From positions 868,001 to 932,000 of the forward strand of contig MU057487.1 in NCBI GenBank assembly GCA_013265495.1: a stretch of 64,000 nucleotides of DNA, in the 5' to 3' direction. The position numbers were made by a program, and so were the translations under genes. This stretch comes from Vicugna vicugna (Eukaryota). Below the pieces are notes generated by a model. That model saw nothing but the letters and a program-made list of their open reading frames with translations, did not search any database and was not told the origin of the DNA. Shown here piece after piece: positions 1-64,000 of this stretch (its first letter is position 1; every line of letters starts with the position of its first letter).

Positions 1-255
1 TGATGGTCCTATACTCATTAGAATTTCCTAAAGTGTATGAAAAATAGTAGAATGTATGATGAGAATGGAAACAGTCTGAAAAGCCTTTAAATTTTATCTT
101 ATCTTAGAATGGTGGTCCCATCATTCTCAGTTCCCTGTGTGACCTGCTTAGTTCCTGAGTTGGCTCAGCCAACACCCACATTTAGACTCGGCCAGTCCCT
201 GTGTGATTGACAGTGGTGCTCTGTACTGACAGATCATCACGTTGTAGTTCCTAGT

Positions 256-390
256 GAGGATGATCAAGTTATTTATCATCCAAACTGGGACACTCTGACA
301 GGGGAAGAGGGAGCACTATTAATAATTACGCCAGGGCTCTGAGCATAAACCAGGACTGCCCCAGGCAAACCAGAATATATAATTACTCTG
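256..390. mobile_element. MER94-like non-autonomous hAT (Blackjack) DNA transposon
   Basis: atttatcatccaaactgggacac...ctattaataattacgcc...taaaccaggactgccccaggcaaacc matches the recalled MER94 consensus; about 135 bp. Confidence 0.65.
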
Positions 391-1373
391 GTCTTTGTTT
401 TTGCCATTATTTTCAAAAGCTTTTAAAAATCTCTTCAAATATAAACCTATCATTTTCTTTCCACCACCAAAGACCAGTGAGCAAATGGAGCAGCTGAACC
501 CTATTCTCTCACCGTGAGGAGCTCTATGGCTTTGCTTCCCACTGACAGTACAATTAAACCAGCCACCTTCTGGAAGCCAAGAACACCTCTAGCTCTGTCT
601 GGACCTCTAACAGAGACCCATTGTCTATGGCCATTTATAGCTTCCATCCCAGCTAATACCCAAGATGTTATACAAGAGACTTTAGATTCCTGATGCTAGT
701 GAGGCTGGTTCTGGTTCCTGGCAGAGTGGGAGGTACAAGACCCAGATGATTCTCTCATCACTTCCATCATGTTCTGGAATATTCCACAGCCTTCCAGGGG
801 GCAATCATGGAGAAACCTCAGCTGCACACACCCCTCCCTCAGGCACCAGAAATAAAGTAGCAGGAAAACTCTGGCGCTCTCCCCTTCGTCATAACCTGTG
901 TTTTTAGGGCTTTATTTTACTCATCTTTTCTAAATTCATTCCTCACTTTAAACTCCATTCCAGTATTGATTTTCTGCATCAACCCCAGACCTTCAGTGGC
1001 TTCCACCCAGTTTTATTGCTAGTTTGCCTGCTTCTAGTTTTCTCACCCTTATAGCTTGAATTTTGGTTCTAATTTCCCACCTATAAACTTCAGTTACTCC
1101 CTAGACCAGGAGTTAGGTTCTCTGTCAACTAAGAACTTCAGATAATCTTGGGCACCTTTGAGAGACATCTTTCATGGTTGACCTGGAATGGGCTCCCCTG
1201 CCTGGGTGCCACATACCATGAGCCGTACTGGCCCCCTTTTAAAGAAGGATTCAATCTAGCCAACAATGGACTGCAATATTTTATGCTACTTTTTTGCCTA
1301 TTTCTTTTTTTTATGGAATTTATTTTAAAAGTTGCTTTTGCTACTGGTACTTACATTATTTTTACATTTATAG

Positions 1374-1508
1374 ACTAATGTTTAAAAGCAAGTGCAGGTC
1401 TATGGAATCTTACCCATGCTATCAAGATGAAGACACTAAGATTGCTTTTGCTGACTATACAGTGACTTATGCAGACCAACCACCAAATACTTGGTTTATA
1501 GTATTCAG
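1374..1508 (+). CDS. ADGB: ADGB exon 1 of 13 in window (135 nt; [22 protein letters not shown]...WFIVFR)
   Basis: Acceptor tttatag|A CTA ATG; donor TTC AG|gtgagg; phase 2 in and out. Confidence 0.93.
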
Positions 1509-4500
1509 GTGAGGCTATCATATGTTAGCAAGTGATTTCACCCTTAACTGGCATGAAATAGTCATATACATAGAGCTTTATTTGTGATAGTAGTAAAAAT
1601 ATGAACATTTAAGTTGCTTTCAGAGCTTAAATTTTCTTCCATATCTGCTATGCATAAATGAGATTATAGAAAATTTTTTTATTCATATTTCTTTAAACAA
1701 TATATGAGGAATGTGAACTTACTTATTAGGTCTTTTTATGAGTGTGGTAAACATAATATAGTAAATTTATATACTTTCAGTATATAAATAAATCATTTAA
1801 ATTCTGAGCAACAGCATATTAGGTAAAAGTCACAAATTACTTATAAAATGGGTTTCTTAAAGGGTTTGCATTTACATGACCAAGTAGTATATTAATAATA
1901 ATTTTAAAGGAAAACTGTGTACATTTAAGTTATTTGCAACTTTAAACTTTTTTATTTCTTAGCATCAAACCTGATTTCGAACTTTCTTTGTGACTTATGT
2001 CAAGGGAAAGTTCACGCTTTTGTCATTACAGAGAAACATTTTTGGTTCCTCAAGATATGATTTTGGTTCCCAAAGTATATACTACACTTCCAGTCTGTAT
2101 GCTCCATGTTGTTAACAATGACACAATGGAACAAGTGCCAAAGGTGTTCCAAAAAGTGGTGCCTTATCTTTATACTAAGAACAAGGTAGGTGTAAAATTT
2201 ATTCTCCCCGTGTAATAGAATGACAGCGAGAAGCCAGCACCCTGAAAGGTTCCAGGAGAAGTTAGAACAGACGTGGTTTCAACCTACGTAATAAAGGAAT
2301 AGGGTCCTGGTCTTCTCTGCAGTAGTTTCATGTATTTGACAGCAAGAGGTACTTAACGTGAGTGCTAGAACATTCACCTTTTTACCCACTTCTTATCTTT
2401 ATTCCAAAGAAAATATGACAAAAGGAAAACATTAGAAATTCCCATAATTAAAATCATAAAATCATACAAACTCCTAAAATGAAAATGGAGGTAGAGAGCA
2501 CATGTAGTCCTGTTCCCTAATCCAGATCAGCAGGCTGTGTTAGTTTCTCACTGGCTTCTTTATTCCATTCCTAAATATGTCAGAACATTGTGATTACACA
2601 GCCACTCACCCCACCCCCAGCCTTTCCTAGGGCTACCCAGATTCCTTCAAGCATAGACACTCCTGGAATATTTCTCCTGCTGAATGACAGACCCTGATCT
2701 TTGATATTCACTCAAATCATGTTGTCTCTCTTTATTTTAATCTCATTTTTGAGTTTCTAGTCATTTCTTCTAAGAGAAAAAGCATGTTTTTCATCTTAAA
2801 TTCCACTTGTTCATTGTTGATCTACTTTAGAGATTTTAGAGTTTTAGGAAACTTTTAAAAAACCAGGGCAATTTATATCTATATATAGAAATATGTGGGT
2901 ATATATAAGTATTTTTAAAACTTTCTATTTTACTAGTGAGTTTTTTCACTATTTCATTATAATTAGGAAATTCTCATATATTTTATTAAAAATTTGTAAC
3001 TTTTTCCATTATTTTTCATGAGATACAAACTTTCTCAGTATTCCACTGATTTTACTAAATTTGAAGATATTATCAAATTATAAATTAGACTTACGTTAGT
3101 TTTAGTTATCTTAATTTTACACATTTAATTCACATTTACTTTTTATCAGAAAATCTGACAGTGTTCTTGTGTTTAGTTATATATATATTTAGAATTATAT
3201 ACTTAAATGTAATTTTTAAAAACTTAAAATCGGTGCACCAATTTATCATTTTTCTAATTGCTTTTGAAAAAGCATTTATATTATACTTGAAAATGGAATA
3301 ATTTGCTAGTAAAAATTAATTTCTATACATCAAACACATACTTACAAACTGAATTTACTTGACTCTAATACAATTTGACCCTCCATACAACTTCTTTTTG
3401 CAGTATATTTATTCTCCTCTGTGTCCTAGTAAATAGCAATTTATTAAAAATTACACTGTGAGAAACACATTGATAAACTTTGCCTCTCTCCAGCAGAATA
3501 TCTTGGGTTGAACCAAACACTACAGGAGGCAACTGGGTTTTTTGTTAACAAACTCATCTTCACACTAGTAATAATTGATGGGGTTTTTTTAAAATGTTTG
3601 TCAAGTCTGACCTAGATTTCCTTTTGAATACAAAAATTTTAGGTCAACTTTTTCAGTGTATGTCCACTGAGCATACAGTATCTAAGGTTAAAAAAGAAAT
3701 AAAACATAAGGTTACACAGTTAATTCTTCGGATTTGCTTGATGTATTTTTTTCATAATTTTTCGAAGACCATAACCTGTGATTTGTAATACTTATCTACA
3801 AGGTTTCTCAGTATTCGGTTCTCTATAATATTACTCTTTTATTCCAGAGTCTTGAAGTCATTTAGAATAACCAGATCCTCTCTTAAAATCCTATCACTGA
3901 TTTAGCTTTAGACTTTCACTTACCAATATCTATCTTACCATTTTATCAATCTTTTATTCTCTCTCAGAATTGTTTCCTGAATCTAGAGAAGCATAAAATC
4001 GGAGTCATGTAGTTTTGTTTTGCTTCTTTAATACATTAATACTACAAGCTCAAATAATAACAAAAATAGCAATAAATCTGCACTTTGCAGGTAAAAATAC
4101 TTTAGCATGCATGATTTGTCTTCCTTCTGTCCTTGCCCCAAACATAATGTCAGAGGTTCTTATGGATGTTGAAATTCTGATCTCATTATGAGTATTGGAA
4201 TTTTGATTCATATTCCTGGATTTTTATTGCAGTGTCATGAATTCATTCTGTCTTGTATATTTTAAATTTTTGTTTCTGGAATTCTAAATGCATCAGAGGG
4301 CTTCCTCTGCATCAGAGAGCAACTGGAGTACAAATCTATATTTTTCTGCCTTGTTAGAAGTGTCTGGAATGATAAACTCAGAATTACTTTGCATTTTTGT
4401 ATGTTATCACTTTCCCGGGTTCCTTAAATGCTTCTTTTCTCCTACGTAAAGAGCTCATCTCCAGACTCATACCTGGGTTCCATGGAACCAGATCTGCTGC

Positions 4501-7500
4501 TGATTTCTTAGCCTTACCTGCCAAGTGTCATCCCAAGGGAACTGCATTTCCATCACCTCTTCTTCCTTTTTCATCTCGTATTTAGAAAGATGATTCTGAG
4601 AAGACAAGGAAATCAAGTAGGAAGCTATTGGGCTAATCCAGGATGACGCAATGATAAAAGATCTCCCTTGGGAAGCATTAGAAGGAATCATAGTAATCCT
4701 CTACACAGTTAAGCATCATTTTATAGCCAGGGAACCATTCAAACAAAAGTGTTAGTTTTCCATTTTCTCCCAAAACATGTAAGGTGACACTTTTTAAAAG
4801 GGGTTTTAAAACATAATGCTAGTGATTTGTCGATTATCGAGAAATTTTGGGATCTTTAAGTATATGAAGATAATAAAGTATTTTAATACTGTGAAATCAT
4901 ATATTGTACCTTTGAGAGACTAATAACAATGTAACTTCCATGTAATTCTTCTTTCCTATAGAAAGGATATACATTCGTGGCTGAAGCATATACTGGTGAC
5001 ATGTACGTGCCATCATCACGATGGAAACTGCGCCTCATTGGTTCTTATCATCCACTCCCATTCTTGTGTCGAGACTCTCCTTGTAACACCTTTGCCGTAA
5101 AGGAAATCAGAGATTACTACATACCCAATGATAAGAAAATCGTATTCAGGTACGTGACAGAAAGGAAATCCATTCCTTTTAAAATATTAATGTTCTTGCT
5201 ATATTAAATATTTCACCTTAAATGTAAATATTTTATTTTAAATATTAATATTATTTAAAATAATAAATTCTGTAGTAAAATTCTAAGTGAATTTTGAGCT
5301 TCAATTTTATACTCTTTTCGAGAGTAATGTGATTGTATAAATGTTTATTTAGGATCAAGCCTATGTTGCATGTAAGGATAATTTTTTCTTAGTCCTCTTC
5401 TTATTTGATTTTCACTAAATATTCTTGATAACACTCTTTCCTCTGAATACTCTCTCTTTGTTCTGCTCCATCTCTGACTGTTCTTTTGTAATTCTCTTGT
5501 GTGGGTTTCTCCTCTGCCAACTCATCCTTCTCTTCATGTTTATCTGTGTATTCTCCATGAATAGCTGCATCATGGACCCCACTCTCTTCCATTAATCAGC
5601 ACTTTTGATTCTAATTCCCACGTATTTCTCATCTCTATGCACTCCCCTTTATTATCAATGTCGTCCACCACGTCAGGGCCTTATTATATTTCGTTTATAG
5701 AAACGCCGTTTCTGGAATCCATGTCTCCCTTATATCCACTTTTCCTCTTACTCTCTCTTTCTCTCCCTCTCCTTATTCATTTACACATCCACGTTTACTA
5801 CCAGAGTAGTTACTTTTCTAACACAGACATTTAAATATGTGATTTCCCTTCCTTAAAATTTTTGACAACTTGCCATTGGCTGTAGGATAAAATCCAAACC
5901 ACAAACTCTCATGCCCAGACAACCCAACACATGGCACACTGTCTCGGTGGAGCTAAGGACCAACTCCTGACATATATGTGATGTGATTTTATCTTGCTCA
6001 TGCCTTTCTTCTGTCTAGTTATATCCTGTCTCTATTTCTCCACCTAGCAAAATTTAATACTCTTAATGATAATTTTCAACAGTCAAATCTTTTGCACTTA
6101 AACCTCCAAATATAATTAGTTGATCCTGGTCATGTTTCTATATATAGTCTTTTGTTCTTTCTGAGAATATGACATATCAAGTTTTATCTGGTTAATTTCA
6201 CATCAGCCTCCATGCAAATTAACATCTATTGGAGGTAGGAACCGTGTCTTATAAAAGACATATTGATAAATGCCTGATACATAATTGGCCTTCATTAAAT
6301 ATTGTTAAATGTTCATGAAATGTTATTAAATGAGTTGCTAGAACACTAGTCTTCTCTTTTTCATATATATTGTTTTACACGGAAAATTTGGAAAATATTT
6401 AAATATATTATTAAGGAAATAAAGATCACCCATAATCAAACAACCTAGAAACAATCATTGTTAGTATTCTGTACTATTTCTTAGATATAGTTTAACATTA
6501 TTAAAATCATAACATAATTAAAGTTTTGTAATCTGACCTTTTTACTTAACATTACGGTATTAACATTTTCAATGTCATTAAGACATTTTGTGAATTGTTT
6601 TTCATGATTATCTAATAATCACTTATATGAATATGTAAGACATTTGGTTATTGGTTTCTCCTATTGTTACAAATTTCCTTTTCTACTTTTTCTGTAGTAT
6701 TAATAGAGATGTGATAGGTATATTTTGTTGTAAATATTAAATAAATTTTCTGATTATTGTCTAAGGATTTATTATTTTAAAGAGATTATATGTTTTAAAG
6801 ACACCATACATGTTGGTAAGTTGGCTTTCAAAGGGGAAACCTAAGTCTTTTTGACAATATGTACATAAATAACAATTCATTGTAATCTGGCTGATTTGTC
6901 CCTATTATTCTTATTTATTTGTTCTTTAAAACATTTTTCCTTTTAACAAACATGTACACATTTTTGTAATGAAAAATAACAACAAAATTAAATTACAGAA
7001 CAATATATACTGTATATCTCAAATATATTTCTTATGTTTATATTTGTTTATGTATTTTATATATAGGTAAAAGTTTAGAGAAAATACTAAATGTAAACCC
7101 ATAAACTGAGGGCAGTAGAAAGGTTGAAGAAATCTCTTTCTAACCTGTCCACTTCTTGTAATATATTTGCTTACTGCCTATTAGAAAGAAAGCAAGAAAA
7201 AAAAAATGGAGAGAAGGAAGGAAATGTGGCAGTAACTAAAAATAACAACTGTGATGAAGTATTTTAACTACTGTGATAGGAAACCACTGTGTCACATAGC
7301 AGGACCACTAATAGATAGACTCAGATGTGATATTGAATCAAATATCTAAATTTGTCCCAGTAGCTGGTCCCAAAGCTGTCAAGCTGCGTAGGGAAAGGTG
7401 AGGAGAGAACAGCATGACCAGCCCATGTGAAAGTTCAGAAATTATACAGTATATGACTTTTTCAGGGACCTAAAGGCATTTGTTCTGTTTACACAGTGGG

Positions 7501-10500
7501 GTTCTAGGGTGCTATAGCAGGCACTAAGACACAGAGGTTGGCAGGGCTCTTTCCTGAAGGACCTCATAAGGCAAGAGATTTAGATTTTACCATAGAGGCA
7601 ATGAGATGCTATGGAGGGTTTTAAGAAAAGTCACATTCATAGACTTGTGTTAAAACATTATGGCTGCAAAGTAGACTTGAAAAAGCACTCTAAATCTAAT
7701 TTCTAAGAACAGAAAAAAATATTAGAACCGTCTTATTGTGAAGTTATATGTAATCATGAAAGGTACAGACTATGAAAAAAAAGCTCAGAAGACTGCAGTG
7801 TGTTGAATGGACAAAGGGGAACAACTGGAATCAGGGAAGGAAACCAGCCAGACAGACGCTTCAGAATACTCCAGGTGTGTGATCCTGGCAACCTGAAATA
7901 AGTCAGTGTGTTAGTCCGTGAGGGCTGCCATGACAAAGGCCACAAGCTGGCAAAGTAGATGTCTTAACAGAAATTTATTGTCTCACAGTCCTGGATGCTA
8001 GAAGCCTGAAATCAAAGTGTCAGCTGGATTGGTTCCTCCTGAGGGCTGTGAGGGAGAAAATACTCCAGGCTTTCTGCCAGCTTTAGAGGGTTCTGCTGAC
8101 TGGCGTTCTTTGACTTGCAGATTTGTCACGGTGGTCTTCGAGCTCATCTTCACACAGCATTCTCCTTGTGTCTCTATTTCCAAATATCCCCTTTTTATAA
8201 CGACCTCATTTTAACTTGATTATCTCTGGGAGATAGTATCTCAAGGAATGATGACATTGAGTGGTGCTGGGGGTTAGGACACCAACATAAGTTTAATAGG
8301 GGGACACAGTTTAACCCATATCAGGCAGTGACAGTGAGCCCAGAGAAGAGAGAAAGATTTTAAGATATCAAGGAAGTAAAACTGCCAGCCTTGGTTGGTT
8401 GGGACCCTTGGGATTTGACTTGGAGGACTGTTGGGCAGTGTCATTTACCTAGATAGGTTACAGGAAGAGGACCCCATTTGCCAGTTGAGCAACAGAAAAA
8501 CCATTAATTCACTTTTAGGTGTTCAATATGGTAAACCTGTGAAGTGTCCCTGTGACACTGCATGGGGAGTAGGGCTGGAGACATAGATTTGGAAATCATT
8601 ATTTTGTTTCTGCTCATGGAAGCACCCAGGAAAGTTTGTACAAAGAGGATCGGATCCAGAACAGAATATTAAGATTCTCTGACATTTATGGGAATGTCAA
8701 AGTGAAAGAAGTCTAAAATAAAGCACCCCTAAAATAGGAGGTACAAAAGTTGTTATGCTCATAGGGGAAGAAGTTTTTGAAAAAGAGAAAATGAGGGTTG
8801 ATTCAACCTTGTCAAATTCTCCTGAGAGGTCAGGGAGGATGAGAACTGAGGTTTCTGTAGGGTGGCGACGAGCTTCCAGAAACTGGCAAGAGCAAGTTGA
8901 GCACCATGGTTGGGGGCAAAATGAACTGTCGTGAGGAGTGGGAGGGGAGGAGCCGAGGACAGTGCAAGTGGACAACTCTGCTTAGATTGTGAGCTGGGGA
9001 GTGAAATAGAGCTGAGGCTAGATGGCAGGATTGACTGAAGATTTTTTTTTTTTTTGGTTTGTGTTTTGTTTTGATTTGATCTGTTTTTAAATGGGTGAGA
9101 CCTGCGCAGCTACAAAAGCCAATGACCAGGAGGAATACAGTGGGGAAATTTAAGATACAGAAGAGAGAAGATAGTCAGAAAAGCAAATTTCTAGAAAAGC
9201 TGAAAGTTTATAGGGTCTTGAGCATTTGCAAGGATTCACCAAAAATAGGAGAAAGCCCCCTAAACAGGAAACCTCTTCAACTATGTTAAGGAAAGAGATG
9301 GAAAGGAATTAGATTGCACATTTCCAGTCTTCCTGCAAGACGTTCCCAACTGCCGTGGTTAAAACGTGAGAGTGCAGGTGACAGGTACTACTTTTGATTT
9401 CTCTGTATTTTTGTGAATCAAAGAGAACGTTGTTACCAGCGAAATTTTGAAAACTACTGCTAGGTGTGCTCTTTGTCCGACTGGAGAGGAAGGTGTCATG
9501 GTTCGATGTGACAGTAGTTTGCAGTCTATAAAGTTTTATAAGTGAATGCTTATCATATCTAAACAAAAAGTTACATTTCCTGTTTGGCATGTGATGATAA
9601 TAAACTTCCTGTGCTTACTTCATTTTACCATAGCATATTGGGATCTTTTGCCAAAGTCTTTATTTCCAGGATTTTAGCTGACTTTACAAAGTGGTTTTAT
9701 TTGTAGATTATCATATCAGCAAATGATACAGTTTCCTTTATTGATTTGGGGGAAAGACCAACATCCTGGCTTCTAAAGGCGAATGTTTTTCTTTATAGGT
9801 ATTCACTTAAGGTTGCATTACCACATCCTGTTACCATACAGGTGCGCATGTCCAAACCAGATGCGTTCGTCAAGCTACAGATCCTAGAAAATGAAGACGT
9901 TATCGTGAGCGCAACTGGGAAGGGCCAAGCTATAATTCCAGCAATTAACTGCTTGGGGGGTGAGAAAGCCTTGAGCTCCCAGTGTAAGTGTGGCTTTTAA
10001 AATTGGTTATTTAGTTTCATAAACAGATATTGATGTTTATGTAACTGATTTTAAAAATGTTTTCAGATAAAATAGCAAGTAAAGATTTAAATCAGTAAAA
10101 TTTGATATCCTAGGAAAATATTTTTAACAACTATTGCATTTGTATGCCAGATTAGTCTCGAAGATCAATAGATTTGTTATAACTATTCTTTAAAGATTTT
10201 CTTATTACATGAGCCTTCTTAGATTTCTGAATAAAAAATAGATTTTTACTATTTTGAAAGTTTTTCTCTTCTTTTATTCCCAATTCATTATTTTTAGAAG
10301 ATATTCTACTTATTAAAATTAAAGGAAACTTTAAAGTTACTAAAGTTACTACTTGTAATAGTTACAAGAGCTTTTAATTAATAAAATAAAATTAGTTCTG
10401 AAATAATGGACAACAGTGATACTGCGAGACACATTCAGTTATTTTAATAACTTGATTCTGACTATAAAAATAACATGTGCGCAATGTAGAAAATTTGAAA

Positions 10501-13500
10501 AATAGAAAATTATAAACAAGGCAACAGGAAATCCCTTGTATAAGCATGCTATCCAGAAAAAAATACTATTAGTGTTTTAGCCTTTTATGCCTCCATTGTC
10601 CTTTTACACATTCTCATGTCAAACAAAACTAGGATTTTACCAGTTTTGATCATTGGCATTTCTTCTTAAAATTCTAACTTTTTCTTATTTGTGGCATTGT
10701 TTGGAATCCCCAAACCTATGCTAAATAAATATACTTCCTTTTCTTAAATAGGAAGGCTTATAGCATTTACCATTAAGTATTATGTTTGTTGTTGACTTCT
10801 AATAATTGCCCTGTGTAACATTTAAGAAACTTTTCTCTATTGATAGCTGAGAATCTTAATATGGAATGAATTTGGAACTTCACTAATTACTTTTTTTGTT
10901 GTTTATAGAAATCATCAAATTTTACCCCTTTGAATTTCATAATTTTTAATTAGAATAATTCTTGAAATATAAACTATTCATCTATGATGTTTTAATACAA
11001 TCCTATGTGTAGAATACACTATTTTATTTAGTTTGTTAAATTATATTACTAACTGTATATCTTTTTGGGTGTTTTCCTCTCTCTGTGTGCACTACTTTTT
11101 CAGGTTCTCAAGTTAGAATTATGACAAATTTTTGAAATTAATTTGGAAAATTTCTAATTTTGGAAGCCATTTAAACACTACAGAAATCATTTTTTTAAGT
11201 TTTAAAGTTTAGTTTTAATTATCTTTTTAACAATTTCAATGGTTATTTTTCAAACTTTCTTTCATTTTTCCAATATATAGTTTTATTTAAAAGTGACAGT
11301 TTCATCTAGGATTTCAAATGTAACTGCCTATATTTATATACAAGATTCTTTAAAAATTTGTGAAGTTCTTCATAATTATTTCTAAATATTATTTTTATTT
11401 GTGTTTTTTAAAATATATTCTTTATCAGCCTTTTCAGATGTTTCCCTGTTTTTCCCTTAGAATGAACTCTTGGATTCATTAATGAAGACTAGTAGCTTTT
11501 TCACATTTGTAATCTATTGATCAATATTTATATTATCTTTAAAATTTTTCCTCTACTTTAAAAATTTAGTCTAATGTTCTTTATTCTACCTTCACCAGTT
11601 GAAAATTTAGTGTATGTCTTAAGTCTTGTTTTTAAATAAACATATTGATATACAATTTTCTAAGTATAGCTGTATATTACATTTAATAGCAAGCTACAAT
11701 GCCCATTTTCTGTGTAATATTGTTATAGTTGGCCATAATCTATGATTTAATTTGGTTTTCTCTGTAACTTTTTAACATTTTAGTATTTTTATAATTTTTA
11801 AATAATTGTTCTGGCTAGTCTTTTGTTGTTAATACATAATTAAGTTTTAAGGAGTTAGTGTGGCTTATGTATCTTCTATTTTGAGGATTGGATAGATGTT
11901 CTTCCTGTGGCCTGATTCAGATTAGTGTTGGTTAGGCTTACAATGAGGTTTATAAAAAACACTTATGCTTTATTTTGGAGGTAAATAACTTGATGTCAGA
12001 ATACATACACACACATATACATACTCTCTAATAAAAATAAAATGCTAACTGTGATACTTAAAAATTTCAATTTTCATTTTATCTTATTGGTATGTAAGTT
12101 TCTGTGAAAAATACATTAAGATCTCCTACTTTCTTTGTAAAATGTGTAAAACTTTATCTCTAATATTTTTCACTTCACATATTTCTATATTATGTTGCTA
12201 GTTGCATGAAGTTCTACATTTACTTTATATATATTTATCTGTTATATTTTTTAAATGAACATAAAGCAACCTTTTTTCACCTTTATAGGTGGTCTGATAT
12301 TAACACTGATTCTTTCATTTGTTATCATTTGCTTGTTCATTTTGGTTCATGCATCTAGTTTTTCAACTTGTCTCTTATAAATTGGTATTTTTTCCTATTC
12401 AGTTCAAGATTCTAGTCTCTGAAATGAGATAATGTAATCCATTTACATTTATTTTGATAAATATACTTTTTCTGAATCTTGCCATCATGTTTTATTTTAA
12501 AATTGATTATATTTTCTAGCTGACCTTTGCATAACTATGTGATGGCCAGGACTCCTCCTGAACTCTCATTAATCCCGATAGTGTTTAGCTGATTATCTCA
12601 AGCAGACAAGCAAGTTACTAAGTAGAACTGTTATCTTTACCTATTTTCTGTCTAATATTTATACATTTCTTTCTTTCTTTTTTTTTCCCCCTTTATAAAA
12701 TAGTTGCACTCAAGTCAGGGCTCTCTTTCTCCTCTCTTATTGATCCTGGAAACAGTGTGTGAGTTGTCATTGCAGGAAACATTCCTTTTCAATATGAATA
12801 CGAATTTGGAGGAGCAGAGAATTGAGAAGAAACCACGTTGTGATGACACAATTAGGGCACAGGCATCATGCTTTAGACACAGGGAGGTGGGAAATATCCT
12901 ATGTTATATTAGAAAGACGGAGCTTGGGTAAAGCTGCAAATTAAGCAGTTCTTTTGATCATGTCTCCTTTTCTCCCATCACTTCCCTTTCATTCATGACT
13001 TTCCCCTGGGTCGTTTTCAGAACTCAGTTCACATTACTGCTTTGTGGGTTTTCATTCCAATCTGCCTGCGCCTTTTATGTATTTTTACTCAGATAAGTTC
13101 ATATAATAAAAGACCAAATTTTTATATATTTTCCAGGTATGTTAAGACCATTAGGGTACTGTCAGGTTTTCCTAGCCCAAATGCTCTCTTACTCTTTAAG
13201 ATGACTTAAAAGTTTTCTTTTTTCTAATCCATTCTGTACAGGTTTCTTTTTACTTTACTTCACACAGGGATACCTTAAACTTCAGCAGGCACTAATGTGC
13301 AACTCTCCTATATTGTTTATAACCTCATGTTTTTTGTTCAAGTAACTATTTACCCTCAACATTACTCTCCAAATCTTTTGATTTATATTCATTGAGGCAA
13401 ACACTGTTTATAGTTTATCATATAGCTTATCATTATTTCACTTCAAAAATTACCATTAAAAAGAGAATTATGCACAAACATTTAAAGCACTGTTATGAGT

Positions 13501-16500
13501 TTCCTTCTGGCAAAGAAAGCGACAGCCAAATGGAGTAGAAAGCTGACTGAAACATAATTCAGAAGTTGACCCCAAATTAGAGCCATTAGCCAAGATTGTT
13601 CTTCTTTTACCAGGCATTTCTATTTTAATATTTGTATTTCTAGATGAACTCTAATACGATTTTTTAATTCCCCTCAAACCATGCCAAAAAATTGTTTTCT
13701 TTCTGATTATCTTGAATATATTGATTAATTAATTTAAGGGAAACTAACACCTTTATAATACTGAACTTGTATGCAAGTAAAGGCCATTTCTTTCTATTTA
13801 TTCATGAACTCTTCTATGTTTCACAGAAAAGATTGAAAGTTTTCTCCATAGAAATTGATAGTTATTGTGAGTTAGATTTTTTCTTTATTTAGATTTCAAA
13901 CAGGATATTATTTTTAAAAGGATGCTATTAATTTTTGTTTGTGAATTATATAAGCAGGCATTGAAATTCTTTTTTCTTTCTAAATACTTTTCAGATGCTT
14001 CTCTTGAAAACATATCCATTTATGAATTTTTTACCATGTATATTTCTGGAGTACCCTCAGCAAAACTACATACAGAAAAAGTGGTGTGTGTGTGTGTGTG
14101 CGTTTGTGCTATATTTGTAGTGGAACAGACTATGACAGACTACAGTATGTAAACATTACATGGTACTAAAGAAGAAATTAATTCCATTGCAAAGATATTG
14201 AAGGCTTTGAAGTGAATCAGTAACAGAAATCTTAAATATGGGCCTCTTTCAGTTTTATAGTATCTCCTGGGAATTTTAAAGATGTCTTTATAGTTTACAT
14301 AATTTTCAGGAATAACATCTTATGATATCTTAGTGACCAGTACTCATGCTGTAGGGGTAATATAAAATTTGTAATTTTCCACAAAATCCATCATCTAAGC
14401 AATTGAGTGTTTGAGGAAGTACTATGAATGAGGAATAGTAAAATATTTTATTTCATATGGTTGTTTAAGGCTCAATTTTGCTGATGATGTATCATAATTA
14501 ATGTAACCAATCTCCTACTGATAATGATTTGTGGTCATTCAAATCATTAGTTTTATAAACAGTGTTGAATTTTTTAAAAAAATCTGTGTATGTAATTTTC
14601 TGAACATATATATACATATATTAGATAAATTCTTGGAAGTAGAACTATTGGGTCTGTGGGCACATGCAGTTTTAATTTTGGCATATATTGTCAAATTGCC
14701 CTCCATTGAGTTTGTGTAAATTTATCTTCTTTTGTCTATACTCCCTTAAATGACAGTGAGTTATCGCATTTCTTGGTTTTTCATATTTCTTGATTTCAAT
14801 CTGAATGCTACAAGGATTTATTTATATTTAACTTATCATTAGTGAGATTTAAACATGTTTTTATATATTTTATATATTCTCCTTTTATATTTCCTTCTTT
14901 GAAAAAAATTTTAAGTGCTTTTCTCATTTTTCTGTTGGAATTAGTTGGTATTTTTTTTCAAATTGATGTGTAGATTATCATATATTAAAGAAAAGTTTTT
15001 CTCTTTTCATTTTTTTCCGAGTATCTTTGATAATGAGTGGGTTATGAATGAATGACTAAATGTCTGAAGGAAGTAATGAAGGCATGTACTAGGACAGGGA
15101 CTTTGTGTCATTCTTTTTTTTATTGAAGAATAATTTACATATAGCAAAAAGCACAGATATAAGCTGATGAGTCTTGATAAGTGCATGTACCAGTGTGACC
15201 ACACCCTTTACAAGATAGAGAACATTTCTGTCACCCAGGAAATATCCCTCAGGCTATTTCCATTCAATTCCCCATCCCATAACCATTGTTCTCATTTCCA
15301 TCACAATTAACTACTTTTGTCTGTTCTAGAACTTCATGAAATTGGAAAACTGTAAATAGTCCTTTGGCACCAGTATCTTTAGCTCAACATAATGTTTTAT
15401 AAGATACATCTATGTTACTGCTATTCCTTTTTTATATGCTGAGTATTATTCCATGGTATAAAATCTTGGTGTATAGCTTTAGATTTTAATTGGCATCATG
15501 TTAAACTTGGGGTGTATTGGCATCTTACCAAAACAGTTTTCTGGTCCATGAACGCAGTATATTTTTAATTTCTCTTAACAATGTTTTATGCCTTCAATGT
15601 ACAGATTTTACAAATAGTTTATTAAATTTATACTTAAGTATTTTATTTTATTTTTATAGAAGCTCCTTTTAGGACTAAGAATACACATGAATTATATTAT
15701 TTGATATCTGTATGCATTTCCTAGGGCTGCTGTTAGCAAATTACTACAAACTGGGGGGCTTGAAACAACAAAAATGTATTGTCTCACAGTTCTGGAGGGC
15801 AGAAGTCCAAAATCAAGGTTTGATCAGGGCCACATCTCCTTTGAAGTCCCTGCAACAGAATCTTTCCTTGTCTCTGCTAGCTATTGGCGGCTCCTAGGGT
15901 TTCTTGCCTTGTAGGAGCATAACTCTGCCGATGTCTGCCCATGTCTTCACATGGCTTTCTTTCTGTGTATCTGTGTCTTCTCCTTTTCTCTTTTAAAGAT
16001 GCTTACCACTGGATTGAGGGCCCGCTCTAATCCAGTTTGATCTCATCTTGGGATCCTTACTGATTATAGCTGCAAACATCCTTGTGTCAAATAAGGTTAC
16101 ATTCTGAGGTTTTGAGTAGATATATTTCTTTTTTTAGGGGGTGTTCACTCTTCCACCCACTACAATATCATACCATGGGTCACTTAGCCTCTGTTCAATT
16201 TTTTCTGTATTCTTTGCTTCCATTTAGATTATTTTCACATTTACTAATCTTTTCTTCTAAATTTGACAATGTTTAAGTCCATACAGGAATGTCTCATTTC
16301 ACTTACAGTCAGATCTAGAATTTCATTTTATATAGTTCAGTTTCCTGTTAATATTCATCATTTGTCCTTTCATTATGTCAACCTTTTCCCTCAGATCTTT
16401 AACACATTTTTTAATAGCTATTTTAAAGTCCTTTTGCTAAGCTCAGTATCTATGTCAGCTATGGGATTATTTATATTGACTTTTTTCTCAAGTGCTGTTT

Positions 16501-19500
16501 GTATAGTATGACGCCCATTAAATCTGCTACGTTACAAAGACTCTAGATTACGCTGTCTTCATCAAAAGAATGTGGAATTTTGTTCTGGCAGACAATTTAT
16601 TTACAGTTTAGCTTAATCCTATCAAGACTTGGTTCTAAGCTTTCTTCAGTCAGGTCTAGAGTTTCTATTACTCTAGGGTTAGGGTAGTTCTACTCTTAAA
16701 GAATAGCCTTGTTTGAATTTCAACTGAATGTCCTGTGTTTTCATTAAATTTTGTTCATTTCACCAATGTCTCTCAGTGCTGTGCAACCTTCGGAATCTCC
16801 ATTAAACTCACAATCTTCCAGTAATTGTTTACCAGGCATTGTTAAGTATTTGTACAAACGAAATTTAGCATTCGGCTACATACTCAAGTGGATCCCTATG
16901 CATGTTTCTGAGTTCTTTGCTCCTCAGATGCCTCCTCTGTGGTACCCTGCCTCACAATTTTAATTATCTCAGAAGCCTCAAATTCTAGTCTTTGCTTCCT
17001 GAACCTGACAGCACAGCTGTTCACTGTTCAGACTCTATTTCCCTGTGCCACAGGTGAGAAGGTGCTCACAGGCAGAAATCTGGGGAAGTGGAGAAATCAT
17101 CTTGATTGTTGCCCTTCTCTCAAGGGTCACAGTCCTGGGCTGGCAGTTGGCCAATGGCTGGAAGCAGTTGCTTTATGTGTTTTGTCCAATTTTGTCATTT
17201 TTTTATGGTGTGAAAATAAATCGTGGTCATTATTCTGTCATGGCTGGAATTGGGATTTCCCTGTGTCATTCTCTTGTGTTCCCTTAATACATGTTTGATG
17301 AGTTAATTAACATCCAGCACATATCTATTTGTATCCCTTCCAGTGGTACTTATATTACCTGTTAATTACAAAATAATGAATGTAGAAATTAAGCATTAAA
17401 AAATATACTCACATATAATATTAAACAGAGAAGAAGTCAAAGTTTGTGGTGTTAATTGTGTCATTCAAGTGGCACTGAGTGAAGGAGAAATTATCCAGTT
17501 GTTGTATATTCTTTTAGCAATCATTGGTTGCTCAGAATATGCATTACTCTATGCAAGTCATATACTATTATAGTTTTTTTAGGACCAGAACATTTCCCAG
17601 AAGCCTGTGATGTTGGTTTTCAGCTCATTAAAAAAACACAAATTGACCTGTTCCTTTGGGTATTTTATAGAGGGTTATAACTAAACAACACAGTCGGCAA
17701 TAACTATGCATTCCATATATTTCAACTTAAACATAGTATTTTTCATATTCAGCTAGCAAGCAAATTCTTTTAAGTCATGCTGCACCTAAGAAGGAGCAAG
17801 AATTTTACATTAAGAAGAAATCTGCCCAGGGAAGTCAGAAATACTATAAAAGACTTGGAAGTGCAATTGACACTGGTCAGCCTATTGTGGATGAGGAAAC
17901 GACCTGTGTACCCACCACAGAAGAAAACGCGAGCACGTCACAGCAGGTATTTCACGTTAAAAAGAATTGCTCAATAATACTGCTCCTAAAAATGTAACAT
18001 ACGTTGCAACAATTACTTCCCTAAAAATTGTCAATGTATATAATACTTTCTATATCTAATGCCGCTAGTATATACCCAGAACTGAAGAATTAAACATTAC
18101 GAAAATTCTCTCTGTGCCAAGATTTTAAAATACGTGGCAGATTTACACTAACCCTATAATGTAGATGTGATCATCTTACGTTATATGTGAGTTAAGACGT
18201 TATGAAACTTTCAAAAAGGTCACATATAAATAAAAACTGAGTTGTAAGTGCCTTAAATTGAAGAAATATAGGACAATGCATATAACTTAAAGCAGCAAAA
18301 GAAAACATGATCTATTCATTGGAAACCAAGAAAATTAATTAATTAACTAATTAGTTAGTTAAAAGAAATAAAAGTGGAATGCCAGAAATGTCCTAATATG
18401 ACAGTAATTAGAATAAACACAAATGGATTATTAATCAGTTAAAAGGGTAATATTTTAAAGTTAAGTTTAAAGAATAAGATCCAACTCTAAATAGTCTAAA
18501 AGTGACATTTTTTAAAGAAAATGGCACAGAAAGTTTAAACTCCAACCAGGAGAGAGCTGTGATGATATCTTAATATCTCAGTAATAGAATTCATGGGGGA
18601 TATTATATAAAGATAAAAGGAAGTAAGTAAATATGACCATGACTAACATATCGCACCTCACTGCCCAGACTCAGTACGTAAAAAGCAAAAACTATTAGAA
18701 CTACAGAGAAAATTAATTAGTTAACAAGTAATAGTTGGCTGTTAATAAGAATATGGACAGCCACCTTTCAGAAGCTAGTAGATCAAGTTGAAAAAAAAAT
18801 ACATTTGATCATTAGGATTTGAAATATTAGGCATAAGCTTAATCCTTCAGATACCCATATAGAACACTTCGCCTAATAAAAAAATATACTTTTTCATAGA
18901 ACACATAGGAAGCCTCAATAAAAACCAAACTATATTGTATAAAGGTTATCTTAACATAAGACAATAATATAAATATTAATAATTAACAGCCTACAATCCC
19001 ATAAATGTGGAAACAAAGTAAAATGTACTAAATAATACTTTAGTTTAAAAAATCATTCAAAAAGTAATTATGAACTACAAAGGATTCAATAAAAATAAAA
19101 AAGCTACAAATCAAAATTTGTTAACCGTCTAAAGTAGTGTTCAGTAGAATGTTTACTTTTAAATTAATTCATCAGAAAATATAAATGATTAAAACAACTG
19201 AACTAAGCTATTGAAACAAACAGATAGGAAAAAGAGTAAAAGCATAACTCAAAATAAGAGGAAAAGGTTTTAATACAAATGAGGATAGAAATCAATGAAA
19301 TGGAGAACAAAATTTAGGAAGATTAATAAACCTTAAATGTTTTTTAAGATTAATACAGTTGACATGCTTCTTGTTTGACCTATCAAGTAAGAAACAGAAA
19401 AAAAATATAAATGAATCAAATACAGAACAAAACAGTAGAGTGGAGATATAAATGCAAACACCAGGCTTTAAGAAAAATTTTATTTATGGTATACAACTCT

Positions 19501-22500
19501 ATGCTAGCCAATTTAAAACTTAGAAAAATTGTTTTAAATGTAAAGTTCCTGGAGTAGGAGGAGGAATGGCATAGCTGTTCCACCAGAAAATAGAAAATAG
19601 GAAATAATAAGAATAATAGGAATAAATAAGAGTAATAAAACTGAAATGATCAAGTCTTACCTTTCCAAAAAGCCATAGGCCTAAATGGCTTTACAGGCTG
19701 TCCTGTGAAAGTCTAACAGACTTTTGAGGAGTAGATTGTTCCAAAAAACAGAAAAACAATACAAACCTTCCAGTTCTTTTTAAGAGATTAATGTAACTCT
19801 GATTCTAAAACTTGATAAGTAACAAAAGTAAAATAAATAAATTTCATTTACAAACATGAATGCAAAAAACTGTAAATACTAGAATATGTGACTGTAGATA
19901 TTGGTGGCGATGTGAGGATAAACTTTCATAGACTATGGTATTACAGAATTTTGGAAACTATCTGACAGCATTTCATTAAATTACTATTGTCTGATCTAGA
20001 AAATATGCATGTATTATGTGCCTAAAACAATAAATTGTTAGGCACACACTGTGTTGATCAGTGATGTTTGTGTTTAAACGCTGCACTTTATTTCACAGGT
20101 ATACAAGTATATCATACAGTGTTCAGTGTTGTATAACAGTTGGCCTCTCACTGAAAGTCAATTGATGTTTGTTCAAGCACTAAAAGACTTAGAGAAAAAT
20201 GATAGCAAAGGTATGTCACCCTAAATGCTTTTCATGTGTTTCATATCTTACACAAATATTTAACAGTAAATTTGTTATGTAATTATTAAAACATTGTTGC
20301 TTGCAGCTTGTTCTTAAGTGTACTGGCAGTTCCTGTTCTGCTCATTGATTACATGCCTCAAAATCTTTAGTGTTTTGTTTCTAAAAGGGAAAAATACCTG
20401 ATTGTTTAGGCCTAGTTTAAACAAATTGTTGTCCAGTTGGGTAAAATTACTTGATGACTCTCTAAGAAATGTACAGGAAACTCTTCTAGTTATAAAATTA
20501 TATGTGTCCAAGTTGTTGAGAAAATGAACCCTAAAGGTGAGTTTTTAAAATATTTAAAGGATAGAGAATATCCTACTGAAAGAGGATTCAGGTTTATGTT
20601 TACAAAATATTAACTACTCTCAATATTCCTGAGCAGAAAATGATAGTTTGATGATTTAGATTAAAAAAAAATTCAAATAGTCTCTACTCCTAAGCTTTAT
20701 ATCACATTACTCAATAAAATAATTAAATCTAAAGGATTGGGTATTTTTGATGTATATTCTTTTCAAATTTTAAGCAAGATTGCCTAATCATAAAAGTGAA
20801 CATAAATACATCATTTTCAAAATAAAACTATACAGTACAAAAGAGCATAATACTACACCAAAAGCTGGGGAGGATGCAGAATAACAGGAATTCTCATACA
20901 CTGGTGGTGGGAATACAAAATGGTACAGCCAATTTGGAATACAGTTTTTTGGTTTCTTATGAAACTAAAAATACGCTTACTATTGTGAAATAAAATTCAC
21001 ATTTCATGACAAGACCAGACAAACTTAAACATAAAACCTTTTCTCTGCCTTTTGGCCTCCTACCTCCTCTCTCCTGTGCGTTGCGTTGTGTATCTATCTG
21101 CCTTATGTGCCTACCAGACGTCCCCCATCAGCAGAAATACGTTCTCAACTGTAAAAAGCAACATTCTCTTAGCATGAACAAGACAAACCCTTAAAAGACA
21201 GCATTCCTTTTTGATTTGTAAGGGGCCACTATGACACTTAGATCTGGATTGTGTATGCTGTCAATAATATGTCATTTAGTGCACAGCCCCCCATCTTAAA
21301 AGCTGTATGTAACTGTCCCCTGACTTCTCATGGATGGAAGAGCTCTTGGAGCTTTCTGAGATGCTGTTCCTGAGTTCTAATCCTTAATTTGGCTAGAATA
21401 AAATTTTCCATTTCTCTCTTAGATCGACTGATTAATTTTTTTGTCGACACTATAAAATCCAGTAATTGTGCTCTTTAATATTTACTCAGAAAAGTTGAAA
21501 GCTGAGAGTTCTGGTTTAAGATGATGATATAGGATGCTCCTGAACTTAACCTCCTCCCACAGACACAGATACAGAAAGAGCAATTGCTTCTTAAAGAAAC
21601 CCAGAACCTAGCTGATTAACTCCTACACATCAGGCAAATGAGAAAAAACTCATACCAAGACGTGTCTGAAAGATCGAGATACACGCTCGCCATAAACCCC
21701 ACACCCAGAACGGCAAAATACAGTTGGAAAGGAAATCTCAACTCCCAAAGCAAAGGATTTGGACCAAACATCTAGTGCCCCCCCCCTTTAAAACTTCCAC
21801 CTGAGTGAGTGGTACCCAAAACACCTAGCTCTAAAAGACAATAGGGCTTGTGTCCACAAGACCCACAGGACTATTTGCAAACAAAGAGACAGCTCTTAAT
21901 AGGCTTACAAGGATGTTGTGGCCTCCAGGGCTCAGTGCAGAGAGAGCAGGCAGAAACGCCTATGGCCTTTTTCTTCCCTGAAAGAGGTTTTTTGCTTACT
22001 TTAAAAGCTGCTGCCTGAAGGTCTGGCTTCCAATCCAGTATTTTTAAAATTTGATACTATCCACAGCCATCTCTAGGTTCATTGCAGTCCCTATCAAAAT
22101 TTCAGTGGCATTTCTCACAGAAAAAATAAAATCCTAAAATTCAGATAGAACTACAAAATATTCTGAATAACCAAAGCAATCTTAAGAAAAACAAAAGTCT
22201 TGTGGTTACCAAGGGGGTGGAGGGTGGGAAGGGATAGACTGGGATTTCAAAATTGTAGAATAGATAAACAAGATTACACTGTATAGCACAGGGAAATATA
22301 CACAAAATGTTATGTGACAATGAGTGTGTATATGTCCATGAGTGACTGAAAAATTGTGCTGAACACTGGAATTTGACACAACATTGTAAAATGATTATAA
22401 ATCAATAAAAAATGTTAAAAAAAAAGAAAAACAAAAGTCTGAAGACATTGAAAATCCTAATTTCAAACATATGGTAAACAAAATAATATGGTTTGGCATA

Positions 22501-25500
22501 AAAACAGACACATAGACCAATGGACAGAATCAAGAAACTGGAGATAAACACTCTCCTATATGGACAGTTAATTTGTAACAGTGGAACCAAGAATATACAA
22601 CAGGGTAAGTATAGTCTCTTCAATAAATGGCGCTGGGAAAACCAGACAGCCACATGCAAAGGAATGAAACCTGACCCCCATCTTACGCTATACACAAAAA
22701 TCAATTCAAAATGGATTAAAGACTTGAAATCATAAAACCTTTAGAAGAAAACATAGGGAATAAAACCCTTGACATTAGTCTTGGCAATGATTTTCTTTGG
22801 ATTTGATACCAAAAGCATAAGCAACAAAAGCAAAAATAAACAGGTAAGATTGCTTCAAACTAAAAAGCTTCTGCACAGCAAAGGAATCCATCAATAAAAC
22901 AAAAAACAACTTATGGAATTGGAGAAGGTATTTGCAAACCATTTATCTGATAAAAAGTTAATATCCAAAATATATAAAGAATTCACACAACTCAATATCA
23001 AAAAAAGATCAATCCATTTAAAAAACATACCTGAATAGACATTTTTCCAAGAAAGACATACAAATGACAGACACACAAAAAAATGCTCAACGTGACTACT
23101 AATTTAGGAAATGAAATTCAAAACCACAAGGAGATATCACCTCACATTTCTTAGAATGGTTGTTACCAAAAAGATAGGAGATGCCAGGTATTGGTGAGAA
23201 TATGGAGAAATACTGTTAACAGAAATGTGGCTACACTATGGAAAACAGTATGAAGATTTCTCAAAAAATTAAAACTAGAACTACCAAATGATCTAAGAAT
23301 TTCGCTTCTGAATGTGTATATCAAGGAAATGAAATCAATGTCTTCAAGAGATATCTGCACCTTCATGTTCACTGCAGCATTATTTACAATGGCCAAGACA
23401 TGGAAACAACCTAAGCACCTATTGGTGGATGCAAGGATAAAGAAATTGTGGTATGTATACACAATGGAATATTATTCAGCCATAAAAAGAAGGAAAATCA
23501 TGTTGCAGCAACATGAACGCTTGATAAAAGAAAATAAGTCAGACAGAGAAAAACAAATGCTGCATGATCTCATTTGTATGTGGAATCTGAAATAACAGAA
23601 CTCACAGAAACATAGAACATATTGGTGGTTGCCAGAGAGGTGGCCAGGGAGTATAGAAAAAGGGCAAATGTCCTCAACAGGTACAAAATTCCAGTCATAA
23701 GATAAATAGGTCCTGAGGATGTAATGTACAGCTTGTTTGTTTCTCAAGTTCAAATTGTCTAACACAGGTGGAATTTCAATACCTGAACACAGTAGCGTAA
23801 TTTAAAATGTAGATCTGGAATAATGTAAAATGTAGATCCTGGTTTGGGTACAAAATTGATAATATGAATTCAGTTTTTAACAGGAAGTTAACATTAAATG
23901 GAGAAATATAGCCTAGTGGCTAAACTACTGTATATTCAACTACCTGAAACTGGGTTATTACCTGCAAAATTAGAATAACTCCTGTATTATATAGCAATGC
24001 CTCTCTTTCAAAGTTGTTGTAAAGTTTCAAAATAATATATATATAAAGTTCCTAGAACCTATTAATACTTGAAAAAATGGTTTTATCATTATTGTGTATT
24101 CCAAATAGAAAATTAAGTCTTTAGGAATAATTATATGTCTTCTTTTTTGACATTACATTTGACAATTTTATGTGTGAATGAGCAGCTGCTGAAAAATAAA
24201 TGATACCTTGCATCACTTAATATAATTTTTTGCTTAAAGTAGCAAAGAAATTCAGGATTGAATTGTATTTTAAGTGCACTAGGAAAATTTTCCATTTGAA
24301 AGAATATGTTGGCCAATCTTTTTGAAAGTTAAGTGGCTTTTGAATTCTCTAATTTCATGTTTATAAATGTGTTTTTTTAGGTAGCCAATTTGTTTAAATT
24401 AAAACATATCAATATGACCACTTTTGTCAAATATATTTACAACTTATAAACTTTAACCTTAGAAGTGTGATATATTTTAGAAAAATTAAGTTATAAATGT
24501 CCTCAAATTATCACCTTAGCTTACTTTTCAATTATAAATACTTTACATCAAAAAAAATCATGTGTTTTTTATGAATACACCAGACTAATTTAAAATTTTA
24601 TGTAAATTAAATAGAAATGTTGCCCTATTTTCTGATTTAAACTCAACATTTAATTTCTATGAGAAATAAAATATATAATTTAATTTTTCTCCAAAAAATT
24701 ATATCTTTATAACATATGACAAAATGTAAGGCTTGAAACATGGCCATGTACAACCTAGAATATTTCTATTATAAAATTTTAGAAAGTTTGGCATCTGGTT
24801 AACATGAGGCAACAGTGCCACCTTTAGTATATTTCAATACCTAAGTTTTAGTACAAATTGCTTACTTTCACTTAAGGAAGTAGAAATTGGAGAATCTTGA
24901 GCAGGTAGTACTTGCTCAAGATTCCATTTGCCTTCATATATAATTTGCAGTGTTGTTATTTTGAAGTTCTTTTTTTTTTAACATTTTTATTGATTTATAA
25001 TCATTTTACAATGTTGTGTCAAATTCCAGTGTTCAGCACAATTTTTCAGTCATTCATGGACATATACACACTCATTGTCACATTTTTTTTTCTGTGAGTT
25101 ATCATAACATTTTGTGTATACTTCCCTGTGCTATACAATATAATCTTTTTTATCTATTCTACAATTTTGAAATCCCAGTTTGTCCCTTCCCACCCTCTGC
25201 CCCCCTGGCAACCACAAGTCTGTATTCTCTGTCTATGAGTCTATTTCTGTCCTGTATTTACGCTTTGTTTTTGTTTGTTTTTTTTTTTTTTTTTGTTTTT
25301 ATAGTTTCCCTTCTCACTCCCTCTGGGTTTTTTTTTTACCATGTTTTGGCTATTGTAAATGGTGCTGCTATGAACATTGGGGTGCAGGTGTCATCCTGAA
25401 GTAGGGTTCCTTCTGAATATATGCCCAGGAGTGGGATTCCTGGCTCGTATGGTGAGTCTATTCCTAGTCTTTTGAGGAATCTCCATACTGTTTTCCACAG

Positions 25501-28500
25501 TGGCTGCACCAAACTGCATTCCCACCAGCAGTGTAGGAGGGTTCCCCTTTCTCCACAGCCTCTCCAGTTTCTGTGGCTTATCATTTCCACCCTTATGCCT
25601 CATTCTTCTCTCATTTAAGTAACCTTATTTTGTTTTCTGTGGTCTCATTATTTTCATTTTTCTGCTCACAAGTTAAATCACTTTTTACTTTGCCGGCTCC
25701 TCACACTCAGGAGCTGATTAGCTTAGAATGGAATCTCACCTTCCTCCACAGAGCTTTTCGATATTTCATACTCTTATGACAGTGTCTCCAGGCAACTGTG
25801 AGAGACCTGGCCTATGTGAATTCTCCATTCTCTCAGGACTCTGCCGCAGACAAACTGCATGCACAGATAACTCAGGAGTTTCAAATAAGAAAAGAAATCC
25901 AGGAGGACATCAATGGAAATAGCAGAAAAAAGATTCAAAAAATTAACTCCTCTGTAAAAACAATGAAAAAACTGACGAGATGACCAGAATCAACTTTTCA
26001 GAACTCTGGAAATTAACAAAGGCTTTATTCAATAAAACAGCCATCTCTCTTTAAGAACAGTGAGTTTCATGGCATTTTTATTTGCCCCAGTCTCACCCCC
26101 TGGTCTTCAGCTCAGTAGCAGCCTTGAAAACTAACAGCCTATATTCCTAGTATAGCAAAATGGAACTGAATCTCTTCCAAAGCCTCATAAAAATCTGAAA
26201 AAATTTGTCACCAACAAACCTGCCCTATGAGAGATACTGAAGGAAGTCACTCATGCTGAAATAAAATGACACTAGGCAGTAATTTATATCCACATGAAGA
26301 AATAAAGTGCACCATAAAAGAAATTAAGAAATACATGGAGATGAATGGAAAACAATTAACAACATACCAAGACTTATGAGATGCAATGAAAGCAGTGCTA
26401 AGAGGGAAATTTATAGCTATAAATGCTTACATTTAAAATGAACAAAGATCTCTAATCAATAACTTAACCTTCCACCTTAAAAATCTAGAAAACTAGAAAA
26501 GAAAAAACAAACCAAGCCTAAAGTAGGCAGAAAGAAGAGAGTAACAAATGTTAAAGCAGAGATGAATCAATTCAATATCATACTGGAGGTAACAGCCAAG
26601 GTAATTAGGCAAGAAAATGAACTGAATGCATCCAGACCGGAAACAAATTAAATAGTAGTGATCATTACATAACTTCACGAATATACCAAAACCCACTGAC
26701 TTATACTGATGGTACATGAATTATTTCTCAATTGTATAAAAGAGAGTCACACAGATCTTTATTAAAGATCTGTTTGTTTGCTTGTTTAAAAAAAGAAAAT
26801 CAAATGCATTAGACTAACATTTTCTTTCACTTTCTTCTCTTTTTCTTATATGACGTGATTTTAATGTTGTATCATGACTCACTGGTTTCCTTTTTTTATG
26901 TTTTTCTAGCTCATGGAGAGAAACATGAGGAATTAATTACCTTGGGAAGCCCAGATTCCCACACTATTAGTGAGGGACAGAAATCTTCAGGAACTTCCAG
27001 AATAACAAGGAAAGGCAAAGAAAAGTCTTTGGAGAAAGAAAAGGCAGCCAAAGAAAAACAAGCACCTCGATTTGAGCCTCAGGTGGGTGCGATGCTTTTT
27101 CTTATTGGAGTCACTTAAATTTAGGTTCATGGGGTCCCTTTTTGCCCATCTCGTTTCAGGAAAAAGACAGTAAAAAATTCCATGTCCCTGTTTCCAGCAA
27201 TTATCTGGATACCTTAACAACATTCCTTGGACACCTTCTGTAAGGAGTCTTCCTTAGTTTAGTATCAAAAAGCATTAATTGACTTTTAATACTGAAGACA
27301 ATGTTCTGGGGACTTGGGGTTCCAATATTAATATTATGCAGTCCCTACCTTCAAAGAATTTGTAGTAATGGAGGAGACTGAAGGTAAACAGAGAGTTGTA
27401 ATGTTAGATATATTAGAAAGTACCACTTTTAGCCTCTGCCTAGAGGAGTCTTGTACTAAGTCAATGAATAAAGGCATGCTGAGGCAAAATCCAGCACAAT
27501 CTGGTTCTTTGAATCACTAACGTATGAGATATGAGGCAGGAAAGGTAAATAAGGGTCAAATAGAGGGGAGCCTTCAAGCCTGTTTAGAAGGCTGGGGGAA
27601 AAAAAAAAGGCGGCTGGGACTCTATCTTCAAGGCAAAGGTCCTGATTCCAGATTTTTTTCAGGTCCAGTTAGGTAATCTCAATGATTAGGGGTAAGGGTT
27701 ATTTTTAATGGAGGTACTGAGGATTGAACCCAGGACCTCGTGCATGCTAAGCACACATCTGCCACTGAACCATACCCTCCCCCACCATCATTTGTGTTCA
27801 CAACTTAGTCTATGCAGGGCTGAGAGGTGGGAGGTGGGGGCTTTAAAAAGTGTATAGATATGATCAGATTTATATTTCAGATAACCTGATAACTTATAAG
27901 GGTATGGAATTAAAGGGGAAATGACTAGAGATGGGAAAACCGTTCAAGAAAGCACTGTCATAATTCAGGCAAAAGAATACAAGCTGTATCAGATACAAAT
28001 CAAAGAAGAGAAGAAGAGAACAAATAAAGAACTATCTAGGAAACAAATGTGGTATGTAGTTATTGATCTAAAATGTATGATAAGGAGCAAGAAGGAATTC
28101 AAAGGCTAGCTCCCAACTTGAGTAACTACTCAAGATACTGGTAGCACTAGCAAAATAGATACTAAAGAAAAATTAACATATTAGGAGATGATGTCTCGGT
28201 TTCCCCTTACTACAGTATGGAAAAACCTGTCCTCTAGCATTTCCAAGATCTAATTTCCTGTTGTTGGAGTATACCCTTGGAAACATTGAGAAGTAAGTAA
28301 GCTTAATTCAACTTCCACTGGTGGCAGAAGAGAACTAAGGGGGTGGTGCCCAGACTGCTGCTCTTCTGTTTGTGTTGAAAACTCAGCTGATGCAGGCCAG
28401 TTCCAGTCCAAAGTCAATGCCAGGGAGAGGCAAGTTGCCACTGCTACAGAAGCAGTTTCAGTCTGCATCCTGTAATGCAAAGGGTCTCTGGGGAAAGCGG

Positions 28501-31500
28501 AGAAGCAAGCAGTTGCGTTTCCTGCGCTCACCCAAACGTTATTGGAGGATAAGCCACATCCGTCTAGAGAGAGGGTTTCCTATAAGCAAAGCAAAATGTA
28601 AACAGACCAAAAGTGAAGCACATGCTTGAAGCAGCACTGTTGCTTTCCAAGCAATCATGGTTTACGTATTGGAATTTCAAACTTCTGCTCTTAAGGGCCT
28701 TAGAAAAGTAGACATTCATATGTCATCCTTGAACTTTGTTTCACAGACTATTTTTGCCAATTAGAAGGAAATGATTTCATGTTTAGCTCCATTTAAGCCA
28801 ACTCCTCAAATATTAAGAAAAGTATCAGATAGTGGCTGGTTAAACCAGAAGAACATTAAACGAACCATCAAATCTCTGAAAAAATATAGCGTTACATCAG
28901 CAGAGAAGAGAAGTCATGGTAAAGATCAAGACAAAATGAAGAAATAGTAAACAAGACCTTTTCATAACACAAATGGTTTAACCACAAAATTTGGAGAGTC
29001 ATTCTACTTTTTATCAAATTATATTCATTCATACTTCAAATGTGAGGGGAAAAAAACTGTCTCAAAAGAGGGAAACTAAACATTTCCAGGATAAATCAGA
29101 AATTGAAAATAGAAATATTGAAGAAGGGAAAATGCAGTTCTCCAGACACTGGTGTCCTGACCAAGAAGCGAGGCTCGGAATCTTCTTTTTATTCTGTGGA
29201 CAAGCCTGCAAGTCCCCAGTGTGTCACCTAAGGTCCTTCTAGTTTCTTTTAAATGTCGTACTGCTAACTTTCTTTCTCATCCCACTGAAGGTGTACAAGC
29301 TTTAGTAGGCAATTCTGTTGGTGGACTTGTTCCCAAAGTAAAATATGATTCAGTCAAAAAGAACAGGAAGAGGCAGTTAAAGCTGAGCAGGTTATTAGCA
29401 AAGACAAAAATGCAAGGAAGGAAGAAAGCATTTATCTCTTCAACAAGGAAGGATTGCCAAGGTGAGTATTGATGACAGAACCCGGGCATTAGTTCAAGCA
29501 TTAAGAATAACTGACCCAAAGCTCTGCATTAATAGGATTGAAGAAATGACTTTTCATCTCCAGAAATTTCCTGAGGGAAAAGGAGTGGCTGCCAAGATAA
29601 GACATTGCATATTTTTATGACTGAGACAAATTAAGGCTGGCACTCTTCAGGCTACAGCAAGAGAAATGTTGCCTTAATTTGGCTGCATGAATCCAGCAAG
29701 AGGAAGAGGAATCCCATTTGTACAATTGATGATGGAAGAACAATGGTTGCTCTTCGGTGGAAATTAGTTGAACTCGCTCAGAAGCCAGTTCCTCAGCTCT
29801 TTGACTGTATTTGCGGTTAAGTCCAGGTGTCATATTAGCTTTCACTTTGGGATTTTTTTCCTGCGCCCTTGGATGAATGTGAGGAATTTTATTAAAAATT
29901 AGGATGATATCTGTTTTCACAAAATGTCATTGTCAGAACTCGTCAAAATGAGTTGGAGCCATGCATTTTAGGATGGTCAGACTTGGGGAAATATTCTTAG
30001 GGATAGAATGAGCTGCACACTAATTATAGAAACAGCAAGAAATCCCACAAGTCTTAAGGTAGCTGCAGTAAGTACCATGGTAGATAGAAGGATGATGCCA
30101 ACAGATTTGTGTTCAGAAACTATGGTCATTTTCCTGGAATTAACTATTACTGGTTGAATAGAAACTGGGCCAGGCCATTAGAGCCACATCTGCTTCTCCA
30201 GGCTACTGTGCAAAGTGTACAAAGTAGCCTGGAGTAACATATGGGAAATGATATTCAGTAAGACCGAGGTTTGCTTCTGAAAAACCCCTCAGCACTAGCA
30301 ATGCATGAGTCTAAGTGTCTTTGACCAGACATCCCATTAGATTGCCTAGTATCCCTGGGCGTTAGACATGATGAGAGTGATGTGAGAAACACCATGATAA
30401 ACATGAGCTGAGCTTGAGAACCAAACTGTCTAATGTTACCAACAGTGCTACAGATGCAGAAGAACCCAGGTGATAATTGATGATTGGTTACTTCCTGATA
30501 CCTATTTTAGATTCAATCCTGTAATGTGTGAAAACATACCTCTAGATGAAAGTTGAAATGAGAAGCTGGATAAGCTGCAGTTAAAAGGGTTGAAGTACAA
30601 AGAAAGAAATGAAGAAGAAAACGAAAAAAACTTGCAAAACTATTGTCAACAACAACAAAAAATTCTGCAAAAAACTAATGATTGGATAAAACTAAAAATT
30701 GACATGAATGAAGGCCTTCTGTTCTTTTTAAAATTGAGAAGAATGCCTGTTCAGAAGATGTGCAGAATTTAATAAGGAATTGTGGGATTCAGTATGAGAT
30801 AACTTTGAAATACTCATGAATTCTAGGGAATCCTGAAACAGACAATGTTTGGACCATCTTGTGAAACACAAAGAGTATGTTTGGTTACAGAATTCATATG
30901 GGAATTGGAGTTTTATGACATTAATAATGAACTAAGCTTTAGGAGTCTTATTGTGCTAGTTGGCTTTTAGTAGCAATCGGTATTAAATTGCTTCATGTTT
31001 GAAAATTTATTAACATATATGCCAAACAGAAACCTGAAAATTATCATATTGTACTTTGTATTTTTGCTTTAGTCACCATAATCATGTTGAATTTATTTGA
31101 TCATTGATTTTATTTCATATAGAAAAGCTAATTTCTTTTTAAATTTACATATGTTCTCACTGGCTACATTCTACAATCCAAATCCTGCCTTTTAGTGTAA
31201 TACCTTCTAAACAAATACAGAAAAATGGAATGATCTTTATCAGATTACAATTACATTTGGAATATGAAAGAACCAGATACAGTTTTCTATTCACAGTATG
31301 TTTATTTCAGCATTGTTTGGTTCAAAAACATAGATGAAGTTCCAATCAACCACTTTTTTTCCCTTGAAACATCAAGATAATTCTGTGTGATAACTTTTCC
31401 AGATGTATCTCCAGTTTACCATTTACTTTATAAAATCAACTATTTGAATTTGTGGACAGAATAGTCCTATCATTAACAACAAAAACTATTCAAATTTAAA

Positions 31501-34500
31501 ACAAATAAGCTTAATTCAATCCATAATTTCTTGTAAGACATGTGGCCCTCCCTGAGTCCTTCATCGTGTTCCCTTCCCTAATCAAAACTTGATTCCAAAT
31601 TTATCCTTTGAGATTTGCAAATGCTAGCTAGACTATATATAAAAATATATTTTAAAAAAATCTCTTCTGTATAGCACAGGGAACTGTATTCTATATCTTA
31701 TAATAACCTTTAATGAAAAAGAGTATGAAAATGAATATATGTATGTATATGCATGACTGGGACATTGTGCTGCACACCAGAAACTGACACATTGTAACTG
31801 ACTATACTTCAATTAAAAAAAAAACGTTGATCCCAGAGAATTTTCTGATAAACTCATTTATCAGGCAATATAAAAGAAGACAAAAGCTTATGTACTATAT
31901 TTTAAAAGAAATAAATAAAAGAATTTCCAATTGTGAGATTTAAGATTTCATCATAATAGTAAGAGAATATTATAGAAAGCTAGGAAATTCTTTTGGTAAC
32001 ATTGAAACCAAACTGCATGTGAAAATTTTATTCAATGTCCCCCATCTCTGCTTTCCCATCTGTACTATGTAACATGGATAATTGACATTGTCTCAATCTT
32101 ACATAAAGAGCTAGTAGCCACATCAGACTCAAGCTCTCTACCCTAGCAGTTTGCTACCAAAGAGCTTCACTTAGCTAGACATTTTCAAGTCCTATGTGGA
32201 TCTGCTCCCAGTCCAAAGTCCATGAAAGTGATTCTAGAAGACATCAAAATGTGAACTCTCATAATGAGTATATATCAAATATATCCAAACTTGGTAATGA
32301 TCAACTATTCCTGCCCTCATTTATGTGAAGAGATGTATTGAGTGAGCCTAAGTGTAATTCAGAATTATTTTTATTTATAGTTTTGAGGTGAAATTTGCAT
32401 AGAGTGAAATACAACCATCTTAAATGTACAATTCATTGAGTTTTGACAAGTGCATTCACCCTGTAACCCACATCTTTGTCAAGGTATAGATTACAGACCA
32501 TTTCCATAAGCTTAGAAATTCCCTTAAACCTCTTTGTAGTGGACTCTGTCATCCTCACATCTCACCCTCGAGCAAGTGTTGCCTGTTCTGGAATTTCATA
32601 CAAGTGAATCATACATGAAGGAGTCTTTTGTGCTCAACTTCTTTATTTCAATTTAACGTCTGTCTCTGAAATTCAACCACACTGTGGTGTGCATTAGTAA
32701 TTATTTTTAATGTCAAGTAGTATTCGATGTGTGGACATGTTACAATTTGTTTATCCATTCATCAGTTTATAGATACTTATATTTTCTCCCCTTTCTGGCT
32801 ATTATCAATGGGGCTGTAATAAATGTTCTTTTCCAAGTATTTTTGTGAATATATGTTCTCATTTCTCTTGAGTAAAATACTTGCTAGTGAAATTATGGAT
32901 CCTAGGGTCAAATCTAGACCCTTTTGAAAGGAGGAGAACATGGGACCCAAAGATTTTTACTTTATTTTGTCAGATGTCCACCGCTCACCCACAACCAGAA
33001 GACCCAAATAAACCCTACTGGATTTTGAGGTTGGTCACTGAACACAACGAAGCAGACTTTTTTGAAGTGAAAAAAGACACAGAACGAGCAGACGAAATCC
33101 GAGCCATGAAGCAAGCCTGGGAGATGACTGAGCCTGGAAGGTCAATCAAGGTCACCTGAGTTTGGAAAATTGTCCTCTTTTCATTCCTGGGGATAGTCTG
33201 AAGGAAGAGCAGTGTTGGTAAAAATTACATAGTCTTTCTCTTAGGAAATATCTGGAATGTTGTCAGACACCAACTAAACAAGTATTAAGACCACATTCAG
33301 ACACATTGTGAAATGTTATTCTCTGGAAACCCAGATGACTAGCAAAAGCAAAGCACACAACAGTGCCACTTACCAGTCCAAATTGTAGGTCACCTTGGTC
33401 TCGCACATCACCTGGGACTAACGCTGTCCATCCTTAACACTCCCAACCAAGAAAGCATAAAAATGTTTGATGTGTGCTTTCATGTACTTTGAACAGCCTT
33501 AGTAGAGAAAAAGCACGTGCTGCCCTGTGGAATACACAGACCTCATGGTTCCTCCTCTCTCTATGTTATGTCAGAATCATTGCCACAGTGAAACAGTATC
33601 ATTTATATGGGTTTCATGCCCCCAGCTGAGGGTTATTGATGCAGATGACAAAGGTTCAGGAGCAGCCGGATGGAAGGTAGCATGTTCAGAGTATTAGTTT
33701 TAGGACTAATTCTTCATTAGTTCTCAAAACTAACTGGCAAAGTCATGGGTGGTTCAGAATTTGAGTTTCTTTGATAATTAATAAGAGATGGCCTGGTTCA
33801 TTCACATTTTCCTGTGTCTTTTGAGTGCCGCCAAGCCAGTGTTCCCTGCGCTGTGTGCTGATAACTTCTGTCTCTCAGGCTGCCCAGGCTCGTCTCCACT
33901 ATCTCAGCCGGTTCATTAAGAAAATGCCTGATGCTGAGAGTGTGCCCATGTCTGAGAGCCAAACCAAAGCTGGAGAAGGTCAGTGGACCCTGCCCCAGAT
34001 GCCCCAAGCACAGAACTGTTACTTGCACTTCTTAAAAGCAAGTCAGCAAGTCAAGCTTGGTAAAAAGAAAACTTTCAGAATCTATTTTCTTATAGGATTG
34101 TAAAAAGTCACAGATAATCCTGTAAGAGAATAAATTCTGGAGTGTTTTCTTTTTACCAAGCAGGGGCTCACTTTTTTCCCAAGTAGAGATGACTTTCCCC
34201 ATTTAAGAAAAGATGAAACCAGAAATAAGGATGCAGCCTAGTTAGAAGGCAGCAGTACATGAAATTGAAGGCAGGTTTATAGCTATAAATCTGGCACCTT
34301 TCTAATCACAATAGCCATCAACAATAACACTAAGCGTCACAATGACAAAGCTAACTACTGTCATTGAGCGATTTGCCTTTGGGCCTGAAACTGTGAAATA
34401 CTAATTATTTCACCTGATATGCACACCAATCCACTGATATATATTATTTCCAACTGAACGATGAAGACACAGGCCCAGACTAACTTGCTAAATTCACAAA

Positions 34501-37500
34501 CTACCCAGAGACAGAGCCAAGGTGCAGACAGAGCCCCCCATCACCCTAGTGTCTTCTCACAAACACTTGGCTGCTCCATCTATCACCACATTGAGCTGCC
34601 CAGGGAGGCTGAAGGCATTCACATCCCAAATCATGCTTTTCCACTTTGACATCTTCAAGAGTGTAACTCAATAAATGTTATAAAAGTAATGTCCCTTAAC
34701 TTTTCATATTAAGTGTGTAAACCACAAATATCACCCTCATCCTGTTATTCTGGGATGGGCATTGCTCAGTCCTTTATATTTATTGTCTCACTTTAACCTG
34801 CAGCAGCTATGAAGTAAACATTACTATTCCCATTTTACAGACTCAGAGACCAAAGCTCAGAGAGTCACCTTACTCTTTCGAAATCACACATCTGAAAAGT
34901 GACAAAGTTGGGATTTGAAATCTTTTTAACTCCTAAAGTACTCCTCTAATTGGAAGAGTCTAATGTAATCTTAGGAATACAAAGGTGAAAGAATACAGCT
35001 CTGGTTCTTTGGGATCTATATTTTATTACTAATTTTCTAAAAGTTGTATTAAATTATATGTAAAAGAAAATGTATTGCCCTGAACACTTGTTAAAAATGG
35101 AAAGGAAGATTTTATTCAAGACTATTGCAGTAGGAGAGAGATTGAATGCAACTCTGAAAACAACATAGACAGTGGGAATTTATAGCCAATAGACAAGGAC
35201 TGGATAGAAAATTACTTACAGGAATTTGGTTAGGTATCAATGGTCAGGCAAAAGAAATTTGACTAAATATCAGGGTGGGGGAAGAGGAGCTTAATTGAAT
35301 ATCAAAGATGGAACGATTCTCAGTAAATTAGTTTAGCAGGATTCTTTGCTAAAACTGGGATTCATTACAAGCCAAGGACAAAGCCTGGTGGAGGACACAG
35401 CTCAGAGAAGGCTGACCTTATCATACAAAATGTAGTAAAGGCACAAATGTTAATTGTATAGCTTGATGTATTTTCGTATAGCTTTGATGTGTATACTCAG
35501 TAGCCACCATTCAGATCAAGATATATACTTAATACATCCCAGTAGTCTTCCTCATTCCTCTTCCCAGCCATTTCCTTCTTCAAAGTAACCGTTAGTCTGA
35601 TCTCTATCATCATGAATTAATTTTTCCTGTTCTTGAACTTTACATATTTGGACTCATTCAGTATGTACTCCATACGTCTTGCTATTTTTTTCATGTGATT
35701 TCATAGAACACAAGTTCTTTTCAGTAATGCCTGTGTCATGTTGTAGTAGAAACATCTTCAAGTGTCATAAGAGAGTCAGACACAAAGAGTCCCATGAGTT
35801 TAGACAGCAAAGAGACCATACCCTCAGGGAGCACGCTGTGGAAGAAGTGGCAGCTGAGCAAGAGCTTGAAGGATCTGGCAAAACCTACCAGCAGCGATAG
35901 TGGAGGATCATCCCCATCCTCCTTCCCTAAGGAGGAGCGTGAGCAGGGCATGCGGAAGGAAAATATCAGTAAGTATTGCTCTTATTGATAAGATGAATGC
36001 ATATTTTGAAATGAAAATCCTGGAACAGATATGAAATTAAACATATGTGATGGCCAGGGTTAAACGTAGAAAAATAGGTATATAATAGGATTCATAGGTC
36101 TTCATTTTGATTATCAGAGTTGGAATCTGCTCAAGGACCTGATTACTAAATACCTAACCTAAAGATAAAAGTGGGCAAATGTTTTCTTGTTTAATTTTAA
36201 GGAGCAGTTATATATTCATATAGTTTTCTTTGTCTACAAATACTAAAAATAAAATTGCAGTGATCACATACACAATTGTCACTACACACAGATCCTTTTT
36301 GTTTTATCTATAGTATGCTACATCTTTGACAACAAATTTCAAATATTTGGTTTCTAAAATGTTGGAAAACAACGATTTTCAGTGGTGCCCAAGCCACACT
36401 GATTGGTTCATTTCTGTATACTATGGGATTTGTATTTATTTACTAAAATGAACCTAACTCCTATATGGAAAATATTATAGAGAAATGTCTTTTGACATTC
36501 CTGGCTTCCATGAGGGACAGTTTTCCCTAAGCAACTCCTGGACCGTCTGTCACTGGTGGGCTATGTGAGTCATCTGATTGATACATTAGGAAAGAATAAA
36601 TTGGACTGCCCACAAGAAGCCTGCATCCACTGCTCATCCCTGAATCAGACAAGTATAACTGTGACAGGGATGCTGAAGGGTTCGGCCAAAGGTTCTATGA
36701 TCACGGCCCATTTGCCTCTCACACCAAGCTACATCCCAATGATACGTCTGTTAATGGAAAATTCTTACTTTTTCTTTCTCTGCTTATTCAGAATTCAGGA
36801 AAGAAAGATATTTTGGAAGAAAGCACCCTTAGAAATGCCAACTGTGGTTCTCAAAGTTGCTAAACCAGTCTGAGAATTTTAAAATTAAAACTTGTTTATG
36901 GCTAAAACATGCTCTTGAGTGATTTTCACAGTGAAGAGGAAAATTCCAAAATTCAAAGGGCTCTTTTACCATACTAACCAAAGATTCTGATATCTTTGAA
37001 CCAGCATTTTGAAAGTCAACGTTTATTTGATAGATAATAATGGACATATAACAATAGCACTAAAACTTACTAGAATAATACCTAACATTTAAGATTAATA
37101 TCGAATTTGTAAAGTGTTTTGGCATAATCATCTCATTTGAGCCTCTGTAAACTAGAAAAAGCATATACTGTTACCTCTGCCTTGTTACCAAACCAACTTG
37201 GGTCCGCTCGCCCATTGCACAGCAAAGCCAATCTACTGACACTGGATTCTGGTGAAGGGAAGTACAGTGTTTATTGCAAGCTGCCCAACATGGGGCTAAG
37301 CAAGGAAAATAGGCAGCTTATGCTCAAAGATGCAAACTCCCCAGTGGCTTTCAGGGAAGGGTTTCTCAAGGCAGCATTAGAGGTGAGAGTTGTGGGCTGT
37401 CTGACCAGCTCATGGACATTCTTCTGATTGGTTGGTGGCGAGGTAACAGGGTGACATTTCAGGAGTTAATATCATCGACTTTCTGGTTCCAGTCGGTCTG

Positions 37501-40500
37501 GGGTCTCTGTGCTTGCGAGTATCATGCAGTTAACTCTTCCACCTGGCGGGGGTTTTAGTATCTGCAAAATAACTTCAGGATGTGGCTCTGGGTATTATCT
37601 ATAGCCCTTGAGGAGGAACTAAAGGCTCTTTGTGTGTGGGTGTGTGTGTGTGTATTTAACTGAAATATAGTCAATTTAGGCTGTGCTATTATTATTTTGT
37701 CTTACTTGGCTGTTTTCCTTTTTTTTTTTTTTTTTGCATTTTCTCACTTCTCTGATAAAATTTGTCCTTTGGAACTCAGGGAAGGCCTCAGAAGCAAAGC
37801 TTTTCTACAAACAAGAGGTGGGGGACATGTGTAGGGCGTCTGTCCCAAGGAAGGCCCCCTCAAGGGTCCTGCTTGTTTTCAACCTCAAAACAAAGGAATT
37901 CATAAATAACTCACCCAAGAGCAGAAAGCTTAAATAGTTTGCATAGAATCAGGACTTAAACCCTAGTTTTCTTTTTATTCCACGTACTGTGACCTCTATT
38001 TTAACACAAACTTCTCCCCACATTTAGTTAAAGATCTGTAAAATAAAAATAAAATTAAATTCTGATGTCAAGTTGGTTATTTATTTACTAACAAAGTAAT
38101 CTTTGAGTTGAGAAAATTATGTGTAATCATGATTCTTCACACCTGCCTTGGATAGTGTCCCTGTAATCATAATATAGATTTCATTTTTTTCCCAGAGTCC
38201 CAGACTGGTGTTATAAGGCACCAAAGCTTGTGATTCAGTTTCAACCCTCCTGATCCTCATTTCTTAACATTTTTGGCCATTAGAGTCTTCAGACATTTTC
38301 ATTAAATTTCACATAACTCTGAAAGAGTGTACCTTTTCCTATGAGATTTCTTTATTTTTATTGTGGTATATTGTTGATTTATAATAGTAGTTTCAGGTGT
38401 ACAATACAGGGATTCAAAAATTTTATAGATTATACTCCATTTAAAGTTATTATGAAATATTGGCTATATTCTCTATGCAGTGAAATATATCCTTGTAGTT
38501 TTGCATGAACTATCCAGGAAAGGCAAATCAGCAGCCTGGGGCTTGTGGTGGGTATGTAGAGGGCACAAGAGTATGCATTTGGATAATGGGAAGGTTTTGG
38601 GAAAGGATTTCGGTGTCAGTTGCACAACTGTAAATTTACTAAAACATACTGAGTTATACTTTCAAAACTAATAAATTGTATGGTATGTCAATGACACTTC
38701 AATATTTTTTTAAAAAGAGAGATTAAATGGTCTGGAAAGGCTGAATGGTTAACATCTTAGTCTCTAAAATTTCTTTCTTAGATCTGTTCTTGTGGGTTCA
38801 GACGAGTCTGTGGGGTAAAAAGCTCCTGTTACTTTGATTTTCAGTGTTTACTTGTTGTAATATTGCCTACTTTACTGGACCAAAAGTTTTTTGGAGGTAG
38901 GATACTGTGTCTCAAAACATTTTTATATCCCACCCCCACAGTGCTTAGTACAGCTTTCACAGATAGACCAAACTCTTTAAATATTTGATTATTTAACTTG
39001 TTTAGAATGAAATTTTATAACAAAGTATGATCTTTTTTGGTCTCTGCTTTCACTTAAGTAAATTAGAGTCATTTTAGTACTCTCTTTTATAGACCATATT
39101 CATTTTTTCTATACCCATTGTCATCTCCTGCATTTAACTGTTAGTATAGTAATACCGAGAGGATAAATATGAAATATAGTCATATTTCAATATAGTCATT
39201 AAATAACATGAAAATCACATTAAATAAGGGAAGTGCAGAATATTTTCAATTTAAATCAAATATACAATCATTTAGTTAGTTATTGCTGATTTTTTTTGAA
39301 AGCCTGGCACTTTTTGTTTTGAAACAGGGCCTCAATCACGATCCCCAACAATTTTGGAAATGTCTCCACAACTTATTCGAAAAAAACTACAATGTGTAGA
39401 CTTAAGTCAATATGTACGGTAAGTTTTAATAAACATGATTAATATAGACATTTGTGTTCATAGAATTTTGGATAGATTGTCAATAAGCAGTTGCTAAACA
39501 ACTGAAAGTTTGAAATTAAATGCTTAATATATTTTCAGTGTATTTAGATTTTTAGAAGTATATGAGTTACATCTCAAATTTAGCAAATGTTTTATTAAGT
39601 CAATTATAAAAGCATTTAAATGTTTTTGGTAAAGATTTAATTTGTAGCCTGGTTAAGGTGAGTTTAGCTGCAGAAAATTCCCAACATACCAGCTGCCATG
39701 ATTTGATTAGATTGAATTTTCTTAAGAACTAAACAATAAGATTAATTGAGAGTTATTCAAGCATACATTTTCAAACCTATTTAGCTTCATATATTAAAAA
39801 GGAAAAACCTGCAAAATATTCTCATAGTTTCGAATATCAACACACCTCTTCAAATAGCACATCTAGTTTTGCTGGTATTTTCCTAAAATAATTTCCAAAA
39901 ATATTAGTGATTTAATAAATGGAGTATAGCCCATGTAAAAATAATGGTTTATTCCTTCTGTTCCTAATATTTGATTTGATCCAGATCAGCACCCTGCTGA
40001 TACTTTTTTTGTTTGTTTTTTTTCCTTTTTTTTAATTGAGTTATAGACATTTTACAATGTTGTGTCAAATTCTAGTGTAGAGCACAATTTTTCAGTTATA
40101 CATGAACATATATATATTCATTGTTACATTTTTTTTCTCTGTAAGCTACCACAAGATCTTGTATATATTTCCCTGTGCTATACAGTATAATCTTGTTTAT
40201 CTATTCTACATTTTGAAATCCCAGTTTGTCCCTTCCCACCCCCCCACCCCCTTGGTAACCACATGTTTATATTCTATGTCTATGAGTCTNNNNNNNNNNN
40301 NNNNNNNNNNNNNNNNNNNNNNNTGTTTTCCACAGTGGCTGCACCAAACTGCATTTCCACCAGCAGTGTAGGAGGGTTCCCTTTTCTCCACAGCCTCTCC
40401 AGCATTTGTCATTTGTGGACTTTTGAATGATGGCCATTCTGACTGGTGTGAGGTGATAACCTCATTGTAGTTTTGATTTGCATTTCTCTGATACTTAGTG

Positions 40501-43500
40501 ATATTGAGCATTTTTTCATGTGCCTTTTGATCATTTGTATGTCTTCCTTGGAGAATTGCTTGTTTAGGTCTTCTGCCCGTTTTTGGATTGGGTTGTTTGT
40601 TTTTTTCTTACTGAGTCGTATGAGCTGCTTATATATTCTGGAGATCAAGCCTTTGTCGGTTTCATTTGCAAAAATTTTCTCCCATTCCGTGGGTTGTCTT
40701 CTTGTTTTACTTATGGTTTCCTTTGCTGTGCAGAAGCCTGTAAGTTTCATTAGGTCCCATTTGTTTATTCTTGCTTTTATTTCTATTGCTTGAGTAGACT
40801 GTCTTAGGAGAACATTTTTGAGATGTATGTCAGATAATGTTTTGCCTATATTTTCTTCTAGGAGGTTTATTGTATCTTGTCTTATGCTTAAGTCTTTGAT
40901 CCATTTTGAGTGTATTTTTGTGTATGGTGTAAGGAAGTTTTCTAACTTCACTGATTTACATGCTGCTGTCCAATTTTCCCAACACCATTTGCTGAAGAGA
41001 CTGTCTTTATTCCATTATATATTCTTGCCTCCTTTGTTGAAGACAAGTTGACCAAAAGTTTGTGGGTTCATTTCTGGGCTCTCTATTCTGTTCCATTGGT
41101 CTATATGTCTGTTTTGGTACCAATACCATGCTGTCTTGATTACTGTAGCTTTATAGTATTATCTGAAGTCTGGGAGAGTTATTCCTCCAGACTCTTTCTT
41201 TTTCTTCCATAATGCTTTGGCAATTCTAGGTCTTTTGTGGTTCCATATAAATTTTATTATGATTTATTCTAGTTCTGTGAAATATGTCCTGGGTAATTTG
41301 ATAGGGATTGTATTAAATCTGTAGATTGCCTTGGACAGTGTGACTGTTATAACAATATTGATTCTTGCAATCCAGAAGCATGGGATATCTTTCCATTTTT
41401 TAAAGTCTTCTTTAATTTCCTTTATCAATGGTTTATAGTTTTCTGTATATAAGTCTTTCCCCTCCTTGGTTAGATTTATTCCTAGGTATGTTGATATGTT
41501 TTTAAATTATTTGAATGCTAAAGTTCATTCCAGAGTTTCCCGAATGATTTATCTCTTTTGATGTTTCTATATCAAGTAAAACAGAAACCAAGCCTCTGTT
41601 GCGAACGGAAGAACTGACTCAGCTGCAAGCAATGCAGAAGGCAGAAGAGGTCCATCAGTTCCGACAGTATAGGACCAGAATCCTCAGCATTCGAGATATT
41701 GACCAAGAAGAAAGGATTAAATTAAGGGATAAAGTTCTGGAGATGTACAAGGAAATGTGGGTGAGTCTCAAAGTACATAGACATGGATCACAGCTGACAA
41801 ATTATTTTGTAATATTAAAACGATATCACAGAATTATGTTGTAACTGGGTAGAAAGAAGTCTTGAAAACATTAGTTCCCAACTTCTCAGAAAACTGGCAA
41901 AATTATTTATACACATCTAATTTACTTGCTTCCTAAAACCTCTTTTGCATACAGTATTGGAGATCTATCCACAAAATGAAGAGAACAGGAGAGAAGACCA
42001 CAGCAAAGTATTTGTGAAGTTGAAGTCAGAGGTAGATCACATTGACAGACTTGCGGTAGCTAAATCCTAGGCTGGCAGTAGAAAAACTCCTAACCTAATT
42101 TGCTCCACAGAATCTCCCACAGGTTCAGAAATTGATGACACCAGCCACATTAAGAAATGAAGGTGAAGTGGGAGGAAGAAAAAAATAATCACTGAGTTTC
42201 ACTGGTATAAAGCTATTTTGGAAGCAGTTAGAAATCGCAGGTTACACCTCAACTTTTTGAAGCCAGATGACTGTCATTCCTCCATCCCAGCAGAGGGGTA
42301 GAGGTGCTTTATTTAGACATGGTCCAAAAACAAAAAAATAGAGATTTCTGTACTGTGAAAGATCAAGCTTAATTAAAAATAGAAGTATCATTGTACTAGA
42401 AATGGGGAATTTAATAAATGTACACAGGTGACTTCCACTATGGAGGATGAAGATTTATTTTTTCCTCCTTCTTCCCTACAACGTACAAACACACATACAT
42501 ACTCCCAAAGACTCTGAGGGCTACAGGACTTTCTAAACATTTTAGCTACGGGAATATTGGGTTCTCCGTGTCATTCTTAGTTTTGGCCAATCTGAGGAAC
42601 ATGTCTATGTGTCATCTCTTCTTGTTTGCCCAGTAGGTACCTCTAATCAAACCTCGCCAAATCCAAATATTATCATTCTTGCCCTCTTTCTTCTTTCAGC
42701 TCAAACACATCCCTCCACCAGTGTTCTCCAGCCTAGTAAACAGTGACGGCACCCTCTCAGTTGCTCAGAGCAGAAACCTCGAAAACATCCTTAACTTATC
42801 ATTCTTTACGTCTAATCCATCACCAAAACTTGTCATCATCACCTTGAAAACATATCCAAATTTCAGCCACCTTCCATTCTCTCTGTCCCAGCCACCCTAG
42901 TCCAGATCGTCCTGGTCTTCCATTCAGAGTCCTGCAGCAGCCCCCTGGCTGAGCTCACTGCTTTCACCTCGTCCTCTACAAAGTCTCTGCTCAGCAGCCA
43001 CAATGATTGTTATCAGTCAGGACAAACTAGTCTATCCTGTGCTTCCAAAAAACCCCAGTGTCTCAGTGGCTTAAGACAGGGGTTGACAAACTTGTTTTCT
43101 GTAAAGGACCAAATAATAAACATTTTTGCCTTTGCAGGCAGTAAGTTGAATCTACTCAACTCTGCTGCTGTTAACACAAAATTAGTCAGTGATGATATCT
43201 AAATGTGTTCCAATAAAACTTTACTTAGAACATCTGGAAGCAATGAGCCAGCTTTGTTTCAGAGTCCTTAGTTTACCAATCCCTGGATTATAACAATGAA
43301 AGAGTGTTTCTCACTCCAGCTACATGTTCACTTGTTCACATGTTCAGTGAGTCCAGGCGAGGGTCCTTCTCATCATGTTTATATTTTATGTTCACATTTC
43401 ATTGGTCAAATCAACTTTCATGGACACGTACAATTTCTGTGAAGGAATAAACCCTGCTGACACCTTGGTTTCAAACATCTAGTATCAATAACAATAAAGT

Positions 43501-46500
43501 TATACCGTTTAAGCCATCCAGTTTGTGGCACGTCGTTACGGCAGCCCTAGCTGACTAACAAGGAGTGCCACGCCAGCACGTACCTTGAGGGGGACTGGAA
43601 ATGTTTTGTGAATTGCAGTAGTGGTTATCATAGTACAGCTTTAAACTGGAGGGTGGGCTCATTTCACTCCTCTAACGGCTTCACATTTCACTATGAAAAA
43701 AGCTGAGATCTTTATTAAACGTCTAGAGCACTGCAAAGGCTAGTGCCCACTCTCCTCTCTCATCCTTTCCTCTGCCATTCCACCTGCTTTGAGCCTTTTG
43801 ATTTTTCCAAACTGATTTCGCCTTTCTTCTAACAGTCAAGTGTGTACCCACTTCTGGGCCTTTGATCTTGCTTCTGCTCCTTCCTGGAACATCCTTCCCC
43901 GAGAGAGCCAAATGGTGTACAGCTTTACTTTATGAGGTCTCTCATCTATCGTCACTCCACGAGAGAGGTCTTCTCCACCTACCTTTCCAAGATTAACACC
44001 ATTGAAAACGTGTACACCCATTCCTGGCCTTTTTATTTTCCTTAAAACACTCATCCTATATGTATATTCACTTATTGGCTTAACATGGAAATGTATGTAG
44101 ATCATAGATATATATTAAATATGCGTACATTTTAAAATCTACCTCCACTAGAATAGAGACCCTACATAAACAAGGACTTTGTTTTGATTCACTCTTGTGT
44201 CCCTGGAGCCTGGAAAGGATGTTTATTTCACAGAATTTGCTTCATCAAGGAATCAGTGAATTAATAAATGAATATTAAAATTATATAGATTCAATTTATC
44301 AGGTAGAAAATAGTTTAAATGAAAACATCATAAGACAAAAGGGAATTTCAGGATTGCCCGTCATGTGTTTTGTGTTTAATACACAAGTAAATGCAGTAGA
44401 CGGAGAGGAGGCAGGGAATAAATATTAACTGGGACAGTTTTGAATTTAGACCCCATTCTTTAAGTGTGAGGTACAGATAAACGCCCTAGTTTTGATTGAA
44501 GCTACCTTAGGAGAAACAAGATCAGTACCATACTTACTATCAGGTGAGAAAACACTAATCTTCAAAAGATCACTGACATACATTAAACTTACTTTACACT
44601 AAACCCTTAAGATGGTGCGATCTCTCTCTTTCTCTGTTTTTAAAATACGTCACTGCTATCATCTTGTACTTGTGCAACTGGTTAAGTAAAACCAGTTTTA
44701 TTGTGGTAGATACAGTACTTTTCTTTCATCAAAAACTTTGGGGAGTCTGATGCTGACATCCAGCTGTTCCACCATCTCAACCAAAGCCATGCAAGTTGCA
44801 AAACCATGACAAAATTTCTAAAGACATCAGTGATGAAAACAGAACAGTCATTTCTAGAAGCTTCTCTTCTAGCATCAGTTCATTAATCCTTTCTATTCCA
44901 TTATATTATTTCTGAGTAATAATAGTAAATCAACAACAATCAAGAAGATGAACCATAATTTTGCCCTTACTATCAGAAGTGCAAACGAAATTAGGAAGCC
45001 ATGGCCTCCTAGTAAACTTACATTAGCACTTAATAATCACTGCCTTACTTGCAGACATTTTTTTAGAGAAGCCATTTCATAACCCATTTCTAGAATGGTG
45101 CCTGAAACTGTCAGTAAGTATTCTCATCTACAGTTTGAAAAATTATTCTTCTTTTCAAAAATATAAACATTATTTACCTGTTTATAATTTTCTGACACTT
45201 CCCATCTCTACAGTTTATTTACTCAGCAAATATTTCTGTGCATGTTTGTACCAGGGACTGTCCTAGGCACGAACAAAAGAGATAAACCCCTACCCTTGTG
45301 GAGCTTGGATTCTGGTGAGCAAATAGATGGTCAAATACAAACATAATCCATAAATATTGTATAAAGTGAGTAGAAAGGGACCAGAATCAAGAAAAACAGA
45401 GTAGAGCAGAATCACAATACAATGATTCAGAAGAGATGGCTAGTGCAGAGGCCCTAGGGAAAGAGCATACTCATTGCATCAGAAGGACAGCAAGGAGGCT
45501 GGTGCCATTGGAGCAGAGTGAGCAAGGGGTAGTTGAGTGTAAGAAGAGATCAGAGAGGAAGTGGGAAGAGGCTGACAGAGAAGGTAACCATGTAGGACTG
45601 TGAAGGCCACTGTCAAGACTTCAGCTTTTATTCTGAGAAAAATGTGGAACTATGCATGGATTCTAAAGAGCAGAGGAGTAATGATTTGACTTATGTGTGA
45701 GAAGGTCTCCTCTGGATATCATGTGGAGAACAGGTAAGCACACAAGGAGACACATAGAAGAAAAGAGTTCTGTGAGAAGACCACTGCAGTGAGCACGGGA
45801 GGGTGGTTCACTCCAAGATGGTGGGTGGAGGTGGTGAGAAATGATCGCATCCTAGATATATTTTGAAAGTAGAGTTACAAGGATTTCCTGACGGATTGTT
45901 GGTGTATTTATTATAAGAGAGGAATCAAGAAATACTCTTAAGTTTTGGCGTAAAACAGTTGAAAGGACTGAGTGCCATCAAATCTGATGGTTTAGGAGGA
46001 AAGATAAGATTTCAATTGGGACATTTTTTAATATATCTATTGTATTTAAACAGAGATTACTATATATCTATTAGTCATGTGGAAACAGTGAATGAAAGTT
46101 AGACATATGCTTATGGAATTTGGGAGCAAGATCTGGGCTGGGGACCCATCAGTGTATAAATGGAAAGTAAAGCCATAGATTGTATCCAACCCAAGGGAAG
46201 AGGCCTGAGATCTGAGATGTGGCCACTTCCTCATGAAGAGATGAAGCAGAAAAGAAGAAATCAGCAAAGGCAACTGACAAGGAGCAGATAATGAAGTAGA
46301 AGAAAAATGAAGAGGGTGTTATGTCCAGGAAACCAACTGAAGTCAGGAAGGAGAAGGTGGTTAAGTAAGAACAGATCTAAGAAATGAGCTTGGATTTAGA
46401 TGCGTGTAGATCATCGGTGTCCTTGAGGAAAACAGTTTTTTCTGAAGTGAAAATGAAAAGCAAATTGACGATAACAAAGATAACCAATTGATTTAGGCGA

Positions 46501-47092
46501 CATTATTCAGAAGGTCTTCAAGTACAGCTCAGACGTATTTTGTCAGGGCTGGAATTTGTGTGAGGAACTAATAATGTACTGAGCACAGTTACAGTGAGAG
46601 ACACTGTGTTTTATACAGATTATATCTGAACTTGTTTAAAGCAGATAGTTGCTCTGCCAAAAATCTCTGCTTATTTCTTGCTTCATCTTGCTCTTTCTTT
46701 ACCGTTCGGTTAAAATCTCATGTGCCCCTAGTGGGCACCTCATGTTTCACGCATTCAGACTTAAACCTAACTTTCATCTTTCTTCGTTAATTTCTCAAAT
46801 GAATCTATTGGCGTGAGCAAAGGATAAAAGGATTGCAGCTCCCTCTAGAGCCATAATAAGGCTTTACCAGTGGAGCTTATTCGCCTGGGGCTTTCTTTTG
46901 GACTAGGACTCCGTAGACGAAGCCCGGCAGGAGATCCTCAGCGTCCGGGAGGAGTACCGGAACAAGCTGCTGGACGCTGAGCGCCTCCGCTTGGAGGCTC
47001 TGGCCGCCGAGGAAGCCGTCAGCCGCGTGGAGCCCGAAAAGAAGGTCCCGGCCCCGGACACACAGAAAAAAAAGAAAGGAATGAAAAAGTAA
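1374..47092 (+). CDS. ADGB: Androglobin, 3' part (last 13 coding exons, region C-terminal to the globin/IQ module); 5' part lies upstream of the window
   Basis: 13 exons with AG/GT boundaries and matching phases join into 2101 nt (1 nt + 700 codons incl. TAA). The peptide LMFKSKC...[10 protein letters not shown]...[11 protein letters not shown] matches the recalled mammalian ADGB C-terminal region in order. Confidence 0.96.
2032..2185 (+). CDS. ADGB: ADGB exon 2 of 13 (154 nt; [16 protein letters not shown]...YLYTKNK)
   Basis: Acceptor cattacag|A GAA ACA; donor AAC AAG|gtaggt. Confidence 0.94.
4962..5149 (+). CDS. ADGB: ADGB exon 3 of 13 (188 nt; [13 protein letters not shown]...NDKKIVFR)
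   Basis: Acceptor ctttcctatag|AAA GGA TAT; donor TTC AG|gtacgt. Confidence 0.94.
5420..6325 (+). mobile_element. Degraded LINE-2 3' region
   Basis: L2-like motifs (ccattggctgtaggataaaatccaaac; tgcctgatacataattggccttcattaaatattgttaaatg). Boundaries approximate. Confidence 0.55.
7350..9300 (-). mobile_element. Degraded LINE-2 fragments, interrupted by an MLT1 LTR
   Basis: Purine-rich antisense-L2 motifs (gggctggagacatagatttggaaatcat; gaggtcagggaggatgagaactgag). Boundaries approximate. Confidence 0.5.
7907..8323 (-). mobile_element. MLT1-family (MaLR) solo LTR
   Basis: TG...CA termini; gggctgccatgacaaag...aacagaaatttattgtctcacagt...ggggacacagtttaacccata; near-perfect 5-bp TSD gtcag/ggcag. Confidence 0.85.
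9799..9983 (+). CDS. ADGB: ADGB exon 4 of 13 (185 nt; [16 protein letters not shown]...ALSSQ)
   Basis: Acceptor ctttatag|G TAT TCA; donor CAG T|gtaagt. Confidence 0.94.
10690..12510 (-). mobile_element. Ancient, highly decayed L1 (L1M) ORF2-region remnants
   Basis: T-rich tract with antisense L1-like motifs (ataggaaggcttatagcatttaccattaagtattatgtttg; tgtaatccatttacatttattttgata). Boundaries approximate. Confidence 0.45.
14084..14100. repeat. (GT)8 microsatellite
   Basis: Direct reading. Confidence 0.9.
15114..15660 (-). mobile_element. Old L1 (L1M) 3' end and adjacent fragment
   Basis: Poly-T followed by ttattgaagaataatttacatatagc...ttttgtctgttctagaacttcat, typical of an antisense L1M 3'UTR. 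Confidence 0.65.
15709..16164 (-). mobile_element. MLT1-family (MaLR) solo LTR
   Basis: TG...CA termini; ttcctagggctgctgttagcaaattactacaaactggggggcttgaaacaac; perfect 5-bp TSD ATATC at 15704-15708 and 16165-16169. Confidence 0.9.
17753..17946 (+). CDS. ADGB: ADGB exon 5 of 13 (194 nt; [23 protein letters not shown]...ENASTSQQ)
   Basis: Acceptor tttcatattcag|CT AGC AAG; donor CAG CAG|gtattt. The frame differs from the ORF-track ORF here but is open and phase-consistent. Confidence 0.9.
18290..19885 (+). mobile_element. Ancient L1 ORF2 (endonuclease/linker) remnants
   Basis: A-rich sequence with L1 motifs (aataagatccaactct; ccataggcctaaatggctttacagg; taactctgattctaaaacttgataa). Confidence 0.55.
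20099..20210 (+). CDS. ADGB: ADGB exon 6 of 13 (112 nt; [37 protein letters not shown])
   Basis: Acceptor tttcacag|GTA TAC AAG; donor AAA G|gtatgt. Not in the ORF track. Confidence 0.93.
20845..21503 (+). mobile_element. Old L1M 3' fragment hosting an LTR insertion
   Basis: ggaggatgcagaataacaggaattctcatacactggtggtgggaatacaaaatggtacagcc...; the L1 resumes at 21454 (aaaatccagtaattgtgctc). Confidence 0.7.
20984..21449 (+). mobile_element. ERV1-class solo LTR (466 bp)
   Basis: TG...CA termini, perfect 4-bp TSD CTAT (20980-20983 / 21450-21453), AATAAA at 21397-21402; cleanly interrupts an L1 fragment. Confidence 0.8.
21504..23735 (+). mobile_element. L1 (L1MA9/artiodactyl-type): 5'UTR joined to distal ORF2 and 3'UTR
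   Basis: 5'UTR-like start gagagttctggtttaagatg...cctgaacttaacctcctccca; ORF2 peptides [16 protein letters not shown]...[12 protein letters not shown] and [20 protein letters not shown]. Confidence 0.8.
22201..22423 (+). mobile_element. Young 5'-truncated L1 3'UTR insertion (223 bp)
   Basis: Perfect 17-bp TSD AAGAAAAACAAAAGTCT (22184-22200 / 22424-22440), AATAAA plus A tail, TT|AAGA endonuclease-like site; near-identical to the L1 end at 24969. Confidence 0.92.
24969..25568 (-). mobile_element. Young camelid-type L1 3' end with internal deletion
   Basis: Poly-T start, 3'UTR shared with the 22201 and 40003 copies, ORF2 C-terminal peptide [20 protein letters not shown]. Confidence 0.9.
25960..26740 (+). 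mobile_element. Old L1M mosaic (5'UTR, ORF1-end, ORF2 and 3'-end fragments)
   Basis: Successive L1-like pieces: aatcaacttttcagaactctggaaattaac; aatttgtcaccaacaaacctgcccta; tgcaatgaaagcagtgctaagagggaaatttatagc; tcaatatcatactggagg. Confidence 0.6.
26910..27082 (+). CDS. ADGB: ADGB exon 7 of 13 (173 nt; [18 protein letters not shown]...APRFEPQ)
   Basis: Acceptor tttttctag|CT CAT GGA; donor CCT CAG|gtgggt. Confidence 0.94.
27702..27783 (-). mobile_element. tRNA-Ala-derived SINE (Vic-1 type, camelid)
   Basis: Reverse complement GGGGAGGGTATGGTTCAGTGG...CTTAGCATGCACGAGGTCCTGGGTTCAATCCTCAGTACCTCCA plus A tail; A and B boxes present. Confidence 0.85.
28312..31502 (+). pseudogene. PNPLA8: Processed pseudogene (retrocopy) of PNPLA8 / calcium-independent phospholipase A2-gamma, inside an ADGB intron
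   Basis: Intronless, frameshifted peptide blocks in PNPLA8 order: [98 protein letters not shown]. An AT-rich 3'UTR and A-rich tail follow. The flanking direct repeat TAAGCTTAATTCAA is at 28298-28311 and 31506-31519. Confidence 0.93.
31600..31824 (+). mobile_element. Short L1 3'UTR insertion
   Basis: ctgtatagcacagggaac...gacacattgtaactgactatacttcaattaaaaaaaaaa; imperfect TSD aaaac(g)ttgat(t/c)cca. Confidence 0.8.
32367..32902 (-). mobile_element. Old L1M 3' end just upstream of ADGB exon 8
   Basis: ttgaggtgaaatttgcatagagtgaaatacaaccatcttaaatgtacaattc...ttctcatttctcttgagtaaaatac. Confidence 0.75.
32974..33150 (+). CDS. ADGB: ADGB exon 8 of 13 (177 nt; [24 protein letters not shown]...EPGRSIK)
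   Basis: Acceptor ttttgtcag|ATG TCC; donor ATC AAG|gtcacc is weak but frame-preserving. Confidence 0.9.
33879..33978 (+). CDS. ADGB: ADGB exon 9 of 13 (100 nt; [15 protein letters not shown]...QTKAGE)
   Basis: Acceptor tctctcag|GCT GCC; donor GAA G|gtcagt. Confidence 0.93.
34760..34925 (-). mobile_element. MIR SINE
   Basis: Antisense core: ctattcccattttacagactcagagaccaaagctcagagag...gttgggatttgaa. Confidence 0.7.
35059..35423 (-). mobile_element. ERV1 solo LTR (MER31-like), nested in an old antisense L1 3' end (~35040-35692)
   Basis: tgtaaaagaaaatgtatt...acacttgttaaaaatggaaaggaagattttattcaagactattgc...gcaggattctttgctaaaactgg; TG...CA termini; TSD tata/taca. Confidence 0.65.
35747..35968 (+). 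CDS. ADGB: ADGB exon 10 of 13 (222 nt; [11 protein letters not shown]...LWKKWQLSK...RKENI)
   Basis: Acceptor ttgtag|TA GAA ACA (tandem TAGTAG, alternative start 35750); donor ATC A|gtaagt. Confidence 0.88.
37183..37881 (-). mobile_element. ERV1 solo LTR (MER41-like, artiodactyl type), 699 bp, inserted in a MIR remnant
   Basis: TG...CA termini; minus strand begins TGAAAACAAGCAGGACCC; AATAAA on the minus strand near 37271; 4-bp TSD gcct/acct. Confidence 0.7.
38350..38712. mobile_element. Two L1 3'-end fragments back to back (minus ~38350-38500, plus ~38500-38712)
   Basis: tagtttcaggtgtacaatacagggattca...ttggctatattc, then tgcacaactgtaaatttactaaaac...tggtatgtcaatgacacttcaat. Confidence 0.6.
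39328..39418 (+). CDS. ADGB: ADGB exon 11 of 13 (91 nt; [31 protein letters not shown])
   Basis: Acceptor ttttgaaacag|GG CCT; donor GTA CG|gtaagt. The 5' boundary is uncertain by 6 nt (see findings). Not in the ORF track. Confidence 0.85.
40003..41489 (-). mobile_element. Young 5'-truncated L1 (distal ORF2 plus 3'UTR), containing an assembly gap
   Basis: 180-aa minus [24 protein letters not shown]...CTAKETI...[10 protein letters not shown] (L1 ORF2 C-terminal part); poly-T tail at about 40003-40033. Confidence 0.93.
40290..40323. other. Assembly gap (34 N)
   Basis: Run of n in the sequence. Confidence 1.
41577..41760 (+). CDS. ADGB: ADGB exon 12 of 13 (184 nt; [15 protein letters not shown]...VLEMYKEMW), predicted coiled-coil region
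   Basis: Acceptor tttctatatcaag|T AAA ACA; donor ATG TGG|gtgagt. Confidence 0.92.
42600..44275 (+). mobile_element. LINE-2 3' region with nested MLT1 pieces (~43008-43630) and MER58
   Basis: L2 motifs (ccctctcagttgctcagagcagaaacctcgaaaacatcctt; cttgcttctgctccttcctggaac; tctacctccactagaatagagac) flank MaLR-like sequence. Confidence 0.65.
43077..43285. mobile_element. MER58-like hAT-Charlie MITE
   Basis: TIRs caggggttgacaaact...agtttaccaatccctg; internal tgtgttccaataaaactttactta. Confidence 0.8.
45205..46445 (-). mobile_element. LINE-2 3' region
   Basis: tttatttactcagcaaatatttctgtgcatgtttgtaccagggactgtcctaggcac...ggacagcaaggaggctggtgccattggagcagagtgagc. Confidence 0.75.
46907..47092 (+). CDS. 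ADGB: ADGB terminal coding exon ([22 protein letters not shown]...[11 protein letters not shown])
   Basis: Acceptor cttttggactag|GAC TCC; 61 codons then TAA at 47090-47092; basic C-terminal tail. Confidence 0.94.
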   Translation, partial: DSVDEARQEILSVREEYRNKLLDAERLRLEALAAEEAVSRVEPEKKVPAPDTQKKKKGMKK

Positions 47093-47274
47093 CCAGGGGA
47101 TGCCCCCAATAGAAGAGGATCTATTTCTAATCACCTGTAACTTTGAGAAAAATAAGGTTGTAGGCCAATTGAAAACAGACGTTTTTCTACCTTAGAAATA
47201 GTTTCTGTGCTTTAATGTTCATGTACTAGTTTTTCCCAGGAAGCTATCATTTGAGTTTACAATTTTCTAATTTC

Positions 47275-47311
47275 AATAAAAATAGCCTCCACATATTTAG
47301 AATGTAATAAA
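47275..47311 (+). terminator. Two candidate ADGB polyadenylation signals (AATAAA at 47275-47280 and 47306-47311)
   Basis: First canonical hexamers downstream of the stop codon, about 180-220 nt after TAA, followed by T-rich sequence. Confidence 0.7.
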
Positions 47312-48266
47312 CTTTAGATGTCTCCATCTGAATGGCTTCATTTTTAGTTAGTAATGAAAATAGGATTGCGAGTGAACCAACAGATTGTCTTTGAAAAATT
47401 CAACGAGAAAAAGAGCTATTGTTCTTCAAAGAAATTTTGTCTCTAACTTTAAAGGCTTTAAAATATTTTTAAAAGTATGCTTTAGACCTGTGCTTTAAAA
47501 AAAAAATAGGAACAATCGAGAAACCCAGCTCAACAGTCAAGAACTACCATGAGTTAAGCACACACTCAAATTGCTGGAAGCCAGAATCCTGACCTGAGTC
47601 AGGGCAACCCAGGCAGACAAGCTGATGACATACATCCTTCGCTATATGTATCAGCACTGTATTTTTTGTAACATAGAACATGTTCTTTTATGCTAGTTAA
47701 AAAGAAAAAAATACCATGAGTGGATTAACTGAGATATGCAGTAGGAAATTGACTTTATCAAAAGCACATTTCCAATTCATAACTTTCTCAGATAAAAACA
47801 CCCATAGACTTTTTGAACCAGTCAAAGCTGTTTCACTTTGACAGAAGATTTTACTTTTTTCGTTTATTTCAATGCAATTTTTTCTCTACTACTCTTTGCC
47901 TGCATGTTCCTTCACAGCTCTGTGACCGACCCCACCCCCAAATAATTCATAGTAACAAAGTAGTATGGATATTTTTCACTCATCTCATATAATTATACAT
48001 TAGGATTTTATATCATGGCTTATTTTACATATTGACATTTTGTTATACATACTTCACTGTATGTTGATTTTTCTCATCAAACAATACAAAGTCTCTTCTA
48101 GTCAAAAGTAATTTATTTTTAATTGCTGTGCAATATTCCATTGCACCAATATTCCATAATCTATCCAACTAATTCTCTATTGATGAATATTTACTTTTGT
48201 TTTTAGATTTTTTTTACCATACAAGCTATCTACTTGAAAGTGTGTTTGTATCAGGATATTCAAGTG

Positions 48267-51200
48267 TAGTCGACCCTTAAAAAACACAGATTTGAATTGT
48301 ACAGGTCCACTTATACACACATATTTTTCAATAAATATATTGGAAAAATTTTTGGAGATTTGCAGCAATTTGAAAAACTCACAGATGAACCATGTAACCT
48401 GGAAATTAAAAAAAAGGAAAAGTTAGATATGTCATGAATGCATAAAATACATGCCAATGCTAATCTATTTTATCCTTTACTACCATGAAATGTTACAAAT
48501 CAAAGTTAAAATTTACCAAAATAAACACTTGCAGGTTATGCATGATGCCATTCGCAGTCAAGAGAAATGTAAACAAACATAAAAATGTAGTATTAAATCA
48601 TAATGGCATAAAATTATCTATAGTACATAATAATTTTGCAGCCCCTCCTGTTGCTTTTACAGTGAGTACAAGTGTTATAAGAGTCTGTATAAAATGCCAT
48701 GTGATGCTAATCCTCTCCACCTGAGCAGTAGTCGCTCCAGTAAACTTCATATTGCAGTAAAAAATGATCTCGTGGTTCTTGAGTATTTTTCACTGTGTTC
48801 AGTGCAATACTGTAAACTTTGAATGACACCATAGGACCATATGAAATGTCACTAGTGATGCTGGAAGTGCTCCCAAGAAACAGAGAAAAGTCATGACATT
48901 ACAAGAAAAAGTTGAATTGCTTGATATGTACTGTATTGGGGTCTGCAGCTGTGGTTGCCCACAATTTCAAGGTAAATGAATCCAGCATAAGGACCATTGT
49001 AAGAAAGGAAGAAAGGGGGTGGGGGAGGGAGGGAGGAAAGAAAGGAGAAAAGAAAAAATATGAAGTCATCACTGCTGCTATGTCAGCAAGCATGGAAACT
49101 TTGCGTTTTTTGAGAAATACCTTTTTATCTTGTATTAAAAATGCAGATTTTATATGGGTGCAGTATTGCTGTAAGAAAGGCATACCTGTACACTCTAATA
49201 GGATTCGAGAAAAAGCAGAATCATTATATGACAACTTAAAGCAAAAAGAAGGTGAAGGATCTAAAGCTGGAGAATTTAACGCCAGCAAGGAATGGTTTGA
49301 TAATTTTAGAAAGAGGTTTGGCTCATCAAATGTCAAGATAACAGGAGAAGCAGTTTCTGCCAACTAAGAGGCAGCAGATGAGTTCCAGAAGCCATTAAGA
49401 AAATGAAGAGAAAGGATATCTGCCTGAACAGATTTTGAATGCAGACAAAAGTGCCCTATTCTGGGGAAAAAAATGCCATAAAGGACATTTATTAGCAAGG
49501 AAGAGAAGCGAGCACTGGGATTTAAAGCAGGAAGGGATAGGCTGACTACTGTTTTTTGCAAATGCAGTGGAGTTTATGATCAGGACTGTCCTTATTCATA
49601 AAGCTGCTGACCTTCAAGCCTGAAGGGAAAGGATAAACACCAGCTGCCTGTCTTTAGGTTGTACAACAAGAAAGTCTGGACAATGAGACCCCTTTATCTG
49701 GGTTGGTTCCATCAATGCTTTGTCCCTAAAGTCAGGAAGTACCTTGGAAGTCATTGCCTTTTAATATTCTTTTGGTATTGGACAATGCCCCTTGGCACCC
49801 AGAACCCCATGGGTTCAATTTTGAAGGTGTCCAAGTGGTCTACTTGCCCCCAAATACAGCAACTCTAATTCATTCTCTAGATCAGGGGGTCATAAGAACC
49901 TTTAAGGCTTGTTACACATAGGACTCTGTGGAAAGGACTGTCAGTGCTATGGAAGAGAACCCCAATAGAGAGAACTTCATGAGAGCCTAGAATATTGAAG
50001 AAGCCATCATTGTTATAGAAAAAATCTGTGAAAGCCATGAACAAAGCCAAGCCTGAAACAATGTACTACTGGAGAAACTGCATCCAGATGTCATGCATGA
50101 CTTTATAGGATTTATGACAGAGTCAGTTAAGGACATCATGAACGAGACTGTTGATATGGCAAAAGGTAGTGGGTAAGGTATTTCAAGATAAGAATCTTGG
50201 ACAAATTCTGAAACTAATAGACACCACACCAGAGGAATTAGCAGAAGATGATTTGATGGAGGTGAGTGCTTCCAAACCAGTGCCAGACGATGAGGATGAG
50301 GACATAGAAGAAGCAGTGCCAGTAAACAAACTGACCTTGGACAATCTGGCCACAGGGTTCCAGTTATTCAAGACTGCTTTTGACTTCTTTTACAACACGG
50401 ACCCTTCTATGATATGGGCACTGAAACTCAAGCAAACAGTGGAAGAAAGACTGGAATTATTGGAAAGATAGAAACATTTTTAGAGAAATGGAAAAAGCAA
50501 AAAATCAGACACAAATTATGACGTATCTCCATAAAGTTACATCTAGGGTGCCTGTCTCTCCTGCCTCCCCTCCACTTCCTCCACCTCCTCCACCTTTGCC
50601 TCCCCTGAGATGGCAAGTCCAGCCCCTCCTCTTCCTCCTCCTCAGCCTACTCAATGTGAGGATGGCGAGGATGAGGACCTTTATGATGATCCACCTCCAC
50701 TTAATAAATAGTAAATAATCATCATGCCTTACAGTTGATAAACTTATCTGTTGTGTATGTGTGTAAAAGTCTAACTAGCATATGGCAAGAACAGTATGAG
50801 ACATTTTCGTGTCATCATCATCATCACCTAAATATTCATCCTGCAGAACACCCTGTGGAAGACTTGTATCAAAGTGAATAGCCTATCCTCACATAGACAT
50901 GAAGTGAGTGATATTTAGTATAAAATTAATATGTGTTAGTTTCATTACTGTTTTGTAACTGTGCTTTCAAAGAATTATATTACCATACAGTATGCCTCTC
51001 TCTCTCTTTCTCTCTGGCGATTAAAGAAACTATGTATCAGCCTATCATCACAGGTAAATGGCTTTTTAAAAAATGTAACAGTATTTCCAATACTGTATTA
51101 TAAATATAACTATAATACTATATGGCATGAAAGTTTTATGAGAATTCATTCGTTAGTGTATGGGCTATCATAAAGGGACCCTCTTGCTGCTGCTTCATTA

Positions 51201-51800
51201 TCGATGCATGAAACTGTTATACTTGTAAGTAACCATGAATTTCTTTTTCACATTGTCTTTTCATTTTTTTATGTCTAGTGTTAGTAATTAGTATAACATC
51301 TACAATCTTTTGTATCATATAAGACAATATTGATGTAGATACTGACAGACGATTCATCTTATAAATGGACATAAACTTACAGTATCAATAAATACATTGC
51401 AGTACTGTAAATGTATTTTCTCTTCCTTACAATTTTCTTATTTTTTAATTTTTTGGGGGGGAGGTAATTACATTTATTTATTTAATTTTTTTAATGGCGG
51501 TACTGGGGATTGAACCCAAGACCTTACACATCATGCTAGGCACACACTCTGCCACTGAGCTATACCCTTCCCCTTGAGTTTAACATTTTCTTTTCTCTAG
51601 TCTACTTCATTGTAAGAATACAATTTATAATTCATGTAACATAAAAAATAGGTGTTAATCAACTGTTTATGTTATTGATAACGCTTTTGGACAACAATAA
51701 GCTATAAGCAGTTAAGTTTGTGGGGAGTCAAAAGTTATAGTCAATTTTCAGCTGCACAGGGATTGGCGCCCCTAACCCCTATGTTGTTCAAGGGACAATG
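48267..51800 (+). mobile_element. Full-length Tigger2-family (TcMar/pogo) DNA transposon, long variant, with decayed transposase
   Basis: TIRs tagtcgacccttaaaaaaca / tgttgttcaagggacaatg followed by TA. Transposase remnants span ~48831-50712: KKQRKVMTLQEKVELLDMY (HTH), EFNASKEWFDNFRKRFG (CENP-B-type HTH), and LNADKSALFW, LVLDNAP, LDQGVIRTFK (DDE region), with stops and frameshifts. Confidence 0.88.
51441..51573 (-). mobile_element. Vic-1-type tRNA-derived SINE nested in Tigger2
   Basis: ttttggggggaggtaatt...tggcggtactggggattgaaccc...ccactgagctatacccttcccc; the Tigger2 sequence resumes at taacattttcttttctctag. Confidence 0.85.
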
Positions 51801-52507
51801 TAGTAACATTGGTATTTTAAATTCTCTTCAAGTTAGATAAAATTCAGCTGCAAACATATCTTGCCCTTATAATTAAATTCCATATCTTTAAACATCAATG
51901 ACTTCTGTGAAATTTTTTCTATTGCTGTCATTATTTCTGTTTGATTTCTTTAAACTTTTTTTTCTGTTCTCTTCCTTTCTTGCTATACTTTTTAACTGAT
52001 TATTTCCTGAGCTTTTCTATCTGATTTTTCCAAAGCTCTGGTTATTTTTTTTTTAATTTTTGGTAGCTTACTTTGAATTTTCATACAACATTTTTCTTCT
52101 GCTTAATGCACACATCCCTGGCATGTTCTCATTTTCCATCTGAATGCTATTTGCTTCATTTTCATCTCATTACCTTCAATAATTTATATGGAGTTTTACC
52201 CAACTTTTTAAAAGGTTTGTTTTTAGAACTATTAAGAGGAGTTTCCTATGTTTGACAGACAGCATAGAATATTTTCCCAGCTCTGTGAGTGCAGGACTTT
52301 CTCTCTTGATATAATCATCAAATGTGGCCACAGCTCTGTCTCTCACTGATGAGTCTGGCTTATGAAAGTTTATTGTTTAGGTTGGGTTTCGTTCTTGCCA
52401 CTACACCTCTGTTGCCTAATTTTCTGTAAACCTTGGTTTTCAAGATAGAACTCCCATCTTTCGATATTTTATTTTGCTGCCACAGTACTCTGGATCCTCC
52501 ACCACTA

Positions 52508-53305
52508 TGCACTGTGTTGATGGGGATGTCAGTTGGTACAGTCACTATGGAAAACGTTATGGAGTTTCCTCGAAAAATGAAAAGTTGAACTACTGTATGA
52601 TCCACTAATTTCACTTCTAGATATATAGCCAAAGAAAATGAAATCACTGTCTCAAAGTGATATCTGCACCCCAAAGTTCATGCAGCATTATTCACAATAG
52701 CCAAGATATGGAAACAACCTAAGTGTTCATTGACAGATGGACAGATAAATAGGTAAAGAATAAATAAATGGTTAAATGGATATATAGATAAAAAGATAAA
52801 ATATATATATTACATATATATATGCATAAACTCATTATAAAAAGGAAATCCTGCCATTTGTAAAAACATGAACCCAGAGGACATTATGCTAATTGAAATA
52901 AGTCAGACATAGAAAGACAAATATTGCATGATCTTACTCATATGTGGAATCTAAAACAGTCAAACTGGTAGAAGCAGAGAGTAAAACTGTGGTTACCAGG
53001 GGCTGGGAAGTAGAGGACATGGGGAGAAGTTGGCCAAAAGGACACAAAATTTTAGTTATAAGATGTTTGGAGAAATACAATGTATAGCATGATGACTATA
53101 ATTAATGATATGTGTTGTATACTTTAAATTTGCTACAAGATCTTAAGTGTTTTCACCATCCGCCCCCCAAAAAAAAGATAATTATTTGAGGTGATGGATA
53201 TATTAATTAACTTGATCATGGATCTCATGTATAATATCACATTGTACACGTTAAATACATACAATTTTTATTTGTCTATTATACCTCAATAAATCTGGTA
53301 AAAAA
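52508..53305 (+). mobile_element. L1MA-type 3' end
   Basis: tgcactgtgttgatggggatgtcagttggtacagtcactatggaaaac...gcagcattattcacaatagccaagatatggaaacaacctaagtg...tatacctcaataaa. Confidence 0.85.
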
Positions 53306-56300
53306 TACAGTTATAATGACAGTTCAAAAAATTAAATAATTGCAGTGTATTGTCCGTTTTAGAACCTGCATAGAAGTAAAATGGCTGACAACAGCCACCC
53401 AGAGGACAGGAGGGTGGATGAAAGCACACTGTTATAATGTTCTTAAATAAGACATCAGTTCTAGAATATTATTTGAGTGAAAGCTCCACAAGTTCACAAA
53501 GTATATTGTTAACTGTAAACCTTTAACCAAAAGATAAAATCAAGTTAATAAATCATTAATGAATTGAAAATAAAAAATTAGTTAATAAACCCAAAAGTAA
53601 GTTAGAAAAGAGAACAAAAATAACAAAGAAAAACTGATAAGAACAGAATATAGCAAGCTAATAGATTTAACAAAGTATTTCTAATAAATAAAAAATAATT
53701 ACAGTGCCCAATCTTTAAAATAAAGGAACAACAAAACCAAAATATTTTGTAACAAGATACTATGAATACTGATGTATAAATGCTTGGAGTGACTACACTA
53801 GAAATACATGCTACATTAAACGCTAGCTACAATGTTCATACCGATACTTGAAGTCTCTGAAAACACAGCAGGTACAAATGCAGACTGATTTACAGGTGGT
53901 TTGTAATTGTGACTCAGATATTTTGAATGAGGTTGCTGTTGGTGATACCTTTTCCAAAACAATGAACAACCCGTCTCAAAGATAACAATGTTTAGTCTGC
54001 CCTTATTGTACACAATGGTTCCATTCCTGAAATATTCAGTGAACTGTAGAATTGTGCAAAAAATACTTTGGTTTTATATATCTTACAAAGGTAGGTTTTT
54101 GGGTCACTAGCTTGCATTTAGACTGCATGAATGATGGGCCATTCAAATCATATTTAGGAGATAAGAATTCTTTAATGCATATAACACTTTCAAAAACTGA
54201 GGGTTGTCTAACATTCTTGGTTTTCACCCACTAAATAGCAATAGTTCTCTCCTATTATTGGGACAATCCAAAATGCCCTCCATATTTCCTAAATGTTCTC
54301 TAAAGGGGGCGTTTTCCTCACTGAGATGATCCTCATGTAAAAAAATAGTACAGATTGCTGAGAAGCTGAAGATAATAATGTGTATAGATCACAGTTAATA
54401 AATAACTCTCGTAGAACACATAGCCATATAAATATTCTCCATTGTGTTGACTGAGTTGACCAGGGTACACCTATAAAGTATATCATAGTTCCTACCACCT
54501 CTAGACTGTTTTCTCTGACAAAGTATATGCCTACCATTCAGTTTCCTTCTCCTTGGTTTCCTCCCAAATACTTCAAGGTCAACCCCTCCTTTCTCGGGGC
54601 CTCTTCTAAGAGCAGAGAAAACAGTTTTCCTCTTCTGCGGTCACAGGCCTGCCTCTGAGTCAACAGTAATAATCCCCAGGGCGCAACTCTGGTGATAATG
54701 AAACATCGTCATAAAAGCAATTTAACTCCTCAGTGCTTCCAACACCTCCACTGAAGAATGGGACGCTGGCTTTTCCATTTGCAAAATCAGAGTGTCCACT
54801 AAAGTGTTTTTTGAAATATTATCAAAGGACAGTCATCATTTAAATGGATCAGAAAATTGCTGGCAACTTCAATAAACTCTTAACTGGCTTCTAGAAATGA
54901 AGTTTCCAAAAACGTCACACATTAACTTCCGGTCTCAAGCCCTCTAGTAATATAGACTATTTGCACACATTCCATATATTCTGCATGTGAAATCTTGTAT
55001 GTATTCTGATATGTTAACTGATATTTACCTTGAGTCTCTGTCTCACTTAAAAGCAACCCTTGCATTCACTGACTCTTAGAAAATAGGAAAATGGAGAAGT
55101 GGCAAGAAGAGCCAGGCAGTAATGGACTCTGCCTCCGAAAAGAAACCAGGCACCACCACCCTTAACCTCTGGTTTGGACCATGTCCCGGGTGGAATTATT
55201 TATACCAGATTAATTAAAGTTTTCAGTGACCTTCATGGAACATTTCTGAAATTGACATTATGAAAGAGCTTTATTTCAAGTTGTTGTTATAACATTTTTT
55301 GTCTAATCAATTATAAAACGGATTTTATTGATCTTAATTTAGATAAAATAATTTCCACCCACAGGTGTGTTTCCATGTAGTAATCATTACGTGTTGAAGG
55401 CTTTGTAAGGGCGTAGAACTTTAAGCTAAACATCCTTGTTTTCGTCATGAGCACAGATGGCAGCATCACACACAGTATGATTTGCGTTTGAAGTGAACCT
55501 GTATGATAAACCACTCTACTCTGATAAATCTATACCTTTAAACAATTCTAACTTTGTTCAGATAAGCCAAAGTCCTCTAACACATTTTGTTAATTATAAA
55601 AATTCACTAATCTGTAAATCCCTTTCCCATCTGCTGTATAATATAATGACACTCTTTATTTTCAATGTTTATCAAAATGTTGATTTCGGAATCACCAATT
55701 CAGATACCATATGGATGTCGCTTTCATTCCACTGTAGGTGGTTGATAGATTTAGACAGATACAAAGAAAACTCATAAAAATTACTTTTGCCTTCGTGGAA
55801 AGGATTCCAAATTAATATGTTACATTGTAAAGACTTGGTTAATATTTAAATGGTTAAATAATATAAATCATGATTATAGCTCGTGGGTGAAAATGGGCTA
55901 AGTTGGTTAACATCTTTATAACATTTTATGAGTTTGAAAAGAAAATTTATATGCTGTTTTCACCAGGCAAGATTGGTTTAAACTTGTGAAAATGGCCAAA
56001 ATCATATTAGATACAATCTCACCAGTGCCATTCCATTGACTAATAACATAAAATGAAATTGTTGTTATATATTTTTTTTCTCAAGGAACTTTGAAGTTTT
56101 CATGTATTTCTCCATGAACTCAATCAAATTTTAACTTAGTTGCTTCTGAAGTAGCATGTGCCCAAAGTCTGCATATCTTCCAATAGGATTGTAGAAACAA
56201 CCTTTGGCCAATAATGTTAAAGTCTGTGTAAGGACCTTCATTCCCACAACACATCATCCGAAGTCATTAAACTTTTAAAGTCACAGTCTATGAAAATAGT

Positions 56301-57545
56301 TTTTAGAACAGTCAACTTGAATTTGAGATGCTTTCCAATTTATTATTCATACAGGCATTATGTTTACTCTTCCTTTTCCATTTATTAACATTTAAGTCAT
56401 CTTTGGTTCCATAAAGACAAGAAGAAAGCAGGAGAAAATCCAAAGAATTTCATTTGGGGTTTGCAGATATGATTAAAACATTTCCTGAAGTGAAGTGGAA
56501 ACTCCTTAGGAGATGCTCCTGTAACATATGCACATTTCAGTAACTCTTGGCCTTCAGTACCCCAGATTCTTCAAATTTGGCTGAAAGGCTTCATTTTTTA
56601 AGTTGTGTCATTACTCTTGAACTAGTTTGTCATGTTAGGACATTTATAATGCTTTATGTAAAGACTTCATTTCTCTGTTATCTAATGGCTTTGAGTGCCA
56701 GGACTACCTCATAACTGGCATATGTTATGCATCTTAATTACCCACAGATCATGGCAGAAAACTACACAGAAGTAGGCTCTCCATAGGTTGTAGGTGAATA
56801 AACTACACTGTTTGCATTATTTGAGTTATTAGGCTGATGCTAAAATGGGCCTGTATCAATGCTTATGATCATTTTCAAAAATGCATCAGATTGGCCTTCA
56901 AGTGAAAATATTGAAAAATACAGTTTATAGAGCTTAAAAAGGATTTACACCACTGAGAGACTGTGATAACACCAGATGGCAGGTTGTCAACAATGGTATT
57001 TTGCAACGTTCACAGAAGACAGCTTCATTTTCCAAACAGGGTCTTAATTTATACACCACTCAAGCAACCAGGGAGTTTATATTCACACAACTAGTGTATA
57101 CATGTTCCAGAGTTACTACACTATATATCTTTTACTAATGTCTTTGGCCAGAAGGGCATCTTTTTAGTTGATTTTTGCCTCTTTTCCTCCACACAATTCC
57201 CATATACCATTGTGGATCAGAGAATAAACAATAAACATTAATTCAGAAGGGGGAAGAACAGGAGACAAATCCATCACTGCTTCATAGCAATTCTGAAATC
57301 CCTCAGGGCAGACGTCGTGAAGGCCCCCACCACGACCTGGGGAAGGTCCTTCATCAGGTTTGATTCTTCACTCTAGAAAGACCTTTCTGCTCAGTTGAGC
57401 TCCATGGCCCCTGCTTCCATGAAACTTCTTCTTGTCTGTTATACTCTTTGGCCACATCTGAAGTGGTTTGAAGCATGTCCTTCTCGGAAGTTGATCAATG
57501 TTTGGTTCCTCAAAATTCACATAGATATGTTGTATGTAGATATAA

Positions 57546-57547
<2 letters not shown>

Positions 57548-57574
<27 letters not shown>
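57548..57574. repeat. (TAA)9 microsatellite
   Basis: Direct reading; it produces the poly-Leu in the minus-strand ORF 57368-57631. Confidence 0.92.
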
Positions 57575-57576
<2 letters not shown>

Positions 57577-59799
57577 GAATAATTGTGGCCATAATAAAAA
57601 TAGCAAAGATACTTAAAATAAGGAATCGCAATAGTTTACATACTTATCTTCCCAGAAGTCTGTAGATACTGTAATGTACATTTCACTGCTTGTTTCTGCC
57701 TGCCCTGAATCCCTGACACCTGTGTGTTTTTTATTTGTTTGTTTGTTTGTTTAGTACCAACAAAAGAGCCAAATCTGAGTCATTATGAGCATCTCCAAAT
57801 GACCGTCCATTACATTAGCATCTGCCAGCTCACTTACTGTCCTTTCTGGTCTGGGTTTTCAAATCTATGAGCTCAAATATCTCTCCAATGACTTTTTTTT
57901 CTTAAATTAGCCAGAGTTTGTTTTTGTTATATATAACCAAAGAATCATAACTCATACACTCAAAGCTCATTTTGGGTTCTCCTCTATGAATCAGTTGGAT
58001 TCTGAAATTTTGAAGAGACACATTAGAAGTTCTCAACAACAATTGACCTACATTCCAGAGCAAGAGTTCTTACCTTGGGGGCTTTAGGTGACCCCTGAGC
58101 CTACTGCAATTGTATATATTTTCTTTTGACGAAATCTATAGCTTCCATCAGATTATTAAAGAAGTCTGTAACCTGTAAAATTCTAACTACTGCTCTAGGA
58201 ATTTATTTTCAGTTTCAATTAGCATAAGGGATAGTAAAATATTTAAATATTTTCTTCTACTGCAAATTATGTTTTCTTTTTCACTGAAGAATGGCTTAAC
58301 AGCCAGTCAACTTAGAGACATTTACTTGGAAATAAAGCTATTCCATATGAGAATGTATCTGCAAAAGTTACTATGAAATTGACTTCCCTGGAGGTTCTTA
58401 AATATAGTATGAATTGTTTAATTTAAATTTGTCTTCCTTAAAAAGGTTGAGTTGGACACCTTGTGAATTTTTTACCCTTTTGAAACCCCTATGTTTTTAA
58501 TATTCTGTTTTTGGAGAGAAAAAAAGAATGGCATCTAAATACAAAATACTGTATGGTGTCAGAGCTCTTGGCCAACAGTTATTAAGAAGATAAGAGCAAA
58601 GAGATTTAACGGAAAGGTGTTCAACCGAGAAGTAGATGTGGAGACTCTTTCTGCAGTAGAACTGTCATGTGGGAGGATCAAGAACTGGGTTGTGTACAGA
58701 CTCGTTGGCAGGAGCTAATGCACTCATCCAAATGTTGCACTTGAAAATGTCAACATGATTTTTTTTTCCAGCAAACAGATCTCTTTATTTTCATAAAAGT
58801 ATTAAACAGATTCAAAAACAATGACACGAAAAATAAGAAGGTTTCAATTAGAGGGAAAAACAGAGTGCTGATTCAGACATGCAGCTTTGTGGGCTTTGGT
58901 GTTATTGCAGATCTGGTGGGATAATTAATTGAAAGGTGTTGCATCTCCAGGCAGCTCTCAGTAGAACTCAGCATCTATCTCAGGGTGCACAGCTGTCCTG
59001 TTCCACTCGTTAAAGACAGAGCACCAAGAAAGCTGCATGTAATTTCCACTGCCAAGGGAATTTGGAAGATCAGTATACTTATTCAAATTGGAATTTAGCC
59101 CAGACTCTATTTCTGTCAAAGGAAAAAAGTTTAAGCATTTTAACAAAGCACAAGAACATTGGATAGTTGGAGAAATGGCACTCATTTTCCAAGTTCTGAA
59201 ATTTCTGTTCAATTCTGCATAAAGGTGCAAGAGCTGCTCTTGATATGTCATATCTCTTTATTTAAATAAGCAGTTGCTTATCTATTTGTGTTTTTTCCTT
59301 TAAATACCTATTTGATAGACCTGGTCCTTCTGGTCTTGTCCTTACTCTTCCCAACTAAGCAGACCCATAAAATCTGGAGAGGATGCCGGGGACAACCAAA
59401 GGAGATCTCTGGAGAGTCGTAAGAGGGTGAGCTGGTTGGGGACCCCAGGACGGAAGGTGCAGCACAGCACTGTCTTTCTTCCCCACACACAAAAAGGAAG
59501 ACTACTCAAACCCAGTTTTCTCATCACCAAACTAGCAAAAGAAGACAATCAATGTATTTTTCTCTGGTTAGAATGGGAATTCTTCTGACAGCATCACATA
59601 AGCTGACACCACAGGCAAGGAGGTTCAAATGGGCTCCTCATTACAAATAAGCAGCTAGAGGCAGCAATACACTTCTTTGCCAGGCTGGCAACTCCCCTTT
59701 TTCACTGAGATACTGAGGCAGGTTAGGGGATATGACAGCTGGTACCTGATCAAGGAAGCATCTTTGTCCCCAGGGGCCCAAGATTCCCTAGGGCATAAG

Positions 59800-61350
59800 C
59801 CCTAGAGTAACCAAAACAATATTGACAAAGGAGGAACTACCCTACCCAATATTAAGACTAACTATCTAGCTATTATTATTAAAACAAAGTGATATTGGCA
59901 GCATGATAGATAATAGATCAATGGAACAGAGTAGAAAACCCAGAAATAGATCCACACAAATATGCCTAATTTTTGACCAAGATGAAAAACCCCTTCAATG
60001 GAAGAAAGAAAGATAACCTTACAACAAATAGTACCAGGGCAGCTGCACATCATAGTCACAAAAAAAAATTAGATAAATAAAAAGAAAGAAAAGAAAGAAA
60101 GAAAAAGATAAAAGAAAAGAAAAAATAAAAGAACATCAACCTAGATCGATCACCTCAAACAAACTTTAATTCAAAATGGATCACAGATTTAAAGTGGATA
60201 TATGAAACTATAAAACTTCTAGAAAAAATATAAAATAAAATCTTTGAGGTCTTCGGCAAAGAGTTCTTACATCTGACATCAAAATCACAATCCATAAAAG
60301 GAAAACATTGATAAATTGGGCCTCATCAAAATTAAATACTTGCTCTGAAAAGCATCATATGAAGAGAATAAAAAGCAGACCATGCACTGGGATTAAATAT
60401 CTACATACCACATATCTGACAAAGAACTAGTATTTGAAATATTTTAATTATTCTCAAAACTCAACAGCAAACAATTAGAAAATGGGCAAATGACATGAAG
60501 ACGGATGATCAAAGAGGACAGAGAGAGAGCAAATAAACACAACAAAAGTTGTTCAGCATCATTAACAACCAGGGAAACGTGAATTAAAACCAAAATACAA
60601 TATCACCGCATAGTTTATCAGAATGGTCAAAATAAAAAATATTGACAGCACAAATGCCAGTGAAAGTAAGAAGAAACTAGATCACTCATATACTGCTGGC
60701 AGTAATATAAAATGGTACAGCCACTCTGGCAAACAGTTTGCCAGTTCCTCAAAATAAATAAACATGCAACTACCATATGACGCAGCAATTGAATTCTTGG
60801 GCATTTATCCCAGGAAACGGAAACTTACGTTCACCCAAACACTTGTGCTTGAATATTCATAGCAGCTTTACTCACAGTAGCCAAAAATTACAGTCAGTCC
60901 AAATGTACTTCTACAGGTGAATGATCAAACAAGTGCTGGTAGACATATACCATGGAATGTACTGCTCAGCGACAGAAAAGAACGAGCAACATACCATGAC
61001 TTGGATAAACTTCCAGGGAATTATATTGAGTGAAAAATGCCAACCCCATACGTACTTGTATGGTTTCATTTATATAACATTGTAGAAATGGCAATATTTT
61101 AGAAACGGAGGACAAATTCATGGTTGCCAGCTTTTGGAAAGGGGAGCCTGGTTTCATTTCAAAAGGACAACATCAGGTCTCCCCATGGTGTTGAAAGTAC
61201 CCAGCATCTTGACTGTTATAGCACAAAACTACACGGGTGATAAAATTGTATACAACCAAATATACACACAGAAATGAGTACAATTAAAACTAGAGAAATC
61301 TAAGTAAGATCGGTGACTATCAAGGTCAATACCCTAAATGGGACATTACA
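59800..61350 (+). mobile_element. Old L1 (L1MC/MB-type) distal ORF2 and 3'UTR, with an A/G-rich simple repeat at ~60060-60131
   Basis: atagatcaatggaacagagtagaaaacccagaaatagatccacac...actctggcaaacagtttgccagttcct...ttccagggaattatattgagtgaaaaatgcc. Confidence 0.8.
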
Positions 61351-64000
61351 TTAAAGCAGAAGACTGACTATGTCCCTGAGGGGGTTGGTGTTGGGGGACT
61401 GTTTCGAGCTGTCCTAACTAGCTATGTTTTTCCTGCTTCATTCCTGTGTGTGGACAGGGTTGACGAGCACCAGGTTGACGCCAGCAGTGTGGGCTGCTCT
61501 CACCAACAGTGAGCAGTGCCAAGAAAGGGCTCAGTACCCAGGGTGGTGATGATGATATAAGATGACTATGATCAAGAAACCGCTGAGATGTGGAGATGTT
61601 CTTACCGGCTCAAAAGAAGCACTGATTGCTGCTTGGGTTTTCCATCCACATGCCTATGCTCCAGACCCTCAAGAGTTTGAAATTAATTCTCAGTTATTTG
61701 AATTCAGTTTATTAATCTTAGTTTTCAAAGAGGAAGTGAAAAGACTTCCCTAGTGTTCCTTTCCAAGTGACTTTTCCCATCTGCTGTACTTTAATTTGGC
61801 TGGAATTTTGGGCATTAGAACACAGAGTGGAGACAAGTCAATTATGAGATAACTTGATGCCACATTTAAAGATCTGTTGAAGTGTGAAATGATTTCCAAG
61901 CCTCAGATACAAGGCTGAATAACAGAGCACCCAGAAAAAGTGCTACCCTGCAAGGACCTAAAACTCAGGAAGGTCAAGGGGAGGAAAGTTTGATGTTGCA
62001 AATTGATTTATTTCAATTCCCAGCAAAATTAAAGTTTATTATGTAAATCTCATGAACAAAGCAGGGAAAAAAGCTACATCTTTATAAATCTGCAGTGATT
62101 CAATGTCCTACTCTCAATTCTCTCATAGTCTTCCCCTTTTAATTTTCACCTTCCATCCACCCATCTCCTCCCGCTAGGAGACAAGCATTTGCTTACATTT
62201 CAAGGGAGAGAGGGCCTGTTAGCCGTTTGAGTACTTCATACATAGATCCCACTGTACCGAAGGATGTTGTCACTGGGTAGATAATCGAAGTCTAGTATTA
62301 TTTTGCTTTCTATAATCCTCATTAATTCACCTATAAGGCCCCCCATCTCTGGTGTGGCAGTGGACAGAGGCTTGTTTCCAGGAGCTCCCCAGCTTCTGTC
62401 AGCCCCACTTTTCAGTGTTCCCAGAAGAAGAGTAAATGAAAATCATGAACTCAGGATTTCCGCATTAAAGTGCTCTCATTACCAAGTCTCTTCTGCCGTC
62501 AAAAAATGAAAACAAAAGAGCAACCTGAGACAGAAGTGAGAATTAATAACAGATGGGTATTTGGACCTTACCTAAAAGAAAAATTATATATATATTCCAT
62601 TTATCATTTAAAATTACAGTACTCAAAATGACATGGAAGGAATGGGTAAAGATGATCAAAAAAATTTTTTTTAAATTGTGGCACTCAAAGTGAAAAAACC
62701 TGCTTTACCTAGGAGTGCAAAACCGTAGAACCATTTCTAAGAAGCAGCCACAGGAGTGTGGAAATAGAGCCTGTACCAGACTCAGAAATCAACAGGCAGT
62801 TTGTATAAACATTCAAATTTATCCAAATTTATACATTTATTCAAATTATTCAGGAAAGAGCAGTCATATGTGGTATAGGAAAATCTGTCCCAAAAGTTCA
62901 GCACACTTTATAGATTTATTTTAATTTTTTTTTACAAAATTAATACATGTTCCTTTTTAAATAAACTTGAGTGATACAGAAATATCCATATCTCTGTCTA
63001 TTGTGTGTATTCATATATATATGTATAAAATAGCTCCAATGTGTAGTTTATTTACATCTGACTAATAAACTTAAATAAAGTTATGTACTTTATTTAATCA
63101 TCATACCCTCTTTGTAAAGTAGAAAAATTATCATCCTGGATATTCAGGTTTTAAAAAAGAAAAAAAAATTAGGCTAAGGAGGATATTATGTTACTCAAGT
63201 ATTACAGTAAGTTATGGAGCTGGGATGTGATCTTTTTCGGGGGTTTTGTTTGCTTGTTTGGGTTTTTTTGGGGGCGCAGGGGAGATAAGATGCTTTACAT
63301 TGTGTCTGCCGATATTAAAACTAATAACTAGCATGCTACCTAAGCCCAGACATAGTCACTAATCATAGTGTCATTCCAGATCATTTCTGCAAAAAGAAGG
63401 TCACAACTTATAAAGTTTGCAGCAACTAACTTTTTTTCACTCACCAATCACAGAAAACCTTGCACATTATTATGTATGACTGTAATACGTTCATACCTTG
63501 TTTAATAACTTTTATTCATAACGGAAACCATACCACTAACTGTAAAGATGTTAAGTTGAAAAGAAATATGCATATCAATTTTAATGGGAAAAATTAGGAT
63601 TGCTTTCAACCCAACCTAAGATACCAAAACCATTTTTACAGAAAAAAAACAGATTGACAATAAAAATCAAGTTATATACACAATAGAAAACAATTTGAGA
63701 GGAAACAAATGAGTTTTGCATAAATGAAGTAAACATAATAATGTCGTGAAGGTGTAGTGCACTCACTGAGAAGGAAGAGATATTGAATGGTGAGGCAGAG
63801 AAGAGGTACAAGGGAGGAGTTGTAAAGAAGATTGAGAAAGGTTAGGTAATTGACTTTCAGCCAGGTATTCAATACCATCTATTAAGTAAGTAAACTTCCC
63901 CAAAAGACTGCAGAATCTTTATTTCTGTCTCCCTCTTCAGTCCTCTTTTATCACCTATCCTTTGCTCCATGATCAAAATATCCCCACTTTTCTTCCTGCA

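Follow-up and report, generated by a model that had tools for sequence, protein, structure and literature searches.

Mammalian processed pseudogenes generated by LINE-1 (L1) are intron-free copies of spliced, polyadenylated mRNAs that share no promoter homology with their parent gene, are flanked by target-site duplications, and decay by frameshifts and stop codons. The L1 endonuclease prefers TT/AAAA sites. Retroposon insertions are used as presence/absence markers in mammalian phylogeny, where each marker is one insertion event that is practically irreversible and whose empty site can be recognised by its sequence. The copy of PNPLA8 (iPLA2-gamma) described here is an element of this known kind, an ordinary processed pseudogene that lies on a different contig from its parent, and nothing essential distinguishes it, although its tail is almost gone and its nick site resembles TT/AAAA only loosely. 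It retains the order of the parent transcript from the 5'UTR to the 3'UTR, but unlike the parent it has no open frame, its Ser and Asp dyad motifs are damaged, its peroxisomal SKL end and stop are lost, and of the four reported translation starts the first is missing. The catalytic dyad of human PNPLA8 is Ser483/Asp627 according to PMC8146845.

The window, which is the whole 64,000-nucleotide stretch of Vicugna vicugna DNA that was analysed, lies on contig C264, and the genome contains only two PNPLA8 loci, namely the intact gene on contig C9280 and the retrocopy in the window. The parent gene consists of 10 exon blocks distributed over 37 kb (C9280:248728-286112), and its 784-aa ORF shares 782 of 784 positions with the Vicugna pacos protein P0030. 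A comparison with PNPLA8 mRNA and protein had been suggested in the preliminary description, and both aligned with the copy. Positions 28312-31505 of the plus strand are colinear with the spliced parent mRNA, with 2520 of 3094 aligned bases identical in a global alignment (81.4%), all nine exon junctions fused, and no intron sequence in the alignment. The dog protein P0006 matches positions 28471-30651 with its residues 16-756, with 40 stops inside the match, and its residues 694-784 match the copy in another frame. Homology to the parent locus begins at 28312 and ends at 31493, which is the parent's poly(A) site, and neither the parent promoter nor its downstream DNA has homology in the copy. 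Over its full length, the copy has TG or CA in place of 49 of the parent's 64 CpGs. The copy is a PNPLA8 retrocopy that lacks introns, as had been claimed.

The 14-mer TAAGCTTAATTCAA is present exactly twice in the window, once at each end of the copy, and the direct repeat can be extended to 17 nt with 16 of 17 positions identical; the target-site duplication is thus intact, in agreement with the preliminary description. Exact 14-mer direct pairs at a spacing of 1-6 kb are rare in the window, with 8 in approximately 2.9e8 position pairs, so that approximately 1.2e-5 such pairs would be expected to fall within 10 nt of both homology ends. An A-rich tail had also been described; an A-rich end is indeed present between the homology and the 3' repeat, but it is weaker than was stated. 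When the 17-nt repeat is taken, the empty site would read ...GT/AAGTAAGC..., which is at best a loose and partial fit to the L1 consensus after long decay. The L1 machinery was probably the agent of insertion, although the reduced tail and the loose nick site speak somewhat against it. The flawless match of the repeat over 14 of 14 positions is somewhat unexpected, as its chance is estimated at a few percent at approximately 0.13 substitutions per site per copy. The features of the locus are collected in Table 1.

Table 1. Coordinates in the window of the PNPLA8 retrocopy, its insertion signature and the neighbouring ADGB exons.
Feature	Position	Strand	Remarks
ADGB-matching ORFs (Androglobin_IV/V)	1243-1509, 1994-2212, 4962-5204, 9707-9997, 17737-17994, 26813-27115, 32872-33156	+	Pfam profiles
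ADGB exon upstream of copy	26909..27091, limits approximate	+	Androglobin_V positions 186-246; ORF 26813-27115, PF22070, E 2e-29
5' target-site duplication copy	28295..28311 (exact 14 nt 28298-28311)	+	Homology to parent starts at the next base, 28312
5' non-coding part, parent's first exon (C9280:248728-248891)	28312..28472	+	115/155 aligned bases identical; heavy CpG decay
Coding-sequence remnant, codon 17 to former SKL-stop	28473..30749	+	Alignment to parent
Eight internal exon-exon junctions	Fused after 29452, 29595, 29743, 29826, 30000, 30058, 30261, 30462	+	Alignment
Glycine-rich loop, decayed	29725..29739	+	Parent DGGGTRG; now D-D-G-R-T, then 6-nt deletion
GxSxG nucleophile motif, decayed	29815..29828	+	Parent GVSTG; 1-nt deletion in Val codon (29817), Thr to Pro
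DGG motif of catalytic Asp, decayed	30262..30270	+	GAC CGA GGT = D-R-G
Former C-terminal SKL and stop	30738..30749	+	TTA AAA TTG AGA = L-K-L-R; stop lost
3'UTR copy, down to ~20 nt past parent AATAAA	30750..31493	+	Last-exon-derived bases 821/996 identical
Poly(A) tail remnant ATTTAAAACAAA	31494..31505	+	12 nt, 8/12 A; no counterpart at parent locus
3' target-site duplication copy	31503..31519 (exact 14 nt 31506-31519)	+	Exact 14-mer, 16/17 extended
ADGB exon downstream of copy	32968..33069, limits approximate	+	Androglobin_V positions 242-275; ORF 32872-33156, PF22070, E 2.3e-14

The copy lies in an intron of ADGB, on the same strand as this gene, between two exons that match Androglobin_V, and the position given in the preliminary description was correct. 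The ADGB profiles PF22069 and PF22070 are matched in profile order by seven plus-strand ORFs, the last two of which flank the copy. The Pfam scan outside the copy covered 149 + 109 of the 352 ORFs with a length of 50 aa or more, the other 94 being minus-strand ORFs beyond 33156. In a genome-wide profile search for the calpain-like domain PF00648, none of the 56 matches was located on contig C264.

The retrocopy extends from the parent's CpG-rich first exon to its polyadenylation site, and in this respect it is full-length, as had been stated. Exon 1 is, however, spliced to an internal acceptor (C9280:257269) that lies 135 nt into the canonical second exon. The first 135 nt of this ATG-bearing exon are therefore missing, and with them the first ATG and 16 codons. 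The source mRNA thus derives from a PNPLA8 splice variant without the first ATG. Predicted PNPLA8 isoforms that begin at Met102 are found in nine carnivore entries, four of which were read, and these isoforms fit a splice variant like the source transcript. The copy is also a record that, tens of millions of years ago, the germ line already contained a PNPLA8 transcript without the first ATG. At the third block, the use of a tandem NAGNAG acceptor was considered and dropped, as the alignment has two 1-nt deletions instead.

The coding remnant is heavily decayed. The alignment to the parent contains 53 indel events in the coding sequence, 46 of which are frameshifting, and 11 in-frame stops, and the parent residue is retained at 503 of 705 readable codons. 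The three patatin motifs and the terminal SKL-stop are all damaged, as had been described. None of the 14 ORF pieces of the copy matched Pfam Patatin at E<=0.01, so the copy is hidden from ORF- and HMM-based annotation as was claimed, but not from a protein-to-genome search, which finds it with an E value of 4.5e-120. Among the sites that do not vary across 30 placental orthologues, 92 of 372 (24.7%) are altered in the copy, compared with 76 of 295 variable sites (25.8%); with invariant and variable sites changed equally often, no purifying selection on the copy was seen. The copy is dead and has no coding function today, and the preliminary description of an old, dead copy holds.

Our data indicate that the locus is almost certainly an ordinary, long-dead L1-type processed pseudogene of PNPLA8 in an ADGB intron, with a probable origin in an early laurasiatherian or stem cetartiodactyl lineage. 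A mature PNPLA8 mRNA, spliced from exon 1 to the acceptor inside the canonical second exon and hence missing the first ATG, was reverse-transcribed and inserted into the ADGB intron in the orientation of ADGB. This presumably took place by LINE-1 target-primed reverse transcription, in the germ line of an ancestor on an early laurasiatherian or stem cetartiodactyl branch. The copy carried no promoter along and has evolved neutrally since its insertion. It might instead have served for a time as a working retrogene, expressed from ADGB or from a promoter nearby, before it died. The pairwise dN/dS against the parent, which the preliminary description had proposed to compute, lends some weight to this reading, as the values of 0.36 (NG86) and 0.41 (YN00) are lower than the approximately 0.5-0.6 that we expected for one neutral and one constrained lineage; these values were, however, obtained with broken codons excluded and without an outgroup. 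The equal rates of replacement at invariant and variable sites, a source transcript without the first ATG, and the damage to all three catalytic motifs argue against such a phase, which is very improbable. An artefact, such as cDNA contamination or mis-assembly, can be practically dismissed, as can duplication of the gene at the DNA level; nothing in favour of either was found. Between copy and parent, 18.6% of aligned bases differ and there are 83 indel events, and the flanks of the copy consist of unique intronic DNA and the direct repeat. At least 91% of the sampled words of the stretch, flanks included, are present in 18 sequencing runs from 8 studies under 3 organism labels, although these runs represent near-identical carriers only (shares of 0.91-0.93) and have no bearing on more distant species; six additional runs contained almost none of the words or were not indexed. 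A DNA duplication would also have retained the introns.

The age of the neutral processed pseudogene was approached through its distance from the parent and through trees. The overall K2P distance is 0.217; by codon position it amounts to 0.16-0.17 (positions 1 and 2) and 0.30 (position 3). The trees included 30 of 122 proteins, chosen as one named full-length entry per genus, with partial entries and X2 isoforms left out. In the careful maximum-likelihood tree, the copy falls within Laurasiatheria (97/95) but not within crown Cetartiodactyla (99/96) or Camelidae (100/100); its branch is long (0.46), and long-branch placements are unsure. A position outside Laurasiatheria is not rejected by the AU test (p-AU 0.405). 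A clade of the copy and Vicugna alone, and with it an origin after the split between llama and camel, is rejected (p-AU 0.0011). These results suggest that the copy is much older than the camelids and belongs among the early laurasiatherian branches, with loose bounds.

A younger origin, on the camelid stem after the split from pigs, ruminants and whales, would require that the apparent age of the copy reflects nothing more than a long and fast-evolving branch. Grouping the copy with the three camelids lowers the log-likelihood by 12.3 and is not rejected by the AU test (p-AU 0.089), and a perfect 14-nt repeat is easier to understand if the insertion is younger. Of the camelid-stem substitutions readable in the copy (n=24), two show the derived camelid state, but 18 show the ancestral state and four another state, and the copy is also ancestral at 5 of 7 cetartiodactyl-shared sites. 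The exclusion from crown Cetartiodactyla in the careful tree likewise speaks against this reading, as does P0007, an ORF from another organism that shares with the copy the same +1 frameshift as well as 5 of the 16 derived changes that were polarised. Because the translation of P0007 is only approximately 63% identical, the common frameshift and changes point to a carrier outside the camelids, and on its sequence P0007 is probably an orthologous copy. An origin on the camelid stem is accordingly unlikely. The sole other match to the frameshifted part of P0007, P0123, turned out to be an ORF that spans exon and intron sequence in a real PNPLA8 gene, and not a retrocopy.

It is conceivable, though doubtful, that the processed pseudogene predates the cetartiodactyl radiation and is common to several laurasiatherian orders, as a fossil of an ancestral PNPLA8 isoform that skipped the first start. 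If this were true, whether the ADGB intron is filled or empty would serve as a clean single-event character for the branching order within Laurasiatheria, which is contested. The copy shares with established retroposon markers the properties given above, but its known carriers are near-identical genomes and that of one probable orthologue, P0007. A use as a rare-genomic-change marker is plausible at a deep node (Cetartiodactyla or Laurasiatheria, or above Cetartiodactyla more generally) rather than within camelids. The practical value of the copy is small: masking it or annotating it as a pseudogene would prevent PNPLA8-like reads, probes and gene predictions in camelids from being misassigned. 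Among the matching papers listed, none described a PNPLA8 retrocopy; one concerns a retrocopy of another gene inside human PNPLA8.

The vicuña genome (2.03 Gb, 12,405 contigs) was searched at the DNA level using window positions 28100-31700 as the query, and the segment between the two repeats matched a single other locus, on contig C9280, in ten blocks that kept the query order and spanned 37 kb. A whole-genome protein search with dog PNPLA8 (P0006) recovered only the C9280 gene and the window copy. Exon limits of the C9280 gene were set by splice signals and the best fit across each junction, and the joined coding exons gave an open frame of 784 codons that matched the named Vicugna pacos PNPLA8 protein (P0030) at 782 of 784 positions and the dog protein at 704 of 785. 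This result marks the genome as that of a lamine camelid and shows an intact parent gene. The donor that closes its large first coding exon is GC instead of GT. Global alignment of the copy with the model mRNA was colinear (2520 identities over 3094 aligned bases), and all nine exon junctions were fused (after window positions 28472, 29452, 29595, 29743, 29826, 30000, 30058, 30261 and 30462), which bears out the intron-free PNPLA8 copy proposed in the preliminary description. No inserted block in the copy exceeds 12 nt, and therefore it contains no intron remnants or nested repeats.

The proposal that the copy derives from the full-length PNPLA8 mRNA stands in part, as the source appears to have been a splice variant lacking 135 nt of the canonical mRNA. 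Exon 1 of the copy continues directly at the base equivalent to C9280:257269, which in the parent is preceded by a good internal acceptor (a pyrimidine run and AG). The canonical acceptor, a long T-run and CAG, is at C9280:257133/257134, and the ATG that opens the 784-codon frame is at C9280:257222; the missing part of the canonical exon thus takes in 88 nt of leader and the first 47 nt of the coding sequence. A splice site lies at each edge of the gap, from which we infer that the source transcript used an alternative 3′ splice site and that the gap is not a later deletion. For nine carnivore entries, the predicted "isoform X2" is 683 or 679 aa long, and the four of these examined at the sequence level start at Met102. 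This start fits the expected product of a transcript without the first ATG, and that such a transcript shares its acceptor with the copy is conjectural. A review (PMC8146845) describes four translation starts in the mammalian PNPLA8 mRNA and a human protein of 782 aa with a Ser483/Asp627 dyad.

The 14-mer TAAGCTTAATTCAA has two exact occurrences in the 64-kb window, and its leftward extension matches at 16 of 17 positions. Direct pairs of exact 14-mers spaced 1-6 kb apart number only 8 in the window out of ~2.9e8 position pairs; with pairs this rare, the expected count of pairs that flank an independently defined segment to within 10 nt at both ends is ~1.2e-5. Homology with the parent begins at 28312, immediately 3′ of the repeat and inside the GC-rich parent exon 1, and the bases upstream of this point are unrelated at the two loci. 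At the other end, homology with the parent 3′UTR continues to ~20 nt past the parent AATAAA; another 12 bases, ATTTAAAACAAA, separate it from the second copy of the repeat. The A-rich tail described earlier is real but vestigial, as it amounts to these bases only. A high-copy interspersed repeat is located ~100 nt downstream of the retrocopy, with ~30 copies listed in the own-genome search at 84-91% identity on many contigs.

Outside the copy, the window has 352 ORFs of 50 aa or more; a Pfam scan covered 149 of them, and seven plus-strand ORFs among these matched Androglobin_IV or Androglobin_V with the profile order kept. The copy lies between the last two of these, on the ADGB strand, and occupies ~3.2 kb of a ~5.9 kb intron, so its reported position inside an ADGB intron is supported by the exons on either side. 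No ORF of 50 aa or more in window 17994-26813 gave the exon for Androglobin_V positions ~159-186; presumably, it is a short exon within this interval. The genome was also searched for the calpain-like family PF00648; its 56 matches include none on C264, the contig of the window, and were uninformative for the host gene. The window also contains a pogo/Tigger-type DNA transposon remnant and a weak, sub-threshold match to the PARG catalytic macro-fold family (PF05028) that may be due to chance or to another decayed gene fragment.

Features in and around the PNPLA8 retrocopy and its parent gene (L011 = C9280:257001-267000)
Feature	Position	Strand	Remarks
PNPLA8 retrocopy	window 28312-31505	+	segment aligned with model mRNA
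14-nt repeat, first copy	window 28298-28311		extended, 28295-28311
14-nt repeat, second copy	window 31506-31519		extended, 31503-31519
Upstream flanking ADGB exon ORF	window 26813-27115	+	Androglobin_V positions 186-246, E 2e-29
Downstream flanking ADGB exon ORF	window 32872-33156	+	Androglobin_V positions 242-275, E 2.3e-14
High-copy interspersed repeat	window 31607-31700 onwards
PF05028-like stretch	window 40794-41048	+	E 0.0023, 18 bits vs cut-off 26.3
pogo/Tigger remnant	window 48897-49918	+
ORF in remnant	window 48897-49364		HTH_Tnp_Tc5, E 2.5e-10
ORF in remnant	window 49730-49918		DDE_1, E 1.4e-10
Parent second acceptor, internal	L011 133-269		135 nt into large first coding exon; probable acceptor of retrocopy source transcript
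Parent GC donor	L011 1283-1285		end of large first coding exon

The copy has accumulated 83 indel events; the coding part accounts for 53 of them, including 46 that shift the frame. Translation in the parent frame, one codon at a time, meets 11 stops; of the 705 codons that can be read, 503 still specify the parent residue. The Gly loop is now D-D-G-R-T with 6 nt deleted after it, GVSTG has lost 1 nt and carries a Thr to Pro change, DGG has become D-R-G, and SKL-stop has become L-K-L-R; these motifs had been described correctly. CpG decay is evident, with TG or CA in the copy at 49 of 64 parent CpGs. None of the 14 ORF pieces of the copy matched Pfam Patatin at E≤0.01, but the protein-to-genome search finds it at E 4.5e-120, and therefore the "hidden" copy is hidden only from ORF-based annotation.

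In gap-free columns of 30 named placental orthologues, the copy is changed at 92 of the 372 sites that are invariant (24.7%); where the orthologues vary, it departs from their majority residue at 76 of 295 sites (25.8%). Such equal change is the prediction of neutral drift since about the time of insertion. A small opening is left for an early functional phase after insertion by the pairwise dN/dS between copy and parent over 705 codons (0.36 by NG86, 0.41 by YN00), which is lower than we expected if one lineage was neutral and the other constrained; these pairwise values pool the two lineages. Compared with L1-type processed pseudogenes, the drifting copy shows every testable defining feature except for its vestigial tail and a loose nick-site consensus, and it is another instance of this very well-known kind of element; compared with functional patatin phospholipases, it is not a member but only a relic.

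In terms of age, the K2P distance between copy and parent was 0.217 overall, and 0.171, 0.157 and 0.297 at codon positions 1, 2 and 3 and 0.235 in the 3′UTR. By arithmetic from the invariant-site replacement rate, the lineage of the copy itself has undergone ~0.13 substitutions per site, which implies some 60-100 million years under commonly quoted mammalian neutral rates. A careful maximum-likelihood tree of 30 orthologues and the X-masked conceptual translation of the copy placed it, unsurely and on a long branch (0.46), inside Laurasiatheria (97/95), outside crown Cetartiodactyla (99/96) and outside Camelidae (100/100), in an unresolved group with bats and cetartiodactyls (88/84). The AU test rejected grouping with Vicugna alone (p 0.0011), and did not reject grouping with all camelids (p 0.089) or a position on the non-laurasiatherian side (p 0.405). 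Of 24 readable camelid stem substitutions, the copy has 2 derived, 18 ancestral and 4 other residues; for the 7 cetartiodactyl-shared substitutions the counts are 2, 5 and 0, and for the 6 of Euarchontoglires they are 0, 5 and 1. All 3 readable sites that distinguish Laurasiatheria from both Euarchontoglires and Atlantogenata (546, 702 and 755) are derived. These residues are consistent with an early origin. The copy firmly predates the llama/camel split, and it likely dates from between the early laurasiatherian radiation and the cetartiodactyl stem. In tension with this old age, we estimate a probability of only a few percent that a flawless 14-nt repeat would survive that long.

The first protein search recovered P0007, a 184-aa ORF from another organism that follows PNPLA8 in frame for 74 residues and then in the +1 frame, with the switch at the same point as the 1-nt insertion of the window copy (~29678). 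To polarise changes of the window copy, those at the first or second codon position of residues that all 30 orthologues share were used. The stretch covered has 16 such changes; P0007 has the same change at 5, the ancestral state at 9 and another state at 2, and a further 33 changes there were not polarisable. Two of the five shared changes fall within the query that found P0007 and are biased, which leaves three in its shifted part, and the frameshift itself, as unbiased. With identity to the window copy at just 47 of 72 and 69 of 112 aligned positions, P0007 is by far too divergent to come from another camelid; judging from the shared frameshift and derived changes, it is probably this insertion as carried by a distantly related mammal. 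The upside of the copy as a deep phylogenetic marker is modest. The literature searches turned up no paper describing a PNPLA8 retrocopy, and passages of PMC7290577, PMC4552564 and PMC4797220 concern other subjects. Sampled words of window 28000-31800 were present at 91-93% in 18 runs from 8 studies under three organism labels, one run being possibly the assembly source.
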